Origin: an uncultured Spirochaetales bacterium
GTDB lineage: Bacteria; Myxococcota_A; UBA9160; UBA6930
Direction: 5' to 3'
Assembly (NCBI GenBank): GCA_964460485.1
Contig: CAYWRY010000001.1
Span: forward strand, 21,761 to 85,760
Length of the DNA stretch: 64,000 nucleotides
Shown: positions 1 to 64,000 of the stretch, one piece after another
How the letters are laid out: every line of letters starts with the position of its first letter
Numbering within the stretch: the stretch's first letter is position 1
Made by a program: the position numbers and the translations under genes
Notes under the pieces: generated by a model
What the model saw: the letters and a program-made list of their open reading frames with translations, nothing else
Databases searched by the model: none
What the model was told of the DNA's origin: nothing

Positions 1-167
1 AGCCAGCCGATCTGCGGGCCGTTGCCGTGGGTGACGACCACGGCATGCTCGCGCGCGAGCGCGGCGACGATCTCGGCGGCGCGCGCGACGGCGGTCTGCT
101 GCTGGGCGAGGGTGGCGCCGCCCGGCGGCGCCAGCGCGTGTCCGCCCAGCGCGACCACGAGCCTCAC
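1..167 (-). CDS. arcC: carbamate kinase, N-terminal part only (gene continues past the left edge)
   Basis: Not in the ORF track because there is no stop in the window. The reverse complement of 1..167 reads (GTG)RLVVALGGHALAPPGGATLAQQQTAVARAAEIVAALAREHAVVVTHGNGPQIGWL. This is an amino-acid-kinase N-terminus with the GNGPQ(V/I)G motif typical of carbamate kinase. The GTG at 165-167 overlaps the upstream stop (GTGA). Confidence 0.65.
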   Translation of the reverse strand, partial: MRLVVALGGHALAPPGGATLAQQQTAVARAAEIVAALAREHAVVVTHGNGPQIGW

Positions 168-1498
168 GGCAACGCTCGCGCGAGGAAGCCGTCGACGAAC
201 GCGCCGAGCCCGGGTTCGCGCGTCTCCGCGTACTCGTAGCGCGCGCGCACCACCGGCAGGCGCAGGCCGAGCAGCGCGGCGAGGTCGATGGGCGTGCCGG
301 CCACGATCGCGTCGGCGGGCGCGGCGTTCAGCGTGGCGGCGAGGGCGGCGCGCTGCGCGGCGTTGTAGCCCAGCGCCGGCAGCACGGGCCCGAGGTGCGG
401 GTAGCGCGCGAGCTCGGCCGCGAGCTCCGGGGGAGCGAACGGGCGCGCGTCTACGATCTCTCTCGCGCCCGCGCGCACCGCCGCCACGTAGCCGGCGCCG
501 TACGGCATGCCGCCGTGGGTGAGCGTCGGGCCGTCGTCCACCACCACCACGCGCTTGCCGCGCACGAGCGCGTCGTCGGCCAACGCGACGGGCGAGGCGC
601 CGCGCACGCGCGGCACGTGCGGTGCGATCGCCGCGAGCGCGGCTTCGACGCGCGCCACGCTCTCCGCCGGCGCCGCGTCGGACTTCGCCACGACGAACAC
701 GTCCGCCATCCGCGCCACCGCCTCGCCCGGATGGTGCGTGTCGACGTCGCCCGGACGCAGCGCGTCGGCGAGCACGACGTGGAGGCCGGGGCGCACGAAG
801 GGGAAGTCGTTGTTCCCACCGTCCCAGAGCAGGACGTCGGCCTCTGCTTCCGCCGCGCTCACGATCGCGCGGTAGTCGACGCCGGCGAACACCGTGCAAC
901 CGCGCTCCAGGTACGGCTCGTACTCCTCGCGCTCCTCGATCGTCGCCGCGGCGACGTCGAGGTCGGAGCGCATCGCGAATCGCTGGACGCGCTGCGCGGC
1001 GAGGTCGCCGTAGGGCATCGGGTGGCGCAGCGCGGCGACGCGCAGTCCGCGCACGCGTAGCCGAGCGGCGATCCAGCGCGCGACCTGGCTCTTGCCGCAG
1101 CCCGTGCGCACCGCCGAGACGGCGATCACCGGGCGCGCGGAGCGCAGCATGGTGCGCGGGCCCGCGAGCGAGAAGTCACAGCCGGCGGCGAGCGCGCGCG
1201 AGGCGAGGTGCATCACGTGAGCGTGGGTCACGTCGCTGTAGGCGAACACCACTTCGTGCGCCCCGTGCTTTGCACACAGCGCCTCCAGCGCGGACTCGGG
1301 CTCGATCGGCACCCCGTTCGGATAGAGCGAACCCGCCAGCGAGGCGGGAAAGGTCCGTCCGGCGATGCCCTCGATCTGCGCCGCCGTGAACGCGACGACC
1401 TCCACCGCCGGATCGTCGCGCCAGAGCGTCAGAAAGTCGTGGAAGTCGCGGCCCGCAGCGCCGAGCACCACGAGGCGCCGCCGCTGGCGGGCGCTCAC
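164..1498 (-). CDS. COG2403-type predicted GTPase / cyclic 2,3-diphosphoglycerate synthetase-like protein
   Basis: C-terminal 444 aa of track ORF 164..2470. GTG at 1496-1498 overlaps the upstream stop (GTGA). Translation VVLGAAGRDFHDF...AVRTGCGKSQVARW...LLWDGGNNDFPF is protein-like and matches this family from memory. The rest of the track ORF is Arg/Pro junk. Confidence 0.75.
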   Translation of the reverse strand: MSARQRRRLVVLGAAGRDFHDFLTLWRDDPAVEVVAFTAAQIEGIAGRTFPASLAGSLYPNGVPIEPESALEALCAKHGAHEVVFAYSDVTHAHVMHLASRALAAGCDFSLAGPRTMLRSARPVIAVSAVRTGCGKSQVARWIAARLRVRGLRVAALRHPMPYGDLAAQRVQRFAMRSDLDVAAATIEEREEYEPYLERGCTVFAGVDYRAIVSAAEAEADVLLWDGGNNDFPFVRPGLHVVLADALRPGDVDTHHPGEAVARMADVFVVAKSDAAPAESVARVEAALAAIAPHVPRVRGASPVALADDALVRGKRVVVVDDGPTLTHGGMPYGAGYVAAVRAGAREIVDARPFAPPELAAELARYPHLGPVLPALGYNAAQRAALAATLNAAPADAIVAGTPIDLAALLGLRLPVVRARYEYAETREPGLGAFVDGFLARALP

Positions 1499-2298
1499 GG
1501 CTTCGCGCGCTCTCCGCCCGCGCAGCGCACGCAGGCGGTGCTGCCCGGCAGCGCGCGCAGGCGCGCGACCGGGATGCGGTCGCCGCAGTGGTCGCAGATG
1601 CCGAAGCGCCCCTGCGCCGCGCGCTCGAGGGCGTGGTCGAGGGCCGCGAGCCGCCGCGCCTTGGCAGCCTCGAGCACTTCCGAGAGCTGCTCGTCGGTGC
1701 GCAGCGACGCGGCGTCGGCCTGGTCGCCGGGCTCGCGCCGCTCCTCCGTGCGCCGGCGGTCGCGTTCCGCGAACTGCGCCAGCTCCTTGGCCACCGCGTC
1801 GCGCTCGCGGCGCAGCTCTTTCAGCAGCGTCTGCTCGGGGGGGACCGGCGCGCGCTCCGTGCTGAGACGCTCCGTCCAGAGATGCGTGGCGAGCGCGCGC
1901 AGCGCGTCGGTCTCGGAGAGGATGCCCGCCAGTCGCCCCGCGCCGTCGACGATCGGCAGGCAGCCGATGCGCCGGTCCGCCATGCGCTCGGCGGCGTGCT
2001 GGAGGGAATCGTCGGGGCCGAGCGTGTCGGGCGCGTGAGTCATCAGGTCCGCAACCGTCCAGTTCGCTTCGGCGTCGCGGGCCTCGACGTCGATCGGGCC
2101 GCGCAGGCTCGCGCCGACGGGCAGGGCGCTGCGCAGGTCGTCGAGCGCGAGCACGCCGACCACGCGGCGGTCTCCGTCGACGACCGGGAGGTGGCGGACG
2201 CCGTGGCGAATCATGCGCTCGTGAGCGGCGAGCGCCGACTCGTCGGCGGTGGCGGTGACGGGGTCCCCGCTCATCCAGCTCTTGATGGCGTCGTGCAT
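1495..2298 (-). CDS. CBS-pair domain fused to a DksA/TraR C4 zinc-finger domain
   Basis: C-terminal 267 aa of ORF 1495..3717, starting MHDAIKSW with GGAGGA 6 nt upstream. The N-terminal half is two CBS-like repeats (HLPVVDGDRRVVGVLALDDL, CLPIVDGAGRLAGILSETD). The C-terminal half has a coiled coil, the tip motif DQADAA (DxxDxA) and CDHCGDRIPVARLRALPGSTACVRC (CxxC-N17-CxxC). Confidence 0.85.
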   Translation of the reverse strand: MHDAIKSWMSGDPVTATADESALAAHERMIRHGVRHLPVVDGDRRVVGVLALDDLRSALPVGASLRGPIDVEARDAEANWTVADLMTHAPDTLGPDDSLQHAAERMADRRIGCLPIVDGAGRLAGILSETDALRALATHLWTERLSTERAPVPPEQTLLKELRRERDAVAKELAQFAERDRRRTEERREPGDQADAASLRTDEQLSEVLEAAKARRLAALDHALERAAQGRFGICDHCGDRIPVARLRALPGSTACVRCAGGERAKP

Positions 2299-2333
2299 CG
2301 GGCTTCCTCCTTGCGCGTCGGCGGAAGGCCAGG

Positions 2334-2349
2334 TGCAAGCGTAGTGCCG
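2334..2349 (-). promoter_or_regulatory. sigma-54 (-24/-12) promoter candidate for the CBS-DksA operon
   Basis: Minus strand reads CGGCACTACGCTTGCA (GGCAC-N5-TTGCA, GG to GC spacing exact). There are 36 nt between the GC and the start codon at 2298, and that stretch contains the GGAGGA RBS. Confidence 0.7.
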
Positions 2350-2453
2350 CACGCGGCTCCTTCCGCACACGTTGCGTCCGGACTCGTCCCGGCGGGTCTG
2401 GGTCGCAGCGACCCACCCCGGGCGCGCCGCGGCATGGGCGCGTCGGGGTTCGG

Positions 2454-2469
2454 TGGCATCCTGCGTGCA
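2454..2469 (+). promoter_or_regulatory. sigma-54 promoter candidate for the K+ channel gene
   Basis: TGGCATCCTGCGTGCA with correct GG-N10-GC spacing. Only 16 nt lie between the GC and the ATG at 2485, so the predicted leader is very short. Divergent from the 2334..2349 site. Confidence 0.6.
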
Positions 2470-2484
2470 CGAGGTGCCGCCCAC

Positions 2485-3492
2485 ATGACGACGACCCCGG
2501 CGCAGCGCATCGCCTTCGCAGCCGCCGCGCTCGCGTTGATCGCGGCGTTCGGAACGGCGGGCTACGTGCTGCTCGAGGGGTGGCCGGTCCTCGACGCGCT
2601 CTACATGACGGTGACCACGATGACGACCGTGGGCTACCGCGAGGTCCATCCGCTGAGCCGCGCGGGTCTGGTCTTCACGATGGTGCTGATCGTCGTCGGG
2701 GTGGGCGGAGCCCTCTACCTGCTCACGCAGGTGGCGGAGCTCATCCTGGACCGCCGCCTGCGCGCGGGCCTGCGAAGGAGAGTCATGGAGCGCTCGATCG
2801 GAAGGCTGTCGGGGCACATCGTGGTGTGCGGGTACGGACGCTTCGGCCGCGTCGTGGCCGACGAGCTGCGCCGCGCCGGGGAGCCGGTCGTGGTCGTGGA
2901 CCTCTCGACCGCGCTCGAAGACGAGCTGGCGACGACAGGCCTGCCGTTCGTGATCGGCACGGCGGCGTCCGACGAGACCCTCGAGCGCGCCGGGGTCGCG
3001 CGCGCTCGAGCGATCGTGGTGGCGACCTCCTCGGACGCGGACAACGTCTTCATCACGCTCGCTGCGCGCGAGCTGAATCCCGGGATCCAGATCTACGCGC
3101 GGGGTGAGAGCGACGCCGCTGCCCGGCGCCTCGAGCGCGCGGGCGCATGCTCGGTGACCTCCCCCTTCCGCATCGGCGGCCAGCGCGTGGCGGCCTCGAT
3201 CCTGCGACCTTCCGTGGTCGATTTCCTCGAGATCGGGCGTCCCCGGCAAGGCGGCGAGGTGGACCTCGAGGAGGTGCGCGTCGCGGCGGGGTCCGCCCTC
3301 GTCGGGCGCGCAGTTCGCGATCTGGAAGCCGAGGCAAGCGGCGTGCGGGTCGTGGCCGTCAAGCGCGCCGGCGAGTCGATGTTGCTGGCGCCGGTCGCCG
3401 AAACGACCATCGGCGCCGGCGACCACGTCGTCGTGATCGGGTCGCGGGCGCCGCTGCTCAAGCTCGCGGAGTCTGCTGCGACCGGCCGCTGA
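2485..3492 (+). CDS. two-TM K+-channel-like protein with RCK (TrkA-N/TrkA-C) domains
   Basis: C-terminal 335 aa of ORF 1588..3492. Contains a pore helix and filter MTVTTMTTVGYRE, a Rossmann motif VVCGYGRFG and a TrkA-C-like tail. The filter is non-canonical: GYRE where GYGD is expected. Confidence 0.85.
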   Translation: MTTTPAQRIAFAAAALALIAAFGTAGYVLLEGWPVLDALYMTVTTMTTVGYREVHPLSRAGLVFTMVLIVVGVGGALYLLTQVAELILDRRLRAGLRRRVMERSIGRLSGHIVVCGYGRFGRVVADELRRAGEPVVVVDLSTALEDELATTGLPFVIGTAASDETLERAGVARARAIVVATSSDADNVFITLAARELNPGIQIYARGESDAAARRLERAGACSVTSPFRIGGQRVAASILRPSVVDFLEIGRPRQGGEVDLEEVRVAAGSALVGRAVRDLEAEASGVRVVAVKRAGESMLLAPVAETTIGAGDHVVVIGSRAPLLKLAESAATGR

Positions 3493-3580
3493 TTGGGGCA
3501 TCCGGAGACGGCTCGGCTCCCCGACGGGTCCATCTGCCCCGCCGCGCGGTGCCGGCTGATGCGAGGCCGCGCCTCGGCGC

Positions 3581-3596
3581 GGGCACGCCCTGTGCT
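3581..3596 (+). promoter_or_regulatory. sigma-54 promoter candidate for usp-mgtE
   Basis: GGGCACGCCCTGTGCT (GGCACG-N4-GTGC). There are 27 nt to the ATG at 3623, with GGAGGTG in between. Nearly identical to the 42852..42867 site. Confidence 0.6.
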
Positions 3597-3622
3597 CCGT
3601 TCGACCGGGCGGAGGTGACGTC

Positions 3623-4507
3623 ATGCGTGCCCCCCGCAAGATCGTGGTGGCGACGGACTTCTCCGCCTGCGCAGAGCGCGCGCTCTCGGTGGCGCTCGCG
3701 ATCGGCGCCCACGGCAAGGCCGAGATCCATCTCGTGCACGCGCTCGAGGTGCCCGCGGTGGCCTACACGCCCTACGCGACGGCGCTCCCCGACGACCTGC
3801 TGGCCGCCGCGCGCGAGTCGGCGCAGCGGCGCCTCGCCGGCGCGGAAGCGGGCGTCCGCGCGAGCGGCCTCCCGGTTTCGTCGAGCCTCGCGAGCGTGCC
3901 CGCCGGGTCGGCGATCGCGAGCACGGCCAAGCAGATCGGCGCGGATCTGGTGGTGGTCGGATCGCGTGGGCACACGGGGCTCAAGCGGCTCGCGCTGGGC
4001 AGCGTCGCCGAGCACACGGTGAAGGAGTCGCCAGTTTCAGTGCTGACCGTGCGCGGCGAGGGCCACGCCGAGACGCCGAGAGTGATCGTCGTCGGCGTCG
4101 ACTTCTCGGAGGGCTCCGAGCGCGCGGTGGCCCTCGCCGCGGACTGGGCGCGCAGCTTCGGCGCGCAGCTCCAGCTGGTGAACGGTCTCGCTCTGACGAT
4201 GCCGTTCCTCGCGCCCTACGAGGTGACGGTTCCCGACGCGCTGATCGACGAGAGCTACGCCAATGCGAACAAGCGGCTCGCGGCGATCGCCGAGACGCTG
4301 CGCGACCTCGACGTGCACGCGAGCGTGGTGAGCGCCGCGCCCCACGACGCGCTCGACACGGTCGCCGCGCGCGTGAAGGCGGACCTGATCGTGACCGGCT
4401 CGCGCGGGCTGCGCGGGCTCCGGCACGCGCTGCTGGGCAGCGTGGCCGAGCGCACGCTGCGCCACGCGCCGTGCAGCGTGCTCACCGTGAAGAGCGCCGT
4501 CGCGTAG
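3623..4507 (+). CDS. tandem universal stress protein (two UspA domains)
   Basis: Full track ORF, 294 aa. Both halves have USP hallmarks (KIVVATDFS...VVGSRGHTGLKRLALGSVAEHTV and VIVVGVDFS...VTGSRGLRGLRHALLGSVAERTL). Paralog of 40242..41126. Confidence 0.9.
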   Translation: MRAPRKIVVATDFSACAERALSVALAIGAHGKAEIHLVHALEVPAVAYTPYATALPDDLLAAARESAQRRLAGAEAGVRASGLPVSSSLASVPAGSAIASTAKQIGADLVVVGSRGHTGLKRLALGSVAEHTVKESPVSVLTVRGEGHAETPRVIVVGVDFSEGSERAVALAADWARSFGAQLQLVNGLALTMPFLAPYEVTVPDALIDESYANANKRLAAIAETLRDLDVHASVVSAAPHDALDTVAARVKADLIVTGSRGLRGLRHALLGSVAERTLRHAPCSVLTVKSAVA

Positions 4508-4521
4508 CGCAGGCGCGCGGG

Positions 4522-5520
4522 GTGGAGGTGGAGGCGCAAGCTGCCGCGCCGCGCGAGGGCGCGCTGGTGCTGTTCGAGACGGCCGCGCAGCACGCCACGC
4601 GGCGGGTACCGATCGCGCGCCCGGAGGAAGCCGCCGGCGTGCTGCGCGCCTCGCTCCTGGGACGGCGCTTCGACAGCGCCGCCCACGTGGTGGTGTGCGA
4701 CGCGAACGGACGCTTCCTCGGCCTGCTGCGCACCGAGGACCTGCTGTCGGCGCCCACACACGCGCCGGTGGGCGGGCTGATGGACGCCGCTGCGCCCGTC
4801 GTGGCGCCGGGCGTGGACCAGGAGGTCGCCGCCGTTCGCGCCGCGCAGCGCGGCGAATCGGCGCTCAGCGTCGTCGATGGCGACGGACGCTTCGTGGGGC
4901 TGATTCCGCCGGACCGACTGATCGCGGTCCTGCTCGCCGAGCACGAAGAGGATCTTTCGCACCACGGCGGCTTCCTGGTGCGCGCCGACGCCCTGCGCAC
5001 GAGCGAGGAGCCCGTGCGCATGCGCTTCCGCCATCGCCTGCCATGGCTTCTGCTCGGCCTCGCCTGTGCCCTCGCCGCGGCCGATCTCGTCGCCGGCTTC
5101 GCGACGACGCTCGAGCGGCGCGTCGCGCTCGCGTTCTTCCTGCCCGGCATCGTCTATCTCGCAGACGCCGTCGGCACGCAGACGGAGACGCTGGTCGTGC
5201 GGGCGCTGTCGCTGGGCGTCTCCCTGCGGCGCATGGCCGCGCGCGAGCTGCTGACCGGCTGCGCGATCGGCGTGGCGCTTGCGGCGCTGGCGTTTCCCCT
5301 GCTGTGGCTGCGCTGGCGGGAGGCGGACCTCGCAGCAGCGGTGTCGCTCGCGATGCTCGCCGCGTGCTCCACGGCGACCGTCGCAGCGATGGCGCTGCCG
5401 TGGCTGCTCCAGCGCTCTGGCTTCGACCCCGCCCTCGGCAGCGGCCCGCTCGCGACCGTGCTCCAGGACCTGATCTCGATCCTGCTGTTCTTCGGGATCG
5501 CGGGCGCGATCGCGCCGTGA
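4522..5520 (+). CDS. mgtE: MgtE-family Mg2+ transporter (CBS pair plus MgtE membrane domain, no long N-domain)
   Basis: ORF 4471..5520. The GTG at 4522 was chosen because it lies just after the usp stop, so the start is uncertain. Contains CBS-like repeats, then FFLPGIVYLADAVGTQTETLVVRAL and 5 hydrophobic segments. Confidence 0.8.
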   Translation: MEVEAQAAAPREGALVLFETAAQHATRRVPIARPEEAAGVLRASLLGRRFDSAAHVVVCDANGRFLGLLRTEDLLSAPTHAPVGGLMDAAAPVVAPGVDQEVAAVRAAQRGESALSVVDGDGRFVGLIPPDRLIAVLLAEHEEDLSHHGGFLVRADALRTSEEPVRMRFRHRLPWLLLGLACALAAADLVAGFATTLERRVALAFFLPGIVYLADAVGTQTETLVVRALSLGVSLRRMAARELLTGCAIGVALAALAFPLLWLRWREADLAAAVSLAMLAACSTATVAAMALPWLLQRSGFDPALGSGPLATVLQDLISILLFFGIAGAIAP

Positions 5521-5542
5521 GGCGCCGGGAGCGGCGCTGGGC

Positions 5543-6382
5543 TCAGTGCGGCTGCGACGGCGGGGGCGCGCCGCGGCGGCCCGGCAGGTACTCGACGCCC
5601 GGCTGGCGCCGCACGGGCTGCGGATAGAGGGCCATCAGCTGAAGGACCTCTGCCGGCATCTCGGTGGAGACGCTGAGGCCGAGCTTGCGCGCCTCGTCCA
5701 CGGTGACGGGGTAGTCGTGCGTCCAGCGGCCCTCGGACAGATCGCTCGCGAGCGTGTCGCGCACGTGCTCGGGGAGCCGGTCCGCGGTGATGTCCTGAAT
5801 CGTCTGGCGGAGCTGTTTCAGCGCCATCTCGCTCTGGTCGGCGAGGATCAGGGTCTCGTCGTCGACCTCGGCGATCGGTTTGCGCTCGACGGCGCGCAGG
5901 ATCGAGGCCGCCGGCGCGCCGCCGACCTGCGGATCCGCCGGGCCGAGCACCGCGTGCTCGCTCATCACGATCTCGTCGGCGGCGAGCGCGATCAGCGTGC
6001 CGCCCGACATCGCGTAGTGCGGCACGAACACGGTCACCTTGCCGGGCCGCCGCGCCAGCGCGCGCGCGATCTGCGTCGAGGCCAGCGCGAGGCCGCCGGG
6101 CGTGTGCAGGACGAGATCGATGGGCAGCGCGGGATCGGTGAGATGGATCGCGCGCAGGATCTGCTCCGAGTCGTCCACGTCGATGTACCGGAAGACCGGA
6201 ATGCCGAGGAAGCTCATCGTCTCCTGGCGGTGGACGAGCGAAATGACGCGCGAGCCGCGCGCCTGCTCGATGCGGCCGATCAGGCGCGCGCGCATCGCCT
6301 CGAGCAGGCGTTGCCGGATCATCGGCTGCACCGCGAGCGCCAGGAAAACCAGCCAGATCCACTCGCTCACGCGGCTCTCCAT
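5543..6382 (-). CDS. SDH-family Clp-fold serine protease (periplasmic/membrane-anchored, PF01972-like)
   Basis: C-terminal 279 aa of ORF 5543..6772, starting MESRVSEWIWLVFLALAV (N-terminal TM). Contains LVLHTPGGLALAS and HYAMSGGTLIALAADEIVM, typical of this family from memory. Confidence 0.75.
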   Translation of the reverse strand: MESRVSEWIWLVFLALAVQPMIRQRLLEAMRARLIGRIEQARGSRVISLVHRQETMSFLGIPVFRYIDVDDSEQILRAIHLTDPALPIDLVLHTPGGLALASTQIARALARRPGKVTVFVPHYAMSGGTLIALAADEIVMSEHAVLGPADPQVGGAPAASILRAVERKPIAEVDDETLILADQSEMALKQLRQTIQDITADRLPEHVRDTLASDLSEGRWTHDYPVTVDEARKLGLSVSTEMPAEVLQLMALYPQPVRRQPGVEYLPGRRGAPPPSQPH

Positions 6383-6414
6383 CGCACCGAACCGAGCGTC
6401 GCAGGGCACCAGAT

Positions 6415-6430
6415 AGCAAGCCGCATACCG
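6415..6430 (-). promoter_or_regulatory. sigma-54 promoter candidate for the protease gene
   Basis: Minus strand reads CGGTATGCGGCTTGCT. The spacing is exact and the -12 TTGCT is perfect, but the -24 is GGTAT. There are 33 nt to the start at 6382. Almost identical to the acs site at 22541..22556. Confidence 0.5.
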
Positions 6431-6562
6431 CGCGCGGGCCGCCGGCGCCGCAAGATCGCACAGAAGCCGGGGCCTCGCGCCTCGCATCGCGCCGCGTTGA
6501 GGCACAGGTCCGCAGCCCGCACGGGCCGCGGCAGCCATCGTGTCCGGAGCCAGTGCCGCGCG

Positions 6563-6578
6563 CGGCATGCGCGTTGCA
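6563..6578 (+). promoter_or_regulatory. sigma-54 promoter candidate for the hsp20-CxxCH-groEL-hpf operon
   Basis: CGGCATGCGCGTTGCA (GGCAT-N5-TTGCA). There are 37 nt to the ATG at 6615, with AGGAGG at 6602-6607. Confidence 0.7.
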
Positions 6579-6614
6579 CAGCTTCTCGACGCCACCTTCA
6601 CAGGAGGAATGACG

Positions 6615-7076
6615 ATGGCGGAGAAAGAGAAGCGGGCGATCGCCCGCTGGAACCCGTTCGAGGATCTGGGCTGGTGGTTCCCGAGTCTCTCGCGCACGAG
6701 CGAGGGCGACCTGCTCGAAGACTTCTGGGGCCGTCGCGGCCCCGGGCAGTTTTCGCCGGCGACCGACATCACCGAGGACGACGGCCACTACGTCGTGAGC
6801 GCCGAGCTGCCGGGCATGAAACGCAGCGACATCAGCGTCGACGTCCACGACGGCGTGCTCACGATCCGCGGCGAGAAGAAGAGTGAACGCGAGGAGAAGA
6901 GCGAGAAGCGCCGCTACGTGGAGCGCAGCTTCGGCGCGTTCAGCCGCGCGTTCACCCTGCCGAGCGACGCCGACGAGAGCAAGGTCGAGGCGACCTTCAA
7001 GGATGGCGTCCTCACCGTCACGCTTGCGAAGTCCGAGGCCCGCAAACCTCGCGTCATCGACGTGAAGGCGTCGTGA
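6615..7076 (+). CDS. Hsp20/alpha-crystallin small heat-shock protein
   Basis: ORF 6540..7076. The ATG at 6615 sits 7 nt after AGGAGG. Alpha-crystallin core: DITEDDGHYVVSAELPGMKRSDISVDVHDGVLTIRGEKK...FSRAFTLPSDADESKVEATFKDGVLTVTL. Paralog at 42906..43361. Confidence 0.9.
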   Translation: MAEKEKRAIARWNPFEDLGWWFPSLSRTSEGDLLEDFWGRRGPGQFSPATDITEDDGHYVVSAELPGMKRSDISVDVHDGVLTIRGEKKSEREEKSEKRRYVERSFGAFSRAFTLPSDADESKVEATFKDGVLTVTLAKSEARKPRVIDVKAS

Positions 7077-8266
7077 TGCGATACGCAGCGGGAGTCGCGC
7101 TGGCGACTGGGCTCTCGTTGCTCTCGTGGGCCGCGCGCGCGGAAGCTCCGTCCGATCCGGATGCCGCCGCGCGCGCGGCCATGCAGCGCGTCTACGCGGC
7201 GATGACCGTGCTGTTGCCGGCCTCGGCGAAGGACGGCGGCTTCTCGGATCCCGCGCAGCGCGAGCAGCTGCGCGGCGCGTTCGAGACGCTGCGGGGGGCG
7301 GCCGTCGACCTGCGCGCCCACGGCACGAGCCGCGACGCGAGCTTCGGCCTGCACGCGAGCAACCTCGCCGACGACGCGCTGAACGCCAGCAGCGCCTTCG
7401 CCCTCGGCGACGAGGAGGAGGCGCGCTTCGCCTTCACGTTGCTGACCCAGCGCTGTACCGACTGCCACTCGCGGCTTCCCGACGTACAGGACTCGCCGCT
7501 CGCCGCGCGGCTCGTGCAGCTTCCGGAGGTGAAGGCGCTCGCTCCGCTCGAGCGCGCGCGCGTCGACGTCGCGCTGCGGCGCTTCGACGAGGCGCTCGCC
7601 ACCTGGGAGCAGGCATTTTCCGAGCCGGCGATCCCGCCCGCGGAGCATGAGCTGGCGGGCACGCTGGCCGACTATCTGACGATCGCGCTGCGCGTGAAGG
7701 CCGACGCGCAGCGCCCGCAGGCGGTGCTGCGCAAGTTGGCGAATCGTCCGGACGCGCCGGGCTATCTGCGCAACCGGTTGGTGGCGTGGGCGGTCTCGCT
7801 CGCCCGCGTCGGAGCGGAGCTCGCCCAGTCGACGCCTTCCATCCAGCACGCCCGCGAGTGGGCGATGATGGCGCGCAACCTGTCGGACCTGCCGACCGCC
7901 CGCGACGGGTTGGTCTACGACCTGGCGGCGTCGAGCCTCTTGCTGCGCTGGATCGACGCGCGCGAGAAGGGCAGTCGGGCGCCGCAAGACCTCGAGCTGG
8001 CGACCGCGTACTACGAGCTGGCGGTGATCGAAGACCGCACGGCGTTCTCGATCTGGGCGCCGCGCACGGACGTGTACATGGAGGCGGCGGTGCGCGCCGC
8101 GCCCTCGGGCCCGCTCGCGCGCCGTGCCTACGCGCGGGTCGAGGAGCAGCTCATGACCGAGCTGGGCGCGACCAGCCCCGACGGCTTGCCCGAGCCCGAA
8201 CGCGCGCGCCTCGCGGCGCTGCGCGCGCTGGTCGAGGGCGCCCACGCCGGCGGCAAGGCGAAGTAG
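7073..8266 (+). CDS. secreted helical protein with a single CxxCH motif (function unknown)
   Basis: Full ORF, 397 aa. ATGA overlap with the hsp20 stop. Signal peptide [25 protein letters not shown] and a CTDCH motif. Alignable along its whole length to 30882..32117 (CAGCH). Confidence 0.75.
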
Positions 8267-8310
8267 CCGCCGCACGAAGCTCGGAAGCGAGCACCGGAGG
8301 AGAGTTCGCC

Positions 8311-9933
8311 ATGTCGCACACGCAGATTCTGTTCCGCGACCAGGCCCGCGCGCGGATCCTCGCCGGCGCCGCGCTGCTGGCCGACGCCGTGCGGCCGACG
8401 CTCGGTCCGAAAAGCCGCTGCGTGCTGATCGACAAGAAGTGGGGCACGCCACTGGTCTGCGACGACGGCGTCACGATCGCGAAGGAGATCAACCTGAAAG
8501 ATCCCGAGGAGAACCTCGGCGTGCGCATGCTGCGCCAGGCTTCGGTGCGCACCGGCGACGCGGTCGGCGACGGCACGACCACCTCGACGCTGCTCGCCCA
8601 CGCGATCTTCGCGGAGGGGCTGCGCAACGTGGTCGCGGGGGCGAGCGCCATCGACCTGAAGCGCGGGCTCGAGCGCGGGCTCGCGGCGGCGGTGGAGGCG
8701 CTGCGGGGGCTCTCGAAGCCGGTGAGCAGCGCGAGGGAGAAGGCGCAGGTGGCGACCATCTCCGCCCACAACAATCCGGCGATCGGGAACCTCGTCGCGG
8801 AGGCGCTCGAGAAGGTGGGCGGCGAGGGCATCGTCACCGTCGAGGAGGCGAAGGGCACCGAGACGACGCTCGAGGTCGTCGAGGGCATGCAGTTCGATCG
8901 CGGCTTCCTGTCGCCCTACTTCGTCACGGATCCCCAGAAGCTCGAGGCGGTGCTGGTCGACCCGCTGATCCTGCTCCACGACAAGCGCATCGCGACCATG
9001 AAGGACCTGGTGCCGCTGCTCGAGCGCGTGGTGCGCAACGGCCGCTCGCTCTTGATCGTCGCCGAAGAGGTCGAAGGCGAGGCGCTCGCGACGCTGGTGG
9101 TGAACAAGCTGCGCGGCGCGCTGAGCTGCCTCGCCGTGAAGGCGCCCGGCTTCGGCGACCGCCGCAAGGCGATGCTCCAGGACATGGCGATCCTGACGGG
9201 CGGCAAGGTGATCTCCGACGAGGTCGGCCTCAAGCTCGAGAACGTGGATCTCAGCGACCTCGGCTCCGCCAAGAAGGTGGTGGCCAACCAAGAGGCCACC
9301 ACGCTGATCGACGGCGCGGGCGCGAAGGAGCTGATCGAGGCGCGCTGCACGGAGCTGCGCAAGCAGATCGACGAGTCGAAGTCGGACTACGACAAGGAGA
9401 AGCTGCAAGAGCGGCTCGCGAAGCTCGCGGGCGGCGTGGCGGTGATTCGCGTGGGCGCTCCGTCGGAATCCGAGATGAAGAACCGCAAGGACGCGTTCGA
9501 CGACGCGATCGCCTCCACGAAGGCCGCCATCGCCGAAGGCATCGTGCCGGGCGGCGGCCTGCCGCTGCTGCGCATCGCGGAGGCGGTGCTGCGCGAGGAG
9601 AAGAAGTGCGAGGGCGACGAGGCGACCGGACTGCGCATCCTGCGCAGCGCACTGGAAGCGCCCGCGCGCCAGATCGCGCTCAACTCCGGTGCGGACGCCG
9701 GCGTGGTCGTGGACCGTCTGCGCAGCGGCAGCGGCGCGTTCGGCTTCGACGCGCGCCACGGGGACTACGTCGATCTCGTGGAGGCGGGCATCATCGACCC
9801 GACCAAGGTCGTGCGCATCGCGCTGGAGAACGCGGTCTCGGTGGCGGGTACGCTGCTGCTGGCGGAAGCCACGCTCACCGAAATCGAGGACGACAAGAAG
9901 GAAGGGCAGCCCGAGCTGCCGGCGGGGATGTGA
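8311..9933 (+). CDS. groEL: chaperonin GroEL (divergent, no adjacent groES)
   Basis: C-terminal 540 aa of ORF 7786..9933. GGAGGAG lies upstream of the ATG at 8311. Contains [30 protein letters not shown] and [15 protein letters not shown]. The C-terminus ends [10 protein letters not shown] without a GGM repeat. Confidence 0.9.
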
Positions 9934-9937
9934 CGCC

Positions 9938-10471
9938 ATGGAGATTCACTGGCGCAACGCGAAAGAGCTCTCGGGCGACGTGCGCGCGAAGGCGGAGGAG
10001 CAGCTCGCGAAGCTCGCCGAGCATCATCGCGACATGATCGACCTGACCGTCGACGTGGAGCGCAAGAGCGCGCATCACAAGCTGGGCAAACGCCGCGTCG
10101 AGATCCGTTGCCAGGCGCGCGGGACGAACCTTGTCGCGAACGGCGAGGCCGACGAGCTCGGGCTCGCGCTGCGCGACGCTCTGCGCACCTTCCGGCGCGA
10201 AGTCGAGAAGCTGCGGGACCGGCGCCGCGACGCGCGCGCCGAGCGCCCGGCCGAGCCGCCGCTGCGCGGCGTGATCGATCGCGTGGAGCGCGCGGGCGGC
10301 TTCGGCTTCCTCATCACCGACGCCGGCGAGCGCGTCTACTTCCACCGCAACGCGGTGGGCGGCGGGCTCGACTTCGATCGCCTCGAGGGCGGCGAGACCG
10401 TGGCCTTGAACTACGAAGCCGGCGGCGAGGGCCTGCAAGCCACGTTCGTGCGCTCGCTCGAGCCGGGCTGA
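9938..10471 (+). CDS. HPF/RaiA-like ribosome-associated domain fused to a cold-shock (CSD) domain
   Basis: C-terminal 177 aa of ORF 9689..10471. The ATG is 5 nt after the groEL stop. N-terminal MEIHWRN..VRAKAEEQLAKLAEHHRDMIDLTVDVE...VEIRCQARGTNLVANGEADELGLALRDALRTFRREVEKLRD follows the HPF/YfiA pattern. C-terminal GVIDRVERAGGFGFLITDAGERVYFHRNAV...GETVALNYEAGGEGLQATFV follows the CspA pattern. Confidence 0.75.
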   Translation: MEIHWRNAKELSGDVRAKAEEQLAKLAEHHRDMIDLTVDVERKSAHHKLGKRRVEIRCQARGTNLVANGEADELGLALRDALRTFRREVEKLRDRRRDARAERPAEPPLRGVIDRVERAGGFGFLITDAGERVYFHRNAVGGGLDFDRLEGGETVALNYEAGGEGLQATFVRSLEPG

Positions 10472-10707
10472 GCGCGGCGCTCTGGAGTCCCGTGGGCTGC
10501 GCCACCCGGTCACGCGGCGACCGTCTGCTCCGGCACCAGCCGAATGCGGCGCTCGTCGACCATGCGCGCGAGCACGGCGGCGAAGCCGCGGAGCGCGGGC
10601 CCGTCACCGAGTGGGCGAGCGGTTCGGCCGCGTTCGCGCGGCACACCGTCGTCGCCTCGCGCGTGCCCGCGACGATCGAGGACGTGCGCGCGCGCGGAGG
10701 GCCTGGC

Positions 10708-11262
10708 GTGAGGGGCGGAGTCGTGACGGCTGCCCTGTGCGCAATGCTGGCCTGCGCGGCGCCGCTCGGTCCCGTGCGCGAGGCAGCGGCCCGCGAGCGC
10801 GGCGCCGCGGCGATAGCGCCGTTCAAGCAGCGCCTGCTCGCCGAGCTCACCGCGGCGCTCGCGAGCGGCGGCGCCGAGAACGCGCTCGACGTGTGCCGTC
10901 TGCGCGCGCCGGCGCTCGCGCGCGAGGTGAGCACTGCGGCGGCGCGCGTGGGGCGCACGAGCCACAAGCTGCGCAATCCCGACAACGCGCCGCCCGCGTG
11001 GGCGGCGCCGCTGCTCGCGAGTTACGTGGCGGGCGAGCGCACGAACGAGTCGAGCGTCGTTCCGCTGCGCCGCGGCGGCGCCGGCTACGTCGAGCCGATC
11101 TTCACGGGTCCGCTCTGCCTGACTTGTCACGGCGAGCAAATCGCGCCGTCGCTCAGGGCGAAGCTGAGCGCGCTCTATCCCGAGGATCGCGCCACCGGCT
11201 TCCGCGCGGGAGAGCTGCGCGGGCTCTTCTGGGTCGAGCTCGCCGCGGAGGACACGCCCTGA
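10708..11262 (+). CDS. DUF3365 (Tll0287-like) c-type-heme periplasmic domain protein
   Basis: ORF 10108..11262. GTG at 10708 sits 7 nt after GGAGG, but the start is uncertain. Signal-like VVTAALCAMLACAAP, a CLTCHG heme-c motif and GELRGLFWVEL. Confidence 0.65.
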   Translation: MRGGVVTAALCAMLACAAPLGPVREAAARERGAAAIAPFKQRLLAELTAALASGGAENALDVCRLRAPALAREVSTAAARVGRTSHKLRNPDNAPPAWAAPLLASYVAGERTNESSVVPLRRGGAGYVEPIFTGPLCLTCHGEQIAPSLRAKLSALYPEDRATGFRAGELRGLFWVELAAEDTP

Positions 11263-11313
11263 TTCTCGCTCGGCGTGTGCGGCCGGAGCAGCCGCGTGCC
11301 CGCCGCGAAGCTC

Positions 11314-11784
11314 TCACTCGCGCTTCGCCAGCCGCACGATCTTCGGGAGCGCGAGCCTCCTCCAGTCGGCGAAGCGCATGCGCACCGCTTCGTCGTGGGT
11401 GCCGCCGTTGAAGGTGATCTGCTCGTCTTGCTCGAGCGCCTCGCTCGCGTAGACGGGAAGGTCGTAGAGCACGCCGAAAGGCGGCGCGGCGCCCGGCTCG
11501 CAGTCGGGGCAGAGCGTCTTCAGGTCCGTCTCGGTCGCGACGCGGACCTGTTTCGCGCCGAGCGCCTTGCGCAGCTTCGAGGGCGCCAGGTGCTCGTTCG
11601 CCGGCATCACCGCCATCGCCGGCTTGCCGTCGATCCACACGAACACCGTCTTCGCGAACGCTTGCAGCGGCGTGAAGGTGTCGAGCGCCGTCTTCGCGGC
11701 GTGGAAGTCGCGGCGGTGATGGATCTGCGTGTAGTCGACACCCGCGGCGTCGAGCAGCTGCTGGAGTCGGCCGAGTCCGGACAT
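11314..11784 (-). CDS. YbaK/EbsC-like aminoacyl-tRNA deacylase domain protein
   Basis: C-terminal 156 aa of ORF 11314..11973. MSGLGRLQQLLDAAGVDYTQIHH...AKTVFVWIDGKPAMAVMPANEHLAPSKLRKALGA...FNGGTHDEAVRM, with GGAGG upstream. Confidence 0.65.
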   Translation of the reverse strand: MSGLGRLQQLLDAAGVDYTQIHHRRDFHAAKTALDTFTPLQAFAKTVFVWIDGKPAMAVMPANEHLAPSKLRKALGAKQVRVATETDLKTLCPDCEPGAAPPFGVLYDLPVYASEALEQDEQITFNGGTHDEAVRMRFADWRRLALPKIVRLAKRE

Positions 11785-11806
11785 GGCACCTCCCCGGGGT
11801 TTCTCC

Positions 11807-12919
11807 CTAATAGATCGACCAGCGACGCACACCCATCGCGCGCGCCACGCGCGCGAGCGCGAGCTCTTCGGCCGCGGCGTGCGGCGTCGCGCGGCTCTCG
11901 CGCGCGGCGACGAGCACGGCCTCCGTGTTCGCTCGGATGCGCTCCTCGATCGCCGCGAACGCCTGGCTCTCACTCGCCCCGTGATGCTCGGCGGAGGCGC
12001 AGATCACGCCGCCGGCGTTGGCGATGAAGTCGGGCAGCACGACCACGCCGCGCTGGGCGAGCGCGACCTCGGCGTCCGCCGTCACGGCGATGTTCGCGCC
12101 GGGCGCGACGACGCGCGCGCGCAGGCGGCCGGCGTCGGCGCCTCGAATCGCGTCGGGCCGCGCGGCCGGGATCCAGATCTCGCAGTCGAGGGCGAGCAGG
12201 GCCGCCGCGGAGACCGGCTTCGCGCCCGCGAACTCCGCCACCGCACGCCCGCTGCGCTTCCACGCGATCAGCGCCTCCACATCGAGGCCGCCGGCGTGCG
12301 CGATCGCGCCCTTCGAGTCGGCCGCGCCCACCAGCACCGCACCCGCGCGGGCGAGCTGCCGCGCCGCGTGAATGCCCACCGAGCCGAAGCCCTGCACGAC
12401 GAAGCGCGCGCCCGCGAGGGCAAAGCCGGCGTGCTGCGCCGCGATCTCCACCGCGTGGCGCAGGCCGAAACCGGTAGCCCCCAGCTCGTCGAGCGGGATG
12501 CCGCCCAGCTCGCGCGGCAGGCCGACCGCGCGGCCGATCTCGTCGCGCACCCAGGCCATGCAAGCTTCGTCGGTGCCCATGTCGGGGCCGAAGATGTAGT
12601 CGCGCTCGCCGCGCAGCGCGCAGGCGAAGGCGCGCACGAGCGCCTCCTTCTGGGCGCGCGGCATGTGCGGATCGCCGACCAGCACCGACTTGCCGCCGCC
12701 GTGGGGCAGGCCGGCAGCCGCGTTCTTCAGCGTCATCGCGCGCGCGAGGCGGAAGCATTCATCGAGGCTCGCGTCCGGCGCGATGCGCAGCCCGCCGATC
12801 GACGGTCCCGCCGCCACGTTGTCGACCACCAGGATCCCGCGCAGCCCGAGCTTCGGCTGCTGGACGTGGATCACCTTGGCAGGGCCCCACGCGTCGGCGA
12901 GCGCGAACGGGTCGCTCAC
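11807..12919 (-). CDS. Glu/Leu/Phe/Val dehydrogenase family protein
   Basis: C-terminal 370 aa of ORF 11807..13039. GTG at 12919 with GGAGG upstream. Contains the GLPHGGGKSVL catalytic-Lys motif and an NAD fold VVQGFGSVG. Confidence 0.85.
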   Translation of the reverse strand: MSDPFALADAWGPAKVIHVQQPKLGLRGILVVDNVAAGPSIGGLRIAPDASLDECFRLARAMTLKNAAAGLPHGGGKSVLVGDPHMPRAQKEALVRAFACALRGERDYIFGPDMGTDEACMAWVRDEIGRAVGLPRELGGIPLDELGATGFGLRHAVEIAAQHAGFALAGARFVVQGFGSVGIHAARQLARAGAVLVGAADSKGAIAHAGGLDVEALIAWKRSGRAVAEFAGAKPVSAAALLALDCEIWIPAARPDAIRGADAGRLRARVVAPGANIAVTADAEVALAQRGVVVLPDFIANAGGVICASAEHHGASESQAFAAIEERIRANTEAVLVAARESRATPHAAAEELALARVARAMGVRRWSIY

Positions 12920-12946
12920 TTCACGGCGCCTCCGCGCCCGCGATAG

Positions 12947-12962
12947 AGCAAGGCCCGTTCCA
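12947..12962 (-). promoter_or_regulatory. sigma-54 promoter candidate for the dehydrogenase-ybaK-like operon
   Basis: Minus strand reads TGGAACGGGCCTTGCT with exact spacing and a perfect -12 TTGCT. There are 28 nt to the GTG at 12919. Confidence 0.55.
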
Positions 12963-13105
12963 ACGCGCACGTCTCCTCGCGTCCGCGAGCCGCGCGCTTC
13001 TGCGGTCGATGGCGGGCAGTCTCCGCTGCGACGCCCCAAACTGAGTCACAGTGCCACGCTCGATCCGGGCCCCGGACGCCAAGCGGTTATCCGCCGCCGG
13101 CCGCG

Positions 13106-13121
13106 CGGCACGTCGCTTGCT
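13106..13121 (+). promoter_or_regulatory. sigma-54 promoter candidate for the APH/AAA kinase gene
   Basis: CGGCACGTCGCTTGCT, a near-consensus GGCACG-N4-TTGCT. There are 28 nt to the ATG at 13149, with GGGAGG in between. Confidence 0.7.
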
Positions 13122-13148
13122 GACCGGACGGAAGGGAGGCGCGGCGCG

Positions 13149-14837
13149 ATGTCCGAGGACGGCCTGACTCCCGCCCAGCTCGCCTCGCTCGCGACCGCCG
13201 CCGCGTACCCGGGCGACCCGAGCGCCGCGGGCGGCGTGCGCTGGATCCAGACGCATCTCTCCCACGTGTTCCTGACGAGCGATCGCGTCTACAAGCTGCG
13301 CAAGGCGACGCGCCTCTCGTTCGTGGACTTCGCTGCGCGCGCCGAGCGCAACGCCGACTGCCTGCGCGAGGTCGCACTGAACCGCCGACTGGCGCCGGAC
13401 GTGTACCTCGGCGTCGCGCCGGTGCGCGCGGCGGGGCAGCGGGTCGAGATCGGCCCGGTCGGCGAGGCCCTCGTGCCGGGCTGCGAGCACGTGGTCGTGA
13501 TGCGGCGGCTGCCGGAAGGCGCCGACGCGCTCTCGCGGCTCGAGCGCGGCGCGCTCGGCGCGCGAGATCTCGACCTCGTCGCCGCGCGCATCGCGGCCTT
13601 CCACGCCGCGCACGGTCTCGGTGCACCAGCGCCCTTCGCGGCGGCGGAGTGGGCGTCGCGCGTCGCGGCGCCGATGCGAGGGAACGTGGCGTCGCTGCGC
13701 GAGTCGGCGCGCGTGCGGGTCGCCGCGAGCGCGGAGGTGGAGGCCCTCGCCGCGGAGACCGAGCGCGCGATCGCCGCGCACGCCGGGGCGATCGAGCGCA
13801 GGCGCTGCGAGGGCCGCGCGGTCGAGGGCCACGGCGACCTCCACCTCCAGCACGTCTGGTTCGAGGCGTCGCCTGACAGCCCAGACGCGCCGCCACGCCT
13901 CTCGCTGATCGACTGCCTCGAGTTCAAGGAAGAATGGCGCCAGATCGACGCCGCGAGCGAGGTGGCGTTCCTGGCCATGGATCTCGCGTACCGCGGCGCT
14001 CGCCCGCTCGGCGAGCGCTTCCTGCGCAAGTACGCCGCGCTGCGCGACGACTTCGGCCTCTACGACGTCGTGGACTTCTTCGTCGCCTATCGCGCCGCCG
14101 TGCGCGCGAAGGTGGCCGCCTTGGCGGCCTGTGATCCCGCGATCGCGCCGGGGCAGCGCGAGCGCGCCGTGGAGAGCGCGGCGCGACACCTGGCGCTCGC
14201 GCGCGAAGCGCTGCGGCCGCCCGCGGCTGCGCCGCTGCTCGTCGTGTGCGGCAGCGTGGGCACGGGCAAGAGCACCCTCGCGGAGGAACTCGCCGACGCG
14301 ACCGGCGGCGCTGTCGTCTCGTCGGACCGCACGCGCAAGGCGCTCGCGGGCATCGCTCCCGAGAGCCGCGCGCAGGCGCGCGCGGGCGCTCCGCTCTACG
14401 CCGACGCCGTGACCGACCGCGTCTACGCCGCGCTGCTGGAGCGCGCCGCCCCCGTGCTCGGCTCGGGGCGCGCCGCCGTGCTCGACGCCACGTTCGCGCG
14501 CGCGAAGCACCGCCTGGCCGCGCGCGACTTCGCCGCGGCGCGCGGCGTTCGCGCGCTGCTGGTCGAGGCGACCTGCGACGAGGCCGTCGCGCGCGAGCGC
14601 GTCGCCCGCCGCGCCGCGCTCGGTGCCGATCCTTCCGATGCAGGACCCGAACGCGTCGCGCCGAGTCGCGCGGCCTTCGAGCCGATCCGCGAATGGCCCG
14701 CCGCAGACCGACTCTCGGTCCGGACGGATTCCGGCACGGCGGACGAGCGAGCTGCGGCCCTACGGATTTGGGTCGAGGCGCATTCGGCTGGGCGCCCGCC
14801 AGATCCTCCGGCCGGCGCGCGGGCTCCTTTCGCCTGA
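13149..14837 (+). CDS. bifunctional aminoglycoside-phosphotransferase-like / P-loop (AAA) ATP-binding protein
   Basis: C-terminal 562 aa of ORF 12663..14837. The APH-type kinase motif HGDLHLQHVWF and IDCLEF are followed by a P-loop, VCGSVGTGKSTLA. Confidence 0.8.
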   Translation: MSEDGLTPAQLASLATAAAYPGDPSAAGGVRWIQTHLSHVFLTSDRVYKLRKATRLSFVDFAARAERNADCLREVALNRRLAPDVYLGVAPVRAAGQRVEIGPVGEALVPGCEHVVVMRRLPEGADALSRLERGALGARDLDLVAARIAAFHAAHGLGAPAPFAAAEWASRVAAPMRGNVASLRESARVRVAASAEVEALAAETERAIAAHAGAIERRRCEGRAVEGHGDLHLQHVWFEASPDSPDAPPRLSLIDCLEFKEEWRQIDAASEVAFLAMDLAYRGARPLGERFLRKYAALRDDFGLYDVVDFFVAYRAAVRAKVAALAACDPAIAPGQRERAVESAARHLALAREALRPPAAAPLLVVCGSVGTGKSTLAEELADATGGAVVSSDRTRKALAGIAPESRAQARAGAPLYADAVTDRVYAALLERAAPVLGSGRAAVLDATFARAKHRLAARDFAAARGVRALLVEATCDEAVARERVARRAALGADPSDAGPERVAPSRAAFEPIREWPAADRLSVRTDSGTADERAAALRIWVEAHSAGRPPDPPAGARAPFA

Positions 14838-14839
14838 AC

Positions 14840-14855
14840 GGGCACGCGGGATGCA
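14840..14855 (+). promoter_or_regulatory. sigma-54 promoter candidate for cfa-oxidoreductase
   Basis: GGGCACGCGGGATGCA (GGCACG-N4-ATGCA), starting 3 nt after the upstream stop. There are 50 nt to the ATG at 14905, with GGAGGGGAGG in between. Confidence 0.5.
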
Positions 14856-14904
14856 GATAGGCTGTGCGGGCAGGGGGTGGCGAGGACGCAGGAGGGGAGG
14901 TCCG

Positions 14905-16104
14905 ATGGCTCGGTTCCCAATGGCCCCACTCGCAAAGGCATGCGCCGCACGCATCCACCGCGCGCTCGGGAGCCCGCCGCTCCGCATGGAGCTGCCGGCA
15001 GGCGAGGCGGTGGGCCCTCCCGCCGGAGCGGCGGTCGCAACCCTGCGCTTCCGCGACCTGCGCGCGCCCCTCGCCCTGGCGCTGGATCCGGACTTCGCGC
15101 TCGGCGAGCTCTACGCGCGCGGCCGGATCGAGGTCGACGGATCGCTCGTCGAGCTGCTCTGTCTCACCGACCGCGTGCCCACCGGCACGGGTCCGCTCGG
15201 CCGACTGCTCGCGCGGCGCTCGCCGCCGGGCGCGTCGCGCCAGGCGCTCGGGCGGGCGGCCGGCAACGCGCGCCGTCATTACGACGTGGGCAACGAGTTC
15301 TACGCGCTCTGGCTCGACGAGCGCATGGTCTACACCTGCGCGTACTTCGCGCAGCCGGGCATGACGCTCGAGGAAGCGCAGCTCGCGAAGCTCGACCACG
15401 TCTGCCGCAAGCTGCGGCTGCGTCCGGATCAGCGCGTGCTCGAGCTCGGCTCCGGCTGGGGCGCCCTCGCGATCCACATGGCACGCCGCTTCGGGGCGCG
15501 CGTGCGCGCCTTCAATGTTTCGCTCGAGCAGGTGAGCTGGGCGCGCGAGCAGGCGGAGAAGCAGGGCGTGGCCTCGCGCGTGGAGTTCGTGCTCGACGAC
15601 TACCGAAACGCGGCAGGCCGATACGACGCGCTCGCCTCGGTGGGCATGCTCGAGCACGTGGGCCCGGCCCACTACGAGGAGCTGGGGCGCGTGATCGCGC
15701 GAACGCTCGCGCCCGAGGGGCTCGGGCTCATCCACACGATCGGGCGCTCGCGCCCGCAGCCGCTCAACCGCTGGGTCGCGACGCGCGTCTTCCCGAACGC
15801 CCATCCGCCGTCGCTCTCCGAGATGATGCGCATCTTCGAGCCGCAGGACTTCGCCGTGCTCGACGTCGAGAATCTGCGCCTCCACTACGAGCGAACCGCG
15901 ACCGAGTGGCTCGCACGCTACCAGCGCAATCGGCGCTTGATCGCCGAGCGCGTGCCGGAGGAGACGGCGCGCGGCTTCGAACTCTATCTCGCCGGCACCG
16001 TCGCCGCGTTCCGCTGCGCGTGGATGTGCCTCTATCAGGTCGTGTTCACGCGCGCGAAGAACGCGGCGATTCCGTGGACGCGCGCCGACCTCTACAGCCA
16101 CTAG
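14905..16104 (+). CDS. cfa: cyclopropane-fatty-acyl-phospholipid synthase family SAM methyltransferase
   Basis: C-terminal 399 aa of ORF 14623..16104. Contains HYDVGNEFYALWLD, YTCAYF, the SAM motif VLELGSGWG and MLEHVG. Confidence 0.85.
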   Translation: MARFPMAPLAKACAARIHRALGSPPLRMELPAGEAVGPPAGAAVATLRFRDLRAPLALALDPDFALGELYARGRIEVDGSLVELLCLTDRVPTGTGPLGRLLARRSPPGASRQALGRAAGNARRHYDVGNEFYALWLDERMVYTCAYFAQPGMTLEEAQLAKLDHVCRKLRLRPDQRVLELGSGWGALAIHMARRFGARVRAFNVSLEQVSWAREQAEKQGVASRVEFVLDDYRNAAGRYDALASVGMLEHVGPAHYEELGRVIARTLAPEGLGLIHTIGRSRPQPLNRWVATRVFPNAHPPSLSEMMRIFEPQDFAVLDVENLRLHYERTATEWLARYQRNRRLIAERVPEETARGFELYLAGTVAAFRCAWMCLYQVVFTRAKNAAIPWTRADLYSH

Positions 16105-16114
16105 GGCCGGGTTC

Positions 16115-17218
16115 GTGGAGCGCGTGGACGTGCTGATCGTCGGCGGCGGCCCCGCCGGGTCGTCGCTCGCGTTTGGGCTGCGCGGCAGCGGGCTGCGCGT
16201 GCGCGTGATGGACCGCGCGCGCTTCCCGCGCGACAAGACCTGCGCCGGCTGGGTGACGCCGGCAGTGTGGAGCGCGCTGGGAATCGATCCCGCCGCGTAC
16301 GCGGCCGCGGGCCGCACGCTCCAGCCGATCCGCGGCTTCGAGATTCGCCGCATGGGCGACGCACCCGCCCGCGCCCGCAGCGACGCGGTCGTCAGCCACG
16401 GAATCCGCCGCTGCGAGCTCGACGCTTTCCTCCTCGCGCGCTGCGGGGCCGAGCTGCGTCTCGGCGAGGGCGTGCGCGCGATCGAGCGAGCCGCGGACGG
16501 CTGGAGCGTGAACGGCGAGGTCCATTCGCGCCTCGTCGTCGGCGCGGGAGGTCATTTCTGTCCGGTGGCCCGAGCGCTGCAGGCCGGGCAGCCCAAGGAG
16601 CAGCCGATCGCGGCGCAGGAGCTGGAGCTGCCGATCTCCGCGGACGAGATCCGCGCGATCGGCGTCGACGCGGAGCTGCCGGAGATCCAGTTCACGCGCG
16701 ACCTCGCCGGCTACGCGTGGGTGTTTCGCAAGGGCGACTACTTGAACGTCGGGCTCGGGCGCCGCGGAGGCACGAGCGTCGGCGCCGAGCTGCGCGCTTT
16801 CCTGCGCGCGCGCGGGCTGCCGGAAGCGTGGAGCGGCGCCGTGAGAGGTCACGCGTACCTCACGTACGGCTCGACGCGCCGCCCGCTCGTGCGCGAGCGC
16901 GTCGCGCTCGTTGGAGACGCCGCCGGCCTCGCCTATCCGAAGAGCGGGGAAGGGATCCGGCCGGCGGTGGAGTCGGGCTTGTTGCTGGCGCGCGCGATCG
17001 CGCGCGCTGGCGACCCGGGCGATCCGCGCGCGCTCGCCGCCTACGAGCGCGCGCTGCTCGCGCGCTTCGGCGTGCGCGGCGACGGCGCAGCCCAGGGCGG
17101 CGTTGCGCGCTGGGAGGCTGCGGTCGCCGGGCGGCTCTTCGCGAGCCGCTGGTTCGCGCGGCGCGTGGTGGTGGACCGCTGGTTCCTGAACGCGGGGCAG
17201 GCTGCGCTCGCGGCCTAG
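16115..17218 (+). CDS. geranylgeranyl-reductase-family FAD-dependent oxidoreductase
   Basis: Full ORF, 367 aa, GTG start. Contains DVLIVGGGPAGSS, CAGWV and LVGDAAGLAYPKSGEGI. Confidence 0.8.
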   Translation: MERVDVLIVGGGPAGSSLAFGLRGSGLRVRVMDRARFPRDKTCAGWVTPAVWSALGIDPAAYAAAGRTLQPIRGFEIRRMGDAPARARSDAVVSHGIRRCELDAFLLARCGAELRLGEGVRAIERAADGWSVNGEVHSRLVVGAGGHFCPVARALQAGQPKEQPIAAQELELPISADEIRAIGVDAELPEIQFTRDLAGYAWVFRKGDYLNVGLGRRGGTSVGAELRAFLRARGLPEAWSGAVRGHAYLTYGSTRRPLVRERVALVGDAAGLAYPKSGEGIRPAVESGLLLARAIARAGDPGDPRALAAYERALLARFGVRGDGAAQGGVARWEAAVAGRLFASRWFARRVVVDRWFLNAGQAALAA

Positions 17219-17243
17219 CGTGGTCGGCGATCGCTCGAGCGCC

Positions 17244-17265
17244 CTCGGCGCGCCGCGCCGCCGAG
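17244..17265. terminator. hairpin between convergent genes (possible bidirectional terminator)
   Basis: CTCGGCG-cgccgcgc-CGCCGAG: 7-bp stem, 8-nt loop, no U tract. Lies between the stop at 17218 (+) and the stop at 17281 (-). Confidence 0.3.
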
Positions 17266-17280
17266 CGCGTCGGCACGCGC

Positions 17281-17526
17281 TCAGCGGGCGCGCGCAGCGA
17301 CGTAGGCCGCCGCTGCGTCGAGCGTCGCGACCTGCGCGTAGTCCGACTCCGGTACGTCGACGCCCGTGCGCTCGTGGATGGCGACGAGGGCGTTCAGGAA
17401 GTCCAGCGAGTCGATGTCGAGCTGCTCGCGAAGGTCGGCGCGCGGGTCGACGGCCGAGAAGTCCACCTCCGGCGCGTAGCGCGCGAAGACCTCGCACAGG
17501 AGCGCGCGCGCCTCGGAGTTCGTCAT
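17281..17526 (-). CDS. acyl carrier protein (phosphopantetheine-binding)
   Basis: C-terminal 81 aa of ORF 17281..17670. ATGA overlap with the E2 stop. Contains the DIDSLDFLNALVAI Ser attachment motif. Confidence 0.8.
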   Translation of the reverse strand: MTNSEARALLCEVFARYAPEVDFSAVDPRADLREQLDIDSLDFLNALVAIHERTGVDVPESDYAQVATLDAAAAYVAARAR

Positions 17527-18833
17527 GCCAGCTTCTCCGGCTCGAGCAGGGCGCGCTCCAGTGCCCTGAGAAACACTGCACCGCGGTGGCCGTTGCTCAC
17601 GCGATGATCGGCGGCCAGCGTCGCCTGCACGATCGTGCGCACGCACAGTCCGCCCTCGCGATCCACCCACGGTCGCGGCGCAGGCGCGCCGAAGCCGACG
17701 ATCGCCACCTGCGGCGGGTAGATCACGGCGTGCACCGAGTCGACGCCGCCGTCACCGAGGCTCGTGACCGTGAGCGTTGCGCTCGCCATCTCCGAGGCGC
17801 GCAGCTTTCCGCTGCGCGCGCGCTCGCCGAGCTCGCGCAGCGCGCGCATCAACTCGCCGAGCGGCTTCGCGCCGGCGTCGAGGATCGCCGGCGCCACGAG
17901 GCCGCCGCCGCGCAGCGCGATCGCAACGCCCAGATGCAGCGCGGGCGCCGCGCGGAACGCGCCGCGCTCGTAGTGGCCGTTCAGCTCCGGCACCGCCGGC
18001 AGCGCCAGCGCGACGGCGCGTAGCAGCAGCGCCGCGGGCAGGATGCGCTCGGCAACCGGACGCTCGCGGTTGCGCGACTCGAGCCACGCGAGCGCGGGGG
18101 TGAGATCGAGGGCCGCGCTCAGGTAGTAGTGGGGGATCTCGCGCTTCGAGCGCTCCATCAGCGCCGCGATCACCCGCTGTCGCGAAGCGCTGCGGTCGGC
18201 GGCGGGCTGGGGCGGCGCAGAGGGGGGAGGAATCGGCGTCACTGCCTGCACGGCAGCGCTCCTGGGCGCGGCGCTTGCCGCCGCACGCACGTCGTCGGCG
18301 GTGATCGCGCCGCCGGGCCCGCTTCCGGCGAGGCGCGCAAGCTCGACGCTCAGCTCGCTCGCGAGGCGTCGCGCGAGGGGCGTCGCGTGCAGACGTTCGC
18401 CCGTCGGCGTCGCGCCGGCTGGCGGTGCGGGCCGGCGCGCGCCGAGCGGCGGCGGCGCGTCTGCGCGAAGCGGCGCGCCCAGGGGCGGCGGTGCTGCCGC
18501 CGCGGGAACTGCGGCCGCACGCGCGGGCTCGGGCGCTGCGGCGATCGCCCCGGGCGCCGTCGCTCGCGCGGCGCCCCCGCCGCGAATCAGCGCCAGCGGC
18601 CCGCCGACGGGCACCTTGTCGCCGACGGACGCGATCAGCCGCTCGACCACGCCGTCGTCGAAGATCTCCACCTCCATCTCGGCCTTCTCGGTCTCCACGT
18701 CGACGACGATGTCGCCGCGGGCGACGCGATCGCCGGGCGCGACGCGCCAAGCGAGGACGGTGCCCGTCTCCATGTCCGCGCCGAGCGAGGGCATCAGGAA
18801 CTCGCGCGTCGCGGCGGCGCTCGCCTCAGCCAC
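17523..18833 (-). CDS. 2-oxoacid dehydrogenase E2 (dihydrolipoamide acyltransferase)
   Basis: Full ORF, 436 aa. Lipoyl domain [13 protein letters not shown], an Ala/Pro linker, an E3-binding-like segment and the catalytic DHRVSNG. Confidence 0.9.
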
Positions 18834-19806
18834 GGCGGCCGACCGTGGCCTCAGCGGCTGCGACGATCCGCGCGACGGAGGGAAGCGCGGCGTCCTCGAG
18901 GTGCTTCGCGTACGGCACCGGCACTTCGGCGCTGCACACGCGCGCGACTGGGGCGTCGAGCTCGAAGAACGCCCGCTCCTGGATGCGCGCCGCGATCTCC
19001 GCCGAGAGGCTGCCGCTGCGCCAGCCCTCGTCGACGACCACGGCGCGGTGAGTGCGCGCCACCGCCGCGAGGATCGCCGGCTCGTCGAGCGGCCGGAGCG
19101 AGCGCAGGTCGAGCACGCGCGCGGAGATGCCGCGCTGCGCGAGCGCTGCCGCGGCCTCGAGCGTCTTCGGCAGCGAGCTGCCGTAGCTGATCAGCGCCAC
19201 GTCGTCGCCTTCGCGCCGGATGCGCGCGTCGTGGATCGAGACCGGTCCAGCGTCCTCGGGCAGCTCGCCCTCGGCGTTCAGCAGCGCGGTGGCTTCGAAG
19301 ATCAGCACGGGGTTCGGATCGCGCAGCGCGGTGGCGAGCATGCCGTAGGCGTCCTCGTGGGTTCCCGGCGCGAGCACCTTGATGCCGGGAATGTGCGCGT
19401 ACCAGCCTTCGAGACTGTGGGAGTGCTGCGCGGCGAGCTGGCGGCCGCCCCCGGTCGCCATGCGGATCACGAGCGGCACCGCGAGCTGGCCGCCGGACAT
19501 GTGCAGCAGCGTCGCCGCGTTGTTCACGATCTGGTCGAGCGCCAGGAGGCTGAAGTTCACGGTCATGATCTCGACGATCGGGCGCATGCCGTTCAAGGCC
19601 GCGCCGATGCCGGCGCCGACGAAGGCGGACTCGGAGAGCGGCGTGTCGCGCACGCGCTCCGGGCCGAACTCGGCGAGCAGCCCCTTGCTCACCGCGAAGC
19701 AGCCGCCGTAGGCGCCCACGTCCTCGCCCATCAAGAAGACGCGCTCGTCGCGCGCGAGCGCCTCGCGCAGCCCGCGCCGCAGCGCCTCGCGGTAGCTGAG
19801 CTTCAC
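18826..19806 (-). CDS. 2-oxoacid dehydrogenase E1 beta subunit
   Basis: C-terminal 326 aa of ORF 18826..20892. GTG at 19806 (GTGA overlap) with GGAGG upstream. Contains [15 protein letters not shown] and [20 protein letters not shown]. Confidence 0.9.
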
Positions 19807-20777
19807 GACGCCTCCGCGAGCACGAAGCGCTCGAGATCTTCGAGCGGCTCGAGCGGCGCGGCCTCCGCGAAGGCAACCGCGTCGGCGAGCTCGCCGGCGA
19901 TCTCGCGCTCCAGGGCTTCCTGGGCGGCGTCGTCCCAGGCGCCGGCCGCGCGAAGGGACGCCGCGAGCGCCGCGATCGGATCGCGCCGCTTCCACTGCTC
20001 GACCTCGGCCTTGTCTCGGTAGAGCTCGGGGTCGTACATCGAGTGCGCGCGGAAGCGATAGGTGCGCAGCTCGAGGAAGCACGGCGCGCCGCCGCGCGCA
20101 TAGGCGACCGCGCGTCGGGCCGCCGCGTCCACGGCGAGCGCATCCATGCCGTCGACGCTCCACGCGGGCATCTCGTAGCTCGCCGCCTTGATCGCGAGAT
20201 TCGTCTCCGACTCCGAGCGCGCGAGCGCGGTGCCCATCGCATAGAGATTGTTCTCGCAGCAGAAAACCACCGGCAGCTGCCAGAGCGCGGCGAGGTTCAT
20301 GGACTCGTGGAACTCGCCCTCGGCCATCGCACCCTCGCCGAAGAAGCAGGCGGTCACGCAGGGCCGCGCGCGCATGCGGTCGGCGAGCGCGATGCCGACT
20401 GCGAGTGGGATCCCGCCGCCCACGATCGCGTTGCCGCCGTAGAAGCGCTTCGACGCGTCGAACAGGTGCATCGAGCCGCCGCGCCCGCGGCTGCAGCCGG
20501 CAACCTTGCCGAACATCTCCGCCATCAGCGCGCGCATGGAGAGGCCGCGCGCGAGCGCGTGGCCGTGCTCGCGGTAGGTGGAGACGACCCCATCCTCCGC
20601 CGCGAGCGCGCCCATCACGCCGGCCGCGACCGCCTCTTCGCCCACGTACAGGTGCAGGAAGCCGCGGATCTTGCTCGCGGAGTAGAGCTCCGCGCACTTC
20701 TCCTCGAAGCGCCGGATGCGCAGCATCTCGCGCAGCAGCGCGCGCCCGCGCTCGCTCGCGCCGGCGGGCGCGCTCAC
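19803..20777 (-). CDS. 2-oxoacid dehydrogenase E1 alpha subunit (TPP-dependent)
   Basis: C-terminal 324 aa of ORF 19803..21755. GTG at 20777 (GTGA overlap). Contains [19 protein letters not shown] and the TPP motif [33 protein letters not shown]. Confidence 0.9.
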
Positions 20778-22528
20778 GACTCCGGCTCCAGGGTCGAGAG
20801 GTCGCCTTCGGGCAGGCCGAGCTCGCGCGCCTTGAGCAGGCGGCGCAGCACCTTGCCGCTGCGCGTCTTCGGCAGCGCGTCGACGAAGGCAATCTCCTTC
20901 GGCGCCACCGCGGGCCCGAGCCGCGCGCGCGCGAAGCCGAGCAGCTCGCGAAGCAGCGCCTCGCTCGGGGCGACGCCCGGCCGCAGGGCGACGAAGGCCT
21001 TGATCACCGCGCCGGCGATCGGGTCGGGCTTCCCGATCACGCCGGCCTCGAGCACGGCCGGGTGAGCCATCAGCGCGCTCTCCACCTCGAAGGGGCCGAC
21101 GAGGTGCCCGGAGGACTTGATCACGTCGTCCGCCCGGCCCACGAACCAGTAGTAACCGTCGGCGTCGGCGCGCACGAGGTCGCCGGACAGGTACCAGCCG
21201 TCCGCGAAGCACTTGCGGTAGCGCTCCTCCTCGCCCAGGTAGGCGCGGAACATCGACGGCCAGCCCGCGCGCAGCGCGAGCTCGCCCTGCGCATCCGGCT
21301 CCGTCAGCACGCGCACCCGGTCGCCCTCGCGCGCGATCACGGCGGCCTCGATCCCCGGCAGCGGCTTGCCCATCGAGCCGGGCTTGATCGGGAGCGCCGC
21401 GTAGTTCGCGACCATGATCCCGCCGGTTTCCGTTTGCCACCAGTTGTCGTGGATGGGCAGCCCGAACGCCTCGATGCCCCAGTGCACGGCCTCGGGGTTC
21501 AGCGGCTCGCCTACGCTCGCAACGAAGCGCAGCGCCGGCAGCCGTCGCTCGCGCGCGAGCGCGCTGCCCGCCTTGATCAGCATGCGCACCGCGGTGGGCG
21601 CCGTGTACCAGACGCTCACGCGCTCGCGCTCCAGCGTCTCGTACCAGCGGCGCGGCTCGAACTCGGCTTCGTCGACGATGGACGTGAGGCCGAGCGCGAG
21701 CGGCGCCACGATTCCGTAAGAAGTGCCCGTCACCCAGCCGGGATCGGCCGTGCACCAGAACACGTCGCCGGGCTGGAGGTCGAGGGCGAAGCGCGCCGTC
21801 GCCACGTGCGCAACGACCGCTTCGTGCACGTGCAGGGCGCCCTTCGGCTTGCCCGTGGTGCCGCTGGTGAAGTGCAGCAGGGCCGGGTCCTCGGGCCGCG
21901 TGGGTGCGATCGCATGCTCCGGCTTCTCCGCCGCGAGCAGTGCGTCGAGATCGAGCGTGCCCGGCGGCAGCGTCTCGCCGGGAGCGCAGCCCGCGAGCAG
22001 CACGTGGGCGAGCCCCGGCACGCGCGCTCGGATGGGCGCGACCTTGCGCGCGTAGAGAGCGGGGGTCGTGACGAGCACGCGGCCGTCGCCGAGCGCGAGC
22101 CGCTGCTGGACCGGCTCGGGGCCGAACGCCGAGAACATCGGGCAGAAGACCGCGCGCTGGCGGAGCGCTCCGAGCGCCGCGACGTAGAGCGCCGGGATCC
22201 GGCCCGCGAGCGTGAAGACGCGCTCGCCCGGGGCGACGCCCAGCCGCGCCAGCAGGTTCGCGAAGCGGGCCGCGTACCCCGTCAGCTCGCGGAACGTGAG
22301 GTCCCGCGGCGCGCCGCTCTTGGGCAGCCAGCGCAGCGCCACGCGGTTCGCGTTCGCTCCGCCGGCGTGCCGGTCGAGCGCCTCGTGAGCGATGTTGAGG
22401 CCCGCGCCGCCGGGCAGCCCGTCGAGCAGGCTCCGCGCGTCACTCCAGCGGAAACGCGCGCGCTCTCGCTCGTAATCGGCGAGGTTGGGCGGACGCACCA
22501 GGGACTTCTCGATCGTTCCGGACGCCAC
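20774..22528 (-). CDS. AMP-forming acyl/acetyl-CoA synthetase
   Basis: Full ORF, 584 aa, GTG start. Contains [27 protein letters not shown] and [11 protein letters not shown]. Confidence 0.9.
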
Positions 22529-22540
22529 GGCCTGGCGCGG

Positions 22541-22556
22541 AGCAAGCCGCGTACCG
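22541..22556 (-). promoter_or_regulatory. sigma-54 promoter candidate for the acs-E1-E2-ACP operon
   Basis: Minus strand reads CGGTACGCGGCTTGCT with exact spacing and a perfect -12. Only 13 nt lie between the GC and the GTG at 22528, so the transcript would be essentially leaderless. Confidence 0.55.
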
Positions 22557-22659
22557 GCCGCGCTGGCTCCTGTGCGGAGCGGGCGTCCTCGGGCAAGGGA
22601 TCCGGATCGGCGCCCGGGGCGACCTGCCCCGGCTCAGGGCGATCGCGAGGCGCGCCGTC

Positions 22660-23214
22660 TCACCAGCGGCGGACGCGACCCACGTCAATGTGGACGAAGC
22701 TCGGGCCGGGGTAGAAGCCGACGCCGCCGCCGCCCAGCCCGAGCGCGACGTCCCGCAGCGTCTGCAATTCGCAGCCCGGCAGCCGCACGTCGATGGCTTG
22801 TCCGACCATGTGAAGGCTGCGCCGCGCGACGCCTCCGCTGCGCGCCGCCAGCGCCGAGTTCGTCGCCGCCGAGCGATAGCCGGAGATCACGTGAAACGCC
22901 TCGCGCGACTCGAGCTGTGTGTGGAGGCGATGGAGCAGGTCGAGCAGGCGCAAGTCGATCGCGTGGACGTCGCCCGAGTAGTGGTCGCGCAGCAGGTGGT
23001 CGATGGCGGCGAGTCCCTCGCGCACCGGCTGGCCGCCAGCCCAGTAGACGACGCGGCCGCGCTCGCCAGTGTGCGTGTGGAAGAAGGCGAGGGCGCGCTC
23101 GTCCGCTGGGGCGGCGCGCACGGCGCGCGGGACCACGAGCGCGGCAGCGCCCAGCGCGGCGTCGCGCAGGAGCGCGCGCCGCGAGAGCGAGGCGCCGGGA
23201 AGCTCGTCCGTCAC
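22660..23214 (-). CDS. DUF882 / peptidase M15A (YcbK/MepK-like) with Tat signal
   Basis: Full ORF, 184 aa, GTG start (GTGA overlap). Contains SRRALLRDAALGAAALVVP, SGYRSAATN and HMVGQAIDV. Confidence 0.85.
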   Translation of the reverse strand: MTDELPGASLSRRALLRDAALGAAALVVPRAVRAAPADERALAFFHTHTGERGRVVYWAGGQPVREGLAAIDHLLRDHYSGDVHAIDLRLLDLLHRLHTQLESREAFHVISGYRSAATNSALAARSGGVARRSLHMVGQAIDVRLPGCELQTLRDVALGLGGGGVGFYPGPSFVHIDVGRVRRW

Positions 23215-24149
23215 GAGCAGGGTCCCCCCAGCGCGCCGAGCGTCACGTCGATGGCGACGCCTTCCTGCGCCCCCAGCACTTCTCTCGCACGCGCCCAGTC
23301 GATTCGCTTCGTCAGGCCGTTCTCAGCGGCGAGCAGCTCGAGGCGCGCCGGCGCGCGTTCGCTCCGGCGATAGGCATCGGGGTGCACCTCGAGGCACACG
23401 CGCCCGTCGGCGAGCGCGCCCAGCAGCAGCGGCTCGTACACGATCGTCACCGTCTCGCCGAGGGGCGTACGCTCGTAGAGCGCCGCCGCGTCGTCCGGAT
23501 GCAGGCGGATGCAGCCGTGGGTGCGGAGCGCGTAGACGCTCGCGGGCGCGTTGGTGCCGTGAATGCCGCAGCTCGACCGCGACAGCCCGAGCCAGTGGCG
23601 GCCGAGCGGATTCTCGGGACCGGGCGGAACGATCGTCTTCACGGGCTTCCCCTCGCGGCGCATCTCGTCCTGGATCGAGAGCGGGACGATCCACGGCTTG
23701 TCGGTCGCGCGCGCCTCGATCTCGAACTCGCCGATCGGCGTGCGCCAGCTTGGCCGTCCCGCGGCGACGGGGTACGCGGCGACCACCGCCCCTCGGCGGC
23801 GCTGGAAGAGCATGCGTTGCGGCACGTTGATCAGGATCGCGTCGGCGGAGAGCATCGCCGTGACCGCCGGCACGAGGTGCGGATTCTCGACGCGCAGCGT
23901 CTGGCCGAGGGCGAGGCGCGCGTCCGCGGCGAGTCCGTTTGCGCGGGCGAGGGCGGGCACCGACACACCGAAACGCGCGGCCACGCTCGTCAGGGAGTCG
24001 CCCGCCGCCGCCGCGACCTCGTGCACGCCGCCCATGCGCTCGCGCGCGAGGGACGGCGCCGCGGCCGGCTCCAGCACGGATGCGCGCGCGCTCCCGCACA
24101 GCGCGAGGCCGGCGAGGAGCAGCGACGCCATGCGCCGCGCCGGTCTCAC
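23211..24149 (-). CDS. L,D-transpeptidase (YkuD) with LysM domain
   Basis: Full ORF, 312 aa. GTG at 24149 gives a GTGA overlap; an alternative ATG lies at 24131. Has a signal peptide, LysM HEVAAAAGDSLTSVAARFGVSVPALARANGL and the catalytic THGCIRL. Confidence 0.85.
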   Translation of the reverse strand: MRPARRMASLLLAGLALCGSARASVLEPAAAPSLARERMGGVHEVAAAAGDSLTSVAARFGVSVPALARANGLAADARLALGQTLRVENPHLVPAVTAMLSADAILINVPQRMLFQRRRGAVVAAYPVAAGRPSWRTPIGEFEIEARATDKPWIVPLSIQDEMRREGKPVKTIVPPGPENPLGRHWLGLSRSSCGIHGTNAPASVYALRTHGCIRLHPDDAAALYERTPLGETVTIVYEPLLLGALADGRVCLEVHPDAYRRSERAPARLELLAAENGLTKRIDWARAREVLGAQEGVAIDVTLGALGGPCS

Positions 24150-24613
24150 TTCGGCGGAGCGGCGGGTGCGGCGGCGGCCTTCTCGGGCTGGCCTGCGAGC
24201 GCGCGGCTCGCGTCCTCGAGCGCGCGATCGAGGGTCGTCACCTCGTCCACGTCGCCGCGCCGGATCTGGTCCGCGAGCTGGCTAAGCGCTTTCTCGGCGG
24301 TCTCGAGGCGCCGCCGGTCCTCGCCGGCGCTGCGCTGCGCGAAGTAAGCGAAGCCGACCGCCGCCTTCTCCAGCTCGTCGGCGGCATAGCTGCGCCGGTC
24401 CTTCACGAAGCCGCGCCGCGCGCGGGTCATGTGCACGTCAGGTTCCTGAACCCTCACGAAGGTCTCGTGCTGCCGGATGAACACCTTGTCGCTGCCGATG
24501 AACCAGCGCTTGGTGTCCGCGTGGGCGTCAGCGCCCGGCAGGAGCGCGAGTCCGAGTCCGAGGGCGGCCGCGCGCAGGAGAGCGGTTCGGGAAGGTCGAA
24601 TCGGCATGGTCAT
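24146..24613 (-). CDS. secreted hypothetical protein
   Basis: C-terminal 155 aa of ORF 24146..25003. MTMPIRPSRTALLRAAALGLGLALLPGADAHA signal, with GGAGG 7 nt upstream. Helical, acidic/basic, Ala/Pro tail. No family recognised. Confidence 0.6.
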   Translation of the reverse strand: MTMPIRPSRTALLRAAALGLGLALLPGADAHADTKRWFIGSDKVFIRQHETFVRVQEPDVHMTRARRGFVKDRRSYAADELEKAAVGFAYFAQRSAGEDRRRLETAEKALSQLADQIRRGDVDEVTTLDRALEDASRALAGQPEKAAAAPAAPPK

Positions 24614-24645
24614 CTCGAATCCTCCACTGACATCGAACCGCTTCC

Positions 24646-24661
24646 AGCAAGGTTCGTTCCG
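24646..24661 (-). promoter_or_regulatory. sigma-54 promoter candidate for the hypothetical-ldt-DUF882 operon
   Basis: Minus strand reads CGGAACGAACCTTGCT with exact spacing and a perfect -12 TTGCT. There are 33 nt to the start at 24613. Confidence 0.5.
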
Positions 24662-24723
24662 TCTCCGCTGGCTCCCCGGATGGCGCCACCGGGCGGGCCG
24701 CGCGCCCCGAGCCGAGGTCGAGT

Positions 24724-24739
24724 CGGCATGGCCGATGCA
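24724..24739 (+). promoter_or_regulatory. sigma-54 promoter candidate for the PRT-malic enzyme operon
   Basis: CGGCATGGCCGATGCA. There are 26 nt to the ATG at 24765, with AGGAGG at 24753-24758. Divergent from 24646..24661. Confidence 0.55.
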
Positions 24740-24764
24740 CAATCGCCCGCGCAGGAGGGCGCGC

Positions 24765-25409
24765 ATGTTCGAGAACCGCAGCGACGCGGGCCGCCAGCTC
24801 GCGAGGCGCCTCGCTCGCTTCCGGGGCCACGACGTCGTCGTGCTCGCCCTCCCGCGTGGCGGCGTGCCGGTCGCGTTCGAGGTTGCGCAGGCGCTCGGCG
24901 CTCCCCTCGATTTGCTGCTCGTACGAAAGCTCGGCGCGCCGGGGCACCCGGAGCTCGCCGCCGGTGCGATCGTGGACGGCGAGACGCTCGAGATCGTCGC
25001 CAACGAGGACGTGCTGCGGCTGACGGGTGCGGACCACGCGTTTCTCGAGCGCGTCGCGCAGCGCGAGCTCGCCGAGCTGGAGCGCCGCCGCGCGCTGTAC
25101 TTGGGCGCGCGGCCGCCGCTCGCGGTGAAGGGCCGGACGGCGATCGTCGTCGACGACGGCGTGGCGACCGGTGCGACGGTGCGCGCCGCGCTGCGGGGCC
25201 TGCGCCGGCGCGCGCCCGCGCGCGTCGTGCTCGCCGTGCCGGTGGCTGCGCCGGAGGCGCTCGCGTCGCTCGCCGCCGAAGCGGACGAGACCGAGTGCCT
25301 CGAGGCGCCCGCGAGCTTCGGCGCCGTGGGCTCCTTCTACCGCGACTTCCGCCAGACCGGCGACGCGGAGGTGATCGCGCTGCTGGAGCGCGCAGCGAAG
25401 CCGGCATGA
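24765..25409 (+). CDS. phosphoribosyltransferase-family protein
   Basis: C-terminal 214 aa of ORF 24477..25409. Contains MFENRSDAGRQLARRL...VVVLALPRGGVPVA and the PRPP-binding loop AIVVDDGVATGAT. Confidence 0.8.
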   Translation: MFENRSDAGRQLARRLARFRGHDVVVLALPRGGVPVAFEVAQALGAPLDLLLVRKLGAPGHPELAAGAIVDGETLEIVANEDVLRLTGADHAFLERVAQRELAELERRRALYLGARPPLAVKGRTAIVVDDGVATGATVRAALRGLRRRAPARVVLAVPVAAPEALASLAAEADETECLEAPASFGAVGSFYRDFRQTGDAEVIALLERAAKPA

Positions 25410-26761
25410 GCGAACGCGAACCGGCGCCGCAGCCCGAGCTCGAGACGCCCACGCAGGCCGCACTGCGCCTCGGTCCGCTCTACCGTGGCAAGCTGCAGAC
25501 GGTGCCGAAGGTGCCGGTGCGCGGGCTCGGCGACTTCGCGCTCTGGTACACGCCGGGCGTCGCCGCGCAGTCGCGCGCGGTCGCGGCGCAGCCGGCGCTC
25601 GTCTTCGAGCACACCAACAAGTCGAACCTCGTGGCGGTCGTCTCCGACGGGACGCGCGTGCTCGGCCTGGGCGACATCGGCCCGCTCGCGGCGCTGCCCG
25701 TGATGGAGGGCAAGGCGCTCCTGTTTCGCGTGCTGGGCGGCGTCGACGCGGTCGCGCTGTGCCTCGACACCAAGGACCCCGACGAGCTGGTGCGCACGGT
25801 CGAGATTCTCGCGCCCTCCTTCGGCGGCGTGAACCTCGAGGACATCGCGCAGCCGAAGTGCTTCGACGTGCTGGCGCGGCTGCGCGAGCGGCTCGACGTC
25901 CCCGTCTGGCACGACGACCAGCAGGGCACGGCGACCGTCGTGCTCGCGGCCGTGCGCGCGGCGCTGCGGGTCGTCGGCAAGCGCCTCGCCGACGCGAAGC
26001 TCGCGTTCGTCGGCTGCGGCGCCGCGAACACGGCCAGCGTACGGCTGCTGCGCGTGGCGGGCGCCGACCCGCGCGCGATGGTGATCTGCGACCGCAGCGG
26101 CGTGCTGCACCCGCTGCGCTCCGATCTCGACGCGCTGCGCGCGCGGGCTCCGCACAAGTGGGAGCTCGCGCACGTCACCAACGCCGAGCGCGTCACCGGC
26201 GGTGTGCGCGAAGCGCTGCGGGGCGCGGACGTGTGCATCGCGTTCAGCGAAGCGCGGCCCGGCGTGATCCGCCCCGAGTGGGTCGGCGAGATGGCGCGCG
26301 ATGCCGTGGTGTTCGCGTGCGCCAACCCGGAGCCGGAGATCTGGCCCGCCGACGCGCTCGCGGCCGGAGCGCGCATCGTGGCGACGGGCCGCAGCGACTT
26401 CGCCAACCAGCTCAACAACTCGCTGGTCTTCCCCGGCATGTTCCGCGGCGCGCTCGACGTGCAAGCGCGTGCGATCAGCGAGGGCATGGCGCTCGCCGCG
26501 GCCGAGGCGCTGGAGCGGCTCGCGGAGGGACGCGGCCTGCGCGAGGGCCGCATCCTGCCGCTGGTCACCGACGAGGAGACCGCGGTGCGCGTGGCCGTCG
26601 CGGCCGGGGGCGCGGCTTGCGCCGAAGGGCTCGCGCTCGCGCCGAAGGACGAAGCGGAGCGGGGCCGCGAGGCGCGCCGCGCGATCGGCGACGCGCGCGC
26701 GCAGCTGGACGCGCTCGTCGCCGCGGGCCTCGTGCGGCTGCCGGAGCACGCCCCGCGTTAG
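25406..26761 (+). CDS. NAD(P)-dependent malic enzyme (short form)
   Basis: C-terminal 451 aa of ORF 23939..26761. ATGA overlap with the upstream stop. Contains LYTPGVA, VVSDGTRVLGLGDIG, PVMEGKALLF, NLEDI, DDQQGTA and NNSLVFPG. Confidence 0.9.
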   Translation: MSEREPAPQPELETPTQAALRLGPLYRGKLQTVPKVPVRGLGDFALWYTPGVAAQSRAVAAQPALVFEHTNKSNLVAVVSDGTRVLGLGDIGPLAALPVMEGKALLFRVLGGVDAVALCLDTKDPDELVRTVEILAPSFGGVNLEDIAQPKCFDVLARLRERLDVPVWHDDQQGTATVVLAAVRAALRVVGKRLADAKLAFVGCGAANTASVRLLRVAGADPRAMVICDRSGVLHPLRSDLDALRARAPHKWELAHVTNAERVTGGVREALRGADVCIAFSEARPGVIRPEWVGEMARDAVVFACANPEPEIWPADALAAGARIVATGRSDFANQLNNSLVFPGMFRGALDVQARAISEGMALAAAEALERLAEGRGLREGRILPLVTDEETAVRVAVAAGGAACAEGLALAPKDEAERGREARRAIGDARAQLDALVAAGLVRLPEHAPR

Positions 26762-29445
26762 GCCGCTGCGCCCGCGCGCCGCGCGCCAAGCGCTCGCAGG
26801 AGCGTGGTCGCTGCCAGCGAGCCGAGGCTCGCGGCGAGCACGAGCAAGAGAGCGCGGGCGGGAAGGGGCGCGAGCGCGAGCACGCCCGCGAACGCGGGCA
26901 GGGTGCCCGCGGCCGCAATCAGGCCCGCGCACAGCGCGACGGCGCCCCACGCCCACGGGTTGCGCGTGACCTCGCTGCGCCACACGCGCGAGCCCGCTCC
27001 GCGCATGTCGAACACGTGCCAGAGCTGTGCGAGCGCGAGGGTGTAGAACGAGACGGTGACGACTTCGGCCTCGCCCAGGCCGAGCCCGCGCGAGGCCAGC
27101 GCCATGGCCGCGAACACGCTCGCGCTGATCGCGAGGCTCCCCCGCAGCGCCGCGCGCCAGTGCGCGGCCGCGAGCAGCGCTTCGCGCGGGTCGCGGGGCG
27201 GGCGATGCATCACGCCCTCCGGGCCCTCGGAAGCGCCGAGCGCGAGCGCCGGGAAGACGTCCGTCACGAAGTTTAGGAAGAGGATCTGGAGCGGCAGCAG
27301 CGGCAGCGGGGCGCGCAGCGCGGCGGCGAGGCCGACCACGAGGATCTCGCTGAGGTTGCACGCCACCAGGTAGATCACGAACGCGCGGATGTTCCCGAAA
27401 ATCACCCGGCCCTGGTGGACGGCGGCGACGATCGTCGCGAAGGCGTCGTCGCGCAGGACGAGGTCCGCCGCCTCGCGCGCGACCGCCGTGCCGCGCTCGC
27501 CCATCGCGATGCCGATGTCCGCCTTGCGCAGGGCCGGCGCGTCGTTCACGCCGTCGCCCGTCATCGCTACCACCGCGCCGTGCGCCTGGTGCAGGGCGAT
27601 CAACGCGAGCTTCTGCTCCGGGCTCGCGCGCGCCACGATCGGCGCCGCGAGCGCCGCCTCGCCGCTCGCGGCGAGCGCGTCCCCCCGCAGCACGGGCGCG
27701 TTCGCGTCGTGCACGAGCCCCACGGCGAGCGCGACGGTGCGCGCGGTCGCGGGCTGGTCGCCGGTCGCCATCACCACGCGGATGCCGGCGCCGCGGCAGG
27801 CCGCGAGCGCGCCTCGCACGTTCGGGCGCGGAGGGTCGAGCAGACCGACGAGGCCGAGCAGCGTCAGCCCCGCGTAGGGATCCTCGTCGGCGCGTGCCGC
27901 GCGACGCTCCGCGACTGCGAGCACGCGCAGCCCGCGGAGCGCCATCTCCTCGTTTCGCGCCAGCCAGCGAGCGCGCACCTCGCTGTCGAGGGCGCGCGCG
28001 GCCGCGCCGTCGGCGACGGCGCTGCACGCGGCGAGCACGGGCTCGGGCGCTCCCTTCACGGCGACGCGGAACGCCTCGGCTTCGCGGTGGACGGACGCCA
28101 TCATCTTCTGCGCCGGGTCGAAGGCGACGCTGCGCACCTCCGGCAGGCGCGCCACGAGCGCTTCGCGCTCGATGCCCGCCTCGCGCGCGGCGGCCAGGAG
28201 CGCGAGCTCGAGCGGATCTCCGACCGCCTCTGCGCCGTCGGCGAGCGCGGCGTCGTTGCACAGCGCGCCCGCTTCGAGCGCGCGCCTCAGCTCGAGCTCG
28301 GCGCCGGCGTCCAGCGGGCTGCCGTCGCGCGAGAAGGCGCGCGCGCCGGTGGCGACGCGCATTGCGCCGCCCGGCAGCGCGAGCTCGACCACCGTCAGGC
28401 GGTTCTCGGTGAGCGTGCCCGTCTTGTCGACGATCACGACGCCCGTGGCGCCGAGCGTCTCCACCGCCGCGAGCCGATTCACGAGGGCGTTGCGCTTTGC
28501 CATGCGGCGCACGCCGCGCGCGAGGGCGAGCGTCGCGATCACCGGAAGTCCCTCGGGCACGGCGGCGACGGCGAGCGCGAGGGCGGTCTCCACCATCACC
28601 GCCGGGTCGCGCTGCGCGGCGACGCCCGCGCCGATCACGAGCGCGGCGACGGCCACCGCGAGGACGAGCAGGCGGCGGCCCAGCCGGTCGAGGCGCCGCT
28701 CGAGCGGCGTCGGCGCGTCGGGCACTGCCTCGACGAGCCGGGCGATGCGTCCTAGCTCGGTGCTCGCGCCGGTGGCCACCACCACCGCTTCGCCCGAGCC
28801 GCGCGTCAGGGCCGAACCCTTGAAGAGCATGCCCGGCCGCTCGGCGAGCGGCGCAGCGGCGTCGACCGGCTCCGCGCGCTTGGCGACCGGCAGCGATTCG
28901 CCGGTGAGCAGCGACTCGTCCGCCTGGAGCTTCGAGCCCGACAGGATGCGCAGGTCCGCCGCGATCAAGTCGCCGGCTTCCAGCAGCACGATGTCTCCGG
29001 GCACGATGCGGTCCGCGTCGACGCGCTGGCTCCGGCCGTCGCGGCGCACGCTCGCCCGCTCGACGCCGAGCCTGCGCAGCGCCTCCACGGCGCGCACCGA
29101 CCGCAGCTCCGTCGCGAAGCCGATCGCGGCGTTGATCGCCAGCACGACGCCGATCGCCGCCGCCTCGAGGCGGTGCCCGGACGCGAGCGAGAGCCCGACG
29201 CCCACCGCGAGCATCGCCACCACGACGCTCTCGAACTGCGCAGCGAGCACGGCGAGCGCGCTGCGCGTGCGCGCCCGGCGCAGCTGATTCGGCCCGAAGC
29301 GCGAAAGGCGCGCCTGCGCTTCGGCGCTCGACAGGCCGCTGCGCGCGTCGACGGCCAAGGCCGCGAGCAGGGCGTGCGGTTCCGCCGCATGGGGAGCAGC
29401 GGGCGGAGCTTGCGGTGCCGCTGCGGGCGTCGGCGCGCGCTGCAT
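26758..29445 (-). CDS. cation-transporting P-type ATPase (P2-like)
   Basis: Full ORF, 895 aa. Contains LTGESLPV, DKTGTLT, MTGDGVNDAPAL and multiple TM segments. Its stop overlaps the convergent malic enzyme stop. Confidence 0.9.
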   Translation of the reverse strand: MQRAPTPAAAPQAPPAAPHAAEPHALLAALAVDARSGLSSAEAQARLSRFGPNQLRRARTRSALAVLAAQFESVVVAMLAVGVGLSLASGHRLEAAAIGVVLAINAAIGFATELRSVRAVEALRRLGVERASVRRDGRSQRVDADRIVPGDIVLLEAGDLIAADLRILSGSKLQADESLLTGESLPVAKRAEPVDAAAPLAERPGMLFKGSALTRGSGEAVVVATGASTELGRIARLVEAVPDAPTPLERRLDRLGRRLLVLAVAVAALVIGAGVAAQRDPAVMVETALALAVAAVPEGLPVIATLALARGVRRMAKRNALVNRLAAVETLGATGVVIVDKTGTLTENRLTVVELALPGGAMRVATGARAFSRDGSPLDAGAELELRRALEAGALCNDAALADGAEAVGDPLELALLAAAREAGIEREALVARLPEVRSVAFDPAQKMMASVHREAEAFRVAVKGAPEPVLAACSAVADGAAARALDSEVRARWLARNEEMALRGLRVLAVAERRAARADEDPYAGLTLLGLVGLLDPPRPNVRGALAACRGAGIRVVMATGDQPATARTVALAVGLVHDANAPVLRGDALAASGEAALAAPIVARASPEQKLALIALHQAHGAVVAMTGDGVNDAPALRKADIGIAMGERGTAVAREAADLVLRDDAFATIVAAVHQGRVIFGNIRAFVIYLVACNLSEILVVGLAAALRAPLPLLPLQILFLNFVTDVFPALALGASEGPEGVMHRPPRDPREALLAAAHWRAALRGSLAISASVFAAMALASRGLGLGEAEVVTVSFYTLALAQLWHVFDMRGAGSRVWRSEVTRNPWAWGAVALCAGLIAAAGTLPAFAGVLALAPLPARALLLVLAASLGSLAATTLLRALGARRAGAAA

Positions 29446-29495
29446 GCGGCGAGATTCGCGCGGCGCGTCCCCGGAGACGCCGCGCGCCGAGTCGC

Positions 29496-29975
29496 TCAGA
29501 GCGCGGCTTTCGCGAGCAGCGGCAGCAAGTCGAAGGTCGAGATCACGCCCACCAGCGCGCCGTGGTCAGTCACCCAGATGCGATGGATGCGGTCGCGATG
29601 CATGCGCGCCGCCACCTCGCCGATCGGCATGCTTGCGCTGACAGTCGCCGCGCCGGGCGTCATCACCTCCTCGGCGGTCACCTGGCGCAGCCGATCCTGG
29701 AAGTCCGCCGGCGCGCCGCGGCTCCAGTCCGGGCCGGAGAACTCCACCAGCTCGCGCAGGTACTCGCTGCCGAAGGCTCCCGACTCGGCCTGCTCGATCG
29801 CCGCGTTCACCAGGTCGGTCGAGGTGATCACACCGAGCACGCGGCCTTGGTCGTCGATCACCGGCGCGCCGTGGATCTCCTCGTCGCCGAACAGCCGGTG
29901 CACCTCGGCGAGCGGCGTCTCGGGCGACACCGAGATCACGGGGCTCTGCATTACGTCGCGCGCGCACACCGCCAT
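29496..29975 (-). CDS. stand-alone CBS-pair protein
   Basis: C-terminal 159 aa of ORF 29496..30461. MAVCARDVMQSPVISV...HGAPVIDDQGRVLGVITSTDL...HRIWVTDHGALVGVISTFDL, with GGGAGG upstream. Confidence 0.8.
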   Translation of the reverse strand: MAVCARDVMQSPVISVSPETPLAEVHRLFGDEEIHGAPVIDDQGRVLGVITSTDLVNAAIEQAESGAFGSEYLRELVEFSGPDWSRGAPADFQDRLRQVTAEEVMTPGAATVSASMPIGEVAARMHRDRIHRIWVTDHGALVGVISTFDLLPLLAKAAL

Positions 29976-29995
29976 CGCTCCCCTCCCGGCCGGGC

Positions 29996-30421
29996 TCAGC
30001 CGGCCTCCTTCGCCATCAGGGCTTCCTCGCGTCGCTCGTGCAGCACGAGGCGCGGCAGCCAGGCTCCGAGCAGGGTATCGCCGGCCGCGAGGTCGCGTGC
30101 GCGCAGGGCGGCGGCGACTTCGACCACCGCCCCGCGCAGAGCCTCGTGGTCGCGCACGAACTCCGCCAGCTCGTCGGCGGTCGCGGCGTCGCGACCGTGG
30201 AGCGCCGGGAAGTAGACCTGCTCCTCGAGCGTGAAGTGCGCCTCGAGCGCATCGGCGAAGCGCGCGAAGGATTGCTCCGCGCCCGCGGCGTCGCCCCGCG
30301 CCAGCGCGTTCTCGAAGACCTCGTGGAACTCGTCGAGCTGGTGGTGCTGCGAGGCGATGCGAAGCGCCTCGCGGCGCAGCCGGAGCCCGAGGCCGGAGTC
30401 GTTCGAGGTCGGGTCCGTCAC
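29996..30421 (-). CDS. hemerythrin-like (HHE cation-binding) domain protein
   Basis: Full ORF, 141 aa, GTG start. His/Glu-rich four-helix pattern: QHHQLDEFHEVFE...LEAHFTLEEQVYFPAL...FVRDHEAL...HERREE. Confidence 0.7.
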   Translation of the reverse strand: MTDPTSNDSGLGLRLRREALRIASQHHQLDEFHEVFENALARGDAAGAEQSFARFADALEAHFTLEEQVYFPALHGRDAATADELAEFVRDHEALRGAVVEVAAALRARDLAAGDTLLGAWLPRLVLHERREEALMAKEAG

Positions 30422-30456
30422 TGCCAGTCCGCCTGGGCGTTCGAGAATGAGTTCGA

Positions 30457-30472
30457 GGCAATCGTCGTGCCG
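30457..30472 (-). promoter_or_regulatory. sigma-54 promoter candidate for the hemerythrin-CBS-ATPase operon
   Basis: Minus strand reads CGGCACGACGATTGCC (GGCACG-N4-TTGC, near consensus). There are 36 nt to the GTG at 30421. Confidence 0.7.
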
Positions 30473-30587
30473 CGTGCGGCGCCGCGGGCTGACCGCGCGG
30501 GCGTGGCGTGCGGGACGGTTCGCCCGCTCGTCGGGGCGCGCCGCATCAGGCCGGGCGCTCCCACCGGGCGACGATCCCCGCCCGCGG

Positions 30588-30603
30588 CGGCACGAACGCT
30601 GCT
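30588..30603 (+). promoter_or_regulatory. sigma-54 promoter candidate for the DUF4404 gene
   Basis: CGGCACGAACGCTGCT. Only 13 nt lie between the GC and the ATG at 30616, so the transcript is predicted leaderless. Divergent from 30457..30472. Confidence 0.6.
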
Positions 30604-30615
30604 ATCTCGACCCGC

Positions 30616-30867
30616 ATGCCCACCCGCGACGTTCACGACGCCGTCGAGAAGCTTCACACCGCGCTCGCGGACGCCCCGACGCTCACGCCCGAGCTGCGTA
30701 GCGAGCTCGAGAGCGTGCTGCGCGACGTCGAGCGCGCGCTCGGAGGGCGCGAGCGGCCGCTGGCAACGCGCGCGACCGAGCTGACCGCGCGCTTCGAGGC
30801 GAGCCATCCCCGCCTGGCCGAATCCCTCGCCGCGCTCGCCCGTGCGCTCGCCGGCGTGGGGATCTGA
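30616..30867 (+). CDS. DUF4404-like small protein
   Basis: C-terminal 83 aa of ORF 30508..30867. MPTRDVHDAVEKLHTALADAPTLTPELRSELESVLRDVERAL...SHPRLAESLAALARALAGVGI fits the DUF4404 pattern from memory. Confidence 0.65.
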   Translation: MPTRDVHDAVEKLHTALADAPTLTPELRSELESVLRDVERALGGRERPLATRATELTARFEASHPRLAESLAALARALAGVGI

Positions 30868-30881
30868 CGCGCCACCACGCT

Positions 30882-32117
30882 TCACGGCTGCGCCTGGCGC
30901 AGCCCGGCGAGCGCGCGCAGCTCGGCGAGCCAATCGGTCACGTCGCGCGGGACGTCGAGCCCGGCCGAGCCCATCCAGCCGAGCACCGTCTGCTCCTCGA
31001 GCACGCCGTAGGCGTCGCGCGCGATGTCGCTGTTCGGCGCCGCGCGGATCGCGCTCTCGAGATAGGCCTCCGCCTGCGGCAGACCGCGGGACGGGTCGTT
31101 GCGGAGCTCGGCGAGGCCGAGCAGGTAGCTCGCCTCCGCGCGCTCGTCGGGGTTCGCGAGGCCGCGCGCGAGCGCGCGGTGCAAGAGCGCCGAGGCGACC
31201 AGGTCGTGCACGAGCGCGCTCCGATCCGCGGGAAAGCGCCGGCGCGCCTCCGCCTTGGCCAGCACCTCGCGCGCCTCGACCAGCGTCGAGGCCTGCTCGT
31301 AGGGAGCGAGTTGAGCCAGCGCCTCGCGCCAGCTCGCGAAGAGCTGGCCGAGATAGGGCGGGGCGTCGCCGCGCGCGGCGAGCGCCGCCAGCATGCGTCC
31401 TGCGCGCGCATAGTCGCTGCGCACGCGCAGGGCGACCACCAGGTAGTCCTCGAGCGCGCCCTCGAAGTCGAGCGCCGAGAGCGAGGTCGAGCGCGCGGCG
31501 AAAAGCTTCTCGTAGGTTTCGAGCGCTGCGTCGAACTGGCGCGTTGCGATCAGCAGCCGCGCGCGCGCGGTGGGCGGCGCGCTCTGCATGCGCGCGGTGA
31601 GCGGGACGCCCACCGCGTGCTCGCGGGGATCGGGCAGGCGCACGTGACAGCCGGCGCAGTCGTCCACCACCTGGTTCAGCAGGAAACGCGCCTCGTCGGA
31701 GCTGCCCGCCTGAAAGCGCTTCGCGATCTCGGTCGCGTCCTCGGAGAGCCGGCGGGCGAAGAATCGGAAGCCGGGCGTGTCGTCGCCCCCGTGGAGCTCG
31801 AGCGCCGAGGCGTTGCGGGAGAGCTCGCGCAGCGCGCCGCGCAGCTCCTCGCGCGCGGCGGGCGAGGCGAACGTCTCCTGATCCTGTGCGTACGGCAGTG
31901 CGATCTCGAGCGCCGAGACGATGCCCACCATGCGCGCGGGGGTGTTCGGCAGCTCCTCGGCCGCCGGCTGCTGAGGCGCACAAGCGGTCGAGGTGGCGAA
32001 CAGGACGACGAAAGAGAATGGGACGAAACGCCCCGCTCCGCGTCCGATCGCCTCGATGCGCGCCCCGCCATCGCAGCTCGCCACGTGCGCCGCCCCCGCC
32101 GTTTCCGAGTCCTTCAC
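30882..32117 (-). CDS. secreted/lipoprotein-like helical protein with a single CxxCH motif (paralog of 7073..8266)
   Basis: C-terminal ~411 aa of the 1448-aa track ORF 30882..35228. GTG at 32117 sits 9 nt after GGAGG; an alternative GTG lies at 32084. Hydrophobic FVPFSFVVLFATSTAC, then DDCAGCHVRLP. Collinear similarity to 7073..8266 runs to the C-terminus (...LAELRALAG vs ...[10 protein letters not shown]). Confidence 0.7.
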   Translation of the reverse strand: MKDSETAGAAHVASCDGGARIEAIGRGAGRFVPFSFVVLFATSTACAPQQPAAEELPNTPARMVGIVSALEIALPYAQDQETFASPAAREELRGALRELSRNASALELHGGDDTPGFRFFARRLSEDATEIAKRFQAGSSDEARFLLNQVVDDCAGCHVRLPDPREHAVGVPLTARMQSAPPTARARLLIATRQFDAALETYEKLFAARSTSLSALDFEGALEDYLVVALRVRSDYARAGRMLAALAARGDAPPYLGQLFASWREALAQLAPYEQASTLVEAREVLAKAEARRRFPADRSALVHDLVASALLHRALARGLANPDERAEASYLLGLAELRNDPSRGLPQAEAYLESAIRAAPNSDIARDAYGVLEEQTVLGWMGSAGLDVPRDVTDWLAELRALAGLRQAQP

Positions 32118-32148
32118 GTGCTTCCACCTCCGGTGTCGTTCGCAGGAC

Positions 32149-32164
32149 TGCAGGCAACATGCCG
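32149..32164 (-). promoter_or_regulatory. sigma-54 promoter candidate for the CxxCH paralog 2 gene
   Basis: Minus strand reads CGGCATGTTGCCTGCA with exact spacing. There are 32 nt to the GTG at 32117, containing GGAGG. Confidence 0.55.
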
Positions 32165-32173
32165 CTCCTCGCT

Positions 32174-32189
32174 TGGCATCGCCCCTGCA
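32174..32189 (+). promoter_or_regulatory. sigma-54 promoter candidate for the small membrane protein gene
   Basis: TGGCATCGCCCCTGCA. There are 15 nt to the ATG at 32204. It is back-to-back with 32149..32164, only 9 bp apart. Confidence 0.6.
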
Positions 32190-32203
32190 GAACGCATGGC
32201 GGC

Positions 32204-32494
32204 ATGAGTCCACGCGCTCGTCACGCCGCCATCGCCTGCGCGCTCGGGGCCGCGTTGGCGCTCGCCGGGGCCTTCGCGCTCGTCGGCCTTCGCCTGTACG
32301 CCATGTTCGAGCGCACGCTTCGGATCTTTGCAGGCGACGCGGGCACGCGGCCGCCGACCGGCCCTGACCTCGCGGCGGTGATGCTCGCCGTCGTGGCCGC
32401 GCTGCTCGCGTTCGGCGCGATCGCGCTCGCCGTCGCGGGGCGCCGCGCGGCGTTGGCCGTCGAGCGCGCGTCGCTGATCGAGCTCGGCGCCTGA
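32204..32494 (+). CDS. small two-TM membrane protein (hypothetical)
   Basis: C-terminal 96 aa of ORF 31886..32494. MSPRARHAAIACALGAALALAGAFALVGL...LAAVMLAVVAALLAFGAIALAV. GC3-rich codons and a dedicated promoter match support it. No family recognised. Confidence 0.45.
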   Translation: MSPRARHAAIACALGAALALAGAFALVGLRLYAMFERTLRIFAGDAGTRPPTGPDLAAVMLAVVAALLAFGAIALAVAGRRAALAVERASLIELGA

Positions 32495-32517
32495 GCGCGG
32501 CCTCGAGGGCGGATCGG

Positions 32518-32533
32518 CGGCACGCTTCCTGCT
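32518..32533 (+). promoter_or_regulatory. sigma-54 promoter candidate for the coiled-coil/prs-like/AMP-phosphorylase-like/beta-CASP operon
   Basis: CGGCACGCTTCCTGCT (GGCACG-N4-CTGCT). There are 42 nt to the ATG at 32575, with GAGGAGGA in between. Confidence 0.7.
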
Positions 32534-32574
32534 CCGGTTTGGGCGGTCGAGGCCCCGAGGCCGAGGAGGATCCG

Positions 32575-32838
32575 ATGACGCTTCGCGACGTGCTGAAAGA
32601 GGAGCTCGATGCGTTCCGCGAGCTGCGGGACGAGCTCCGCGTGCAGTCCCAGCTCGGCAAGGCGGAGGCCCGCGATCGCCTGCGCGAGCTCGAGCAGCGC
32701 TGGCACAAGCTCGAAGGGCGGCTCGACGGCGTCCGCAAGGATGCAAAGGGCGACGCCGAAGACGTCCGCGAAGCCCTGCGGCTGCTCGCGCGCGAGCTGA
32801 AGGAAGGCTTCGAGCACGTGCGGTCGCGGCTGTCGTAG
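32575..32838 (+). CDS. small coiled-coil protein (hypothetical)
   Basis: ORF 32539..32838. The ATG at 32575 sits 4 nt after GAGGAGGA. MTLRDVLKEELDAFRELRDELRVQSQLGKAEARDRLRELEQRWHKLEGRL... is highly charged and helical. Confidence 0.6.
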   Translation: MTLRDVLKEELDAFRELRDELRVQSQLGKAEARDRLRELEQRWHKLEGRLDGVRKDAKGDAEDVREALRLLARELKEGFEHVRSRLS

Positions 32839-32864
32839 CTCGCTCGGCCCGAGGCGCAGAAGTC

Positions 32865-33776
32865 ATGCTGATGCGAACGACGCGCCTGGCAGTGCACTGC
32901 TTTCCGGATTCGCTCGTGTTCGCTCGCAAGCTCGCGAGCGCGCTCGGGGCCACCCTCTCGCGCGTCGCGCTGCATTACTTCCCCGACGGCGAGACGCGCG
33001 TGCGAATCGAGCCCGGCAGCGGGGACGCGCTGCTCGTTCGCTCGCTGCACGATCCCAACGCGAAGCTGTTCGAGCTGCTGCTCGCGGCGTCGGCGCTGCG
33101 CGAGGGCGGCGCGCCCAGCGTCACGCTGGTCGCCCCCTACCTGCCGTACATGCGGCAGGACCGCGCCTTCGCGCCCGGAGAGGCCGTGTCCCAGCGCGTG
33201 CTGGGTCGACTGCTCGGCAGCAACTTCGAGCGCGTGATCTCCGTCGAGCCGCACCTGCACCGCATTGGCTCGCTCGCCGAGGTGTTCCCCTGCGAGACGC
33301 TCGCGCTCTCGGCGGCGCCGGCGATCGCGCGCTGGCTCGCCGCACAGCGCGAGCCCTGCTGGGTGGTGGGCCCCGACGAGGAATCGGAGCGCTGGGTGCG
33401 CGCGATCGGCGAGGCGGCGAAGCTGCCGCACGCGGTCGCGAGGAAGCAGCGCGCAGGCGACGACGCGGTGCTCGTCAGCTTGCCGCGCGGAGTGCGCGCT
33501 CCCTGTGCGCGCGCGGTGATCGTGGACGACATCGCCAGCTCCGGCGCCACCCTCGCAGCCGCTGCGCGCGCCCTCTACGAGGCCGGCGCAGAGTCCGTCG
33601 ACGCGGTCGTCGCCCACGCGATCTTCGCGCCGGGCGCGGAGGCGCGGCTGCGCGAGGCGCGCATCGGGCGCTTCGTCTCCTGCGACACGCTTCCGCATCC
33701 GACCAATGCAATCGAGGTGGCGGGCATCATCGCCGACGCCCTGCTCGCGGGCTCGGTCGCCCACGCGACCGTCTGA
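32865..33776 (+). CDS. ribose-phosphate pyrophosphokinase (PRPP synthetase) family protein
   Basis: Full ORF, 303 aa. Contains YFPDGETRVRI, LVAPYLPYMRQDR and the PRPP loop VIVDDIASSGATL. Confidence 0.8.
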   Translation: MLMRTTRLAVHCFPDSLVFARKLASALGATLSRVALHYFPDGETRVRIEPGSGDALLVRSLHDPNAKLFELLLAASALREGGAPSVTLVAPYLPYMRQDRAFAPGEAVSQRVLGRLLGSNFERVISVEPHLHRIGSLAEVFPCETLALSAAPAIARWLAAQREPCWVVGPDEESERWVRAIGEAAKLPHAVARKQRAGDDAVLVSLPRGVRAPCARAVIVDDIASSGATLAAAARALYEAGAESVDAVVAHAIFAPGAEARLREARIGRFVSCDTLPHPTNAIEVAGIIADALLAGSVAHATV

Positions 33777-35267
33777 ATGTTCCGCCTGAAGCGCATGTGC
33801 ATCGACACGCTCTCGGAGCACGTCGTGTTCATCCACGAGAGCGCCGTCGCGGAGGGCCGCCTCGGCTTCCAGCCCCTCGACCGCGTGCGCCTCCTCGACG
33901 GCAACGGCCGCGAGCTGACGGGTGTCCTCAACTTCTGTCGAGACGCGCTGTTGGCGCGCGACGAGATCGGGCTCTCCGACGTCGCCTTCCGCGACTTCGG
34001 GCTTCCGGAAGGGGCGCGCGTGCGCGCGACCCAGGCACCCGCACCCGACAGCGTCGAGCACGTGCGGCACAAGCTGCGCGGCGGCCGCCTCGCGCGCGCG
34101 GACTTCGACGCCGTGCTGCGCGACGTGTGCGCTCGCCGCTACTCGAAGCCCGAGCTCTCGATGTTCGTGCTCGCCTGCTCGCTGCGGCAGCTCGACCGGG
34201 CCGAGCTGGTGGCGTTCACCGAGGCGATGGTCGCCTGCGGCTCGCGGCTGGCCTGGGACGCCGAGGTCGTCGTCGACAAGCATTCGATCGGCGGCGTGCC
34301 GGGGAATCGCACCACCATGGTCGTGGTGCCGATCGTGACGTCGCTGGGCCTCACCATGCCGAAGACGTCGTCTCGCGCGATCACGAGCCCGAGCGGAACC
34401 GCGGACACGATGGCGACGCTTGCGGAGGTCGCGCTCTCGCCGGAGACCATTCGCCGCGTTGTGGAGCAGACCGGCGGCTGCATCGCCTGGGGCGGCGCCC
34501 TCGACCTGGCGCCGGCGGACGACGTGCTGATCACCGTCGAGCGCCCGATGGGCATCGACACCGAGGCGCAGATGATCGCGTCGATCCTCTCGAAGAAGAA
34601 GACGGCGGGCGCGACCCACGCGCTGATCGACGTGCCCGTGGGACCGAGCGCGAAGGTGCGCAGCCACCGCGCCGGAGAGGAGTTGGCCGAGCTGTTCCGC
34701 CACGTGGGCGAAGCCGTCGGGCTCACGCTCGACGTCGTGCTGACGGAGGCGCACGGGCCGATCGGCTGCGGCGTCGGGCCGCGCCTCGAAGCGCTCGACG
34801 TGCTCGCGGTGCTGGAGCGCAAGCCCGACGCGCCGCGCGACCTGCGCGAGAAGAGCCTGTTCCTCGCGGCGCGGCTGCTCGAGCGCGCGGGCGCCGTGCC
34901 CGACGCGGGTGGCTACCGCGCGGCGCAGGAGGCGCTCGACTCGGGCGCCGCCCTCGAGCGCTTCTCGGCGATTCGCGCGCTCCAGGGAGCGCGCGACCTC
35001 CCGCCGCCCGCGCCCTTCACGGCCGTCGTGCCCGCGCCCAGCGACGGCCGCGTCCGCGCGCTGGATTGCCTGCGCATCGCGCGCATCGCGAGGCTCGCCG
35101 GCGCGCCGGCGAATCCCGCGGCGGGGCTGCGTGTGCTCTGCCGCGTGGGCGACGTGGTCGCGCGCGGCGAGCCGCTGCTCGAGGTCCACGCGCTGAGCGA
35201 GGCGCAGCTCGGCTTCGCGGTGGCGCACGCCGAGCAGGCGCCCGACCTCGTCGAGATCGGGTTCTGA
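33777..35267 (+). CDS. thymidine phosphorylase family protein of the AMP-phosphorylase-like type (long N-terminal domain)
   Basis: Full ORF, 496 aa. The ATG immediately follows the upstream stop. The N-terminal ~90 aa are collinear with the archaeal AMP phosphorylase N-domain as I recall it. Core motifs: DKHSIGGVPGNRTT, SSRAITSPSGTADT and SKKKTAGA. Confidence 0.8.
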   Translation: MFRLKRMCIDTLSEHVVFIHESAVAEGRLGFQPLDRVRLLDGNGRELTGVLNFCRDALLARDEIGLSDVAFRDFGLPEGARVRATQAPAPDSVEHVRHKLRGGRLARADFDAVLRDVCARRYSKPELSMFVLACSLRQLDRAELVAFTEAMVACGSRLAWDAEVVVDKHSIGGVPGNRTTMVVVPIVTSLGLTMPKTSSRAITSPSGTADTMATLAEVALSPETIRRVVEQTGGCIAWGGALDLAPADDVLITVERPMGIDTEAQMIASILSKKKTAGATHALIDVPVGPSAKVRSHRAGEELAELFRHVGEAVGLTLDVVLTEAHGPIGCGVGPRLEALDVLAVLERKPDAPRDLREKSLFLAARLLERAGAVPDAGGYRAAQEALDSGAALERFSAIRALQGARDLPPPAPFTAVVPAPSDGRVRALDCLRIARIARLAGAPANPAAGLRVLCRVGDVVARGEPLLEVHALSEAQLGFAVAHAEQAPDLVEIGF

Positions 35268-35299
35268 GCGCGACGCCGGCGGGTGCAGCGGGAGGTCGC

Positions 35300-36691
35300 G
35301 TGAGCGCCACGCTTCAGTTCCTCGGCGCCGCCGAGACCGTGACCGGCAGCCGGTTCCTGCTGCGCACGCGCCGCGCGCGCGTGCTGGTCGACTGCGGGCT
35401 GTTCCAGGGCCCGAAGGCGTTGCGCCTGCGCAACTGGGCGCCGTTCCCGATTCCGCCCCGCGAGCTCGACGCGGTCGTGCTCACGCACGCGCACGTCGAC
35501 CACGCGGGCTTCGTGCCGCGCCTGGTCGCGGAGGGGTTCCGCGGTCCCGTGTTCGCAACGCGCGGGACCGAGGCGCTCTGCGGTGTCGTGCTGCCGGACA
35601 GCGGGCGCCTGCACGAAGAGGACGCCAGCGTCGCCAACGCGGAGGGCTGGTCGCGGCACGCGCCCGCGCTGCCGCTCTACACCGAGGAGGATGCGCTGCG
35701 CGCGCTCGAGCGCTTCCGCCGCGTGGAGACGGATGCGTGGTTCGACGTCGCGCCCGGCGTGCGCGGCCGCTTCGCCCGCGCCGGCCACATCCTCGGGGCC
35801 GCGTCGCTCGTCCTGGAGGATGAGGCGTCCGGGCGGCGGGTTGGGTTCTCGGGAGACCTGGGTCGCCCCGCGCACCCGCTGCTCCGGCCGCCCGAGCCCA
35901 TGCCGCGCGTCGACGCGCTGGTGTGCGAGTCGACCTACGGCGACCGCAAGCACCCGCCCAGCGCGGAGGTGGTGGCGGCGCTCGGCGCCGCGATCGCGCG
36001 CACCGCGGCGCGCGGCGGGGTGACGCTGATCCCCGCGTTCGCCGTCGACCGCACCGAGGTCATGCTCCTCCACTTGCGCGAGCTCATGCAGAGCGGCGCC
36101 GCGCCGCGCCTACCGGTCTACGTGGACAGCCCGATGGCGCTCGCGGCGCTCGCCATCTACCGGCGCGCGATCTCCGAGCGCTGGCCCGAGATTCGCGCCG
36201 ATCTGCGGGGTGACGGGACGCTCTTCGATCCCGGCGACCTGCGCGAGGTGCGCACGCTGGCGCAGTCGCGCGAGCTGCAGGCCGGCGGCATCGGGCCGTG
36301 CATCATCGTGTCCGCCTCGGGCATGGCGACCGGCGGTCGCGTGCTGCGCCATCTGGCGCGGCACCTGCCCGACCCGCGTGCGAGCGTCGCGCTGGTCGGT
36401 TATCAGGTGCCCGGCACGCGCGGGCACCGGCTCTTGCGCGGCGAGCGCGCCGTCAAGATGCTGGGGCGCTACGTGCCCGTGCGCGCGGAGGTGGTGAACC
36501 TCGCCGGCTTCTCGGTGCACGCGGACGCGGACGAGACGCTCGCCTGGCTCGGCAGCGCCGAGGCCGCGCCGGAAATCTGCTACGCGGTGCATGGCGAGCC
36601 GGAGCCGACGCGCGCGCTGGCCGCGCGCATCGACGCCGAGCTCGGCTGGGCGGCGGTCGCGCCGCGCGATGGCGAGCGCGTGGGGATCTGA
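35300..36691 (+). CDS. MBL-fold beta-CASP family hydrolase (RNA-metabolising type)
   Basis: C-terminal 463 aa of ORF 33797..36691. GTG at 35300 follows GGAGG. Contains GSRFLL, THAHVDHAG, CESTYGD and FSVHADADE. Confidence 0.85.
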   Translation: MSATLQFLGAAETVTGSRFLLRTRRARVLVDCGLFQGPKALRLRNWAPFPIPPRELDAVVLTHAHVDHAGFVPRLVAEGFRGPVFATRGTEALCGVVLPDSGRLHEEDASVANAEGWSRHAPALPLYTEEDALRALERFRRVETDAWFDVAPGVRGRFARAGHILGAASLVLEDEASGRRVGFSGDLGRPAHPLLRPPEPMPRVDALVCESTYGDRKHPPSAEVVAALGAAIARTAARGGVTLIPAFAVDRTEVMLLHLRELMQSGAAPRLPVYVDSPMALAALAIYRRAISERWPEIRADLRGDGTLFDPGDLREVRTLAQSRELQAGGIGPCIIVSASGMATGGRVLRHLARHLPDPRASVALVGYQVPGTRGHRLLRGERAVKMLGRYVPVRAEVVNLAGFSVHADADETLAWLGSAEAAPEICYAVHGEPEPTRALAARIDAELGWAAVAPRDGERVGI

Positions 36692-36786
36692 GGACGCGGA
36701 GCGGCCGCGCTCGGTCAGCGCGCGCAGCTCACCGGCGGAGGCCCCGGGGCCGCACTGCTCGGCTCGCGCAGCGGCCGCCGCCGTGC

Positions 36787-37293
36787 TCACCGCCTCCACG
36801 TCACGCGCACGAGGTTTTCGCGCGACGAGGCCGGGACGCGCAGCGTGCCGCGGTGGGCGCGGCGGAGCGCAGCCCCGATCCCGCGCGCCAGCTTGGAGTC
36901 GGTGGTCGCGATCTCGAGGCCGTCGGCCGTCGCCTGGATCGACGCGATGCGCTTCAGCGGGTGCTCGGCGCGCTCGCGCTCTTCGACGTTGCGCGCCAGG
37001 TGCTCGAGCTCTTCGCGATGCTCGGCGACGTACGCACCATGCATCTCCACCACGCCCGCCGGATAGCCGTCCGCGATGCGCTTGCAGGCAGGGCACACCA
37101 CCGGCGCCGCGTCGGCCGGAGCCGCCCCCCAGGCCCAGCGCCCGTTCCGGTAGATCGCGCGGCACTCGCTGCACGCGCTCGGGTCGGGAAGCTTGCGCCG
37201 CAGCGCATAGGGGTCCGAGCGCAGGGGCTTCTTCTGCGCATCCTGGCGCGGCAGGGATCCGGCAGCGTGAGTCTTCGAGCGTTGGCGTCGCAT
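36787..37293 (-). CDS. small Cys-cluster protein (CxxC...CxxC), BCAM0308-like
   Basis: C-terminal 168 aa of ORF 36787..37452. GAGGAGGA lies upstream of the ATG at 37293. CSECRAIYRNGRWAW...VCPACKRIADGYPAGVVEM. The family name is from memory of an NCBI label and needs checking. Confidence 0.65.
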   Translation of the reverse strand: MRRQRSKTHAAGSLPRQDAQKKPLRSDPYALRRKLPDPSACSECRAIYRNGRWAWGAAPADAAPVVCPACKRIADGYPAGVVEMHGAYVAEHREELEHLARNVEERERAEHPLKRIASIQATADGLEIATTDSKLARGIGAALRRAHRGTLRVPASSRENLVRVTWRR

Positions 37294-37316
37294 GGGTCCT
37301 CCTCGGGCGGAGAGAA

Positions 37317-37332
37317 TGCACGGCCCGTACCG
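37317..37332 (-). promoter_or_regulatory. sigma-54 promoter candidate for the BCAM0308-like gene
   Basis: Minus strand reads CGGTACGGGCCGTGCA with exact spacing. There are 24 nt to the ATG at 37293. Confidence 0.45.
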
Positions 37333-37450
37333 CGGGCGCTGGGCGGGCCCCGCCCGGTGGTGCCGCCGCGCGGCGGGCGGCGTTCGGGCCCCTGCGCGGC
37401 GCCCCGCACGGTGTTTGATTGCCGCGGAGCGCCGGCCCATAGTTCGAGCC

Positions 37451-38695
37451 ATGAACTTCGATCGCGAGTCCCTCCTCGCGTTCTACGAGCTCAGCGACAC
37501 GGAGATCGCCCGCCTCGCCGAGCTGCGGCCGATGCTCGAGAAGCGTGCCGACAGCTTGGTCGCCGCCTTCTACCGGCACCTGCTGGGCTTCCCCGAGACG
37601 CGCAAGCTGCTGCGCGATCCGCGGGTCACCGAGCGGCTGCTGGGGGAGCAGAAGCGCTACCTGCTGAGCCTCGCCTCGCCCACGATCGACGACGCGTACC
37701 TGGAGCAGAGACGCCAGATCGGCGTGGCGCACGAGCGCATCGGGCTCGCGCCGACCTGGTACCTGGGCGCCTATTCGCTCTACGAGGCGCTGCTCGTCCC
37801 CATCTTGCTCGAGGAGTACTCATCGAACCTGGAGCGCGCCCGCGGGCTGCTCATGACCCTGCGGCGGCGGCTGCATCTCGACGCGGCGCTCGCGCTCGAG
37901 ACCTACGTGGACCGTCGCGAGCGGGATCTCGAGTACCTGAACCAGCAGCTTGCCGAGGCGAGCCGCAAGCTCGCGCGCGACCTCGAGAGCACCGGCGTCG
38001 AGCTGCGCTCGAGCCGCGCGCGGGCGCAGGCGGCCGAGCGGCTCGCCTCGATCGGCACCCTCGTCGCCGGCCTCGCCCACGAGATCGGCACGCCCATGGG
38101 CGTGATCCAGGGCCACGCCAAGCTGCTCGAGAACGCCGTGCAGGACGAGAGCGGGCGCTGGCGCCTGCGGACGATTCAGGCACAGATCTCGCGGATCGCG
38201 CGGATCATGGAGAGCCTGCTCAACATGGCGCGGCCCTCCGCGCGGCGTACCCGCGTCCTGGTTGCGCTGCCGGCGGTGCTCGACAACACGCTGGCTTTCC
38301 TGACGGAGCGGCTCACGCGGCGGCGCGTCGAGGTGGTGCGCGACTACGCCGAGACGCCGTCGATCCGCGCCGACCCCGAGGCGCTCCAGCAGATCTTCCT
38401 GAACCTGGTGATGAACGCGATCGACGCCATGCCAAGCGGCGGAGAGCTGCGCGTCTCGATCGCCCCGATCGAGGCCGGCGCGGAGGTGCGCATCGCGGAC
38501 AACGGGAGCGGCATGCCCCCCGAGGCGCGCGAGCGGATCTTCGACCCGTTCTTCACGACGAAGGAGGCCGGCCAGGGCCACGGGCTCGGCCTCGCGGTCG
38601 CCCAAGGCATCGCCCACGACCACGGCGGCGAAATCACCCTGGTCCGCTCCGGCCCGGGCGGCACCGAGTTTCGCGTCACGCTCGCGGCTGAGTGA
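37451..38695 (+). CDS. globin-coupled (protoglobin domain) sensor histidine kinase, cytoplasmic
   Basis: C-terminal 414 aa of ORF 37292..38695. The N-terminal sensor-globin pattern includes the proximal-His region RRQIGVAHERIGLAPTWYLGAY. This is followed by a coiled coil, H-box LAHEIGTP, N-box NLVMNAIDAM and G-boxes DNGSGM and GHGLGL. Confidence 0.85.
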   Translation: MNFDRESLLAFYELSDTEIARLAELRPMLEKRADSLVAAFYRHLLGFPETRKLLRDPRVTERLLGEQKRYLLSLASPTIDDAYLEQRRQIGVAHERIGLAPTWYLGAYSLYEALLVPILLEEYSSNLERARGLLMTLRRRLHLDAALALETYVDRRERDLEYLNQQLAEASRKLARDLESTGVELRSSRARAQAAERLASIGTLVAGLAHEIGTPMGVIQGHAKLLENAVQDESGRWRLRTIQAQISRIARIMESLLNMARPSARRTRVLVALPAVLDNTLAFLTERLTRRRVEVVRDYAETPSIRADPEALQQIFLNLVMNAIDAMPSGGELRVSIAPIEAGAEVRIADNGSGMPPEARERIFDPFFTTKEAGQGHGLGLAVAQGIAHDHGGEITLVRSGPGGTEFRVTLAAE

Positions 38696-38798
38696 GCGGG
38701 GGACCCGGGGCTGGGGCACGGCGTCGCCGCCCGCGGCGTGATGTGGTGCAGAATGCCTCGCAACGGGAGGTTCGAGGTGCCGCATCGGCTGGCGCCAT

Positions 38799-38814
38799 TG
38801 GCATGAAGCCTGCT
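38799..38814 (+). promoter_or_regulatory. sigma-54 promoter candidate for the activator gene itself
   Basis: TGGCATGAAGCCTGCT. There are 15 nt between the GC and the ATG at 38829, so the leader is predicted to be very short. Implies autoregulation. Confidence 0.6.
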
Positions 38815-38828
38815 CCAACTAGAACCGC

Positions 38829-40238
38829 ATGCGACACACGGCTCAGATCCTCATCGTCGACGATGACCGCGCCATGCGCGAAATGCTTGCCTCGCTGTTC
38901 AAGGAGCGCGGGCTCTGGGTGGAAGAGGCGAGCTCCGCTCGCGCTGCACTCGAGCTCGCGGCGGAGCGCGAGTTCGACGTGGTGCTCTCCGACATCCGCA
39001 TGCCCGGCCTCTCGGGCATCGAGCTGGTGGGACAGCTGCGCCGGCTGCGTCCCAACACGCCGGTCGTGCTGATGACGGCATTCGGCACGATCGACTCGGC
39101 GGTCGAGGCGATGCGCGCGGGCGCCTTCGACTACATCACCAAGCCCTTCGAGCCGGAAGCGGTGAGCTTCGCCGTGGATCGCGCCATCGAGCGCGCGGCC
39201 CTGGCGCGCGAGAACGAGACGCTGCGGCGCGCGGTGCAGACCACCGGCGAGCTGGGCGAGTTGATCGGCTCGAGCGCTGCGATGCGCGACATCATCGCGC
39301 TGATCCAGCGCGTGGGTCACAGCCGCGCGAGCGTGCTGATCACGGGCGAGAGCGGCACGGGAAAGGAGGTGATCGCGCGGACGCTGCACTTCCACGGCGC
39401 GCGTCGCGAGATGCCGTTCGTGCCGATCAACTGCACGGCGATTCCCGAGGGCCTGCTCGAGAGCGAGCTGTTCGGTCACGTGCGCGGCGCCTTCACCGGC
39501 GCGCACACCAACAAGCGCGGCCTGTTCGAGAAGGCCAATGGCGGGACGCTGTTCCTCGACGAGGTCGGCGACATGGGCCTCGCGCTCCAGGGCAAGCTGC
39601 TGCGCGTGCTCCAGGATCGCGAGATCCGGCCGGTGGGCGGTACCCAGACGATCAAGGTGGACGTGCGCATCATCGCGGCCACCAACAAGGACCTGCCCGC
39701 CGAGATCGCCGCCGGGCGTTTCCGCGAGGACCTGTTCTACCGGCTGAACGTCGTGCCCATCCACGTCCCGCCCCTGCGCGAGCGCACCGACGACATCCCG
39801 GCGCTGGTGGAGGCCTTCCTGCGGCGCCACGGCGAGGGGCGCAAGCGCTTCGTCTCCGCCGAGGCGATGGCCGTGCTGCGCGCGCAGCCGTGGCGCGGCA
39901 ACGCCCGCGAGCTGGAGAACACGATCGAGCGCGCGATCGCGCTGACGGACGTGGAGACGCTGGGCCCCGCCGACATCCCGCTGCCGGCGAGCACCGGGGG
40001 TCCGCCCGCGACAGGAGCCTCCGCAGGAGCGCCGGTGGATCTCGACACCCTGCTGCGCGCTGCGGCGGCGCGCGGCACGAGCCTGCGCGACCTCGACGAG
40101 AAGTACACGGCCATCGTGCTCGCCCACACGGGGGGCAACAAGGTGCGCGCGTCGCAGATCCTCGGCATCGACCGGAAGACGCTCTACCGTCGCGCCGAGC
40201 GCCGCGCCCGCGAAGAGGGCGCGAGCGACGAGGAGTGA
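38829..40238 (+). CDS. sigma-54-dependent response regulator (NtrC family: REC-AAA+-HTH)
   Basis: Full ORF, 469 aa. REC domain ILIVDDD...SDIRMPG, Walker A GESGTGKE, the sigma-54 contact loop GAFTGA, FLDEVG and a C-terminal Fis-type HTH NKVRASQILGIDRKTLYRR. Confidence 0.92.
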   Translation: MRHTAQILIVDDDRAMREMLASLFKERGLWVEEASSARAALELAAEREFDVVLSDIRMPGLSGIELVGQLRRLRPNTPVVLMTAFGTIDSAVEAMRAGAFDYITKPFEPEAVSFAVDRAIERAALARENETLRRAVQTTGELGELIGSSAAMRDIIALIQRVGHSRASVLITGESGTGKEVIARTLHFHGARREMPFVPINCTAIPEGLLESELFGHVRGAFTGAHTNKRGLFEKANGGTLFLDEVGDMGLALQGKLLRVLQDREIRPVGGTQTIKVDVRIIAATNKDLPAEIAAGRFREDLFYRLNVVPIHVPPLRERTDDIPALVEAFLRRHGEGRKRFVSAEAMAVLRAQPWRGNARELENTIERAIALTDVETLGPADIPLPASTGGPPATGASAGAPVDLDTLLRAAAARGTSLRDLDEKYTAIVLAHTGGNKVRASQILGIDRKTLYRRAERRAREEGASDEE

Positions 40239-40241
40239 CGC

Positions 40242-41126
40242 GTGAAGAGCCCCCGCAAGATCCTGGTGGCGACCGACTTCTCCGCCGGCGCCGAGCGCGC
40301 GTTGGACACGGCGCTCGCGCTCGCCGCTCCAGCGAAGGGCGAAGTGCACGTGGTGCACGCGCTCGAGATCCCGCTGCCGATGTTCGAGCCCTACGCGGTC
40401 GCGCTTCCGCCGGAGCTGATCGGCGCCGCCCGCAAGACGGCGCAAGAGAAGCTCGCCGCGGCCGGCGAGAAGGTGCGCGCGCGCGGTCTCACCGGCACGA
40501 CCTTCCTCGGCGAGGTGCCGGCTTCGATGTGCGTCGCCGAGCGCGCCAAGGCAATCGGCGCGGATCTGGCGGTGATCGGCACCCACGGCCACACCGGCTT
40601 CAAGCGCTTCCTGCTCGGCAGCGTCGCGGAGCGCACGGTGAAGGAATCTCCGGTCTCGGTGCTCACGGTGAAGGGCGAGGGGCGCGCCGAGGCGCCCAAG
40701 ACGATCGTGATCGGCGTCGACTTCTCGAAGCACTCCCAGGAAGCCGTGGAGCTGGCCGCGGACTGGGCGCGGGCGTTCGGCGCGACTCTCTACCTGGTGC
40801 ACGGCCTCGAGCTGCGCATGCCGTTCGTCACTCCGTACGAGGTATCGGTGCCGGACGCGCTCATCGACGCCGCCTACGCGGAGGGCAAGAAGCGCCTCCA
40901 GGAGCTGGCCGGGAAGCTCACGGGCGTGAACGTGCGCACGGAGCTCGCGAGCGCACCCGCCCACGCGGCCCTCGACGGCGTGGCAGAACGCGTCCGCGCG
41001 GACTTGATCGTGACCGGCTCGCGCGGCCTCGGCGGCATCAAGCATGCGGTGCTCGGCAGCGTCGCGGAGCGCACGCTGCGCCACGCGCCGTGCAGCGTGC
41101 TCACGGTGAAGTCGCACATCGGGTGA
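40242..41126 (+). CDS. tandem universal stress protein (paralog of 3623..4507)
   Basis: Full ORF, 294 aa. GTG is 4 nt after the activator stop. Roughly 60% identical by eye to 3623..4507 and the same length. Confidence 0.9.
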   Translation: MKSPRKILVATDFSAGAERALDTALALAAPAKGEVHVVHALEIPLPMFEPYAVALPPELIGAARKTAQEKLAAAGEKVRARGLTGTTFLGEVPASMCVAERAKAIGADLAVIGTHGHTGFKRFLLGSVAERTVKESPVSVLTVKGEGRAEAPKTIVIGVDFSKHSQEAVELAADWARAFGATLYLVHGLELRMPFVTPYEVSVPDALIDAAYAEGKKRLQELAGKLTGVNVRTELASAPAHAALDGVAERVRADLIVTGSRGLGGIKHAVLGSVAERTLRHAPCSVLTVKSHIG

Positions 41127-41215
41127 CGCGGCGCCGCTCGCGCGGCGGCGAGGCGAAGCATGGGGATCGGTGAGGCGCCGCGAATCCGGCTCGCCGCTCG
41201 CGCCGGCGCGCGCTG

Positions 41216-42808
41216 ATGAGTGCGCTGAGCCAAGTGGGATCGATGCTCGCGCTCGGCGTGGCGCTGCTGCTGTTCGGGATGTGGCTGCTGCGCGAGGGGA
41301 TGCGCGAGTTCGCCGGCGCGCGGCTCCAGCGCTGGCTCACGCGCGTGACCCAGAGCCCACTGCGCGGCGCGCTGGCCGGGGCGGCCGCCACGGCGGCGGT
41401 GCAGTCGTCGAGCGCGACGATCGTCACGGCGATCGGCTTCGCGAGCACGGGTCTACTCGAGTTCTCGCAGGCGCTCGGGATCGTCTTCGGCGCGAACGTC
41501 GGCACGACGCTGACCGGCTGGCTGGTGCTCGCCGTCGGGATCCGCTGGAAGCTCGTCTTCGCAGCGCCGCTGCTCGCCCTCGTGGGCGTCTGGCTGCATC
41601 TCTATGCCCAGCGCCGCCTCGCCAGCGCCGGCCGCGTGATCGGCGGACTCGCGCTCGCGCTGCTCGGCATCGAGGCGCTCGGCAGCGCCCTCTCCGGAGA
41701 CGCGGTGGCGAGCGCACTCGCGGCAGTTCCGGGCGACTCCCTCGGCTCCCGGCTCGCGCTGGTCGCCATCGGCACCGGGATCACGCTGGTCGCGCAGTCC
41801 TCCTCGGCGGGCGTGGCCGCGGCGCTCGCGGCCGTGCATGCGGGGGCGCTCGACCTCGGCCAGGCCGCCGCGGTGGTGATCGGCTTCGACCTCGGCACGA
41901 CGGGCAGCGCCGTGCTCGCCTCGCTGCGCGGCTCGCTCGCCGCGCGCCGCACCAGCTTCGCGCACGTGATCTTCAACGTGTTCACCGCGCTGGGCGCGCT
42001 GCTGCTGCTGCCCGCGCTTTCCGTGCTGCTCGCGGCCCTTGCGCGCAGCGGGCACGCGCTGTCCCCGGAGGTCGCGCTCGTGGCCTTCCACTCGACCTTC
42101 AACCTGGCCGGCGCGGCCGCGGCGATCCCGCTGGCGGGCCCGTTCGCCGCGCTCGTCGAGCGTCTCGTCCCCGAGCGGCGGCGCACGCTCACGCGCCGGC
42201 TCGACGCGCGGCTGCTGCGGGAGCCCGACGTCGCCCTCGACGCGGCGTCGGCGACGCTCGGCGAGATCGCGCTCCAGGCGTTCGCGCGGCTCGAGGGCAT
42301 GCTCGCCGGAACGCCGTGCGATCCCGGCGAGATCGAGCTGCTCGAGAGCGCGCTCGTGGAGACCCAGCAGTTCGTGGCCCGGATCCGGTGTGAGGCGAGC
42401 GAGGCGCAGGCGCTCGTCTCCGCGCTGCACGCCGTCGACGAGCTGCACCGCCTGCTCGATCGCATGCAGCAGGAGGGACGCGTCGCGCCCTTCGCCGAGG
42501 ACGCCGAGCTGGCGGGGCGTGCGCGCGCGCTTTCGGCTGCGCTGCCCCGGCCCCTGGAGGCGCGCGAGCGCGCCGAGGGCGGAGTGGAGCGCGCCGCCGC
42601 CGAGCTCGCCGCGGAGCGCAGCGCTCACCGCGAGCGCATCCTCGCGGCGGCCAGTCGCGGCGAGCTCACGCCCGCGGCGGCCCTCGACCGCATGGACAGC
42701 TGGCGCTGGCTGGAGCGTTGCGCTCACCACGCGTGGCGGATCGTCCACCACATTGGCCGAGTCGGCGCCTCGAGCGGCGCCGAGCGCGAGCCCGCAGAGC
42801 CCTCTTGA
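41216..42808 (+). CDS. Na/Pi cotransporter family protein with PhoU-like C-terminal region
   Basis: Full ORF, 530 aa. Repeated QSSSAT/QSSSAG motifs, GANVGTT/GFDLGTT and multiple TM segments. Confidence 0.85.
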   Translation: MSALSQVGSMLALGVALLLFGMWLLREGMREFAGARLQRWLTRVTQSPLRGALAGAAATAAVQSSSATIVTAIGFASTGLLEFSQALGIVFGANVGTTLTGWLVLAVGIRWKLVFAAPLLALVGVWLHLYAQRRLASAGRVIGGLALALLGIEALGSALSGDAVASALAAVPGDSLGSRLALVAIGTGITLVAQSSSAGVAAALAAVHAGALDLGQAAAVVIGFDLGTTGSAVLASLRGSLAARRTSFAHVIFNVFTALGALLLLPALSVLLAALARSGHALSPEVALVAFHSTFNLAGAAAAIPLAGPFAALVERLVPERRRTLTRRLDARLLREPDVALDAASATLGEIALQAFARLEGMLAGTPCDPGEIELLESALVETQQFVARIRCEASEAQALVSALHAVDELHRLLDRMQQEGRVAPFAEDAELAGRARALSAALPRPLEARERAEGGVERAAAELAAERSAHRERILAAASRGELTPAAALDRMDSWRWLERCAHHAWRIVHHIGRVGASSGAEREPAEPS

Positions 42809-42851
42809 GCCGCGCGTGGCGCGCGCCGGCTGCGCCCGCGAGCGCATCGCC

Positions 42852-42867
42852 GGGCACGCCTCGTGCA
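42852..42867 (+). promoter_or_regulatory. sigma-54 promoter candidate for the second hsp20
   Basis: GGGCACGCCTCGTGCA. There are 39 nt to the ATG at 42906, with GAGGAGG in between. Very similar to the usp site at 3581..3596. Confidence 0.6.
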
Positions 42868-42905
42868 CTCGGATCGCAGTGCAAGAAGCGTACGAGGAGG
42901 CGTCC

Positions 42906-43361
42906 ATGGCCGAGAGCAGGCGGCCCGGTGTTGCGACGCACGGGCCCGCCAGAGTCGACCCACCGGCGGAGGGCGCGGGCGCGCGAGTCTATCCCCGCGA
43001 GTTCCTGGAGGCGTTCTGGGGCCACGGCGGGCGGGAGTTGCCCGTACTCGACGTGTGCGAGGGCGAGGACGGCTACGTCGTGAGCGCCGAGCTGCCCGGC
43101 GTGAGCCGCGAGGACGTGACCGTCGAGGTGCTCGGGCACGTGCTCACGATCCGGGGCGAGAAGAAGCGTGCGTGCGAGCGGGAGGCCGAACGCTGCCGCG
43201 TCGTCGAGCGCACGTTCGGCGCGTTCTCGCGCAGCTTCACGCTGCCCGCGGACGCGAACGCAGAGCGCATCTCCGCCACGCTCGAGCACGGTGTGCTGAC
43301 CGTGACGGTGGCCAAGCAATGCGAGCGGGCGCCGCGCGTGATCGAGGTCGGCTCGAGCTGA
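42906..43361 (+). CDS. Hsp20/alpha-crystallin small heat-shock protein (second copy)
   Basis: C-terminal 151 aa of ORF 42039..43361. LDVCEGEDGYVVSAELPGVSREDVTVEVLGHVLTIRGEKK...FSRSFTLPADANAERISATLEHGVLTVTV. Confidence 0.9.
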   Translation: MAESRRPGVATHGPARVDPPAEGAGARVYPREFLEAFWGHGGRELPVLDVCEGEDGYVVSAELPGVSREDVTVEVLGHVLTIRGEKKRACEREAERCRVVERTFGAFSRSFTLPADANAERISATLEHGVLTVTVAKQCERAPRVIEVGSS

Positions 43362-43384
43362 CGCCCTCGCGCCTGCGGAGGGCG
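43362..43384 (+). terminator. hairpin immediately after the hsp20 stop (possible terminator; marks the right end of the island)
   Basis: CGCCCTC-gcgcctgcg-GAGGGCG: 7-bp stem, 9-nt loop, no U tract. Confidence 0.35.
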
Positions 43385-43428
43385 AACGCGTGCGCCGCCG
43401 CGGCGCGCAGGCGCTCTAAGATGCGCGC

Positions 43429-44373
43429 GTGCCGTCGCCCATCCACGCCTACGTCCCCTTCGCCGCCGCGCTGCGGCCACTGCTGGAGAAGCACTTCCCA
43501 GGCCGCGAGGTCGTCTGCTGGAGCAAGCCCGAAGAGTTCGCCGCAGGCCTCGGCGAGGCGACCTACCTGTTCGCGCTGCTCCCGCCCCGCGACCAGTGGG
43601 CGCGCGCCGAGAAGCTGCGGCTGATCCAGGCTTTCGGTGCGGGCGTCGACTACCTGCTGCCGGCCGTCGGGCTGCCGGAGCGCGTCGTGATCGCCAATCA
43701 GCGCGGCATGTCGGCGGAGCCCATGGCCGAGTTCGCGCTCGCGCTGGTGCTCGCGCTCGTGAAGCGGCTGCCGGTCTTCGTGAGCGCCCAGCGCGCGCAC
43801 CGCTGGGAGCGACATCTGCCCGAGCGCGCGGCGGGGAAGACGCTCGGCGTGCTCGGCCTCGGTGCGATCGGGCTCGCGCTCGCCGAGCGCGCCCACGCGC
43901 TCGGCATGCGCGTGATCGGCACCCAGCGCGTGCCGAAGGAGCATCCGGCGGTCGCGCGCGTCGAGCCCCAGTCGGGCACCGAGCGCGTGCTCGCGGAGAG
44001 CGACGTGGTGGTGATCCTCGTGCCGCTCACGGACGAGACGCGTGGCTCGATCGGCGCAGCGCAGCTCGCGCGCATGAAGCCCAGCGCGTACCTCGTCAAC
44101 CTCGCGCGCGGTGGCATCGTCGACGAGGCGGCGCTGGGACGCGCGCTGGCGGACGGCCGGATCGCCGGCGCGGCCTTCGACGTGTTCGCCACCGAGCCGC
44201 TGCCTGCCGACCACCCGCTCTGGGACGCGCCGAACTTCTGGGTGACGCCGCACGTCGCCGGCGGCTTCCCCGAGCTGCTCGAGACGTCGGTGCGCCTGTT
44301 CGCAGACAACGTCGCGCGGCTCGAGCGGGGCGAGGCGGTGGCCTCGGCGGTCGACCGCGTGCGGGGGTATTAG
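43429..44373 (+). CDS. D-isomer-specific 2-hydroxyacid dehydrogenase family protein
   Basis: Full ORF, 314 aa, GTG start. Contains GVLGLGAIG, LVNLARGGIVDE and TPHVAG. Confidence 0.85.
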   Translation: MPSPIHAYVPFAAALRPLLEKHFPGREVVCWSKPEEFAAGLGEATYLFALLPPRDQWARAEKLRLIQAFGAGVDYLLPAVGLPERVVIANQRGMSAEPMAEFALALVLALVKRLPVFVSAQRAHRWERHLPERAAGKTLGVLGLGAIGLALAERAHALGMRVIGTQRVPKEHPAVARVEPQSGTERVLAESDVVVILVPLTDETRGSIGAAQLARMKPSAYLVNLARGGIVDEAALGRALADGRIAGAAFDVFATEPLPADHPLWDAPNFWVTPHVAGGFPELLETSVRLFADNVARLERGEAVASAVDRVRGY

Positions 44374-44477
44374 GGTCGCGTGCGCGCCTTGCAGCTCTCG
44401 CGCAGCCTCGCGAGCAGGGGCGTACGCCGGCGCGTCGCGCCCGTGCTCGCGGGCGCCGCGCGGATGCGAGCCGCCTC

Positions 44478-45641
44478 GTGAGCACGCGCCCCCTCGAGCG
44501 CGCGCGTGCGAACCGGGCCATCAGCTTCTACGAGCTGGCCGACCGCCTGCTGTTGCGGCCGCTCGGTCCGGAGCTGGGCCACAAGCTGGCGCTGCTCGCG
44601 CTCGCCGCGCGCTTCTCCTTCGCGACGCCACAGGTGAACGATCCGTATCCCTGGCGGGGCCTCACCTTCCCGAATCGCGTGGGCGTCGCCGCGGGCTTCG
44701 ACAAGAACGGCTTCGCGCTCACGGGGCTCGCCGAGATCGGCGCCGGTTTCGCCGAGATCGGAACGATCCTCACGCGACCCTGGCCCGGCAACGCGCTGCG
44801 GCCGCGCATGGCGCGGCTCGACTCCGTGCGCGGCATCTGGAACCGCCTCGGCTTCCCGAGCATCGGCGTCGCGCGCGTCGCGGAACGTCTCGCCCGCTTC
44901 CGGCGCGGCGACATTCTGATCGGCTGCAACATCGCTCCGCACCCGCTGACGCTGCGCGCGGCCGGAGAGCCGGGCTTCGCGGCTCGCGTCCGCGCAGAGC
45001 TGGACGAGCTCGTCACGCAGCTTCACCCGTTCGCGAAGTTCTTCGTGGTCAACATGAGCTCGCCGAACACGAGCGGCCTGCGCGGCGTGCTCTACGGCGA
45101 GGGCTTCGCCCAGGAGATCGTCGCGCCGCTGCGCGCGCGGGTGGTGCGGCTCTCGGAGGAGCGCGGGCAGAAGTGGCCCACGCCGCTGCTCGTGAAGCTT
45201 CCGCCCGAGACCCCGGAGCGCGAGCCGTGGACCGCCGCGACGCTGCGCCCGCTCGCCGGCCCGCTCGCCCACGCCGAGGTGTGCGACGGCTTCGTCGCCG
45301 TGAACACGTCCAGCGGGCTCGCGCTGCAGAAGGCGCCGGCGGCGCGGCCCGACGCGCCGGGCGGCGTCTCGGGGGCGCCGCTCTTCCCGCTCGCGCTCGG
45401 CGCGATGCGCGCGCTGGTGGAGATCGCATTGCCGGGGCAGCTGCGCATCGGCGTCGGCGGCGTGATGCGGCCCGAGGATGCGGTCGCCCTCGTCGACGTG
45501 GGCGCGAACCTGGTCGAGCTCTACTCGGGGATGATCTATCAGGGGCCGACGCTCCTCTGGAAGTGCGCCGACGCGGTGCAGGAGTACGCCGAGGTGGTGG
45601 AATACGGGCTCCCGCCGCGCGCGGAGCGGCCGAAGCTCTGA
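44478..45641 (+). CDS. pyrD: dihydroorotate dehydrogenase (quinone, class 2-like)
   Basis: C-terminal 387 aa of ORF 43596..45641. GTG at 44478, start uncertain. Contains AAGFDKNG, NMSSPNTSGLR and GVGGV. Confidence 0.75.
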   Translation: MSTRPLERARANRAISFYELADRLLLRPLGPELGHKLALLALAARFSFATPQVNDPYPWRGLTFPNRVGVAAGFDKNGFALTGLAEIGAGFAEIGTILTRPWPGNALRPRMARLDSVRGIWNRLGFPSIGVARVAERLARFRRGDILIGCNIAPHPLTLRAAGEPGFAARVRAELDELVTQLHPFAKFFVVNMSSPNTSGLRGVLYGEGFAQEIVAPLRARVVRLSEERGQKWPTPLLVKLPPETPEREPWTAATLRPLAGPLAHAEVCDGFVAVNTSSGLALQKAPAARPDAPGGVSGAPLFPLALGAMRALVEIALPGQLRIGVGGVMRPEDAVALVDVGANLVELYSGMIYQGPTLLWKCADAVQEYAEVVEYGLPPRAERPKL

Positions 45642-45642
45642 G

Positions 45643-46056
45643 CTAGGGCTCGCGCGGCTCGAGTCGAATCGCCACATGGCCGCCCGCGTCGGCGCCGCTC
45701 GCGCGCAGCAGCTCTTCAGACCAGCCGTACTTCGCCAGCATCAGCTCGTCGATGCGCGCGACGGACTCGGGCGCGTCGACCACCGTCGCGCGGAACGCGC
45801 GTGTCTGGCCGCTGCGCTCGAGCTCGACGTCGGGGTTCGAGCGGATGCGCGGCAGCCAGGTGGCGTTGCTCGCGCCCGTGCGCAGCCAGGCGTGGCCGGC
45901 GTCGTCCACGACCCAGAGTCGCGTCTCGTGTTCGCCGTCCTCGCCGTGCGAGTGCAGCACCACCACTTCGACGCGCTCGGCCATCGCCACGTACAGCACG
46001 CCGAGCGTCACGACCGCGAGTGCGAGCGCGAGCGCGAGGCCTTTCAGGATCTTCAC
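45643..46056 (-). CDS. membrane-anchored hypothetical protein
   Basis: Full ORF, 137 aa. N-terminal TM MKILKGLALALALAVVTLGVLYVA, followed by a protein-like soluble domain. No family recognised. Confidence 0.6.
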   Translation of the reverse strand: MKILKGLALALALAVVTLGVLYVAMAERVEVVVLHSHGEDGEHETRLWVVDDAGHAWLRTGASNATWLPRIRSNPDVELERSGQTRAFRATVVDAPESVARIDELMLAKYGWSEELLRASGADAGGHVAIRLEPREP

Positions 46057-46084
46057 GGGGACTCCTCGGAGGCGCGCGGGGAGG

Positions 46085-47056
46085 TCAGAGCGTCAGCACC
46101 ATCACCGCCTTCGCGGTGTGCATGCGGTTCTCGGCCTGGTCGAAGACGCGGCTGCGAGGATGCTCGAACACGTCGTCGTCCACCTCGCGCAGTTCCGGAT
46201 GGGCACGGCCGAACTCGGTCGCGTCGTCGTGGAGGGCCGGCAGGCAGTGCAGGTAGATCGTGTCGTCGCGGCCGGTGAGGGCCACCAGCTTGCGGGTCAC
46301 GCGGTAGTCGCGCAGCAGCGCGGCGCGCTCTGCGACCAGGTGCTCCTCGCCCATCGACACCCACACGTCGTTGTAGACCGCGTCGCAGCCCGACAGCGCC
46401 TCGTGGGGATCCTCGGTGATCGTGATGTCCGCGCCGACGGAAGCGTGCGCGAACAGCTCCTTCACCAGCGCGGGGCTGGGCTGCAGCGCGCGCGGCGCGA
46501 GCACGCGCAGGTCGACGCCCATCTTCGCCGCGCCCACCATCAGCGAGGTGACGACGTTGTTGCGGCCGTCGCCCACGTAGCAGAGCTTGGTGCCGCGGAT
46601 GTGCCCCACGTTCTCGCGCAGGGTGAGCAGGTCGGCGAGCACCTGCGTCGGGTGGTAGGTGTCGCACAGCGCGTTCCACACCGGAATCCCGGCGTGCTGG
46701 GAGAGCTCGCGCACGAGCGCGTGCTGGAAGCCGCGAAACACGATGCCGTCGAACAGGCGGCCGAGCACGCGCGCGATGTCCTTCACCGACTCCTTCTCGC
46801 CGAAGCGGATGTCGGCGGGCGGCAGCACCTCGAGGTTCGCGCCCTCGTCCGCGGCAGCCACCGCGAAGGACGCGCGCGTGCGCGCGGAGGGCTTCAGGAA
46901 GATCAACGCGATGTTCTTGTTGGCGAGGCGCCGCGGATAGATTCCGGCGCGGCGCGCGGCCTTCAGGTCGGCGGCGGTGTCGACCATCAACGCGATCTCG
47001 TCTGCGCTGAAGTCCCGCAGCGTGAGGAGACTGCGCCCCTTGAGTGAGATGGGCAT
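46085..47056 (-). CDS. argF: ornithine carbamoyltransferase
   Basis: C-terminal 323 aa of ORF 46085..47374, with AGGAG upstream. Contains KPSARTRASF, HPTQ, DVWVSMG and HCLPA. An anabolic versus catabolic (arcB) role cannot be decided from sequence. Confidence 0.9.
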   Translation of the reverse strand: MPISLKGRSLLTLRDFSADEIALMVDTAADLKAARRAGIYPRRLANKNIALIFLKPSARTRASFAVAAADEGANLEVLPPADIRFGEKESVKDIARVLGRLFDGIVFRGFQHALVRELSQHAGIPVWNALCDTYHPTQVLADLLTLRENVGHIRGTKLCYVGDGRNNVVTSLMVGAAKMGVDLRVLAPRALQPSPALVKELFAHASVGADITITEDPHEALSGCDAVYNDVWVSMGEEHLVAERAALLRDYRVTRKLVALTGRDDTIYLHCLPALHDDATEFGRAHPELREVDDDVFEHPRSRVFDQAENRMHTAKAVMVLTL

Positions 47057-47215
47057 GCTTCGCTCCTGCGCGGGGGCTGGGAGGCGACGCATCCTATCGA
47101 AGCGGTCCCGCGAGGCTACTAAGGTCCGCGCCACCCAGCGGAGCAGCGCGTCGCCCGGAGACGGGTTCGGGGAGCGAGGCGCCGCCGGCGACGAGGAGCC
47201 TCGGGGCGTCCGGGA

Positions 47216-47659
47216 ATGCGCGTCATCTATCTGAGCCCGGACGAGCTCGATGCGCCGCCGCCGCCCTATCGCACGGGGGCGGGCGGGCGCGTGTGGCTGA
47301 GCGAGCGCGGCGAGCTCGAAACGGACGAGCGAGTCCGCCTCTCCGCGAACACCGTGCACGCGCTCGAGGGCCACGGCGTGCTGGAAGCGCTCAACCGCCT
47401 GCCGCTCGAGCTCGGCCGGCTTGGTGGGGGCCGCGACGTGCTCGTGCCGCAGTCCGCGCTCGACGACGCGGCCGACATCCTCAGCGAGGCCGACCGCAAG
47501 ACCTACGGGGCCAGCTACGAGTTCGTCGTCGCGCAGGGGGATGGCGTCGAGTGGCGCATCCGCATCGAGAACCGCGAGTACCAGCGCGCGCTGGCGCGGC
47601 TGCGCGATCTGATCGTCGCCGCCAGCCGCCAGGGCTTCGCGGTGTGGCTGCGAATCTGA
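47216..47659 (+). CDS. hypothetical protein
   Basis: Full ORF, 147 aa, with balanced, protein-like composition (MRVIYLSPDELD...YEFVVAQGDGVEWRIRIENREYQRALARL). No family recognised. Confidence 0.55.
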   Translation: MRVIYLSPDELDAPPPPYRTGAGGRVWLSERGELETDERVRLSANTVHALEGHGVLEALNRLPLELGRLGGGRDVLVPQSALDDAADILSEADRKTYGASYEFVVAQGDGVEWRIRIENREYQRALARLRDLIVAASRQGFAVWLRI

Positions 47660-47819
47660 GGGCGAGCGCGCAGCGCGCTAGCTCAGTTCGTGAAGCCGCG
47701 CGCGATCCGCGCCGCGACGCAGTGCAGATCTCGCGCAGAGAGCCGCAGGCCAATGGAGCCCGAAAAGACTGGCCGCCGCCGCGCTGGCCCTGATACACAG
47801 CGCGCCTCACGAGGTACGC

Positions 47820-48647
47820 ATGCCCGCATCGCCGCTCGTCTCCGAGCCGTCCCCCGGCGTTCGGCTGATCACGTTGAATCGCCCGGAGAAGAAGAACGCG
47901 TTCGACGACGCGCAATGGGACGGCTTCGCGGACGCGCTGCGCGCGGCGAACGCCGACGACGATGTGGCGGCCGCGGTCGTCACCGGCGCGGGCGGCGACT
48001 TCTCGGCGGGCGTCGACCTGAGCTCCTTCGCCGGTGGGCTGCGCGCGCGCCCGGGGCCCTTCGCGAGCGGCTACGACAACACCATGGACGCGCTCGTCGC
48101 CTTCGAGAAGCCGCTGCTCGCCGCGGCGAGCGGCGTGTGCGTCGGCTTCGGCGCGACCTTCCTCTTCCACTGCGATTGCGTCCATCTCGGCGAGAGCGCG
48201 CGGCTGCGACTGCCGTTCGTACGGCTCGGCCTCGTGCCGGAGGGCGCGAGCAGCTTCCTGCTGCAGGCGCTCGTGGGGCCACGCCGCGCCGGCGAGCTGA
48301 TGTACACGGCCGCGTGGATCCCCGCGGCCCGCGCGCTCGAGCTCGGGCTCGCGACCTCGGTGCACGGTGACGCCGACGTGCTCGAGGTGGCGTTGCGCCG
48401 GGCGCGCGAGATCGCGCAGTTCCCGGTGTCGGCGCTGCGCGAGACGAAGCGCACGCTGAAGGCGGGCCTCGCGGCGGGCGTGCGCGGCGCGCTCGCCGCG
48501 GAGGCGGCCGGCATGAGGGCGCAGGCCGGCTCGGTCGAGAACGTGGAGGCCGTGCGCGCGTTCATCGAAAAGCGCGAGCCGGACTATCGGGCGGCGCGCG
48601 CCAGGGCGCGCGAGGCCCGCGCGGGCGGCGCGCGGGAGAAGACGTGA
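47820..48647 (+). CDS. enoyl-CoA hydratase/isomerase family protein
   Basis: Full ORF, 275 aa. Contains ITLNRPEKKNAF, VVTGAGGDFSAGVDL and GFGATFL. Confidence 0.85.
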   Translation: MPASPLVSEPSPGVRLITLNRPEKKNAFDDAQWDGFADALRAANADDDVAAAVVTGAGGDFSAGVDLSSFAGGLRARPGPFASGYDNTMDALVAFEKPLLAAASGVCVGFGATFLFHCDCVHLGESARLRLPFVRLGLVPEGASSFLLQALVGPRRAGELMYTAAWIPAARALELGLATSVHGDADVLEVALRRAREIAQFPVSALRETKRTLKAGLAAGVRGALAAEAAGMRAQAGSVENVEAVRAFIEKREPDYRAARARAREARAGGAREKT

Positions 48648-49492
48648 GCAAGCCCGTCGCGTTCATCACCGGTGCCTCGCGCGGAATCGGCAAGGCGACT
48701 GCTCTCGCGCTCGCCGAGCGGGGTTACGACCTCGTGATCTCCGCGCGCAGCGTCCACGGCGGCGAGCAGCACGAGTACTCGCCCACCGCGCAGCATTCGC
48801 TCTTGCGGGCGATGCCGGGCAGCCTCGCCGAGACCGAGCAGCTCGCGCGCGCGCGCGGCGCCGAGGTACGGGCGCTGCCCATGGACCTGCTCGACCGCGA
48901 GAGCACGCGCGCCGCGGCGCGAGGCGCGCTCGCCGCGTTCGGGCGCGTCGACGTGCTGGTGAACAACGCGATCTATCAGGGTCCGGGCGTGATGGACCGC
49001 GTGCTCGCGCTCGACCTAGAGCACGTCGAACGCGTGCTGCTCGGCAACGTCACCCATCAGCTGCTGGTGGTGCAGGAGATCCTGCCGCACATGCTCGCCC
49101 GCAAGCGCGGGGCGATCGTGAACCTCGTCTCCGCGGCGGGCATGGGCGACCCGCCGCCGGGTAGCGGCGCCTGGGGCTTCGCCTACGGCGCGTCCAAGGC
49201 GGCGCTGATCCGCATGGCGGGCGTGCTCGCTTCGGAGCACGCCGGCGCGGGCGTCTCCTTCTTCAACCTCGAGCCGGGGCTGGTGCTCACCGAATCCATG
49301 CGCGAGCAGGGGCTCACGGAAGATCTCCTGCGCGCGGTGCCCGGCGGCGGCGCGCCGCCGGTGGTGCCCGCGGCGGTGATCGCCTGGCTCGTCACGAGCC
49401 CCGACGCGGCGCGCTGGCACGGCAAGACGATCCACGCGCAGCCTGCGGCGAAGGAGCTGCGCCTCGTGCCGGGCTGGCCGGCCGAGGCGTGA
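48644..49492 (+). CDS. SDR-family oxidoreductase
   Basis: Full ORF, 282 aa, GTG start overlapping the upstream stop. Contains ITGASRGIG, NNA and YGASKAAL. Confidence 0.85.
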   Translation: MSKPVAFITGASRGIGKATALALAERGYDLVISARSVHGGEQHEYSPTAQHSLLRAMPGSLAETEQLARARGAEVRALPMDLLDRESTRAAARGALAAFGRVDVLVNNAIYQGPGVMDRVLALDLEHVERVLLGNVTHQLLVVQEILPHMLARKRGAIVNLVSAAGMGDPPPGSGAWGFAYGASKAALIRMAGVLASEHAGAGVSFFNLEPGLVLTESMREQGLTEDLLRAVPGGGAPPVVPAAVIAWLVTSPDAARWHGKTIHAQPAAKELRLVPGWPAEA

Positions 49493-50997
49493 GCGCGCGC
49501 CGGCGCCTGGCGCTCGCGCTGCTCGCGGCGGCGCTCACCACCTGCGCGTTTCCGCCGCTCGGCGTCTGGCCGCTCGCGCTCGTCATGCTCGCGCCGCTCG
49601 CGCTCGCGCTCGCGAGCGCCGGGCCGCTCGCGGCGTTCGCCGTCACCTTCCTCTACTCGCTGGCGATGGGCCTTTCGATCGTGCGCTGGCTCGTGCATGC
49701 GCTGGCCGGCGGTTACGGCGTCGCTGCCGCCTCCGCCTGGGCCTTCACGGCCGGGCTCGTGGCGCTCTACGCGCTCGCGCCGGCCGCGGCGATGGCGGCC
49801 TTCGCCGCGCTGCGCCCGCGGCTCTCGCCCGCGCTCGCGCCGCTCGCCTTGGCGGCGCTCTACGCGTTCTCCGAGTGGCTGCGCGGCGCGCCGCTCGGAC
49901 TGCCGTGGCTCTACGCTGCCCACGCCCTGGCGCCCGCGGCGAGCCTGATCCAGAGCGCGGATCTGTTCGGCGCGGCGGGCGTCAGCTTCCTCGCCGTCGC
50001 GCTCGCGAGCGGAATCGGCTTTGCCGTCGCTGCGCGCGACTGGCGGCCGCTCGCGGCGCCCGTTGCGCTGTGGGTGCTCGCGCTCTCCTACGGCGCGGCG
50101 CGGGTGGCGACGCTCGCGGAGGGGGAGCTGCTGCGCGTGGGGGTGGTGCAAGCGTCGATCGCGCAAGCACAGCGCTGGCGCGAGGGGCTCGCCCTGGCTC
50201 ACGTCGAGGACCAGCTCGCGCTCACGCGGGAGCTGCTCGATCGCGCCGGCGAGCTCGACGTCGTCGTGTGGCCCGAGACGGCGATCGACGACGTGCTCGA
50301 GCGCGACGCGCGCCTGCTCGCCGCGCTGCGCCGGCAGGTGGAGGCGAGTCGCGTGCCCATCGTCGCGGGCGCCCAGCGCCAGATCGGCGGCGTCTCGAAC
50401 TCGGCGTTCCTCGTCATCCCGCGCGCCGGCCTGATCGAGAGCTACGAGAAGCAGCGCCTCGTGCCCTTCGCCGAGTACGCGCCGGCGTGGGGCGGCCCGC
50501 TGAGCGGGCTGCTCGCGCCGCTCGGCGAGCGCATTCCGTATCGCGCCGGCACGCAGGCCCGAGTCTTCCGTCGCCTCGGCACGCCGTTCGCGACGCCGAT
50601 CTGCTTCGAGATCACCGACGCCGCGCTGGTGCGCCGGCTCGCGACGAGCGGCGCGCGCGTGCTCTTCAATCTCTCCAACGACGCGTGGTTCGGGCGCACC
50701 GGCTACGCGGAGATGCACCTCGCCCACGCCGTCTTCCGCGCCGTCGAGCTGCGCACGCCCGTGGTGCGCGCGACGAGCTCGGGCGTCTCGGCACTGATCG
50801 ACGCGCGCGGCGCGGTGACCGAGCGCCTCGGCGTCGGCGCGCGCGGCTCGCTGCGCGGCGCCGTGCGCGCGAACGCGACGCCCAGCGCGGTCGCGCGCTG
50901 GGGCGACGCCCCGGGTCTCGGCGTGCTGGCGCTCGCCACGGCGCTGCCGGTCGCGCTGCGGCGGCGAATGCGGGAGCGCGGCAAAGCGCGAGCGTGA
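49489..50997 (+). CDS. lnt: apolipoprotein N-acyltransferase
   Basis: Full ORF, 502 aa. N-terminal multi-TM region, then a CN-hydrolase domain with WPETA, KQRLVPFAEY and PICFE. Confidence 0.85.
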   Translation: MSARRRLALALLAAALTTCAFPPLGVWPLALVMLAPLALALASAGPLAAFAVTFLYSLAMGLSIVRWLVHALAGGYGVAAASAWAFTAGLVALYALAPAAAMAAFAALRPRLSPALAPLALAALYAFSEWLRGAPLGLPWLYAAHALAPAASLIQSADLFGAAGVSFLAVALASGIGFAVAARDWRPLAAPVALWVLALSYGAARVATLAEGELLRVGVVQASIAQAQRWREGLALAHVEDQLALTRELLDRAGELDVVVWPETAIDDVLERDARLLAALRRQVEASRVPIVAGAQRQIGGVSNSAFLVIPRAGLIESYEKQRLVPFAEYAPAWGGPLSGLLAPLGERIPYRAGTQARVFRRLGTPFATPICFEITDAALVRRLATSGARVLFNLSNDAWFGRTGYAEMHLAHAVFRAVELRTPVVRATSSGVSALIDARGAVTERLGVGARGSLRGAVRANATPSAVARWGDAPGLGVLALATALPVALRRRMRERGKARA

Positions 50998-51045
50998 GCG
51001 CGGTGCGCGCGCGTCGCGAACGATCCTCGACCGAGCGCCGCGCCG

Positions 51046-53919
51046 CTACTGCGCGTTCGGGCCGTTGTCGCACTCTCCGGCGGTTCCCGCGCAGATCGGC
51101 AGCTCGTTCGAGAACAGCCCCAACGGATTCTGCACCTGGAGCAGGTGCAGACCGGCGCCCGGGTTGTTCACGAGGTCGATCGTCACGTTGCCCGGATTGC
51201 AGAAGCCGCCCGCGCTGCCCGCGGAGCAGGTCAGGGTTCCGGTCGCGAGCGCGCCGTCGACGAAGATCGTGGCCGCCGTCGATACGTCCTCGCCGCGCAC
51301 GTTGAAGGCCGGCGGGCTGCCGGTGGCGGAGAAAAGCGGCAGCGGCGGATCGCCGATCGCCGTGGCCGCGGTGGGCGTCCCGGCGGTGGAGAGCAGCGGC
51401 TGGCGCGAGGTGTTCGCGTTGGCGCGCAGATGGGCGGTGAGCGTGAGGAACGTCGTGCCGTTGGCGGCCTCGGCCCGCAGCGCGGCGGGCGTCAGCGAGA
51501 AGGAGTCGGCCGCGTACACGGCGCCGTTGAAGCTGACGAGCAGCGTCGTGCCCAGCCGGCGGCCGATGCCGCGCAGGTTCACCGCGCCGCGCGCGTCTGC
51601 GGCTTCGAGCGCGCTCATCAAGGTGAGCGTCTCGGGCAGATTCGCCGTGACGGTGTTCAGCGTCAGCTGGCGGCCGGTCGCGCCCGAGGTGCCGGTGCTG
51701 GCCTCCTCGAACATCTCGAAGATGTGCTGCGGCCGGACGCCGTAAACCGCGTCGAACACGAAGAAGGCCGCGCCGAACGTCGTCTGCTCGCGGAAGCCGA
51801 GGTTCGGGTCCCACTCGAAGCCAGGCTCGTTGCCGGCCGTGGCGAAGGCGAGGATCTCCTCCGCGTTCGTGACGCCGAGCGAGAACTGGAGCGTGCGATC
51901 GGTGAGTCCGCGCATGGTGGGTGCGTCGAAGCCGTTCAGCGTGGCCGAGTTGGTGGAGGCGCCGAGCGGCAGGGCGTGGCAGCCGCCGTCGGCATCGGCG
52001 CAGGAGCGCGGCTGGCCGGGACCGTCCTGATTCACGAAGAAGTCGGCGAAGCCCTTGCGCGCGGAGACGGCCACCCCGCCCTGGGTCGCGGGCGTCGCGT
52101 CCGAGAGGCGCGAGAGGTTGTCGCCCACGCGCCGCGCGCGCGCCGGCGGGTATGCGACCGAGGCCAGGAAGCTCGCCATGTCGTCGCGCTCCTGCGCGCT
52201 GAGCTCGTTGCCGCCCGGCGGGCAGGAGCCGCTCTGGTCGCACATCACGCCGGAGAGGCTGCCGTTCACGAGATCGAGGAAGCAGTCGTGATCGCCGTCC
52301 GCGTCGCCGAGCGCGCAGTCGGTTCCGCCGGACCCGGCGAACCCCACCGAGCCGTTGCCGCCGCCGAAGGGGTCGCCCAGCGTGCCATCCCAGTGCAGCG
52401 GCAGCGTGTTCTTCAGGCCGCGGATCGGCATGGTGGTGCGCGGCTCGTCGCCGCTCGGGCAACCGATCGCCGCGCACTCGCCGCCGATCCGCCACAGCAG
52501 CTGGTCCACGTTCGCGTCTGGGTGGCAGCTCGCGCACGAGAAGTTTCCGGTCGTGGACGCGAACGCGTTGTTGAAGGCAATCGCGCCGCGCCGCACCGCC
52601 GCCGGCGTCGGATCGCGGCCGACCGGGAGCGTCGCGACCGGCGCGAGCGCGCCGCCGGGACCGAGGGCGATCTGCGTGACCGTGTTGTCGAGCGAGCTCA
52701 GCACGTAGGCGGTGCCCGTCGCCCCGCTCGGCGAGTGGAGGGCGATGCCCTTCGGAATCGCGCCCACGTCGAGCACGGCCAGCGGCGCTCCGGCGGGCAA
52801 GCTCGACGAGAAGCTCGCCACGCGGCTCGCGCCGGCGGCGGTCATCAGCACCACCGACCCGTCGCCCGACAGCGCGATGCCGTAGGGCGTGGCGAGCGAG
52901 TTCGAATGGGTCGTCGGGATCGGCTCGACGGCGGACACCGTCGGCGCGCCGCAGCCGCTCGCGTCGCACGTCACCGCGGCGAGCTCGTTGTCGAACATGC
53001 GGTTGTCGAGCGTCGCCAGCACCTCGCGGTGTGCGCCGTTCACGGCGTTGCGCGCGTCGGTCTGGGCGACGAACGCGCGGCCGTTCGCGTCGACGGCGAG
53101 GCCGTAGAGCAGCGTGCCGAGGCCGGAGACGACCGCGACCTCCTGGTCGTTCGCCGTGTCGTAGACGAACAGGTCGCGATCGGGCGCCTGCGGGTCGATC
53201 TGGATGTTCTTCGCAGCGCCGGGCAGGTTCGGCTCGGTGACGAAGGTCTGGAGCTGCGGCAGGCCGATCGAGCACTGGGGACCGGTCGGCACGCCCACGG
53301 GGCAGGCCGAGATCTCGCTCTGGTTGCCGCTCTCGAAGGCGGCCACGTAGAGCAGGCCGTTGCGCACGGCGATCGCGCGCGGCTCGGAGCCGCGGACGGG
53401 AATGAAGCCGGTCACCTGATAGGTCGCGGTGTCGATCACGGCGATCAGGTCGCGGGAGGAGAGCGCGACGTAGGCCTTCGCGTTGCCGGCGAAGGCGATG
53501 CCGGCCGGCTCGTCGAACAGCGTGGCCAGCGCCGCATCGAGCACCTGGATCGTCTCGACGACCTCGCGGTAGCTCGCGCTGCCGGGCGTCACGTCGATCA
53601 CGCTGATCGAGTCGCTGACGTGGTTCGAGACCCAGACCTCGCTGCCGTCGGGCCTCACCGCCACCGAGACGGGCTCGAGGCCGACGTCGACGTTGCGCAC
53701 GGAACGGAACGGCGAGGTGGTGAGGATCTGGAGCGTGTTGCTCGTCGTGTTCGCGACGTAGACCTCGTGGCCGCTGGCGGAGACCGCGATCGGGTTCACC
53801 TGCGGGCTCGCGAAGTTCTGGTAGCCGGGCACCTCGTGGACGGAGGCGCCGCCGGCGAGGCCAGCAGCGGGCAAACAGAGTACGAGAGCGGCGGCCGCGA
53901 CGCGCAGCGACATGGGCAC
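51046..53919 (-). CDS. large secreted protein: YVTN-type beta-propeller repeats plus a CxxCH (cytochrome-c-peroxidase-like) region and a C-terminal beta-rich domain
   Basis: Full ORF, 957 aa. Signal MPMSLRVAAAALVLCLPAAGLAGGA. Repeated xVYVANxxSNTLxV-like propeller blades, NFSCASCHPDANVDQLLW, then SCADADGGCHALPLG. Confidence 0.8.
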   Translation of the reverse strand: MPMSLRVAAAALVLCLPAAGLAGGASVHEVPGYQNFASPQVNPIAVSASGHEVYVANTTSNTLQILTTSPFRSVRNVDVGLEPVSVAVRPDGSEVWVSNHVSDSISVIDVTPGSASYREVVETIQVLDAALATLFDEPAGIAFAGNAKAYVALSSRDLIAVIDTATYQVTGFIPVRGSEPRAIAVRNGLLYVAAFESGNQSEISACPVGVPTGPQCSIGLPQLQTFVTEPNLPGAAKNIQIDPQAPDRDLFVYDTANDQEVAVVSGLGTLLYGLAVDANGRAFVAQTDARNAVNGAHREVLATLDNRMFDNELAAVTCDASGCGAPTVSAVEPIPTTHSNSLATPYGIALSGDGSVVLMTAAGASRVASFSSSLPAGAPLAVLDVGAIPKGIALHSPSGATGTAYVLSSLDNTVTQIALGPGGALAPVATLPVGRDPTPAAVRRGAIAFNNAFASTTGNFSCASCHPDANVDQLLWRIGGECAAIGCPSGDEPRTTMPIRGLKNTLPLHWDGTLGDPFGGGNGSVGFAGSGGTDCALGDADGDHDCFLDLVNGSLSGVMCDQSGSCPPGGNELSAQERDDMASFLASVAYPPARARRVGDNLSRLSDATPATQGGVAVSARKGFADFFVNQDGPGQPRSCADADGGCHALPLGASTNSATLNGFDAPTMRGLTDRTLQFSLGVTNAEEILAFATAGNEPGFEWDPNLGFREQTTFGAAFFVFDAVYGVRPQHIFEMFEEASTGTSGATGRQLTLNTVTANLPETLTLMSALEAADARGAVNLRGIGRRLGTTLLVSFNGAVYAADSFSLTPAALRAEAANGTTFLTLTAHLRANANTSRQPLLSTAGTPTAATAIGDPPLPLFSATGSPPAFNVRGEDVSTAATIFVDGALATGTLTCSAGSAGGFCNPGNVTIDLVNNPGAGLHLLQVQNPLGLFSNELPICAGTAGECDNGPNAQ

Positions 53920-54059
53920 CTCGTGCGATCGGACGCAGCGTCCGCGGTTGCGCTGCGTGCGGGCCGCATCTTACGTCGCGCGAACCCGCAGCGGGCGCGC
54001 AAGTTGCGTGGAGTTCGGGTTACGCTGTGCGACCCCGAGTCACAACCGAGGAGTCCGCC

Positions 54060-54365
54060 GTGATCGTGATTCACGCTTCCGTGCTGCTCGACCCTGCGAA
54101 GACCGAGGCCGCGACCGCGGCCGCGAAGGAGATGATGGCCGAATCGCGCAAGGAGGCCGGCTGCCACGCCTACACGTTCACGCGCGATCTCAGCGAGCCC
54201 GGGCGCTTCTACGTCATCGAGGAGTGGGAGAGCGACGAGGCGCTGGCGGTGCACTTCAAGACGCCGCACATGGCGAAGTTCCAGTCGGTGATGCCGGGGT
54301 TCGGGATCAAGGAGATGAAGGCGGAGCGGTTCGTGGTGTCTTCTCACGGTCCGCTGAGGCCGTGA
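54060..54365 (+). CDS. antibiotic-biosynthesis-monooxygenase (ABM) domain protein
   Basis: ORF 54027..54365. GTG at 54060 sits 6 nt after GAGGAG; an alternative GTG lies at 54027. VIVIHASVLLDP...FYVIEEWESDEALAVHFKTPHM. Confidence 0.7.
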   Translation: MIVIHASVLLDPAKTEAATAAAKEMMAESRKEAGCHAYTFTRDLSEPGRFYVIEEWESDEALAVHFKTPHMAKFQSVMPGFGIKEMKAERFVVSSHGPLRP

Positions 54366-54511
54366 GAGGTCGATACCGGCGCCGCGGCTGCTCGTGCTGG
54401 GCGCGCTCGCGCGCTCGTCGAGGGAGGGAGGGCGCGGATCGGCGCGGCCTACGGCCGCGCCTGCCGCGCGCTGCGCGTCGATTCGCGTGGCAGTGGAGAC
54501 GCGCGGCCGGG

Positions 54512-54976
54512 TCAAGAACGCTTGCGCTGGGCGGCGGCGAGCTCGTCGAGGTGGAGGTGGTGGGAGAGGTCGCCGAGCAGGTCCATCCGGATGTGGCGCT
54601 CGGAGAAGCGCCAGGCGCCGTCGACCTTCGCGAAGCGGTCGTGGTAGCGGCCGGCGACGACGATCTGGAGCGGCTGGCCGGGGGCCGCTTGCAGGACGGT
54701 GAAGCGAGAGCGGGCACTGGCGGTCGCGCCGCCGGGGGCGATCTCCACGAGCACGTTCGTGGTGACGTGCTGGGTCCGCGGCGTCCCGTCGGCGTAGAGC
54801 CGGATCAGCGAGGCGTTGAGGGCTGCGACTTGACGCCAGTCCGTGAGGGGCGGCTGGTCGCCAGCGCAGTAGATGGCGTGCTCGAAGAGGCGTGCCATGC
54901 CCTCGAGGTCGCCGCTGTCGATGCGCTCGGCGTAGCTGAAGAGGAGATTGCGGATCGCCTGCTCGTCGCTCGTCAC
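54512..54976 (-). CDS. SnoaL-like / NTF2-fold protein
   Basis: C-terminal 154 aa of ORF 54512..55225, GTG at 54976. DEQAIRNLLFSYAERIDSGDLEGMARLF...GRYHDRFAKVDGAWRFSER. Confidence 0.7.
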   Translation of the reverse strand: MTSDEQAIRNLLFSYAERIDSGDLEGMARLFEHAIYCAGDQPPLTDWRQVAALNASLIRLYADGTPRTQHVTTNVLVEIAPGGATASARSRFTVLQAAPGQPLQIVVAGRYHDRFAKVDGAWRFSERHIRMDLLGDLSHHLHLDELAAAQRKRS

Positions 54977-55050
54977 GGAGAGGTCCTCGCCGTCAGCCCG
55001 CGGTCTGCGCGCAGTCGAGCGCCAGCTTGCCTGCGAAGCGCGCGGCGGAG

Positions 55051-56118
55051 TCAGTCGGGGAAATGCGGCATCACCTCTTTCGTGAGCAGGCGCAGCGACT
55101 CGTCCCACCACGCGGGCTCGCCGCTGAAGTCGTAGATCATCGCGAGCAGCGTCCCGAAGCCGCCGGTCGCGTCTGCGAGGCTGCGCAGCTTGCGCGTCAC
55201 GCTGTCCGGCGAGCCGACCAGCCACGAGCGCTCGATCAGGTAGTCGACGCTCAGCAGCCGCTCGGGATCGCCGGGATGGAGGAAGTGCTTCGCCATGCCG
55301 CTGCCCACGTAGAACGGCAAGAGATATTCGCGCCAGCAGCGCCCGAGCGCTCCCTCGCGAGCGCGGCGCTGCGCCTCCGCGTCCGTCGGCGCCACGTAGA
55401 CCTCGCGCACGAGGCGCCAGTCGGCGCGCCGCGGCGTGCGGCCGCTGCGCCGCGCGCCTTCCTCCACGGAGCTCCAGTGCGATGCGGTGTGCGCGTCGTT
55501 CAGCGAGATCGAGAGCGGCAGGAAGCCGCGCTCGCCGGCGAGCTTCAGCGTCTCGGAGCCGGCGGAGAGGCCCGCGATGCCGATCGGCGGGTGCGGCTTC
55601 TGGTAGGGCGTCAGATGCAGCTTCAGGAACTCGAAGCCCGAGGCGGGCTTGCTCACTCTCCAGAACGCGCCGTCGAAGTCGAAGGGCTCGCCGCGCCAGA
55701 GGCGCAGCATGATGTCGAGCGATTCGAGCGTCATACGCCGGTTCTCGCCGCCGGCGGCATCGACGCCGTAGAGGGCGAGATCGCTCGGCAGCGCGCTAAT
55801 CCCGACGCCGAGCATGTAACGCCCGCGCGCCAGGTGATCGAGGAAGGCGATGCGGTGCGCGAGCTCGATCGGGTGGTGGTAGGGCAAGAGGTGTGCGCCC
55901 GGGCAGAGCTTGATCTGCGAGGTGCGCAGCAGCGCCTGCGCGATCAGCAGATCCGGGGCGGGCACGGGCTCCCAGGGTGCGGTGAAGTGCTCGCCGATCC
56001 ACGCTTCCGAGAAACCGGAGCGGTCGAGCTGCTCGAGCTGTGCGAGGTCCCACTGGAGCGCGTCGTAGAGCGGGCGCTCGGGCGGATGGGACGGCATGAA
56101 GAACGCGCCGAGCTTCAC
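55051..56118 (-). CDS. LLM-class (luciferase-like) flavin-dependent oxidoreductase
   Basis: C-terminal 355 aa of ORF 55051..57828. GTG at 56118 (GTGA overlap). VKLGAFFMPSHPPERP...FSEAWIGEHF... Confidence 0.8.
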   Translation of the reverse strand: MKLGAFFMPSHPPERPLYDALQWDLAQLEQLDRSGFSEAWIGEHFTAPWEPVPAPDLLIAQALLRTSQIKLCPGAHLLPYHHPIELAHRIAFLDHLARGRYMLGVGISALPSDLALYGVDAAGGENRRMTLESLDIMLRLWRGEPFDFDGAFWRVSKPASGFEFLKLHLTPYQKPHPPIGIAGLSAGSETLKLAGERGFLPLSISLNDAHTASHWSSVEEGARRSGRTPRRADWRLVREVYVAPTDAEAQRRAREGALGRCWREYLLPFYVGSGMAKHFLHPGDPERLLSVDYLIERSWLVGSPDSVTRKLRSLADATGGFGTLLAMIYDFSGEPAWWDESLRLLTKEVMPHFPD

Positions 56119-57635
56119 GGCAACTCCTCGCCGTAGAGCGCGGACGCCCAGAGCCGCCGGTTCGCTTCGTTCGGTGCGCGCACCACGCGGCACGGGTCGT
56201 CGATCTCCAGGGTGGCGCGCGCCGCGGCGTCGTAGCGCGGCCAGCCGCAGGCGAGGCCTGGGTGGGCCGGATCGCCCGTGCGGGCGAACGCGGACCAAGC
56301 ATCCATCGTGGCCCGAACGACGCGCCGCGCGCGCGCGTCGTCGCCAGCGAACGCGGCGAGCGCGGGCGAATCCGCGTGCGTGCCCAGCGCGAAGGGCACG
56401 TCGAGGGCGTGACAGGCGCCGAGCGCGCCAGCGCGCAGCGGAGAGCGCCAGGCGAAGCGATACATCCAGGTGTCGGGGCACACGCGCGCTCGCGCCTCGG
56501 CGAGCGCGGCGCTCGGCACGAACAGGCTCGCGTCCGTCTCGAGCGCGAAGAAGCGATCGAGGGGCGTCGCGCCCGAGTACGCGGCGACGATCTTCTGCGC
56601 GGCGGCCGCGCGCGCGTCGCGATCCCCGGAGAGCTTCGAAGCGACGAAGGGCGCGAGCGCGGCCTCCGGCATGGCGCCGAAGCCGGGCACGAGCTGGAAG
56701 AGGCGCATCTCGTCGGCGGTCGTGCCGATCGCGAGCGCGATGTCGGGCGCGCTGCCCGCCGCCACCGCCCGCATCGGCCACTCGGGCAGCGAGTCGCCGT
56801 CGACGACGGGCGCGAAGAACATCCCGATGCGCCGCGCGCCCGCCTCGGCGCACTGCTGCTGCGCCGCGAGGATGCGCTCCGCGGGCAGCGAGCGCAGCCA
56901 GGCGAGATCGCGCACGTCGCCGCCGAGCTTCTCGCCGAGCTGCGCCGCGCGCTCGGCGCCCTCCGCTGCGCTCAGCTGCCCGGCGGGCGCCGCGCTCTGC
57001 ACGATCGCGCGCGCGAACAGCCCGCGCGCGGCGGGCATCGCGAGCAGCGCCACGATGCTGCCCGCGCCCGCGCTCTCGCCGAACACGCTGACGCGCGCCG
57101 GGTCGCCGCCGAACGCCGCGATCTCGCGCTGGATGAAGCGCAGTGCCGCGAGCTGGTCGAGCAACCCGAGGTTCGAGCGGCCGTCGCCGAGGTGCAGGAA
57201 GCCGAGCGCGCCGACCCGGTAGTTCAAGGTCACGACGATCACGTCGCCGCGCGCCGCCAGCGCAGCGCCCTGATAAGCGGGCCCCGCCGCCGTGCCGCTC
57301 GCGAACGCCCCGCCGTGCAGCCAGACCATCACGGCGCGCGGCTCGCGCGCGGGCGCGCTCGGTCTCCACACGTTCAGCGTGAGGCAGTCCTCGCTCTGCG
57401 GGTGCTCGGCGAGCAGCCCGAGATCGAAGGAGAGTCCGTCGCGCGGCTGGAGGGGGGCGGGGCCGTGGGCGACGCACGCGCGCGCGCCGAGCCAGGGCCG
57501 CGCGGGCTGGGGCGGCTCGAAGCGCAGCACACCCACCGGCGGCGCCGCGTAGGGGATACCGAGGAACGTCTGGGCGCTGCCGCGGGCGAAGCCGCGCAGC
57601 GTGCCGAGCGAGGTCGCAATTTCGGGTGCAGTCAC
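56115..57635 (-). CDS. carboxylesterase type B family protein
   Basis: C-terminal 506 aa of ORF 56115..57794, GTG at 57635. Contains FLGIPYAAPP, EDCLTLNVW, WLHGGAF and the nucleophile elbow FGESAGA. Confidence 0.85.
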   Translation of the reverse strand: MTAPEIATSLGTLRGFARGSAQTFLGIPYAAPPVGVLRFEPPQPARPWLGARACVAHGPAPLQPRDGLSFDLGLLAEHPQSEDCLTLNVWRPSAPAREPRAVMVWLHGGAFASGTAAGPAYQGAALAARGDVIVVTLNYRVGALGFLHLGDGRSNLGLLDQLAALRFIQREIAAFGGDPARVSVFGESAGAGSIVALLAMPAARGLFARAIVQSAAPAGQLSAAEGAERAAQLGEKLGGDVRDLAWLRSLPAERILAAQQQCAEAGARRIGMFFAPVVDGDSLPEWPMRAVAAGSAPDIALAIGTTADEMRLFQLVPGFGAMPEAALAPFVASKLSGDRDARAAAAQKIVAAYSGATPLDRFFALETDASLFVPSAALAEARARVCPDTWMYRFAWRSPLRAGALGACHALDVPFALGTHADSPALAAFAGDDARARRVVRATMDAWSAFARTGDPAHPGLACGWPRYDAAARATLEIDDPCRVVRAPNEANRRLWASALYGEELP

Positions 57636-57808
57636 GGCGAGCACGGTGGCGCACGCGCGCGTGCGGCGGCAAACGGGTCGCGCGCGCAATGCGCGCGCGC
57701 TCGCACTGCCCCGGCCCCGGCTCGCGCGAGGACGCATTCTGCGAACGCGGTTGCGGTGGGGACGCGCGGCGCGCGAGTAGAGTGGGACTCCCAAGCCGGA
57801 GATGCCCC

Positions 57809-59068
57809 ATGGACTTCGAGATTCCCAAAGAGATCGCCGACTACCTCGGCGTGCTCGACGCCTTCATCGAGCTCGAGATCAAGCCGCTCGAACGCGAGAA
57901 CGACAACGTCCGCTTCTTCGACCACCGTCGCGAGCACTCGCGCACGGACTGGGACAACGACGGCGAGCCGCGCCCCGAATGGGAGGCGCTGCTGCGCGAG
58001 ATGCGGCGGCGCGCCGACGCCGCGGGCCACCTGCGCTTCGCGCTGCCGAAGGAGCTGGGCGGCAAGGACGGCTCGAACCTCGCGATGGCGATCATCCGCG
58101 AGCACCTCGCCACGAAGGGGCTCGGGCTGCACAACGACCTGCAGAACGAGGCTTCGATCGTCGGCAACTTCCCGACCGTGCTGATGATGTGGCACCGCGG
58201 TACGCCGGATCAGAAGAGGGAGTTCCTGCCCGGGATGTTGGACGGGACGCGCCGCGTCGCGTTCGGGCTCACCGAGCCGAACCACGGCAGCGATGCACTG
58301 TTCCTCGAGACGACGGCGGTGAAGCAGGGCAACGAGTGGGTGATCAACGGCATGAAGCGCTTCAACAGCGGCATGCACCACGCCACCCACGACATGGTGT
58401 TCGCGCGCACGAGCGGCAAACCCGGCGATCCGCGCGGCATCACCTGCTTCCTGGTCCCCACCGACTCGCCCGGGCTGAAGGTCGAGTTCCAGTGGTGGAC
58501 CTTCAACATGCCGACCGATCACGCGGAGGTGTCGCTGCAGGACGTGCGCGTCGACGACTCCGCGATCCTCGGCGGCCTCGGCGAAGGCCTCGACATGGCG
58601 CAAATGTTCGTGCACGAGAACCGCATCCGGCAGGCGGCCTCGAGCCTCGGCGCGGGGCAATACTGCATCCTCGAGGCGGTGAAGTACGCGAAGGAGCGCA
58701 AGACCTGGGGCAAGCCGCTGGCCGTCAATCAGGCGATCCAGTGGCCGCTCGCCGAGCTGCACACCGACGCGGAGTTCATCCGCAACACGATCCGCCGCGT
58801 CGCCTGGGCGATGGACAGCCGCAAGGACCCCTCGCGCGTGGACGCGAAGCTGTCGGCGCAGATCGCGATGGTGAACTACCGCGCGAACCAGTTCTGCTGC
58901 AAGGCCGCGGACGCCGCGATCCAGACCCACGGCGGCATCGGCTACACGCGCCACAAGCCCTTCGAGCACATCTACCGCCACCACCGCCGCTACCGCATCA
59001 CCGAGGGCTCGGACGAGGTGCAAATCCGCAAAGTGGCGCAGCAGCTGTTCGGGCGCATCACCTCGTAA
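57809..59068 (+). CDS. acyl-CoA dehydrogenase family protein
   Basis: C-terminal 419 aa of ORF 57626..59068. MDFEIPKEIADY...FGLTEPNHGSD...THGGIGYT...ITEGSDEVQ. Confidence 0.85.
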   Translation: MDFEIPKEIADYLGVLDAFIELEIKPLERENDNVRFFDHRREHSRTDWDNDGEPRPEWEALLREMRRRADAAGHLRFALPKELGGKDGSNLAMAIIREHLATKGLGLHNDLQNEASIVGNFPTVLMMWHRGTPDQKREFLPGMLDGTRRVAFGLTEPNHGSDALFLETTAVKQGNEWVINGMKRFNSGMHHATHDMVFARTSGKPGDPRGITCFLVPTDSPGLKVEFQWWTFNMPTDHAEVSLQDVRVDDSAILGGLGEGLDMAQMFVHENRIRQAASSLGAGQYCILEAVKYAKERKTWGKPLAVNQAIQWPLAELHTDAEFIRNTIRRVAWAMDSRKDPSRVDAKLSAQIAMVNYRANQFCCKAADAAIQTHGGIGYTRHKPFEHIYRHHRRYRITEGSDEVQIRKVAQQLFGRITS

Positions 59069-59094
59069 CAAGTCGCTCCGCCACCGCGCTCGCT

Positions 59095-59128
59095 GCGGGC
59101 ATTCCCCTCCCGGAGGGCGCCCGCTTTC
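59095..59128 (+). terminator. rho-independent-type terminator after the ACAD gene
   Basis: GCGGGC-attCCCTcccggAGGGc-GCCCGC followed by TTTC. It is a nested GC-rich hairpin 27 nt after the stop. Confidence 0.5.
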
Positions 59129-59201
59129 ATGCTGGCTTCATACGCGCGCTCGCGGATTCGCGTAGTCGTCTGATCGCACGCAACCAGAAGGAGGACGTGC
59201 G

Positions 59202-59825
59202 ATGGCGAAGCGAGCGATGCGGGCGATTCGCTGGCTGGGAGAGGGCGCATTCGGCGCGGCGGTGGCCGCCGCCGTGTTCGCCGCGCTGACGGGAATGATC
59301 GGGCGTGGGCCGGGTGCGAGCTGGCGGGCAGTCGATGCGCGCCCAATCGTGTTCAGCCTCTCGCTGCCCGAAGAGCGGCAGGAGGCGAAGCGCCCCGAGA
59401 AGCCGGTGCGAGCGGAGCACCTTCTGCCGCCGGTGAACTCGGGCACGCACCTCCGTTGCATCGGGCCCGACGCCATCCGCGACGCGCCGAGGCTGCGCTG
59501 GGTCGCGCTGGAGCCCCGCTCGCAGCGCATCGACGTCGGGCCGGCCGGCTCCGACGTGGAGGTGCCCACGCCCTGGGTTCGCATCCCGCCCGAGTACCCG
59601 CCGAACGGTCGCGGCGACGGCAGCGTGCTCGTGCGCTTCGACGTGACGAGGCTCGGCAGCGTGGCCAACGCCCGCGTCGTCGAGTCGACGCCGCCCGGCA
59701 TGTTCGACCGAGCCGCCCTGCGTGCGATCGAGCGCTGGCGCTACCGACCCGCGGTCGTCGACGGGGTGCCCGTCGAGCGGCGCGGTCTTCAGGTGCGGCT
59801 GCGTTTCGAGCTCGAGACGACCTGA
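59202..59825 (+). CDS. TonB C-terminal-domain protein (energy transducer TonB family)
   Basis: Full ORF, 207 aa. N-terminal TM AFGAAVAAAVFAALTGMI. C-terminal PEYPPNGRGDGSVLVRFDVTRLGSVANARVVESTPPGMFDRAALRAIERWRYRP. Confidence 0.75.
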   Translation: MAKRAMRAIRWLGEGAFGAAVAAAVFAALTGMIGRGPGASWRAVDARPIVFSLSLPEERQEAKRPEKPVRAEHLLPPVNSGTHLRCIGPDAIRDAPRLRWVALEPRSQRIDVGPAGSDVEVPTPWVRIPPEYPPNGRGDGSVLVRFDVTRLGSVANARVVESTPPGMFDRAALRAIERWRYRPAVVDGVPVERRGLQVRLRFELETT

Positions 59826-59873
59826 CCGAATCGCGCAGGCCGCCGCCGCACGGGGCGCGGCCGGCGCGCGGGC

Positions 59874-60257
59874 TCAAGCCGCGACTTCCTCTTCGACCTC
59901 TTCCTCGACCTCGTACTCCGAGCCCTCCAGCTCCTTCGCGTTCTCGGCCGTGTCTTCCTTCGCGATCTCGATCTTCTCGGGCTTGCCGCCGGCGTGGGTC
60001 GCGATCAGGTGGTCCGCATGGACCTCCTGCACGAGCAGCACGCGGTCGTCGACCAGCAGCTCCCAGCCCGCGGCCACCGCGACCGGCACGACCAGCAGGC
60101 GGCGCAACCCGAACGCCCGCCACCGCACGCGGCGGCGGATGCGGCGCCGGCGCACGCGGCGGCGCACGCGGCGCCGGTGGCGGTGGCGCGGGCCCGCGAA
60201 GGCGGGCGAGGCACAGAGCGCGACGACGGTGGCGAGCAGCTGGCGTCGAGACAGCAT
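59874..60257 (-). CDS. small Tat-signal protein with a poly-arginine tract and an acidic tail (hypothetical)
   Basis: C-terminal 127 aa of ORF 59874..60563, with GAGGAG upstream of the ATG at 60257. MLSRRQLLATVVALCASPAFAG, then PRHRHRRRVRRRVRRRRIRRRVRWR, a hydrophobic segment, and the tail EGSEYEVEEEVEEEVAA. Confidence 0.5.
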   Translation of the reverse strand: MLSRRQLLATVVALCASPAFAGPRHRHRRRVRRRVRRRRIRRRVRWRAFGLRRLLVVPVAVAAGWELLVDDRVLLVQEVHADHLIATHAGGKPEKIEIAKEDTAENAKELEGSEYEVEEEVEEEVAA

Positions 60258-60345
60258 GAAGTCTCCTCGGTGCGGTGCGCCGCGAGGCGGCCCGTTCAGC
60301 ATTGAACCATTGTCGGCCGGCGGCGTTGCGCGATGAAGGGCTTCG

Positions 60346-61260
60346 TCAGCGGGATGCGCGATCGGAGCGGGCCTTGCGCCGGCCCCTGCCGCCCGCCTGC
60401 GCGCGGAGCCAGCCCCGGAACGCCCGGATCGCCGGCTCCTCTGCGCGGCTCGGCAGACACACGACGTAATAGGCGAACGGAGCCGGCTCCGTGCGCGCGA
60501 AGGGCTGCACGAGGCGGCCGGCACGCAGGTCCGCTTCCGCGAGGCGAAGGCGCGCCAGCGCAACGCCGTGCCCGGCGACCGCCGCCTGCACGAGCTGCCC
60601 CGAGTCCTCGAACGAGGCCGCGCTCGGCCGGCGCGCCGCGCAGGCCGGCCGCGGCGAGCCAGTCGCGCCAGCCCGCGTGCGAGCCGTCGTGCAGGAGCGT
60701 GTGACGCCGGAGGTCTTCGGGCCGCGCGAGGGCGCGCCGCGGGCTCGCGACCGGCGCGATCTCGTCGCGCGGCAGCAGCTCGACGTGGAGGCCGGGGTAC
60801 TCGCCGCGGCCACAGCGGATCGCGACGTCCACGGGGTCGCGCGCCAGATCCGCCAGCTCGGGCGACGAGTGGAGCGCGAGGTCGACGCGCGGGTGCTTCG
60901 CGCGGAAGTCGCCGAGGCGGGGCACCAGCCAGCTGGCCGCGAAGCTCGGCAGCACGCTCACGCGCAGCGCGGCGGCGCCGCGCCTCGGCACGAGAGCGCG
61001 CGTCGCCGCGTCGAGCGCGTCGAAGGCCTCGCGCACCGCGGGCAGGTAGCGGGCGCCGGCAGGCGCGAGGCGCAGCGCGCGATGCAGGCGCACGAACAGC
61101 TTCACGCCGAGGGCGTCCTCGGGCGCGCGCACCTGACGGCTGATCGCGCCTCCTGCGTCACTTGCAGCTCCGCGCCAGCCGCCTTGAACGAAAGCCGGCG
61201 CGCCGCCGCCTCGAAGGCGCGCAGCGCGTTCAGCGGCGGGAGGAAGCGGCGCAGGCTCAC
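60346..61260 (-). pseudogene. LysR-family (GcvA-like) transcriptional regulator interrupted by two compensating frameshifts
   Basis: Three track ORFs tile one LysR. The HTH LPPLNALRAFEAAARRLSFKAAGAELQVTQ is in the frame of 61102..61317. GAISRQVRAPEDALGVKLF...LLHDGSHAGWRDWLAAAGL is in the frame of 60296..61132. SFEDSGQLVQAAVAGHGVALARLRLAEADLRAGRLVQPF...FRGWL is in the frame of 60346..60813. The first and last segments share a frame and the total is 915 nt. The shifts lie near 61148-61156 and 60615-60630. Confidence 0.6.
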
Positions 61261-61334
61261 GCGCGCAAACCTATTGCAACGCGCGAGAACATTTCCTTGG
61301 ACGCGACGCGCGCGCACGGGTATCCGATCCGGCC

Positions 61335-61967
61335 ATGCTCACGCTCTACGACTACCTGGAATCCGGCAACGGCTACAAGGCGCGGCTGATCCTGCACCTG
61401 CGCGGGCTCCCGTTCCGCCGCGTCGAGCTGGACATCCTGAAAGGCGAGACGCGCACGCCCCAGTTCCTCGCCAAGAACCCGAACGGCCGCATTCCCGCGG
61501 TCGAGCTCGAGGACGGGCGTGTGCTGTTCGAGTCGAACGCGATCCTCTCGTACTTCGCGGACGGCACGCCGCTCGCCGGCCGAGACGCCTGGGAACGCGC
61601 GCAGATCCTGCAGTGGATGTTCTTCGAGCAGTACAGCCACGAGCCGAACGTCGCGACGCTGCGCTTCTGGCACCTGGCCAAGCTGCTCTCGAAGAAGGCG
61701 CCGGCGGAGATCGCCGCGAAGCAGTCGGGCGGCGAGGCGGCGCTGGCCATCCTCGATGCACAGCTTGCCTCGCGCGACTGGCTCGTCGGCGGGCGCTTCA
61801 CGATCGCCGACGTCGCGTTGTTCGCCTACACGCACGTGGCCGGGGAGGGCGGCTTCGATCTCGGGCGCTGGCCGGCCGTGCAGCGCTGGATCGGGCGCGT
61901 GGAAGCGCAGCCGGGCTTCGTGCCGATCACCGAGGACTTCGGCGTGCCCGCCTCGCCGATGCCCTAG
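61335..61967 (+). CDS. glutathione S-transferase
   Basis: Full ORF, 210 aa. Contains NPNGRIPAVELEDGRVLFESNAILSYF and a C-terminal helical domain. Divergent from the LysR pseudogene. Confidence 0.85.
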   Translation: MLTLYDYLESGNGYKARLILHLRGLPFRRVELDILKGETRTPQFLAKNPNGRIPAVELEDGRVLFESNAILSYFADGTPLAGRDAWERAQILQWMFFEQYSHEPNVATLRFWHLAKLLSKKAPAEIAAKQSGGEAALAILDAQLASRDWLVGGRFTIADVALFAYTHVAGEGGFDLGRWPAVQRWIGRVEAQPGFVPITEDFGVPASPMP

Positions 61968-61976
61968 CGGCCGCGG

Positions 61977-62444
61977 CTATGCCGCCCGCGCCAGCATCCC
62001 GCCGAGGATCCCGCACGCCGTCAGAAAGCCGAACAGCGCGCCCGCCATCGCGAAGCGGCCCGCCAGGCGGTGGCGCGCGGCGAGCTCGCGCGGCGCGGGA
62101 GGGTCGCCGGCCTGCTGCGTCACGCGGCGCGTGCGCGCCAGCCGGCGGCCCAGCGCGAAGGCACAGCCGCCGGCCACGAGCATCGTCGCGACGAAGATCT
62201 CGTGGACGTAGAGATTCCCGCGCGCGAGCGCCGACCAAGCGGCGACGTCCTCGCCGCCGAGCAGCGCGACCTTCGCGAGGTAGGCCACCAGGAACGCCGC
62301 GATCCAGAACCCCGCTCGCGTCATCGCGCGGCGGTGGTCCGCTACGCGGTTCTCGCGGATCGCGCGCATGCCGCGCATGCCGAGCGCCAGCACGAGGGCC
62401 ATGTTCGCCAGCGCCCAGCACCAGAAGAGCAGCTTCGGAGACAT
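61977..62444 (-). CDS. DUF420-like four-TM membrane protein
   Basis: ORF 61977..62465. I prefer the internal ATG at 62444 (MSPKLLFWCW). Four hydrophobic segments and ADHRRAMTRAGFWIAAFLVAYL resemble DUF420 from memory. Confidence 0.5.
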   Translation of the reverse strand: MSPKLLFWCWALANMALVLALGMRGMRAIRENRVADHRRAMTRAGFWIAAFLVAYLAKVALLGGEDVAAWSALARGNLYVHEIFVATMLVAGGCAFALGRRLARTRRVTQQAGDPPAPRELAARHRLAGRFAMAGALFGFLTACGILGGMLARAA

Positions 62445-62550
62445 CGCGGGCGCACAGTAGAGCACGCCGCGCGGCGCCAGGCATCGGCGCGCGCGTCGCG
62501 GCGGGCGCGCGCTGCGGGCATCATGGGCCTCCGCTCTCGCTGGAGGATCC

Positions 62551-63750
62551 GTGACGCAGCCGACTCCGCCGATGCCGATCGACCTGCTCGACGGCGACTT
62601 CTACGCGCGCGATCCGCACGCCGCCTTCCGCTGGCTGCGCGCGAACGCGCCCGTGTTCTGGGACGAGAAGAACGGCGTCTGGGGGATCACGCGGCACGCG
62701 CACGTGCAGGAGGTGGCGAAGGCGCCGCAGCTCTTCTGCAGCAGCGGCGGCTCGCGGCCCGACTCGCCGCCGATCCCGTCGATGATCAACATGGACGACC
62801 CCATGCACCGGCGGCGGCGCGCGCTCGTGAACCGCGGCTTCACGCCGCGGCGCATCGAGGAGCAGGAGCAGCTCGCGCGCAGCGCGAGCCGGCGGCTGCT
62901 CGCCGCGGTCGCGGCGCGTGGCGAGTGCGACTGGGTGCGCGACGTCGCTCGGCACCTGCCCATGATCATGATCGGCGACATGCTGGGGGTCGCCGAGGCC
63001 GACCACGAGAAGCTGCTGAAGTGGTCCGACGACATGCTGCTCGGCACCAACGTGAACGCGACGCCCGAGGCGCGCGCTGCCGCGATGAAGGCCGGCGCGG
63101 AGTGGATCACCTACCACGCGCAGGTCGTGGCAGACCGGCGCGCGAAGCCGCCCGGCGACGACCTGATCAGCACGCTCGTCCATGCGCAGATCGAAGGCGA
63201 GCGCCTCGACGGCGAGGCGCTGCGGCAGGAGGCCCTGCTGATCCTCATCGGCGGCGACGAGACCACGCGCCACGTCTTGACGGGAGGCCTCTACGAGCTG
63301 CTGCGCCACCCCGAGCAGAAGCGGGCGCTGGCGCGCGAGCCTAAGCGCATCCCGACCGCGGTCGAGGAGATGCTGCGCTGGGTCACGCCCATCCAGAACA
63401 TGAACCGCACGGCGACCCGCGACGTGGATTTCCACGGCGCGAGAATCCGCAGGGGCGACAAGCTCTTGCTGCTCTACCCCTCAGCCAATCGCGACGAGGC
63501 GGTGTTCGACGACCCGTTCCGCTTCGACGTCGCCCGCGAACCGAACGAGCACCTCGCCTTCGGCGGCTACGGCCCGCACTTCTGCCTCGGGGCGTCGCTG
63601 GCTCGCCTGGAGCTGCGCGTGATGTTCGAAGAGCTGCTGGCGCACTTCCCGGACGTCGAGCTCGCGACCGCGGGTGAGCCCGAGCGCCGCAAGTCGAACT
63701 TCATCGTGGGCTTCGAGCGCCTGCCGATTCGCTGGCGGGCGCGCGCCTGA
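62551..63750 (+). CDS. cytochrome P450
   Basis: Full ORF, 399 aa, GTG start. I-helix GGDETT, EEMLRW, and the heme loop FGGYGPHFCLGASLA. Confidence 0.9.
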   Translation: MTQPTPPMPIDLLDGDFYARDPHAAFRWLRANAPVFWDEKNGVWGITRHAHVQEVAKAPQLFCSSGGSRPDSPPIPSMINMDDPMHRRRRALVNRGFTPRRIEEQEQLARSASRRLLAAVAARGECDWVRDVARHLPMIMIGDMLGVAEADHEKLLKWSDDMLLGTNVNATPEARAAAMKAGAEWITYHAQVVADRRAKPPGDDLISTLVHAQIEGERLDGEALRQEALLILIGGDETTRHVLTGGLYELLRHPEQKRALAREPKRIPTAVEEMLRWVTPIQNMNRTATRDVDFHGARIRRGDKLLLLYPSANRDEAVFDDPFRFDVAREPNEHLAFGGYGPHFCLGASLARLELRVMFEELLAHFPDVELATAGEPERRKSNFIVGFERLPIRWRARA

Positions 63751-64000
63751 GGCGGGGGCCAGGGGCGGCGCGGATGTGCCGGGAGGAGCCGCCCCCGACG
63801 ACGGAAGTCAGGGATGCGCACCCACTTCGTGCCACGTCTCGCCAGAACCAGGGGCCGCTGGCTGGCGAGTCGCGTGTTTCGAGGCGACGTCCTCCCGGCG
63901 CGAGCCATGACACCACGCGAATCCCTCGGCACGCTGTGAAGTGATTCACAAGCGCGCCCGCGGGCGCGCGCGTCCTGCACCACGGAGCCCACGTTGTCCT

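Follow-up and report, generated by a model that had tools for sequence, protein, structure and literature searches.

The last gene of a chaperone cluster in the 64,000-nucleotide stretch of DNA analysed here (the window) encodes a 177-aa protein in which a ribosome hibernation domain of the HPF/YfiA (S30AE) type is joined to a cold-shock domain (CSD). Its architecture, its homology to Coxiella burnetii HPFcold across both domains and its partly conserved RNA-contact residues place it in the HPFcold class, as a divergent member. It is probable that this factor parks ribosomes as 70S monomers, clamps the anti-Shine-Dalgarno (anti-SD) tail of 16S rRNA and is induced together with chaperones from a sigma-54-type promoter, the ribosomal part of this reading being carried over from the Coxiella structure.

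The fusion class itself has already been published (Stuart et al. 2026; Chan et al. 2025). What our computations add is its predicted sigma-54 control, its apparent setting in a chaperone operon and a putative linkage to RtcB. The features discussed below are collected in Table 1.

Table 1. Positions of the hpf-CSD gene, its domains, the chaperone unit and candidate sigma-54-related features in the window
Feature	Position	Strand	Basis or remark
HPF-CSD fusion gene (HPFcold class)	9938..10471	+	ORF and translation, 177 aa; PF02482 and PF00313
HPF/YfiA (S30AE) N-terminal domain, residues 1-102	9938..10243	+	PF02482, AF2, Foldseek; ends in long basic helix alpha2
Short Pro-rich interdomain linker ERPAEPP, residues 102-108	10241..10261	+	Sole low-confidence AF2 segment
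Cold-shock (OB-fold) C-terminal domain, residues 109-173; motifs GFGFL, VYFHRNAV	10262..10456	+	PF00313, AF2, Foldseek
Sigma-54-type -24/-12 promoter-like element CGGCATGCGCGTTGCA	6563..6578	+	Ends 36 nt before hsp20 start codon
hsp20 (small heat-shock protein), first in unit	6615..7076	+	PF00011, 94.5 bits
397-aa protein, signal peptide and CxxCH motif	7073..8266	+	Kept at the same place in L005, L009, L068
groEL	8311..9933	+	TIGR02348, 722.7 bits against cut-off 582
CBS-DksA/TraR gene	start 2298	-	Sigma-54-type site 26-36 nt before
Tandem Usp gene	start 3623		Sigma-54-type site 26-36 nt before
Glutamate dehydrogenase gene	start 12919	-	Sigma-54-type site 26-36 nt before
AAA_33/zeta-toxin-like gene	start 13149		Sigma-54-type site 26-36 nt before
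NtrC-type sigma-54 activator	38829-40238		Adjoins second tandem Usp

Domain architecture and predicted fold

Both halves of the protein are recognized by Pfam profiles. PF02482 (Ribosomal_S30AE) matches residues 2-97 with E 3.4e-8 and 34.5 bits, above its gathering cut-off of 23.7, and the match spans model positions 2-88 of 88. PF00313 (CSD) matches residues 110-172 with E 7.2e-6 and 26.2 bits against a gathering cut-off of 27.0, a score that is significant by E-value yet 0.8 bit under the curated cut-off, so that HPF-CSD would be borderline under the strict gathering-threshold filter of the published phylogeny. Among NCBIfam models, TIGR00741 (the yfiA equivalog) reaches 32.0 bits, below its cut-off of 40.9, and CspE, CspA and CspC reach 17.9, 17.2 and 11.9 bits against cut-offs of 120-137. 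The Pfam scan of the 177-aa protein found no long-HPF dimerisation domain; beyond S30AE and CSD it returned a chance-level PDDEXK match only.

An AlphaFold2 (AF2) model built on 64 homologues (mean pLDDT 86.1) agrees with this division. Its N-terminal half runs through a strand (2-6), a helix (13-27), three strands (33-40, 52-60 and 63-71) and a second helix (74-102), exactly the beta-alpha-beta-beta-beta-alpha order of HPF/YfiA; its C-terminal half has five strands between 109 and 173, an OB fold, and the segment between the halves (102-108) is of low confidence. Foldseek matched the N-terminal half to E. coli HPF (2rql, 6h4n) with a target TM of 0.79-0.82 and, in a wider set, to HPF/YfiA structures from E. 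coli, Vibrio, Thermus, mycobacteria and chloroplasts (0.74-0.83). The C-terminal half matched CspA, CspC and CspE (0.82-0.83), with CspB and the YB-1 cold-shock domain also among the matches (about 0.8).

An earlier note on this DNA had proposed both an HPF/YfiA domain and a CspA-like OB fold, and had named the lack of a significant HMM match to either half as grounds for giving up the fusion. Both halves have such matches and their predicted folds agree, so the fusion stands. The "basic linker" of that note has to be redrawn: by prediction, RDRRRDARAER still belongs to helix alpha2, as its last part, and the flexible linker is the Pro-rich segment that follows it. The observation that a CSD has taken the place of the dimerisation domain of long HPFs is borne out, and with that domain undetected, 100S formation by the known route would not be expected.

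Relationship to Coxiella HPFcold

Among all PDB sequences the best match to HPF-CSD is chain 9 of 9T0Z/9TZE, a 183-aa "ribosome hibernation promoting factor". The phmmer alignment (E 7.3e-10, query 19-172, chain 27-179) is colinear across both domains. This chain, CBU_0020 of Coxiella burnetii, has been given the name HPFcold (Stuart et al., bioRxiv 10.1101/2025.11.08.686982; Nat Commun 2026;17:7049, PMC13392368). In the cryo-EM structure of Coxiella HPFcold, the S30AE domain occupies the 30S decoding centre and is connected by a linker of six residues to the CSD. The latter lies on the mRNA exit side, where the anti-SD 3' end of 16S rRNA wraps around it, bS21 pincers it and uS7 makes contact with it. 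The ribosomes concerned are 70S monomers, not 100S (Stuart et al., PMC13392368).

Mapping the Coxiella contact residues through the phmmer alignment shows that three of the five named RNA-contact residues are identical in HPF-CSD, at about 30% overall identity. These are R123, which pairs with C1535 (here R115), F132, which stacks on C1535 (F124), and Y142, which stacks on U1534 (Y134). K155 of the KLEVG motif, a helix 40 contact, is conservatively changed to R148 in RLEGG, and R177, which bridges two rRNA segments, is not conserved (F170). Within the family, F124 and Y134 are invariant across 64 members; R115 is merely the majority residue in the myxobacterial clade. The linker aligns with that of Coxiella and has the same position and, at 6-7 residues, the same length.

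The two proteins thus share a PF02482-linker-PF00313 architecture, similar size and the R, F and Y residues that in Coxiella contact the anti-SD. They differ in overall identity, in the replacement of R177, in motifs peculiar to the myxobacterial clade and in the organisms that carry them: Coxiella is an intracellular pathogen, whereas the window protein comes from an uncultured free-living member of the Myxococcota. Its gene also differs in sitting in an hsp20-groEL unit behind a predicted sigma-54-type promoter.

Further support comes from fused proteins of seven other phyla, including Planctomycetota, Fibrobacterota and Oligoflexales, which bridge the two groups. Their matches to Coxiella HPFcold have E values of 1e-35 to 1e-22, and those to the window protein 1e-17 to 1e-9; VYFHRNAV is common to them and the myxobacterial clade, and the ISCH and VKTHP motifs and a His-rich loop are common to them and Coxiella. 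Searches of the PDB sequences with single domains are not discriminating. The CSD alone matches Listeria CspLA best (E 2e-4, against 1.4e-3 for 9t0z) and the N-domain alone matches mycobacterial HPF best (E 0.058, against 0.41), so that ordinary Csps and mycobacterial HPFs are at least as close to the two domains, taken singly, as Coxiella HPFcold is. Foldseek against the PDB (library to 8 April 2026) did not return 9T0Z among its matches, probably because the HPFcold paper is dated 1 June 2026; the link to HPFcold is therefore one of sequence and not of fold comparison.

Distribution and conservation of the family

The earlier note had suggested looking for the same fusion in related genomes, and it is found in them. 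A word-indexed search found 250 homologues at E <= 1e-3, nearly all of 175-180 aa, most of them with both precomputed Pfam domains; this near-uniform length and shared domain content indicate that the hpf-CSD gene is real. An exhaustive profile search gave 727 cluster representatives at E <= 1e-10. Several homologues already carry the JGI label [quoted passage not shown], and six metagenomic contigs carry an identical HPF-CSD protein.

When species-representative genomes are considered, every family member (43-78% identity) comes from a MAG binned as Myxococcota, Deltaproteobacteria or the like. Remoter proteins with the full-length fusion come from Planctomycetota, Omnitrophota, Oligoflexales, Chitinivibrionales, Ignavibacteriales, Fibrobacterota, Hyphomicrobiaceae and Caulobacterales. 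Published occurrences of the fusion span every class of Proteobacteria, Deltaproteobacteria among them, and several further phyla (Stuart et al., PMC13392368).

Invariant positions in the family include W5, H46, H47, G123, F124, Y134, F135, H136, N138, Q167 and A168, among others, and the basic residues R16, R48, R61, R87, R93 and R96 are invariant or nearly so. The myxobacterial clade has motifs of its own, namely MEIHW, HH(R/K)xG, IRCQARG and VYFHRNAV.

The chaperone unit

The gene neighbours are those described in the earlier note, hsp20, a CxxCH protein and groEL. The hpf-CSD ATG lies 4 nt past the groEL stop codon by ORF coordinates; upstream, hsp20 overlaps the next gene, which is followed by a gap of 44 nt. 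With 4 nt between groEL and hpf-CSD, and with an overlap and a short gap farther upstream, the four genes are predicted to be co-transcribed. The same four-gene order recurs in two relatives, L005 and L068 (72-80% identity), and in a third, L007 (69% identity), hsp20 lies directly upstream of hpf-CSD with no groEL. The 397-aa CxxCH protein has no Pfam or NCBIfam family match. A modest Pfam score had raised the suspicion that groEL is a divergent paralogue, which its TIGR02348 score of 723 bits, above the cut-off, ruled out.

An AGGAGG lies 7 nt before the hsp20 ATG, and neighbouring genes have canonical AGGAGG/GGAGGA Shine-Dalgarno sequences, which imply a canonical anti-SD for the organism. 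Rfam and tRNA scans of the 64-kb window gave no match, and the 16S rRNA lies outside it.

A predicted sigma-54-type promoter

The sigma-54 consensus is TGGCACG-N4-TTGCW at -24/-12. Upstream of hsp20, the element CGGCATGCGCGTTGCA fits this consensus with its GG and GC in register, and it is kept upstream of hsp20 in four relatives (L005, L007, L009 and L068). It is the predicted promoter of the hsp20-groEL-hpf unit, and a promoter of this type would imply an enhancer-binding activator for the unit.

Sites of this kind recur across the myxobacterial clade. Within 300 nt upstream of hpf-CSD, 21 of 44 distinct loci have one, mostly 40-95 nt from the start, against a background of 3.9% of all 300-nt windows in the same loci (binomial P 2e-18) and 5 of 44 in a reverse-complement control. 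In several further loci such a site lies before the gene that opens a co-directional cluster; a perfect TGGCACGCCGATTGCT, for example, stands before rtcB-archease-CBS/DksA-hpf in L024. The window itself holds 16 sigma-54-like matches where 7.7 are expected, such matches being frequent in DNA of 73.5% G+C. Similar sites end 26-36 nt before five gene starts in the window, that of hsp20 and the four others in Table 1, and the window also encodes an NtrC-type activator.

Other signals were sought as well. A CIRCE/HrcA operator (TTAGCACTC-N9-GAGTGCTAA, with up to three mismatches) has no match in the whole window, so HrcA control of groEL is not supported. A sigma-70 promoter scan of positions 6000-11500 found no site. 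Terminator-like matches in the same interval all lie on the minus strand inside genes and were set aside as near chance (4 found, 2.0 expected).

Recurrent neighbours and RNA repair

Genes within 6 kb of hpf-CSD were counted in 47 distinct myxobacterial loci, by tblastn with named proteins and by Pfam annotation of called genes; clusters of six-frame ORFs from the flanks were rejected as conserved neighbours, being low-complexity artefacts of high G+C. RtcB is found near hpf-CSD in 16 of the 47 loci, where about 0.15 would be expected assuming two copies in an 8-Mb genome. Archease is found in 11 and RtcA in three, and at least one of these RNA-repair proteins in 19. CBS-pair proteins occur in 16 loci, a CBS-DksA/TraR protein in 11, GroEL in 10 and Hsp20 in nine. 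Tight co-directional arrangements of hpf-CSD with rtcB and/or archease are seen in six loci (L021, L023, L024, L044, L047 and L069). RtcB, Archease and RtcA are absent from the 64-kb window.

These neighbours suggest, as a working hypothesis, a gene neighbourhood of stress, dormancy and RNA repair. In E. coli, the 3' fragment that MazF cuts off 16S rRNA is ligated back on by RtcB (Temmel et al. 2017, as cited in PMC12186496). The archaeal hibernation factors Hib and Dri are built from CBS domains (Chan et al., bioRxiv 10.1101/2025.11.04.686544).

Comparison with other hibernation factors and cold-shock proteins

Long HPFs (S. aureus; L. lactis 5myj) resemble the window protein in their N-terminal S30AE domain, two-domain layout and similar total length; their C-terminal domain, however, is a dimerisation domain, where the window protein has an OB-fold CSD. 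RaiA/YfiA and short HPF of E. coli offer a likeness of another kind, in that an S30AE domain blocks the decoding centre and RaiA leads to 70S hibernation. E. coli RMF occupies and protects the anti-SD region, which in HPFcold the CSD does in cis. Unlike the pairing of RaiA or short HPF with RMF, a single polypeptide would serve for both jobs, and it lacks a RaiA-type C-terminal tail. Short HPF/YfiA proteins as modelled by TIGR00741 differ from the window protein, with its sub-cut-off score and extra 70-residue domain.

With free CspA and CspB the CSD shares the OB fold, an RNP1-like GFGFL and the His and aromatic residues of RNP2. Free Csps are proteins of about 65-70 aa with KGFGFI as RNP1 and VFVHF as RNP2, whereas the window CSD is fused and has GFGFL and VYFHR; the position of a conserved Trp in free Csps is taken by Arg115.

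A full-text literature search for PF02482 and PF00313 jointly returned the Stuart paper alone. HPF-Csp, HPF-SigE and HPF-CBS chimeras without the dimerisation domain have been described independently, at variable, non-canonical loci (Chan et al., bioRxiv 10.1101/2025.11.04.686544). These chimeric isoforms are alike in joining an HPF that lacks the dimerisation domain to a domain of a stress protein. That survey (10.1101/2025.11.04.686544) makes no mention of the myxobacterial context, a sigma-54 promoter or RtcB linkage.

Mechanism and alternatives

On the Coxiella model, the S30AE domain of the window protein would enter the 30S decoding centre and block the tRNA and mRNA sites, and the linker of 6-7 residues would put the CSD at the mRNA exit side. 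There, the aromatic and basic face of the CSD may clamp the single-stranded 16S 3' tail, so that initiation would be blocked at the anti-SD and the tail shielded from RNases. Clamp and decoding-centre block together would leave ribosomes parked as 70S monomers rather than 100S dimers. The earlier suggestion of a different mode of ribosome silencing accords with this, drawing its support from homology to Coxiella HPFcold. As the last cistron of its unit, hpf-CSD would be switched on together with the chaperones under proteotoxic or dormancy stress.

Other roles can be envisioned for such a protein. The CSD of a ribosome-bound factor might bind mRNA or other RNA in place of the anti-SD, the N-domain docking on the 30S and the CSD capturing or melting mRNA 5' regions, which would make the protein a tethered RNA chaperone or an mRNA store for recovery. 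The residues of generic single-strand RNA binding in free Csps are indeed kept (F122/F124 of RNP1, Y134/H136 of RNP2), free Csps give the CSD, searched by itself, a slightly higher score than Coxiella HPFcold does, and R177 is not conserved. We nevertheless consider this unlikely: as in Coxiella, the short linker fixes the CSD near the N-domain, all three residues that stack on or pair with U1534/C1535 are identical, and the published analysis of the family finds conserved positions grouped at the residues in contact with the anti-SD.

Less likely again is a convergent origin, in which a lineage-specific short HPF was joined independently to a CSD that docks elsewhere on the ribosome or mediates 100S-like dimers. 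Stand-alone N-domain proteins of the myxobacterial type do exist (100-128 aa, with C-terminal tails of their own), and the domain-only searches show no special affinity to Coxiella; repeated independent fusions are allowed for, and CSD-mediated dimers left possible, by Stuart et al. (PMC13392368). Against convergence stand the colinear alignment over both domains, the like position of the linker and the intermediates from other phyla, whose motifs link the two groups. It is hardly to be expected, finally, that the protein is no ribosome factor at all, but a stress-induced RNA chaperone or antiterminator with an S30AE-like domain that has lost its affinity for ribosomes. The N-domain is divergent, and the TIGR00741 score of 32 lies under the cut-off of 40.9; however, PF02482 is matched end to end above the gathering score, the fold matches ribosome-bound HPF/YfiA structures, and the family hardly varies in the basic residues of helices alpha1 and alpha2. 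An HPFcold-class factor that parks 70S ribosomes thus remains our preferred reading.

Implications

A broader and more tentative proposal, which we think possible without expecting it, is that HPFcold in the Myxococcota forms one arm of a sigma-54-controlled "protect-and-repair" ribosome regulon. The CSD would hold and shield the 16S 3' tail, and the linked RtcB-Archease(-RtcA) would re-seal tails that had been cut; CBS-pair proteins, CBS-DksA/TraR, Usp, Hsp20 and GroEL would be co-induced by one enhancer-binding activator. Such a regulon, if true, would tie ribosome hibernation to rRNA repair and proteostasis in a way not described before.

The protein described here represents a divergent clade from free-living, uncultured Myxococcota, and it shows which of the anti-SD contact residues are retained at about 30% identity. 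The regulatory picture is a testable one, with hpf-CSD tied to chaperones, and phylum-wide to RtcB and Archease, behind sigma-54-type promoters. If confirmed, it would tell when and why cells choose 70S "cold" hibernation, and would connect the way the 16S 3' end is protected with the way it is repaired by enzymes.

Predicted sigma-54 control around the hpf-CSD gene

A site scan of the window placed five sigma-54-type matches (-24/-12 promoter-like sequences) around the hpf-CSD gene, which encodes the fusion of an HPF domain to a cold-shock domain (see table). Each match ends 26-36 nt upstream of the start of the gene that it precedes, and this clustering before gene starts suggests that the hpf-CSD gene is surrounded by an island of predicted sigma-54 sites forming a stress regulon. 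The JGI gene call puts the start of hsp20 at 6567 (+), where it would overlap the sigma-54-like element; an alternative ATG lies at 6615 (+). The latter is the more likely start because AGGAGG stands 7 nt upstream of it and homologues begin there.

A candidate regulator of the putative island is encoded elsewhere in the window: an NtrC-type sigma-54 activator that combines receiver, AAA+ (with GAFTGA) and HTH_8 domains. A further sigma-54-like site ends 14 nt upstream of its start, and a second tandem-Usp paralogue begins 4 nt after the activator gene.

Features of the window and of related loci
Feature	Position	Strand	Remark
CBS-domain neighbour	1486-2298	-	window
Sigma-54-type match	2334-2349	-	before CBS-DksA/TraR gene
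Sigma-54-type match	3581-3596	+	before tandem Usp gene
Sigma-54-type match	6563-6578	+	before hsp20
397-aa protein	7073-8266	+	N-terminal signal peptide; CxxCH haem-binding motif
groEL	8311-9933	+	bona fide; TIGR02348, 723 bits
Tll0287-like (PF11845) protein gene	10492 (or about 10723) to 11262	+	next after hpf-CSD
Sigma-54-type match	12947-12962	-	before glutamate dehydrogenase gene
Sigma-54-type match	13106-13121	+	before AAA_33/zeta-toxin-like gene
NtrC-type activator and second tandem-Usp paralogue	38799-41120	+	
CBS-domain neighbours, examples	L007 2092-3123, 6589-7395		related locus
CBS-domain neighbour, example	L068 7549-8588		related locus

Composition and extent of the chaperone unit

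Between hsp20 and groEL lies the gene for a 397-aa protein that found no match in Pfam or NCBIfam and that occupies the same position in related myxobacterial loci L005, L009 and L068; the cytosolic chaperone unit apparently contains an exported protein. No groES was found directly upstream of groEL, where just 44 nt (8267-8310) separate it from the 397-aa protein gene, and GroEL itself ends in PELPAGM, not in a Gly-Gly-Met repeat.

The Tll0287-like protein carries a lipoprotein-like signal sequence and a second CxxCH motif. If the JGI-called start of its gene, 20 nt past the hpf-CSD stop, is right, the unit could run on into this gene, and hpf-CSD might then not be its final cistron.

Variants of the protein family

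The profile search also returned family variants (P0141, P0142, P0151, P0155, P0160, P0166; P0152; P0165). There are stand-alone N-domain proteins of 100-128 aa, each with its own tail, a stand-alone cold-shock domain of the same subtype (74 aa), and a 383-aa protein that carries a Cys-rich extension on the N-terminal side of its HPF-CSD module. Judged by eye alone, this extension looks zinc-ribbon-like and is possibly NMD3-like.

RNA-repair and CBS-domain neighbours

Of 47 myxobacterial loci, 19 encode RtcB (an RNA ligase), Archease (the cofactor of RtcB) or RtcA (a cyclase) no more than 6 kb from hpf-CSD (RtcB/Archease: L005, L014, L015, L018, L021, L023, L024, L033, L035, L037, L039, L044, L045, L047, L050, L069; RtcA: L030, L034, L068). 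In several of these loci the genes form co-directional clusters with hpf-CSD. All three were absent when searched for in the 64-kb window.

CBS-pair proteins are encoded near the hpf-CSD gene in 16/47 loci, and a protein joining CBS to a DksA/TraR zinc finger is found nearby in 11/47. Since Hib and Dri, which are hibernation factors of archaea, are built of CBS domains (Chan et al., bioRxiv 10.1101/2025.11.04.686544), the CBS-domain neighbours of hpf-CSD could themselves act on ribosomes.

Follow-up and report, generated by a model that had tools for sequence, protein, structure and literature searches.

Introduction

Acyl transfer from an E1/E2 system to a carrier protein has a published precedent in the biosynthesis of quinocarcin (QncN/QncL/QncM) and scleric acid (SclQ1-4), where E1-like and E2-like proteins and an ACP make glycolyl-ACP (PMC6335953). 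These systems reside in Streptomyces NRPS clusters, use a ketose phosphate substrate and contribute the glycolyl unit of a natural product. For acetate activation, the relevant enzymes are the AMP-forming synthetases such as B. subtilis AcsA and S. enterica Acs, and Syntrophus aciditrophicus Acs1 shows that an AMP-forming Acs can run in the ATP-forming direction, converting acetyl thioester, AMP and PPi into acetate and ATP (PMC4992975, PMC13404658). An ANL ligase gene beside that of a carrier of about 80 aa, which the ligase loads, is found in the DltA-DltC pair; this pair is accompanied by DltB (an MBOAT), DltD and DltX. Pyruvate fermentation by AckA-Pta, with CoA, supports low-oxygen survival of P. 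aeruginosa, and Pta-AckA pyruvate fermentation likewise serves anoxia survival in other aerobes. The same theme is seen in the B. cenocepacia lxa locus for low-oxygen survival, where AckA-Pta fills the role equivalent to that of the cassette described here (PMC3721108). We found no description in the literature of the function of this five-gene cassette.

Operon Architecture and Conservation

The cassette lies in a 64,000-nucleotide stretch of DNA (the window) and consists of five ORFs on the minus strand, all with GC3 of coding type:

20774..22528 (-): AcsA-type acetate-activating ANL ligase (ACS), 584 aa as called in public contigs
19803..20777 (-): E1 alpha, the ThDP-binding subunit of a PDH-type E1, 324 aa
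18826..19806 (-): E1 beta, 326 aa
17523..18833 (-): E2 dihydrolipoyl acetyltransferase with lipoyl, peripheral-subunit-binding and catalytic domains, 436 aa
17281..17526 (-): ACP dedicated to the operon, 81 aa

A first-pass annotation of this DNA had reported three overlaps of start and stop codons, and the junction sequences confirmed all of them: GTGA between ACS and E1 alpha (20774-20777) and between E1 alpha and E1 beta (19803-19806), and ATGA between E2 and ACP (17523-17526). To these can be added an 8-nt GTGGCTGA overlap between E1 beta and E2 (18826-18833), which was absent from that list. Pfam and NCBIfam upheld the identities given to the five gene products. A PDH-type E1/E2, an acetate-activating enzyme and their own small ACP are encoded by a real, tightly coupled five-gene operon.

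The cassette is found almost unchanged within low-oxygen stress islands of hundreds of bacterial species in about ten phyla, and also on plasmids. When genomes were searched with the ACP, E2 was directly upstream in 63/65 loci and all five genes were present together in 48/50; metagenome loci found with E2 carried ACS (29/29), E1 alpha (42/43), E1 beta (59/61) and, directly downstream, the ACP (72/76). The 4-nt E2/ACP overlap is retained in 127/153 loci. The proposal that E1/E2 hands its acyl group to the ACP had been made dependent on conservation of the ACP gene next to that of E2 in related genomes; this adjacency is seen in about 95% of loci with either seed, so the proposal is not overturned on that ground.

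The ACP also follows the ligase. Genomes of Dechloromonas (L076) and Acidimicrobiales (L083) contain ACS directly coupled to ACP without E1/E2, and one further locus (L154) has the gene order ACS-E2-ACP. Partial correlations of pairwise distances were 0.35 (0.19-0.47) for ACS-ACP, 0.44 for ACS-E2 and 0.14 for E2-ACP, and the control contacts E1 alpha-E1 beta (0.54) and E1 beta-E2 (0.27) were recovered; ACP divergence follows ACS more than E2, although such mirror-tree correlations are weak evidence for five genes with a single shared history. Taken with the clade-wide loss of Arg526 and the carrier-adjoining sister ligases described below, the ACS-ACP-only loci and the covariation of divergence suggest that the ACP is tied to ACS at least as strongly as it is to E2.

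Pyruvate Dehydrogenase Components

E1 alpha matches Pfam E1_dh (PF00676, 1.9e-85) and passes the NCBIfam model for PDH E1 alpha (TIGR03182, PDH_E1_alph_y; 433.6 versus a cutoff of 393.85), while E1 beta contains Transket_pyr (PF02779) and Transketolase_C (PF02780) and passes NF006667 (396 versus 321). The two subunits correspond to the heterotetrameric-type, ThDP-dependent E1 of a 2-oxoacid (pyruvate) dehydrogenase complex. E2 (Pfam Biotin_lipoyl, E3_binding and 2-oxoacid_dh) has the matching three-domain organization, with a lipoyl lysine (Lys50), a peripheral-subunit-binding domain and a catalytic domain whose His lies in DHRVSNG; Lys50 and the motifs IPHYYL, TVTSLG and DHRxx(D/N)G are conserved in the 119 cassette E2 sequences checked. 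The closest solved structures are mitochondrial-type E2p cores. An acetoin dehydrogenase (AcoABC) was considered and rejected, as E1 alpha passes the PDH equivalog and no Aco model, and the match of E2 to the AcoC model NF011457 is confined to the lipoyl/linker part (85 bits versus 307).

In its PDH-type E1 and E2p-like, three-domain E2, the cassette resembles the alpha-proteobacterial/mitochondrial-type PDH (PdhA, PdhB, PdhC, Lpd). It differs in that E2 scores below all NCBIfam E2 equivalog cutoffs, that ACS is encoded 5' and the ACP 3' of E1/E2 in one coupled operon, and that E3, the third PDH component, is not encoded nearby. The earlier observation that neither operon nor window contains E3 was borne out by tblastn with E. 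coli Lpd, a probe validated against PDB 4jdr, which gave a best E of 0.35 in the window. No Pyr_redox_dim-type protein is present among the annotated island genes, and no E3 was found within about 6-10 kb at any of about 175 related loci.

It is common for E3 genes to be shared in trans, which is compatible with conventional enzymes: a CoA-dependent PDH isoenzyme specific to stress, together with an acetyl-CoA synthetase, could supply acetyl-CoA with the help of a housekeeping E3, and the ACP would be a regulator, scaffold or sensor that accepts acyl groups from neither enzyme. This would agree with E1 alpha, E1 beta and ACS all exceeding curated PDH/ACS cutoffs and with the retention of the lipoyl Lys, PSBD and catalytic His in E2. 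It would leave unexplained why translational coupling of the ACP is kept in 127/153 loci from about ten phyla and why ACS-ACP pairs occur without PDH.

In gene content, the cassette also resembles the Qnc and Scl systems, where a ThDP-dependent E1-type protein, a lipoyl-bearing E2-type protein and a small ACP are also encoded together without E3. There the ACP, and not CoA, receives the acyl group, and we propose that this could also apply to the cassette. Unlike Qnc and Scl, the cassette has an E1 alpha that scores as a true PDH E1 and an acetate ligase as obligatory partner, and it occupies a stress island in many phyla instead of an NRPS/PKS cluster; no NRPS or PKS was found in the window or among recurrent flank families.

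Carrier Protein

The ACP is assigned to Pfam PP-binding (PF00550; 35.8 versus a cutoff of 20.8, 1e-08) and has the features of a type II carrier, a PP-binding four-helix domain with an Asp-Ser-Leu phosphopantetheine site (residues 39-41) in which Asp39 and Ser40 are invariant among 25 homologues. It falls under every NCBIfam ACP cutoff (top score 31.9 versus 65-146), and membership of the housekeeping AcpP/AcpM equivalogs was rejected on these scores. Its LDIDSxDFLN and VDVPExDY motifs point to a distinct subfamily.

Profile comparison with solved ACPs gave matches of up to 50 bits, with mitochondrial ACPs among the best. Octanoyl-ACP is the normal donor for octanoylation of lipoyl domains, and translation of the ACP is coupled to that of a lipoyl protein; it is thus conceivable that the ACP serves as octanoate donor for LipB-type octanoylation of the cassette E2 when the housekeeping supply is limiting. 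We consider this highly improbable, given that LipA, LipB and LplA are absent from the annotated window genes and annotated flank families, that the ligase pocket is acetate-sized (WW in 74/74), and that ACS-ACP pairs occur without E2.

Acetate Ligase and Loss of Arg526

ACS contains Pfam AMP-binding and AMP-binding_C, scores 864 bits with the acetate--CoA ligase model NF003313 (cutoff 729) and has B. subtilis-type AcsA (9g79, 547 bits) as best solved relative. Like B. subtilis AcsA and S. enterica Acs, it has the two-domain ANL fold with the catalytic Lys of A10 and an acetate-sized pocket that includes the Trp414 equivalent; the WW, V and VT equivalents of this pocket are kept, and Lys559 and the Arg584 equivalent are each present in 74/74 cassette ligases. 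Unlike these enzymes, it always has a carrier protein alongside and carries Leu in place of two arginines. Leu476 occupies the position of the conserved Arg in the A8 motif. At the equivalent of S. enterica Acs Arg526, 72/74 full-length cassette ligases have Leu and none has Arg (0/74), and Arg is likewise missing there from all 99 tblastn segments (0/99). The Arg580 equivalent is also Leu throughout the clade. As the Arg191 loop of S. enterica Acs is not alignable in AcsA-type enzymes, Arg584 is the only one of the three CoA/thioester half-reaction arginines (Arg191, Arg526 and Arg584) for which a counterpart is seen. The importance of these arginines is documented: mutation of the Arg526 counterpart in M. 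thermautotrophicus Acs either left the enzyme unsaturable for CoA or lowered kcat 130-326-fold (PMC10455477). Arg534, which contacts the CoA 3'-phosphate, is retained in 74/74 cassette ligases, as are basic loop residues, so the enzyme may still use CoA.

AcsA-like relatives that share the Leu (37-45% identity) adjoin PP-binding carriers: two are encoded in Dlt-like operons with an MBOAT (L175 and L177), and a third lies immediately 5' of a carrier on a 2-kb contig (L179). An adjacent carrier is missing in two of the five informative Leu-type relatives, and an Arg-type control ligase has no adjoining carrier. The cassette shares with DltA-DltC the placement of an ANL ligase gene beside a carrier gene, but it has no MBOAT, DltD or DltX, its ACP is of a different subfamily and its partner is a PDH-type E1/E2. 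Membership of a Dlt-like ligase-carrier-MBOAT system was rejected, as no MBOAT occurs in the window or recurrent flanks and this arrangement is confined to the sister clades.

The retention of Arg534, Lys559 and the acetate pocket would suit the conventional, CoA-dependent enzymes considered above, which could account neither for the loss of Arg526 in the entire ligase clade nor for the pairing of Leu-type relatives with carriers. We regard this explanation as unlikely.

Genomic Neighbourhood

The island around the cassette encodes USP, HSP20, GroEL, a hibernation factor and a P-type ATPase, and 37463-40238 encodes a sigma54 activator and a globin-coupled histidine kinase. The cassette is a module of this low-oxygen stress island, a recurrent one under sigma54/globin-sensor control. 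This is reminiscent of the lxa locus, where USPs, Hsp20, a cation ATPase and an RNase accompany an acetate-forming, ATP-yielding branch of the kind proposed for the cassette; lxa uses AckA-Pta with CoA, and the PDH-ACS-ACP cassette holds that place here.

In nine loci a PEP synthase gene lies no more than about 4 kb from the cassette, and in three (L001, L080 and L083) it immediately follows the ACP gene. In contrast, the link that had been drawn to the genes for CFA synthase and a geranylgeranyl-reductase-like protein next to the operon is not conserved: among loci of at least 9 kb they accompany the cassette in 1/81 and 0/81 cases, respectively, which removes comparative support for it. YkuD or M15 was beside the cassette in no locus, and its flanks contain no recurrent KAS, MBOAT or acyltransferase family.

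These flanks bear on a convergent supply of acetyl-ACP, which is close to the first-pass idea. The same ACP would be loaded from pyruvate by E1/E2 and from acetate by the ligase, with ATP spent in the latter reaction, and acetyl-ACP would serve a consumer encoded elsewhere, such as a condensing enzyme that primes lipid or polyketide synthesis or an envelope acetyltransferase. Evidence for coupling to the ACP would apply equally here, Qnc/Scl systems produce acyl-ACP as a building block, and the ligases of the sister Leu-type clades clearly load carriers, feeding MBOAT/Dlt-like acyl transfer. Recurrent flank families include no conserved candidate consumer (CFA synthase, 1/81), an outlay of two ATP equivalents per acetate would be odd in an energy-starvation island, and adjacency to PEP synthase would be left unexplained. 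We therefore find convergent supply rather doubtful.

Proposed Pathway

PDH and ACS in one coupled operon have only the acetyl thioester in common. The cassette probably carries acetyl groups on its private ACP and not on CoA alone. The explanation we favour, although tentatively, is a self-contained acetyl-handling module around this ACP, expressed within the low-oxygen/stress island, in which E2 and the ligase would share the ACP as acetyl carrier. Judging by family membership, E1 alpha/beta would decarboxylate pyruvate and reductively acetylate the E2 lipoyl arm. The conserved coupling and the Qnc precedent suggest that E2 could then transfer acetyl to the phosphopantetheine thiol of the ACP translated with it, either in place of CoA or as well as to CoA. 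Loss of the CoA-step Arg, ACS-ACP-only loci and carrier-linked sister clades suggest that the AcsA-like ligase might interconvert acetyl-S-ACP, AMP and PPi with acetate, ATP and holo-ACP. The precedent for the ATP-forming direction, S. aciditrophicus Acs1 (SaAcs1), differs in being a long-type Acs that acts on acetyl-CoA without a carrier, with its bias attributed to the CoA loop (G196/T197). Dihydrolipoyl-E2 would be re-oxidized by a housekeeping E3 encoded elsewhere.

Flux may run either from pyruvate to acetate and ATP or towards acetyl-ACP supply; we infer its direction, the PPi source and the NADH sink from context only. Under energy and oxygen limitation, we think that net flow from pyruvate through acetyl-ACP to acetate and ATP is most likely, which would make the cassette an AMP-recycling analogue of Pta-AckA pyruvate fermentation. 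Several points count against the acetyl-handling module. The ligase passes the NCBI equivalog cutoff for acetate--CoA ligase, and E2 is canonical in all motifs checked. The CoA entrance of E2 cores opens to the inside of a hollow core, which the ACP would need to enter. NADH generated by PDH is awkward without oxygen. The specific proposal that the PDH-type E1/E2 loads the private ACP and that the Arg526-to-Leu AcsA-type enzyme turns acetyl-ACP, AMP and PPi into acetate and ATP is in our view somewhat unlikely. If true, it would be a way of conserving energy at substrate level that has so far gone unrecognised and, with PEP synthase in reverse, an AMP-recycling route from PEP to acetate insulated from the CoA pool; aerobes would survive without oxygen by means of a module horizontally spread across about ten phyla.

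Candidate Promoter and Start Codon

A possible control element precedes the operon:

22542..22555 (-): candidate sigma54 (-24/-12) promoter, GGTAC-N5-TTGC, upstream of the operon

The pattern GGYACNNNNNTTGC has four matches in the window versus 0.44 expected, a number reached in 0/100 shuffles, and all four sit just upstream of island operons. Given the position of this candidate promoter, translation of ACS probably starts at GTG 22498 (574 aa), which is preceded by GAGAAG, rather than at 22528.

Organization of the cassette

Third-position GC analysis of the window, which has a G+C content of 70-76%, backs five minus-strand genes in a row at 17281-22528. Translations and domain searches bore out the gene identities of the first-pass annotation, namely an AMP-forming acetate ligase (ACS; 864 bits for the acetate--CoA ligase model NF003313, cutoff 729), E1 alpha (434 for the pyruvate dehydrogenase (PDH) model TIGR03182, cutoff 394), E1 beta (396 for NF006667, cutoff 321), an E2 in which the domain search found lipoyl, E3_binding and catalytic domains, and an 81-aa PP-binding acyl carrier protein (ACP) with an Asp-Ser-Leu motif. 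Acetoin dehydrogenase identity was ruled out by NCBIfam scores. The junctions read GTGA, GTGA, GTGGCTGA and ATGA; the three overlaps already named are therefore correct, and E1 beta and E2 overlap as well. The reported lack of lipoamide dehydrogenase (E3) in the window also held, as tblastn with E. coli Lpd, a probe checked by its full-length match to PDB 4jdr, found none. No E3 homologue was found in any of about 175 related loci, and no E3, PPTase or lipoate enzyme was annotated among the other genes of the surrounding island. No Rfam family was detected across 10-32 kb of the window and no sigma70-like promoter; terminator-like sites occurred only at chance level and inside genes.

Profile analysis assigned the ACP as an ordinary four-helix type II protein with an invariant Asp-Ser, distant from the AcpP/AcpM equivalogs; a role as octanoyl donor is highly improbable for it. 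In the 119 cassette E2 sequences, the lipoyl lysine, the PSBD and the IPHYYL, TVTSLG and DHRxx(D/N)G motifs are retained; the E2 score lies under all curated E2 cutoffs. Since these motifs are kept and the nearest structures are mitochondrial-type E2p cores, the cassette E2 should be catalytically competent.

Conservation and distribution

About 100 close ACP homologues form a subfamily of their own, none of those listed being long enough for a fusion protein. A scan with the ACP alignment, using one genome per species, found a relative encoded in 571 of the 600 candidate stretches listed, so that species-level genomes with this subfamily number at least several hundred. The best 80 loci come from Myxococcota/"Deltaproteobacteria", Binatia, Alpha-, Beta- and Gammaproteobacteria, Actinomycetota, Planctomycetota, Chloroflexota, Acidobacteriota, Verrucomicrobiota, Gemmatimonadota and others. 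Of the 65 ACP-seeded loci with room for it, 63 have E2 immediately before the ACP, and the complete five-gene order is present in 48 of 50. These loci had been found through the ACP, and the search was therefore repeated with E2 as the query against metagenome contigs. The ACP was directly downstream in 72 of the 76 loci with room, slightly further away in two and absent from two, accompanied by E1 beta (59/61), E1 alpha (42/43) and ACS (29/29). The pairing of E2 and ACP, on which the first-pass annotation had built its proposal of acyl transfer to the carrier, is thus kept in related genomes. A 4-nt overlap joins the E2 stop to the ACP start in 127 of 153 loci, and in 16 more the two are at most 30 nt apart. 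The five-gene unit is real and its coupling conserved, and E3 is systematically absent from the cassette neighbourhood.

Identities across phyla are 60-74% for ACS, 66-87% for E1 beta, 41-67% for E2 and 43-81% for the ACP. The cassette is plasmid-borne in the cultured organisms Methylocystis rosea GW6 (pGW6_1, EHO51_RS19045-19065) and Tropicibacter oceani YMD87 (QF118_RS19415-19430), and an unannotated Azospirillum oryzae plasmid contains a match to the ACP. Its conservation, these high identities and the plasmid copies portray the cassette as a mobile module under strong constraint; it is no oddity of one genome. It is broadly distributed and cultured carriers exist, and it is invisible in annotation because every gene receives an ordinary PGAP name (acsA, pdhA, pdhB, "dihydrolipoamide acetyltransferase family protein" and "acyl carrier protein"). 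The annotation of the T. oceani plasmid gives E1 alpha and E1 beta as a single fused 665-aa protein (locus L091, 5549-7546); after the ACP come genes for a small hydrolase, a cytochrome c, a P-type ATPase and a PAS sensor kinase.

Several loci are reduced. A Dechloromonas MAG (L076, 6247-8261) and an Acidimicrobiales MAG (L083, 6211-10581) encode ACS followed directly by the ACP without E1 or E2, with PEP synthase next in the latter. A metagenome locus (L154, 5-2635) has ACS-E2-ACP without E1, and three loci have unrelated DNA in place of the upstream cassette genes. The most constant pairing is that of ACS with the ACP. In the ACS-ACP and ACS-E2-ACP forms the system may have been dissected naturally, or they may be products of decay or assembly artefacts.

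An Arg-to-Leu signature and a probable link of the ligase to carrier proteins

The closest solved relative of the ligase is a B. subtilis-type AcsA (9g79, 547 bits). Homologues at E<=1e-60 fall into more than 8000 90%-identity clusters, the best 120 listed all being at least 67% identical, and none of the ligase representatives was seen to be a fusion. All 74 full-length cassette ligases keep the WW of the acetate pocket, the catalytic Lys and the residue matching S. enterica Acs Arg584. The equivalent of Arg526, which is Arg in AcsA, the 8rpk enzyme and S. enterica Acs, is Leu in 72 of the 74 (Leu476 in the window) and Arg in none of 99 tblastn segments; at the equivalent of a second conserved Arg, Arg580, the cassette ligases have Leu, Ile or Met. 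Arg526 stabilises the thioester-forming conformation, and in M. thermautotrophicus Acs an Ala variant of its equivalent is not saturable with CoA, while Lys and Gln variants lower kcat 130-326-fold (PMC10455477). In these residues the ligase departs from a standard ACS, and the signature is clade-wide.

Among 50%-identity representatives, Leu-type ligases reach to relatives of 37-50% identity, which ruled out the substitution as a cassette-only marker. The genomic contexts of five Leu-type relatives were read; two more, P0242 and P0227, lie on contigs too short for context. P0247 belongs to a Dlt-like operon whose gene order is DltD-like SGNH protein, DltB-like MBOAT, 38-aa DltX-like peptide (ending in FIYTDF), 79-aa PP-binding carrier and ligase. 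PP-binding carriers come after P0246 (77 aa, an MBOAT being close by) and P0321 (79 aa), and P0234 and P0339 lie in glycan clusters where a carrier is not evident. The one informative Arg-type control has a small membrane protein after it, not a carrier. In Dlt systems the carrier is loaded by the ligase. Since three of the five Leu-type relatives lie beside carriers, the Leu-type clade, cassette ligase included, by analogy looks like a group of acetate (small-acid):carrier-protein ligases. The Arg-to-Leu signature would then be a simple sequence marker to predict carrier-dependent "ACS" enzymes.

A mirror-tree analysis of 55 loci, with the other proteins partialled out, recovered the known contacts E1 alpha-E1 beta (0.54) and E1 beta-E2 (0.27). 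The correlation of distances was 0.35 (bootstrap 0.19-0.47) for ACP-ACS versus 0.14 (-0.02 to 0.31) for ACP-E2, and 0.44 for ACS-E2, which agrees weakly with a ligase-carrier link.

Dlt-like operons in which an AcsA-like (PRK04319-like, Leu-type) ligase replaces DltA were seen at L175 129-4630, L177 5001-10524 and L179 62-1936, together with a DltB-like MBOAT, a 38-aa DltX-like peptide, a 77-79-aa carrier and a DltD-like SGNH protein. They presumably serve carrier-dependent O-acetylation (or a small-acyl counterpart of it), and we know of no description of them.

Proposed function

The closest precedents for E1/E2-to-ACP transfer are QncN/L/M and SclQ1-4, which differ from the cassette in being natural-product systems that use ketose phosphates and have no ligase (PMC6335953). 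Keyword literature searches found no published description of the cassette, and the paper on B. cenocepacia lxa does not mention PDH, ACS or ACP genes (PMC3721108).

We infer that both E2 and the ligase use the cassette ACP. Placed together in a single coupled operon, a PDH and an acetate ligase would have one item in common, an acetyl thioester, and if they act in series, then pyruvate to acetyl thioester to acetate and ATP would be the only feasible order. AMP-forming Acs does run in the acetate and ATP direction in Syntrophus (PMC4992975, PMC13404658). PEP synthase, which stands beside the ACP in several loci, could extend the path as far as PEP and add a second AMP-to-ATP step. This shared-carrier, ATP-yielding route is our tentative proposal. 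Convergent supply of acetyl-ACP by E1/E2 and the ligase, for which the loading direction in the Dlt-like relatives speaks, is a somewhat doubtful alternative. Two features argue against any model with the ACP as acceptor: the ligase retains the Arg for the CoA 3'-phosphate, and the cassette E2 is canonical. In E2 core structures, moreover, CoA enters from the inner cavity. We consider a reading of the proteins as conventional enzymes unlikely. The cassette shares most defining features with PDH complexes and with Acs, lacking E3 in the neighbourhood for the former and Arg526 for the latter, and it is not filed as a plain example of either because one tested feature of each fails.

If the ACP is the acyl acceptor, the textbook strict CoA dependence of PDH complexes and acetyl-CoA synthetases has to admit an exception. 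Should the module yield ATP, it would represent a widespread, unrecognised anoxia and starvation survival route for soil and sediment aerobes, with consequences for dormancy, persistence and the flow of carbon to acetate.

Genomic island and regulation

The cassette lies within an island of about 43 kb (window 1495-43000), which also encodes HSP20, GroEL, tandem USPs, CBS proteins, a hibernation factor, a beta-CASP RNase, hemerythrin, a P-type ATPase, Glu/Leu dehydrogenase and malic enzyme. Further features are as follows.

2335-2348 (-), sigma54-like site
13107-13120 (+), sigma54-like site
13149-17218 (+), convergent unit: AAA_33 kinase-like protein, CFA synthase, geranylgeranyl-reductase-family flavoprotein
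22542-22555 (-), sigma54-like site, preceding the cassette
24663-25409 (+), phosphoribosyltransferase (PRTase) gene
30458-30471 (-), sigma54-like site
32925-33776 (+), PRPP-synthetase-like gene
33777-35267 (+), AMP/thymidine-phosphorylase-like gene (Glycos_transf_3 and PYNP_C, 496 aa)
37463-38695 (+), protoglobin-sensor histidine kinase
38949-40238 (+), sigma54-dependent response regulator (activator)

A 2-hydroxyacid dehydrogenase is also encoded in the window; together with the malic enzyme and Glu dehydrogenase, it could take up NADH in the proposed ATP-yielding route.

The sigma54-type element GGYAC-N5-TTGC occurs four times in the window versus 0.44 expected, a number reached in 0 of 100 shuffles, and all four copies are just upstream of island operons in the correct orientation. 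A scan for the strict TGGCAC-N5-TTGC with one mismatch was not above chance. Its gene content marks the island as a stress or low-oxygen island, and taken with the four sites suggests a heme-sensor/sigma54 regulon. The ACS start in public contigs, GTG 22528, is only 14 nt downstream of the end of the sigma54-like TTGC (-12). Because the site at 22542-22555 crowds this codon, the start is suggested to be GTG 22498, which has GAGAAG 6 nt upstream; many ACS homologues align only from residue 13-14.

The flanks of about 111 related loci differ, yet are drawn from a common repertoire: PRTase (15 loci), PolX-like (12), GroEL, tandem USP and HSP20 (11 each), CBS (10), PEP synthase and PRPP synthetase (9 each), and NMD3-like and hibernation factor (8 each). 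The PRPP-synthetase-like, AMP/thymidine-phosphorylase-like and PRTase genes of the island, with PRTase and PRPP synthetase recurring beside the cassette in other phyla, point to a theme of nucleotide salvage centred on AMP/PPi. A separate sigma54-like promoter serves the convergent unit, which is part of the same island. The functional link to it drawn in the first-pass annotation lost its comparative support, as CFA synthase and the geranylgeranyl-reductase-like gene lie beside the cassette in 1/81 and 0/81 long loci, respectively. A link to YkuD or M15 likewise lacks comparative support, since none of these four neighbours is conserved.

The NMD3-domain-like protein (about 156 aa; window 36787-37257, minus strand) recurs near the cassette in 8-9 related loci from other phyla, and the PolX-like protein of the 12 loci has HHH_8 and DNA_pol_B thumb and palm domains. 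Three island proteins of 363-445 aa without a Pfam match show a clear coding signal (164-1501 (-), 7163-8266 (+) and 30882-31973 (-)), and the 445-aa protein adjoins the cassette in four other loci.

What the first reader, a model, noticed from the sequence alone, without database searches (positions are those of the whole stretch)
32518..36691. Sigma-54-marked operon: coiled-coil protein, PRPP-synthetase-like, AMP-phosphorylase-like and beta-CASP nuclease
The thymidine-phosphorylase-family protein carries the long N-terminal domain that, as I recall, distinguishes archaeal AMP phosphorylase, which converts AMP plus Pi to adenine plus ribose-1,5-bisphosphate. It is translationally adjacent to a PRPP-synthetase-family enzyme and is followed by a beta-CASP MBL hydrolase of the RNA-processing type.

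One reading is a route that degrades RNA and nucleotides and recycles the ribose-phosphate moiety during growth arrest. That reading is inference. No ribose-1,5-bisphosphate isomerase or RuBisCO-like gene is visible in this window, so the fate of the product would differ from the archaeal pathway.
Basis: partly seen in the sequence, partly recalled or inferred. Interest (0 to 1): 0.65.

Follow-up and report, generated by a model that had tools for sequence, protein, structure and literature searches.

The report
Low-oxygen RNA and nucleotide salvage operon
This is a real stress-controlled operon that pairs a bacterial relative of the archaeal nucleotide (AMP) phosphorylase with an extra PRPP-synthetase-like enzyme and an RNA-cutting enzyme; the gene set occurs in hundreds of bacterial species and on plasmids, and I found no study of its chemistry.

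Summary
A conserved sigma-54-type promoter (32518-32533) precedes four same-strand genes:
- a small coiled-coil protein
- a PRPP-synthetase paralogue (PrsL)
- an AMP-phosphorylase-like enzyme (TPL)
- a beta-CASP RNase

TPL aligns full length, including the N-terminal domain, with Thermococcus AMP phosphorylase (E=1.7e-94, versus about 1e-34 for thymidine phosphorylases). It belongs to a bacterial clade sister to the archaeal enzymes, with 81 shared near-invariant positions and only 5 conservative clade switches.

Across 160 related loci:
- PrsL lies next to TPL in 108.
- The beta-CASP gene lies nearby in 41, of which 22 lack PrsL.
- Three loci, two of them Acidobacteriota MAGs, instead carry RNase R, TPL, a ribose-1,5-bisphosphate-isomerase-like gene and form III RuBisCO, never together with PrsL. 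Two of their TPLs were compared residue by residue: they differ at 1 of 115 conserved positions.

In Bradyrhizobium diazoefficiens a trio with the same three product names (homology not checked by sequence) is a FixK2-dependent operon induced by low oxygen. Here a globin-coupled kinase, a sigma-54 activator, universal stress proteins and a BCAM0308-family gene flank the operon.

Most likely it turns RNA into nucleotides, then into bases plus ribose-1,5-bisphosphate, during low oxygen or growth arrest. The PrsL step is unresolved. I rate it a new variant of a known kind.

The parts
32518..32533 (+). sigma-54-type -24/-12 promoter element, CGGCACGCTTCCTGCT
   Evidence: Pattern match. The strict core is enriched in the window, 14 against 3.1 +/- 1.8 in shuffles. 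It is conserved as GGCACACTTCCTGCT at the same place in relative L081 and is the longest conserved intergenic block there.
32575..32838 (+). small coiled-coil protein (87 aa from ATG 32575; 99 aa if the TTG at 32539 is used), weakly sll1863-like
   Evidence: ORF. RBS GAGGAGG plus ATG aligned with L081. NCBIfam sll1863_fam scores 22 bits, below the cutoff of 35. An 88-aa gene sits at the same position in L081. No homologue in the 80 genome loci.
32865..33776 (+). PrsL: accessory ribose-phosphate diphosphokinase paralogue (303 aa), nearest to archaeal class III PRPP synthetase
   Evidence: Pfam and NCBIfam NF005537, 355 bits against 322. Best solved structure is M. jannaschii Prs 1U9Y, E=7.6e-34. 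Motifs FPDGE, YMRQD, PH, PD, KxR loop and DDxxSxGxT are kept, and the family has its own conserved HLHR, PDxES..W and GDR. Adjacent to TPL in 108 of 160 loci.
33777..35267 (+). TPL: AMP/NMP-phosphorylase-like enzyme of the thymidine phosphorylase superfamily (496 aa) with an N-terminal extra domain
   Evidence: 4GA5 E=1.7e-94 over residues 10-487. 39% identity to T. peptonophilus AMP phosphorylase, full length. NF003338 610 bits; TIGR02645 529 against 434.6; TIGR03327 451, below its cutoff of 535. Tree and residue analyses.
35300..36691 (+). beta-CASP metallo-beta-lactamase RNase (463 aa from GTG 35300)
   Evidence: Pfam Lactamase_B, Beta-Casp and RMMBL. Best solved structure is T. thermophilus RNase TTHA0252, E=8.8e-79. 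Start codon and RBS. Found near TPL in 41 of 160 loci, 22 of them without PrsL.
36787..37311 (-). BCAM0308-family (NMD3-like) protein, convergent with the operon
   Evidence: NCBIfam lxa_BCAM0308 equivalog, 176 bits against a cutoff of 100. Pfam NMD3. A gene with the same Pfam NMD3 match, called there as 166 aa, sits at the corresponding position in L081.
37451..38695 (+). globin-coupled (protoglobin) sensor histidine kinase; start codon uncertain
   Evidence: Pfam Protoglobin 122 bits, HisKA and HATPase_c. Same arrangement in L081. Weaker, unverified tblastn matches in the same order lie just upstream of TPL in the distant locus L005.
38829..40238 (+). NtrC-type response regulator with a sigma-54 activator domain
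   Evidence: Pfam Response_reg, Sigma54_activat (241 bits) and HTH_8. A sigma-54-like site lies at 38799-38814, just upstream.
40242..41126 (+). tandem universal stress protein
   Evidence: Pfam Usp, two domains, 188 bits. Same position in L081.
41216..42808 (+). Na+/phosphate cotransporter; context only, a possible phosphate supply
   Evidence: Pfam Na_Pi_cotrans, 156 bits. One other locus, L055, has a homologue right after PrsL.
26758..30421 (-). upstream stress genes: hemerythrin (29996-30421), CBS-pair protein (29496-29960) and P2-type cation ATPase (26758-29445)
   Evidence: Pfam. A sigma-54-like site at 30457-30472 on the minus strand lies just upstream of the hemerythrin gene. The ATPase and hemerythrin have the same layout in L081.
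30588..32494 (.). three small genes, each behind a sigma-54-like site: DUF4404 (about 30616-30867, +), a CXXCH lipoprotein (30882-32060, -) and a small membrane protein (32204-32494, +)
   Evidence: Pfam DUF4404. Sites at 30588, 32163 (-) and 32174 (+), all conserved in L081 at 6210, 7749 (-) and 7761 (+).

Best explanation
This is a stress operon, probably responsive to oxygen. It is transcribed from a sigma-54 promoter that the neighbouring NtrC-type activator and globin-coupled kinase most likely control. It encodes a bacterial version of the archaeal nucleotide-phosphorolysis route.

Proposed flow:
1. The beta-CASP RNase degrades RNA to 5'-nucleoside monophosphates.
2. TPL, a bacterial counterpart of archaeal AMP/NMP phosphorylase, cleaves nucleotide plus phosphate into free base plus ribose-1,5-bisphosphate (R15P).
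3. PrsL, an accessory PRPP-synthetase paralogue that keeps all catalytic motifs, takes the place that R15P isomerase and RuBisCO hold in archaea. It returns the ribose phosphate to the PRPP or ribose-5-phosphate pool using an adenine nucleotide.

My split for the PrsL step: canonical ribose-5-phosphate + ATP to PRPP + AMP, with the AMP fed to TPL, about 0.35; R15P + ATP to PRPP + ADP, about 0.3; R15P + AMP to ribose-5-phosphate + ADP, about 0.15; something else, about 0.2.

Shown: gene content, homologies, operon layout, wide co-occurrence, conservation of the promoter in one close relative. From the literature: induction under low oxygen of a Bradyrhizobium trio with the same annotation names. 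Inferred: every enzymatic activity, the order of steps and the regulatory wiring.
For: 1. TPL matches AMP phosphorylase 4GA5 at E=1.7e-94, including the N-terminal domain, against about 1e-34 for thymidine and pyrimidine phosphorylases.
2. In a neighbour-joining tree the bacterial clade is sister to the archaeal AMP phosphorylases and far from E. coli DeoA.
3. The two clades share 81 columns conserved at 90% or more, covering the family's conserved sequence blocks (HSIGGVPGN, PKTSSRAITS..GTAD, SKK). They include basic residues absent from DeoA: K196, R/K178, K293. Only 5 positions switch between the clades, mostly conservatively.
4. Three loci (two labelled Acidobacteriota MAGs, one unlabelled metagenome contig) carry RNase R, TPL, a ribose-1,5-bisphosphate-isomerase-like gene and form III RuBisCO (TIGR03326 501.8 against 497.45), with no PrsL. 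The TPLs of two of them differ from 68 Prs-linked TPLs at 1 of 115 conserved positions, which argues for the same chemistry and the same R15P product.
5. PrsL is adjacent on the same strand in 67 of 80 genome loci and present within the 6-kb flanks in 41 of 80 metagenome loci. The beta-CASP gene is present in 17 and 24 of them, including 6 and 16 loci without PrsL. Gene order varies between lineages.
6. PrsL keeps the ATP, catalytic-loop and 5-phosphate motifs of PRPP synthetases. It occurs on 109 plasmid records, so it is an accessory copy rather than the housekeeping enzyme.
7. B. diazoefficiens bll3117-bll3116-bll3115, annotated with the same three product names, is predicted to be one FixK2-box operon. 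The proteins rise 2.1 to 4.4 log2-fold and the transcripts 5- to 15-fold at 0.5% oxygen (PMC6515984 Table 2; PMC9104804).
8. The window context is a protoglobin kinase, a sigma-54 activator, universal stress proteins, hemerythrin and a BCAM0308-family gene, with enriched and conserved sigma-54 sites.
9. Other loci place TPL beside genes resembling FNR/FixK-type regulators, stress proteins, HSP20 and PAS kinases.
10. TkAMPpase accepts all natural NMPs and dNMPs (PMC8376864).
Against: - No enzyme of the bacterial clade has been assayed, as far as I could find.
- TPL scores below the curated AMP-phosphorylase equivalog cutoff (451 against 535) and is only 38-39% identical to archaeal enzymes.
- PrsL has every canonical PRPP-synthetase motif, so it may be an ordinary PRPP synthetase. 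In that case R15P has no identified sink.
- The beta-CASP gene accompanies TPL in only about a quarter of loci. It is also on more plasmid records than TPL (235 against 126), so it is not dedicated to this pathway.
- About a quarter of loci show TPL with neither partner, though many of those contigs are truncated.
- Some contexts point elsewhere: copper-resistance islands on plasmids and pstB directly upstream in several Gammaproteobacteria.
- I found no shared activator binding motif upstream of the sigma-54 sites.
- I did not check by sequence that the Bradyrhizobium genes are homologues of these; the link rests on matching annotation names and gene order.
Confidence: 0.55

Rival explanations
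1. AMP removal and PRPP supply, without RNA catabolism. PrsL is an ordinary PRPP synthetase of the archaeal class III type, which as I recall is not inhibited by ADP. TPL removes its product AMP (AMP + phosphate to adenine + R15P), so that PRPP can still be made at low energy charge for NAD and nucleotide salvage, and AMP build-up is relieved. The RNase is an accessory.
For: PrsL keeps all canonical motifs and is nearest to M. jannaschii class III Prs. AMP is the one metabolite that canonical Prs and an AMP phosphorylase share. The two genes abut (TGAATG). The pair occurs without the RNase in most loci.
Against: R15P is left without a sink. It does not explain the 22 loci with the beta-CASP gene and TPL but no PrsL, nor the RNase R - TPL - isomerase - RuBisCO loci. 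The route would destroy adenylate under energy stress.
Confidence: 0.2
2. Ordinary nucleoside salvage. TPL is a thymidine or pyrimidine nucleoside phosphorylase, as the public annotations name it, and PrsL a spare PRPP synthetase. Together they recycle nucleosides and bases.
For: Pfam and NCBIfam place TPL in the thymidine phosphorylase superfamily, and NF003338 is named 'thymidine phosphorylase'. The AMP-phosphorylase equivalog cutoff is not reached.
Against: The match to AMP phosphorylase is 60 orders of magnitude better than to any nucleoside phosphorylase, and identity to DeoA is only 26%. The N-terminal domain is present. Basic residues shared with AMP phosphorylases are absent from DeoA. 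Near-identical TPLs sit beside an isomerase-like gene and form III RuBisCO, which need R15P rather than ribose-1-phosphate. No phosphopentomutase or deoxyribose-phosphate aldolase was found among the 44 window ORFs scanned.
Confidence: 0.08
3. A mobile defence or addiction module. A nuclease plus nucleotide-degrading enzymes would deplete nucleotides or RNA on phage infection or plasmid loss.
For: The trio is on many conjugative plasmids. The beta-CASP protein has a sub-threshold match to the type VII CRISPR nuclease Cas14 (350 bits against a cutoff of 800).
Against: None of the five proteins hits PADLOC. The neighbourhoods hold stress-protein, oxygen-sensor and metal-resistance genes rather than defence islands. 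A trio with the same annotation names is induced by low oxygen through FixK2 (PMC6515984, PMC9104804). The genes are chromosomal in many lineages.
Confidence: 0.04

Closest known systems
Archaeal AMP phosphorylase (DeoA-type, EC 2.4.2.57; T. kodakarensis TK0353, PDB 4GA4-4GA6) and the AMP / pentose-bisphosphate pathway
   Same: Full-length homology including the roughly 84-residue N-terminal domain. The two clades share 81 near-invariant positions. It probably carries out the same reaction, NMP + phosphate to base + R15P. A few bacterial members sit beside an R15P-isomerase-like gene and form III RuBisCO, as in archaea.
   Different: It is a distinct bacterial sister clade at 38-39% identity, below the curated equivalog cutoff. 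In nearly all loci the neighbour is a PRPP-synthetase paralogue, a beta-CASP RNase, or both, instead of isomerase and RuBisCO. The hosts are Proteobacteria, Myxococcota-like bacteria and other non-archaeal lineages. Control is by oxygen and stress regulators.
B. diazoefficiens bll3117-bll3116-bll3115 operon, a FixK2 target in the core low-oxygen proteome
   Same: The same three product names (thymidine phosphorylase family protein, ribose-phosphate pyrophosphokinase, MBL fold metallo-hydrolase). The order TP-Prs-MBL matches alphaproteobacterial loci such as L010 and L074. It is induced by low oxygen (PMC6515984, PMC9104804).
   Different: The regulator is a CRP/FNR-type factor with a FixK2 box, not sigma-54 with an NtrC-type activator. 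Gene order differs (here Prs-TP-MBL). There is no coiled-coil first gene. Homology rests on annotation names and on related loci; I could not fetch those sequences. The papers list the genes in tables only, with no functional study.
Class III (archaeal) PRPP synthetase, M. jannaschii Prs (PDB 1U9Y/1U9Z)
   Same: It is the best structural match to PrsL (E=7.6e-34). The motifs FPDxE, RQD, PH, PD, the KxR flexible loop and the DDxxSxGxT 5-phosphate loop are shared.
   Different: PrsL is an accessory paralogue, often plasmid-borne. It has its own conserved HLHR, PDxES..W and GDR motifs and is almost always adjacent to TPL. Its substrate has not been tested.
E. coli PhnN, ribose-1,5-bisphosphate phosphokinase (R15P + ATP to PRPP + ADP); from my own knowledge
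   Same: It is the only bacterial fate of R15P that I know of, and it ends in PRPP. That is the role PrsL could play after TPL.
   Different: PhnN is a P-loop kinase of the phosphonate (C-P lyase) pathway and is unrelated in fold to PrsL. I found no evidence that PrsL carries out this reaction.
Burkholderia cenocepacia lxa (low-oxygen-activated) locus
   Same: It shares the BCAM0308-family gene. It also shares the theme of universal stress proteins and a cation P-type ATPase that support survival of anoxic growth arrest (PMC3721108).
   Different: The lxa paper's main text mentions no thymidine-phosphorylase-family, pyrophosphokinase or beta-lactamase-fold gene. That locus is under an FNR/Anr-like motif rather than sigma-54.
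T. thermophilus TTHA0252 and archaeal aCPSF1 beta-CASP ribonucleases
   Same: The domain architecture is the same, and the HxHxDH motif is conserved in the printed alignment. E=8.8e-79 to TTHA0252.
   Different: It lacks the N-terminal KH domains of aCPSF1. Its specific link to a nucleotide phosphorylase has not been described.

Membership tests
AMP phosphorylase (NCBIfam TIGR03327, EC 2.4.2.57) | Extra N-terminal domain of about 84 residues before the thymidine-phosphorylase core | tested here: met
   Query residues 10-90 align with 4GA5 residues 9-89. BLASTP covers 2-485 against 1-484 of the T. peptonophilus AMP phosphorylase.
AMP phosphorylase (NCBIfam TIGR03327, EC 2.4.2.57) | Score at or above the curated equivalog cutoff | tested here: not met
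   451 bits against a cutoff of 535. The better models are NF003338 (610 bits) and TIGR02645 (529 against 434.6).
AMP phosphorylase (NCBIfam TIGR03327, EC 2.4.2.57) | Placement inside the clade of characterised archaeal enzymes | tested here: not met
   The neighbour-joining tree puts it in a bacterial sister clade, not nested among the archaeal sequences.
AMP phosphorylase (NCBIfam TIGR03327, EC 2.4.2.57) | Conserved active-site residue set | tested here: met
   81 columns are conserved at 90% or more in both clades, covering the family's conserved sequence blocks, with 5 mostly conservative clade switches. Which residues bind the 5'-phosphate could not be read from the structure paper, which is not held.
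AMP phosphorylase (NCBIfam TIGR03327, EC 2.4.2.57) | Phosphorolysis of NMPs to base plus ribose-1,5-bisphosphate | not testable with these tools
   This needs enzymology. Indirect support comes from near-identical TPLs beside an isomerase-like gene and form III RuBisCO.
Thymidine / pyrimidine nucleoside phosphorylase (DeoA, Pdp) | Close similarity to characterised DeoA or PyNP enzymes and a score above their equivalog cutoffs | tested here: not met
   TIGR02643 scores 147 against 571, NF004747 124 against 559 and NF004490 193 against 269. Identity to E. coli DeoA is 26%.
Archaeal AMP / pentose-bisphosphate pathway | Co-occurrence with R15P isomerase and form III RuBisCO | tested here: not met
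   Neither is in the 64-kb window (Pfam scans). The rest of the genome was not available. They are present only in 3 of 160 related loci (L021, L075, L091).
Ribose-phosphate diphosphokinase (PRPP synthetase) | Family HMM above cutoff, and the ATP, catalytic-loop and ribose-5-phosphate motifs | tested here: met
   NF005537 scores 355 against 322 and TIGR01251 186 against 113. The motifs FPDGE, YMRQD, PH, PD, KxR and DDxxSxGxT are conserved across 66 PrsL sequences.
Ribose-phosphate diphosphokinase (PRPP synthetase) | Catalyses ribose-5-phosphate + ATP to PRPP + AMP, and is the housekeeping copy | not testable with these tools
   The activity is untested. No equivalog model is reached. Its presence on 109 plasmid records argues that it is an accessory paralogue.
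beta-CASP ribonuclease (RNase J / CPSF73 / TTHA0252 group) | Metallo-beta-lactamase, beta-CASP and RMMBL domains with the metal-binding motifs | tested here: met
   Pfam finds all three domains. The alignment to TTHA0252 shows the HxHxDH motif (THAHVDH) conserved; the other motifs were read by eye.
Sigma-54-dependent promoter or regulon | GG-N10-GC element at the right distance from the gene, conserved in relatives, with an activator gene nearby | tested here: met
   The site at 32518-32533 lies about 40 nt before ATG 32575. It is conserved in L081. The window is enriched in such sites. An NtrC-type activator gene lies at 38829-40238. The transcription start and rpoN dependence are not testable here.
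Anti-phage defence systems (PADLOC) | Match to a known defence-protein model | tested here: not met
   No hits for the four operon proteins or for the BCAM0308-family protein.

The most novel reading that the evidence does not exclude
PrsL is not a PRPP synthetase. It is a ribose-1,5-bisphosphate:AMP phosphotransferase (R15P + AMP to ribose-5-phosphate + ADP), which is the PRPP-synthetase reverse reaction minus one phosphate. Together with the RNase and the nucleotide phosphorylase it would let bacteria harvest ATP equivalents and pentose phosphate from their own RNA when respiration stops. That would be an energy-conserving RNA-catabolic pathway, spread across bacterial phyla and on plasmids, that replaces the archaeal isomerase-RuBisCO branch.
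Probability: 0.15. Interest if true: 0.85.

Novelty: new variant of a known kind. Interest (0 to 1): 0.62.

Why it matters
Nucleotide phosphorolysis to ribose-1,5-bisphosphate is treated in the literature I found as an archaeal or candidate-phyla trait tied to form III RuBisCO. These data point to a sister enzyme clade in at least several hundred bacterial species and on more than 100 plasmids, including plasmids of Legionella, Ralstonia and rhizobia. It is usually coupled to an uncharacterised PRPP-synthetase paralogue and is often placed among low-oxygen and stress genes.

Working out the pathway would:
- name three widely mis-annotated or vaguely annotated genes;
- show what bacteria do with ribose-1,5-bisphosphate;
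- possibly explain part of how non-growing, oxygen-starved cells recycle ribosomal RNA, which bears on persistence, nodule physiology and survival in soil.

The hypotheses can be tested directly with three recombinant enzymes and one deletion mutant.

Tried and rejected
- **Defence system.** PADLOC gave no hits, so I rate this reading low.
- **Presence in the B. cenocepacia lxa locus.** The paper's main text mentions no thymidine phosphorylase, pyrophosphokinase or beta-lactamase-fold gene. Only the BCAM0308-family gene links the two loci.
- **Literature on the bacterial TP-Prs pair.** Ten searches found only table entries in two Bradyrhizobium papers. The AMP-phosphorylase structure and enzymology papers are not held, so I could not map the residues that bind the 5'-phosphate.
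- **Shared activator binding motif.** A 10-mer comparison of the regions upstream of 13 sigma-54-like sites found nothing above the G+C-rich background.
- **TPL-PrsL fusion.** A plasmid row suggested one (H71), but it was only an incomplete gene table; the genes are separate.
- **Further universal partners.** All-against-all clustering of flanking ORFs gave only lineage-restricted neighbours: an ABC-transporter ATPase resembling PstB, a P-type ATPase, a short-chain dehydrogenase, an HD-GYP-like protein and a membrane protein.
- **Internal promoters or terminators.** No sigma-70-like promoter and no credible internal terminator in 32100-37000.
- **Source organism.** The exact TPL sequence is not on record. 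The nearest named relatives are Myxococcota and 'Deltaproteobacteria' MAGs.
- **PPi/PRPP-using TPL, like its distant homologue TrpD.** I consider this unlikely, because the conserved residue set is the same as in the RuBisCO-linked and archaeal enzymes.

Full report
**1. What is in the sequence**

The window has about 74% G+C. Between 32518 and 36691 on the + strand lies a compact gene set:
- a small ORF, 32539-32838 as listed, whose likely true start is ATG 32575 behind a GAGGAGG site
- PrsL, 32865-33776
- TPL, 33777-35267, whose ATG directly follows the PrsL stop (TGAATG)
- a beta-CASP hydrolase, from GTG 35300 behind a GGGAGG site to 36691

The gaps between genes are 26, 0 and 32 nt. There is no sigma-70-like promoter and no credible terminator inside the set. 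The next gene is convergent.

Pfam and NCBIfam confirm the families:
- PrsL has Pribosyltran_N, Pribosyltran and Pribosyl_synth, and scores 355 bits on NF005537 against a cutoff of 322.
- TPL has Glycos_trans_3N, Glycos_transf_3 and PYNP_C. It scores 610 bits on NF003338, 529 on TIGR02645 (cutoff 434.6) and 451 on the AMP-phosphorylase equivalog TIGR03327 (cutoff 535).
- The hydrolase has Lactamase_B, Beta-Casp and RMMBL.
- The small protein has only a sub-threshold match to the sll1863 stress-protein family.

**2. The promoter**

CGGCACGCTTCCTGCT at 32518-32533 has the GG-N10-GC core of a sigma-54 promoter and lies about 40 nt before ATG 32575.

The loose consensus with two mismatches is barely enriched, 27 matches against 15.5 expected. 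The stricter core GGCA[CT]N5NTGC[ATC] occurs 14 times against 3.1 +/- 1.8 in dinucleotide shuffles, and 0 of 200 shuffles reach 14.

In the 85%-identical relative L081 the same element sits at the same place and is the longest conserved block of the intergenic region. Three more sites are conserved between the two loci: one before the DUF4404 gene and a divergent pair between the CXXCH lipoprotein and a small membrane protein. Both loci also carry a site upstream of the response-regulator gene, though the positions do not correspond closely.

An NtrC-type activator with a sigma-54 interaction domain (38829-40238) and a protoglobin-coupled histidine kinase (37451-38695) lie 0.8-2 kb downstream. 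I could not find a shared activator binding motif. The wiring from kinase to activator to these promoters is therefore an inference.

**3. What the phosphorylase is**

TPL matches T. kodakarensis AMP phosphorylase (4GA5) at E=1.7e-94 over residues 10-487, which includes the N-terminal domain. The best human, Geobacillus or E. coli nucleoside phosphorylases score 1e-34 to 1e-23 and begin only at about residue 78-128. BLASTP against the T. peptonophilus AMP phosphorylase gives 39% identity, end to end.

I collected 11 diverse archaeal AMP phosphorylases, 26 further bacterial relatives (27 bacterial sequences with the window) and E. coli DeoA. A neighbour-joining tree gives two sister clades, archaeal and bacterial, both far from DeoA. 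The window protein is 38% identical to the archaeal enzymes, 43-85% identical to the bacterial ones and 26% identical to DeoA.

Across the two clades, 81 columns are conserved at 90% or more with the same residue. They cover HSIGGVPGN, PKTSSRAITS..GTAD, WGG, the ER and SKK blocks, and basic residues that DeoA lacks (K196, K293, and R/K178). Only five positions are clade-specific, and most of the switches are conservative: Y/L, R/K, L/M, D/E, D/S.

TPL is therefore not a member of the curated archaeal equivalog. Its conserved residue set, including the family's sequence blocks, is nevertheless essentially the same. TkAMPpase accepts all natural NMPs and dNMPs, and its 84 N-terminal residues help it form multimers (PMC8376864).

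**4. Co-occurrence**

Eighty loci were kept.
- PrsL lies on the same strand next to TPL in 67 of 80 loci. The order is usually TPL then PrsL, but PrsL comes first in the delta/myxobacterial lineage.
- The beta-CASP gene is within 10 kb in 17 of 80 loci. Six of those have the beta-CASP gene and TPL but no PrsL.

A second, independent set of 80 metagenome loci, seeded with an Acidobacteriota TPL, gave:
- PrsL in 41
- the beta-CASP gene in 24, of which 16 lack PrsL
- neither partner in 22, many of them on truncated contigs

Gene order varies. It is Prs-TP-MBL here, Prs-MBL-TP in L082, and MBL-TP-Prs on plasmids. That variation argues for selection on linkage rather than inherited synteny.

On plasmids, TPL is found on 126 records, PrsL on 109 and the beta-CASP gene on 235. 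In the Ralstonia insidiosa, Legionella pneumophila and Paracoccus aerodenitrificans plasmids the three reading frames overlap; in Sphingobium herbicidovorans MBL and TP overlap and PrsL follows directly. In the first three a copper P-type ATPase follows the trio, and DUF2933 and methyltransferase genes lie nearby in three of the four. A plasmid-borne PrsL cannot be the host's essential housekeeping PRPP synthetase (inference).

**5. The informative exception**

Three loci lack PrsL (L021 and L075, labelled Acidobacteriota MAGs, and the unlabelled metagenome contig L091). They instead read RNase R - TPL - R15P-isomerase-like - form III RuBisCO:
- The RuBisCO scores 501.8 on TIGR03326 against a cutoff of 497.45.
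- The isomerase-like protein's best family is TIGR00511, at 190 bits, below its cutoff of 314.

No locus has both PrsL and this pair. The nearest relatives of the L021 TPL, at 54-59% identity, already carry PrsL.

Of the 115 positions conserved at 95% or more among 68 Prs-linked TPLs, the TPLs of L021 and L075 differ at one, L251I.

Form III RuBisCO with R15P isomerase defines the archaeal AMP pathway, which needs R15P. This is therefore the strongest indirect evidence that the bacterial clade, including the window enzyme, makes R15P from nucleotides. It also shows an exoribonuclease placed upstream of TPL in a second, unrelated form (RNase R instead of beta-CASP).

**6. PrsL**

Its best structural relatives are the archaeal class III PRPP synthetases: M. 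jannaschii 1U9Y at E=7.6e-34 and Sulfolobus 4TWB.

An alignment of 66 PrsL sequences with four characterised enzymes shows that these motifs are kept:
- FPDGE
- PYLxYMRQD
- D/E-P-H
- GPD
- the KxR flexible loop
- DDxxSxGxT

Family-specific conserved motifs are added: HLHR, PDxES..W and GDR.

The parsimonious reading is an active enzyme that binds an adenine nucleotide and a ribose 5-phosphate. Sequence cannot decide which of three reactions it carries out:
- the canonical reaction
- phosphorylation of R15P to PRPP, which is the PhnN reaction (from my own knowledge)
- transfer of the 1-phosphate of R15P to AMP

The third would use the canonical geometry of the reverse PRPP-synthetase reaction with one phosphate fewer, so it is compatible with full motif conservation. 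That is my own reasoning, not a result.

**7. Physiological context**

In this window the operon is embedded in stress genes:
- hemerythrin, a CBS-pair protein and a P2-type ATPase
- DUF4404
- a BCAM0308-family gene, an equivalog named after the B. cenocepacia low-oxygen-activated locus (176 bits against a cutoff of 100)
- a tandem universal stress protein
- a Na/phosphate cotransporter
- further off, a second tandem universal stress protein and an HSP20, both behind sigma-54-like sites

L081 keeps the same layout.

Elsewhere, TPL neighbours include:
- four universal stress proteins, CBS proteins and a PAS kinase with its regulator (L082)
- an FnrL/FixK-like regulator (best NCBIfam match, below cutoff), a tandem ORF that looks like a universal stress protein, and an ORF that looks like cbb3 oxidase subunit CcoN, the last two read from sequence only (L077)
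- ORFs resembling HSP20, an FNR-type regulator and a universal stress protein, read from sequence only (L118, L119, L123)
- weaker tblastn matches to a histidine kinase and a sigma-54 activator directly upstream (L005)

Experimentally, B. diazoefficiens bll3117 (thymidine phosphorylase family), bll3116 (ribose-phosphate pyrophosphokinase) and bll3115 (MBL fold hydrolase) all belong to the 62-protein core low-oxygen proteome. Their log2 protein fold changes are 2.1, 4.4 and 2.9, and their transcript fold changes 5.1, 7.7 and 15.4 (PMC6515984, and the table header). They are predicted to form one operon with a FixK2 box at -74, and expression drops in fixK2 backgrounds (PMC9104804). Neither paper discusses their function. 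I did not verify by sequence that these genes are homologues of the window genes.

**8. Contexts that do not fit a pure oxygen story**

- On plasmids the trio sits in copper and metal-resistance islands.
- In several Gammaproteobacteria a gene that looks like pstB, read from sequence only, directly precedes TPL (L009, L018, L041, L050, about 500 nt in L071).
- Here a Na/phosphate cotransporter lies nearby.

A general link to growth arrest and RNA turnover, with a need for phosphate, would cover all of these. That is an interpretation.

**9. Novelty and verdict**

I found no functional study of the bacterial TP-Prs(-MBL) module in ten literature searches. Papers on bacterial AMP phosphorylase deal only with candidate-phyla and WOR-3 lineages that have form III RuBisCO.

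The module is a new variant of a known kind: the nucleotide-phosphorolysis pathway with a PRPP-synthetase paralogue in place of the isomerase and RuBisCO. It is widespread, mobile and stress-regulated.

This particular locus is one ordinary member of that family. The interest lies in the family's unsolved chemistry.

Noticed in passing
L021:7623-13649; L075:490-6346; L091:3880-9700 (approx.): Two Acidobacteriota MAG loci and one unlabelled metagenome contig carry RNase R, an AMP-phosphorylase-like gene, an R15P-isomerase-like gene and form III RuBisCO in one row. This is an archaeal-type AMP pathway in a bacterial phylum outside the candidate-phyla and WOR-3 lineages discussed in the papers I found.
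   Followed up: yes
window 2334-2349(-), 2454-2469(+), 3581-3596(+), 6563-6578(+), 13106-13121(+), 14840-14855(+), 30457-30472(-), 30588-30603(+), 32149-32163(-), 32174-32189(+), 38799-38814(+), 42852-42867(+): Sigma-54-type -24/-12 cores are about 4.5 times more frequent in the window than in shuffles. Several sit just upstream of stress genes: the tandem Usp at 3623, HSP20 at about 6600, hemerythrin, DUF4404 and the response regulator. This suggests a larger sigma-54 stress regulon.
   Followed up: partly
window 36787-37311 (-): An NMD3-like protein meets the NCBIfam equivalog for the BCAM0308 family, named after the Burkholderia cenocepacia low-oxygen-activated locus. Its function is unknown. 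In L081 a small cytochrome c gene lies just downstream of it on the same strand.
   Followed up: partly
L085:7607-15966; L086:6105-12428; L087:8977-16097; L088:1491-5876: On conjugative plasmids of Ralstonia, Legionella and Paracoccus the MBL-TP-Prs trio is followed directly by a copper P-type ATPase. DUF2933 and isoprenylcysteine-methyltransferase-like genes lie nearby in Ralstonia, Paracoccus and Sphingobium. Why a nucleotide module travels with copper-resistance genes is unexplained.
   Followed up: partly
L009, L018, L041, L050, L071 (ORF ending 27-490 nt upstream of TPL): An ABC-transporter ATPase gene that looks like pstB (read from the sequence only, not scanned against a family library) directly precedes TPL-PrsL in several Gammaproteobacteria (Chromatiales-like). 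This hints at phosphate-regulon control in those lineages.
   Followed up: no
L090:7871-10353; L089:2909-10312: On the Bradyrhizobium sp. BTAi1 plasmid the beta-CASP gene lies divergent from a TIGR00730-family gene; as I recall this is the LOG family, which includes nucleotide nucleosidases. On C. necator H16 pHG1 a two-piece, probably decayed, beta-CASP copy lies among universal stress protein, hemerythrin and phosphoribosyltransferase genes.
   Followed up: no
window 24477-25409 (+) and about 25500-26761 (+): A 310-aa type I phosphoribosyltransferase of unclear specificity (weak uracil-PRT-like match) and a malic enzyme lie just upstream of the P-type ATPase. The malic enzyme, but not the transferase, was seen in the part of L081 that was fetched.
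   Followed up: no
window 3623-8266: A second stress cluster holds a tandem Usp (3623-4507), an SDH-type ClpP-like serine protease with an NfeD domain (5543-6772, -), an HSP20 (within 6540-7076) and a 397-aa protein with no Pfam match (7073-8266).
   Followed up: no
L081:11500-12895: In the closest relative the beta-CASP gene is called as two fragments (241 aa and 100 aa). This may be a frameshift or an assembly error, and the response-regulator gene there also looks shortened at its 5' end.
   Followed up: no
L015, L042, L043, L048 (about 4-6 kb upstream of TPL): The Hydrogenophaga loci contain extra ORFs that cluster with the TPL family about 5 kb upstream of the main gene. They may be a second thymidine-phosphorylase-superfamily paralogue. 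I did not verify this.
   Followed up: no
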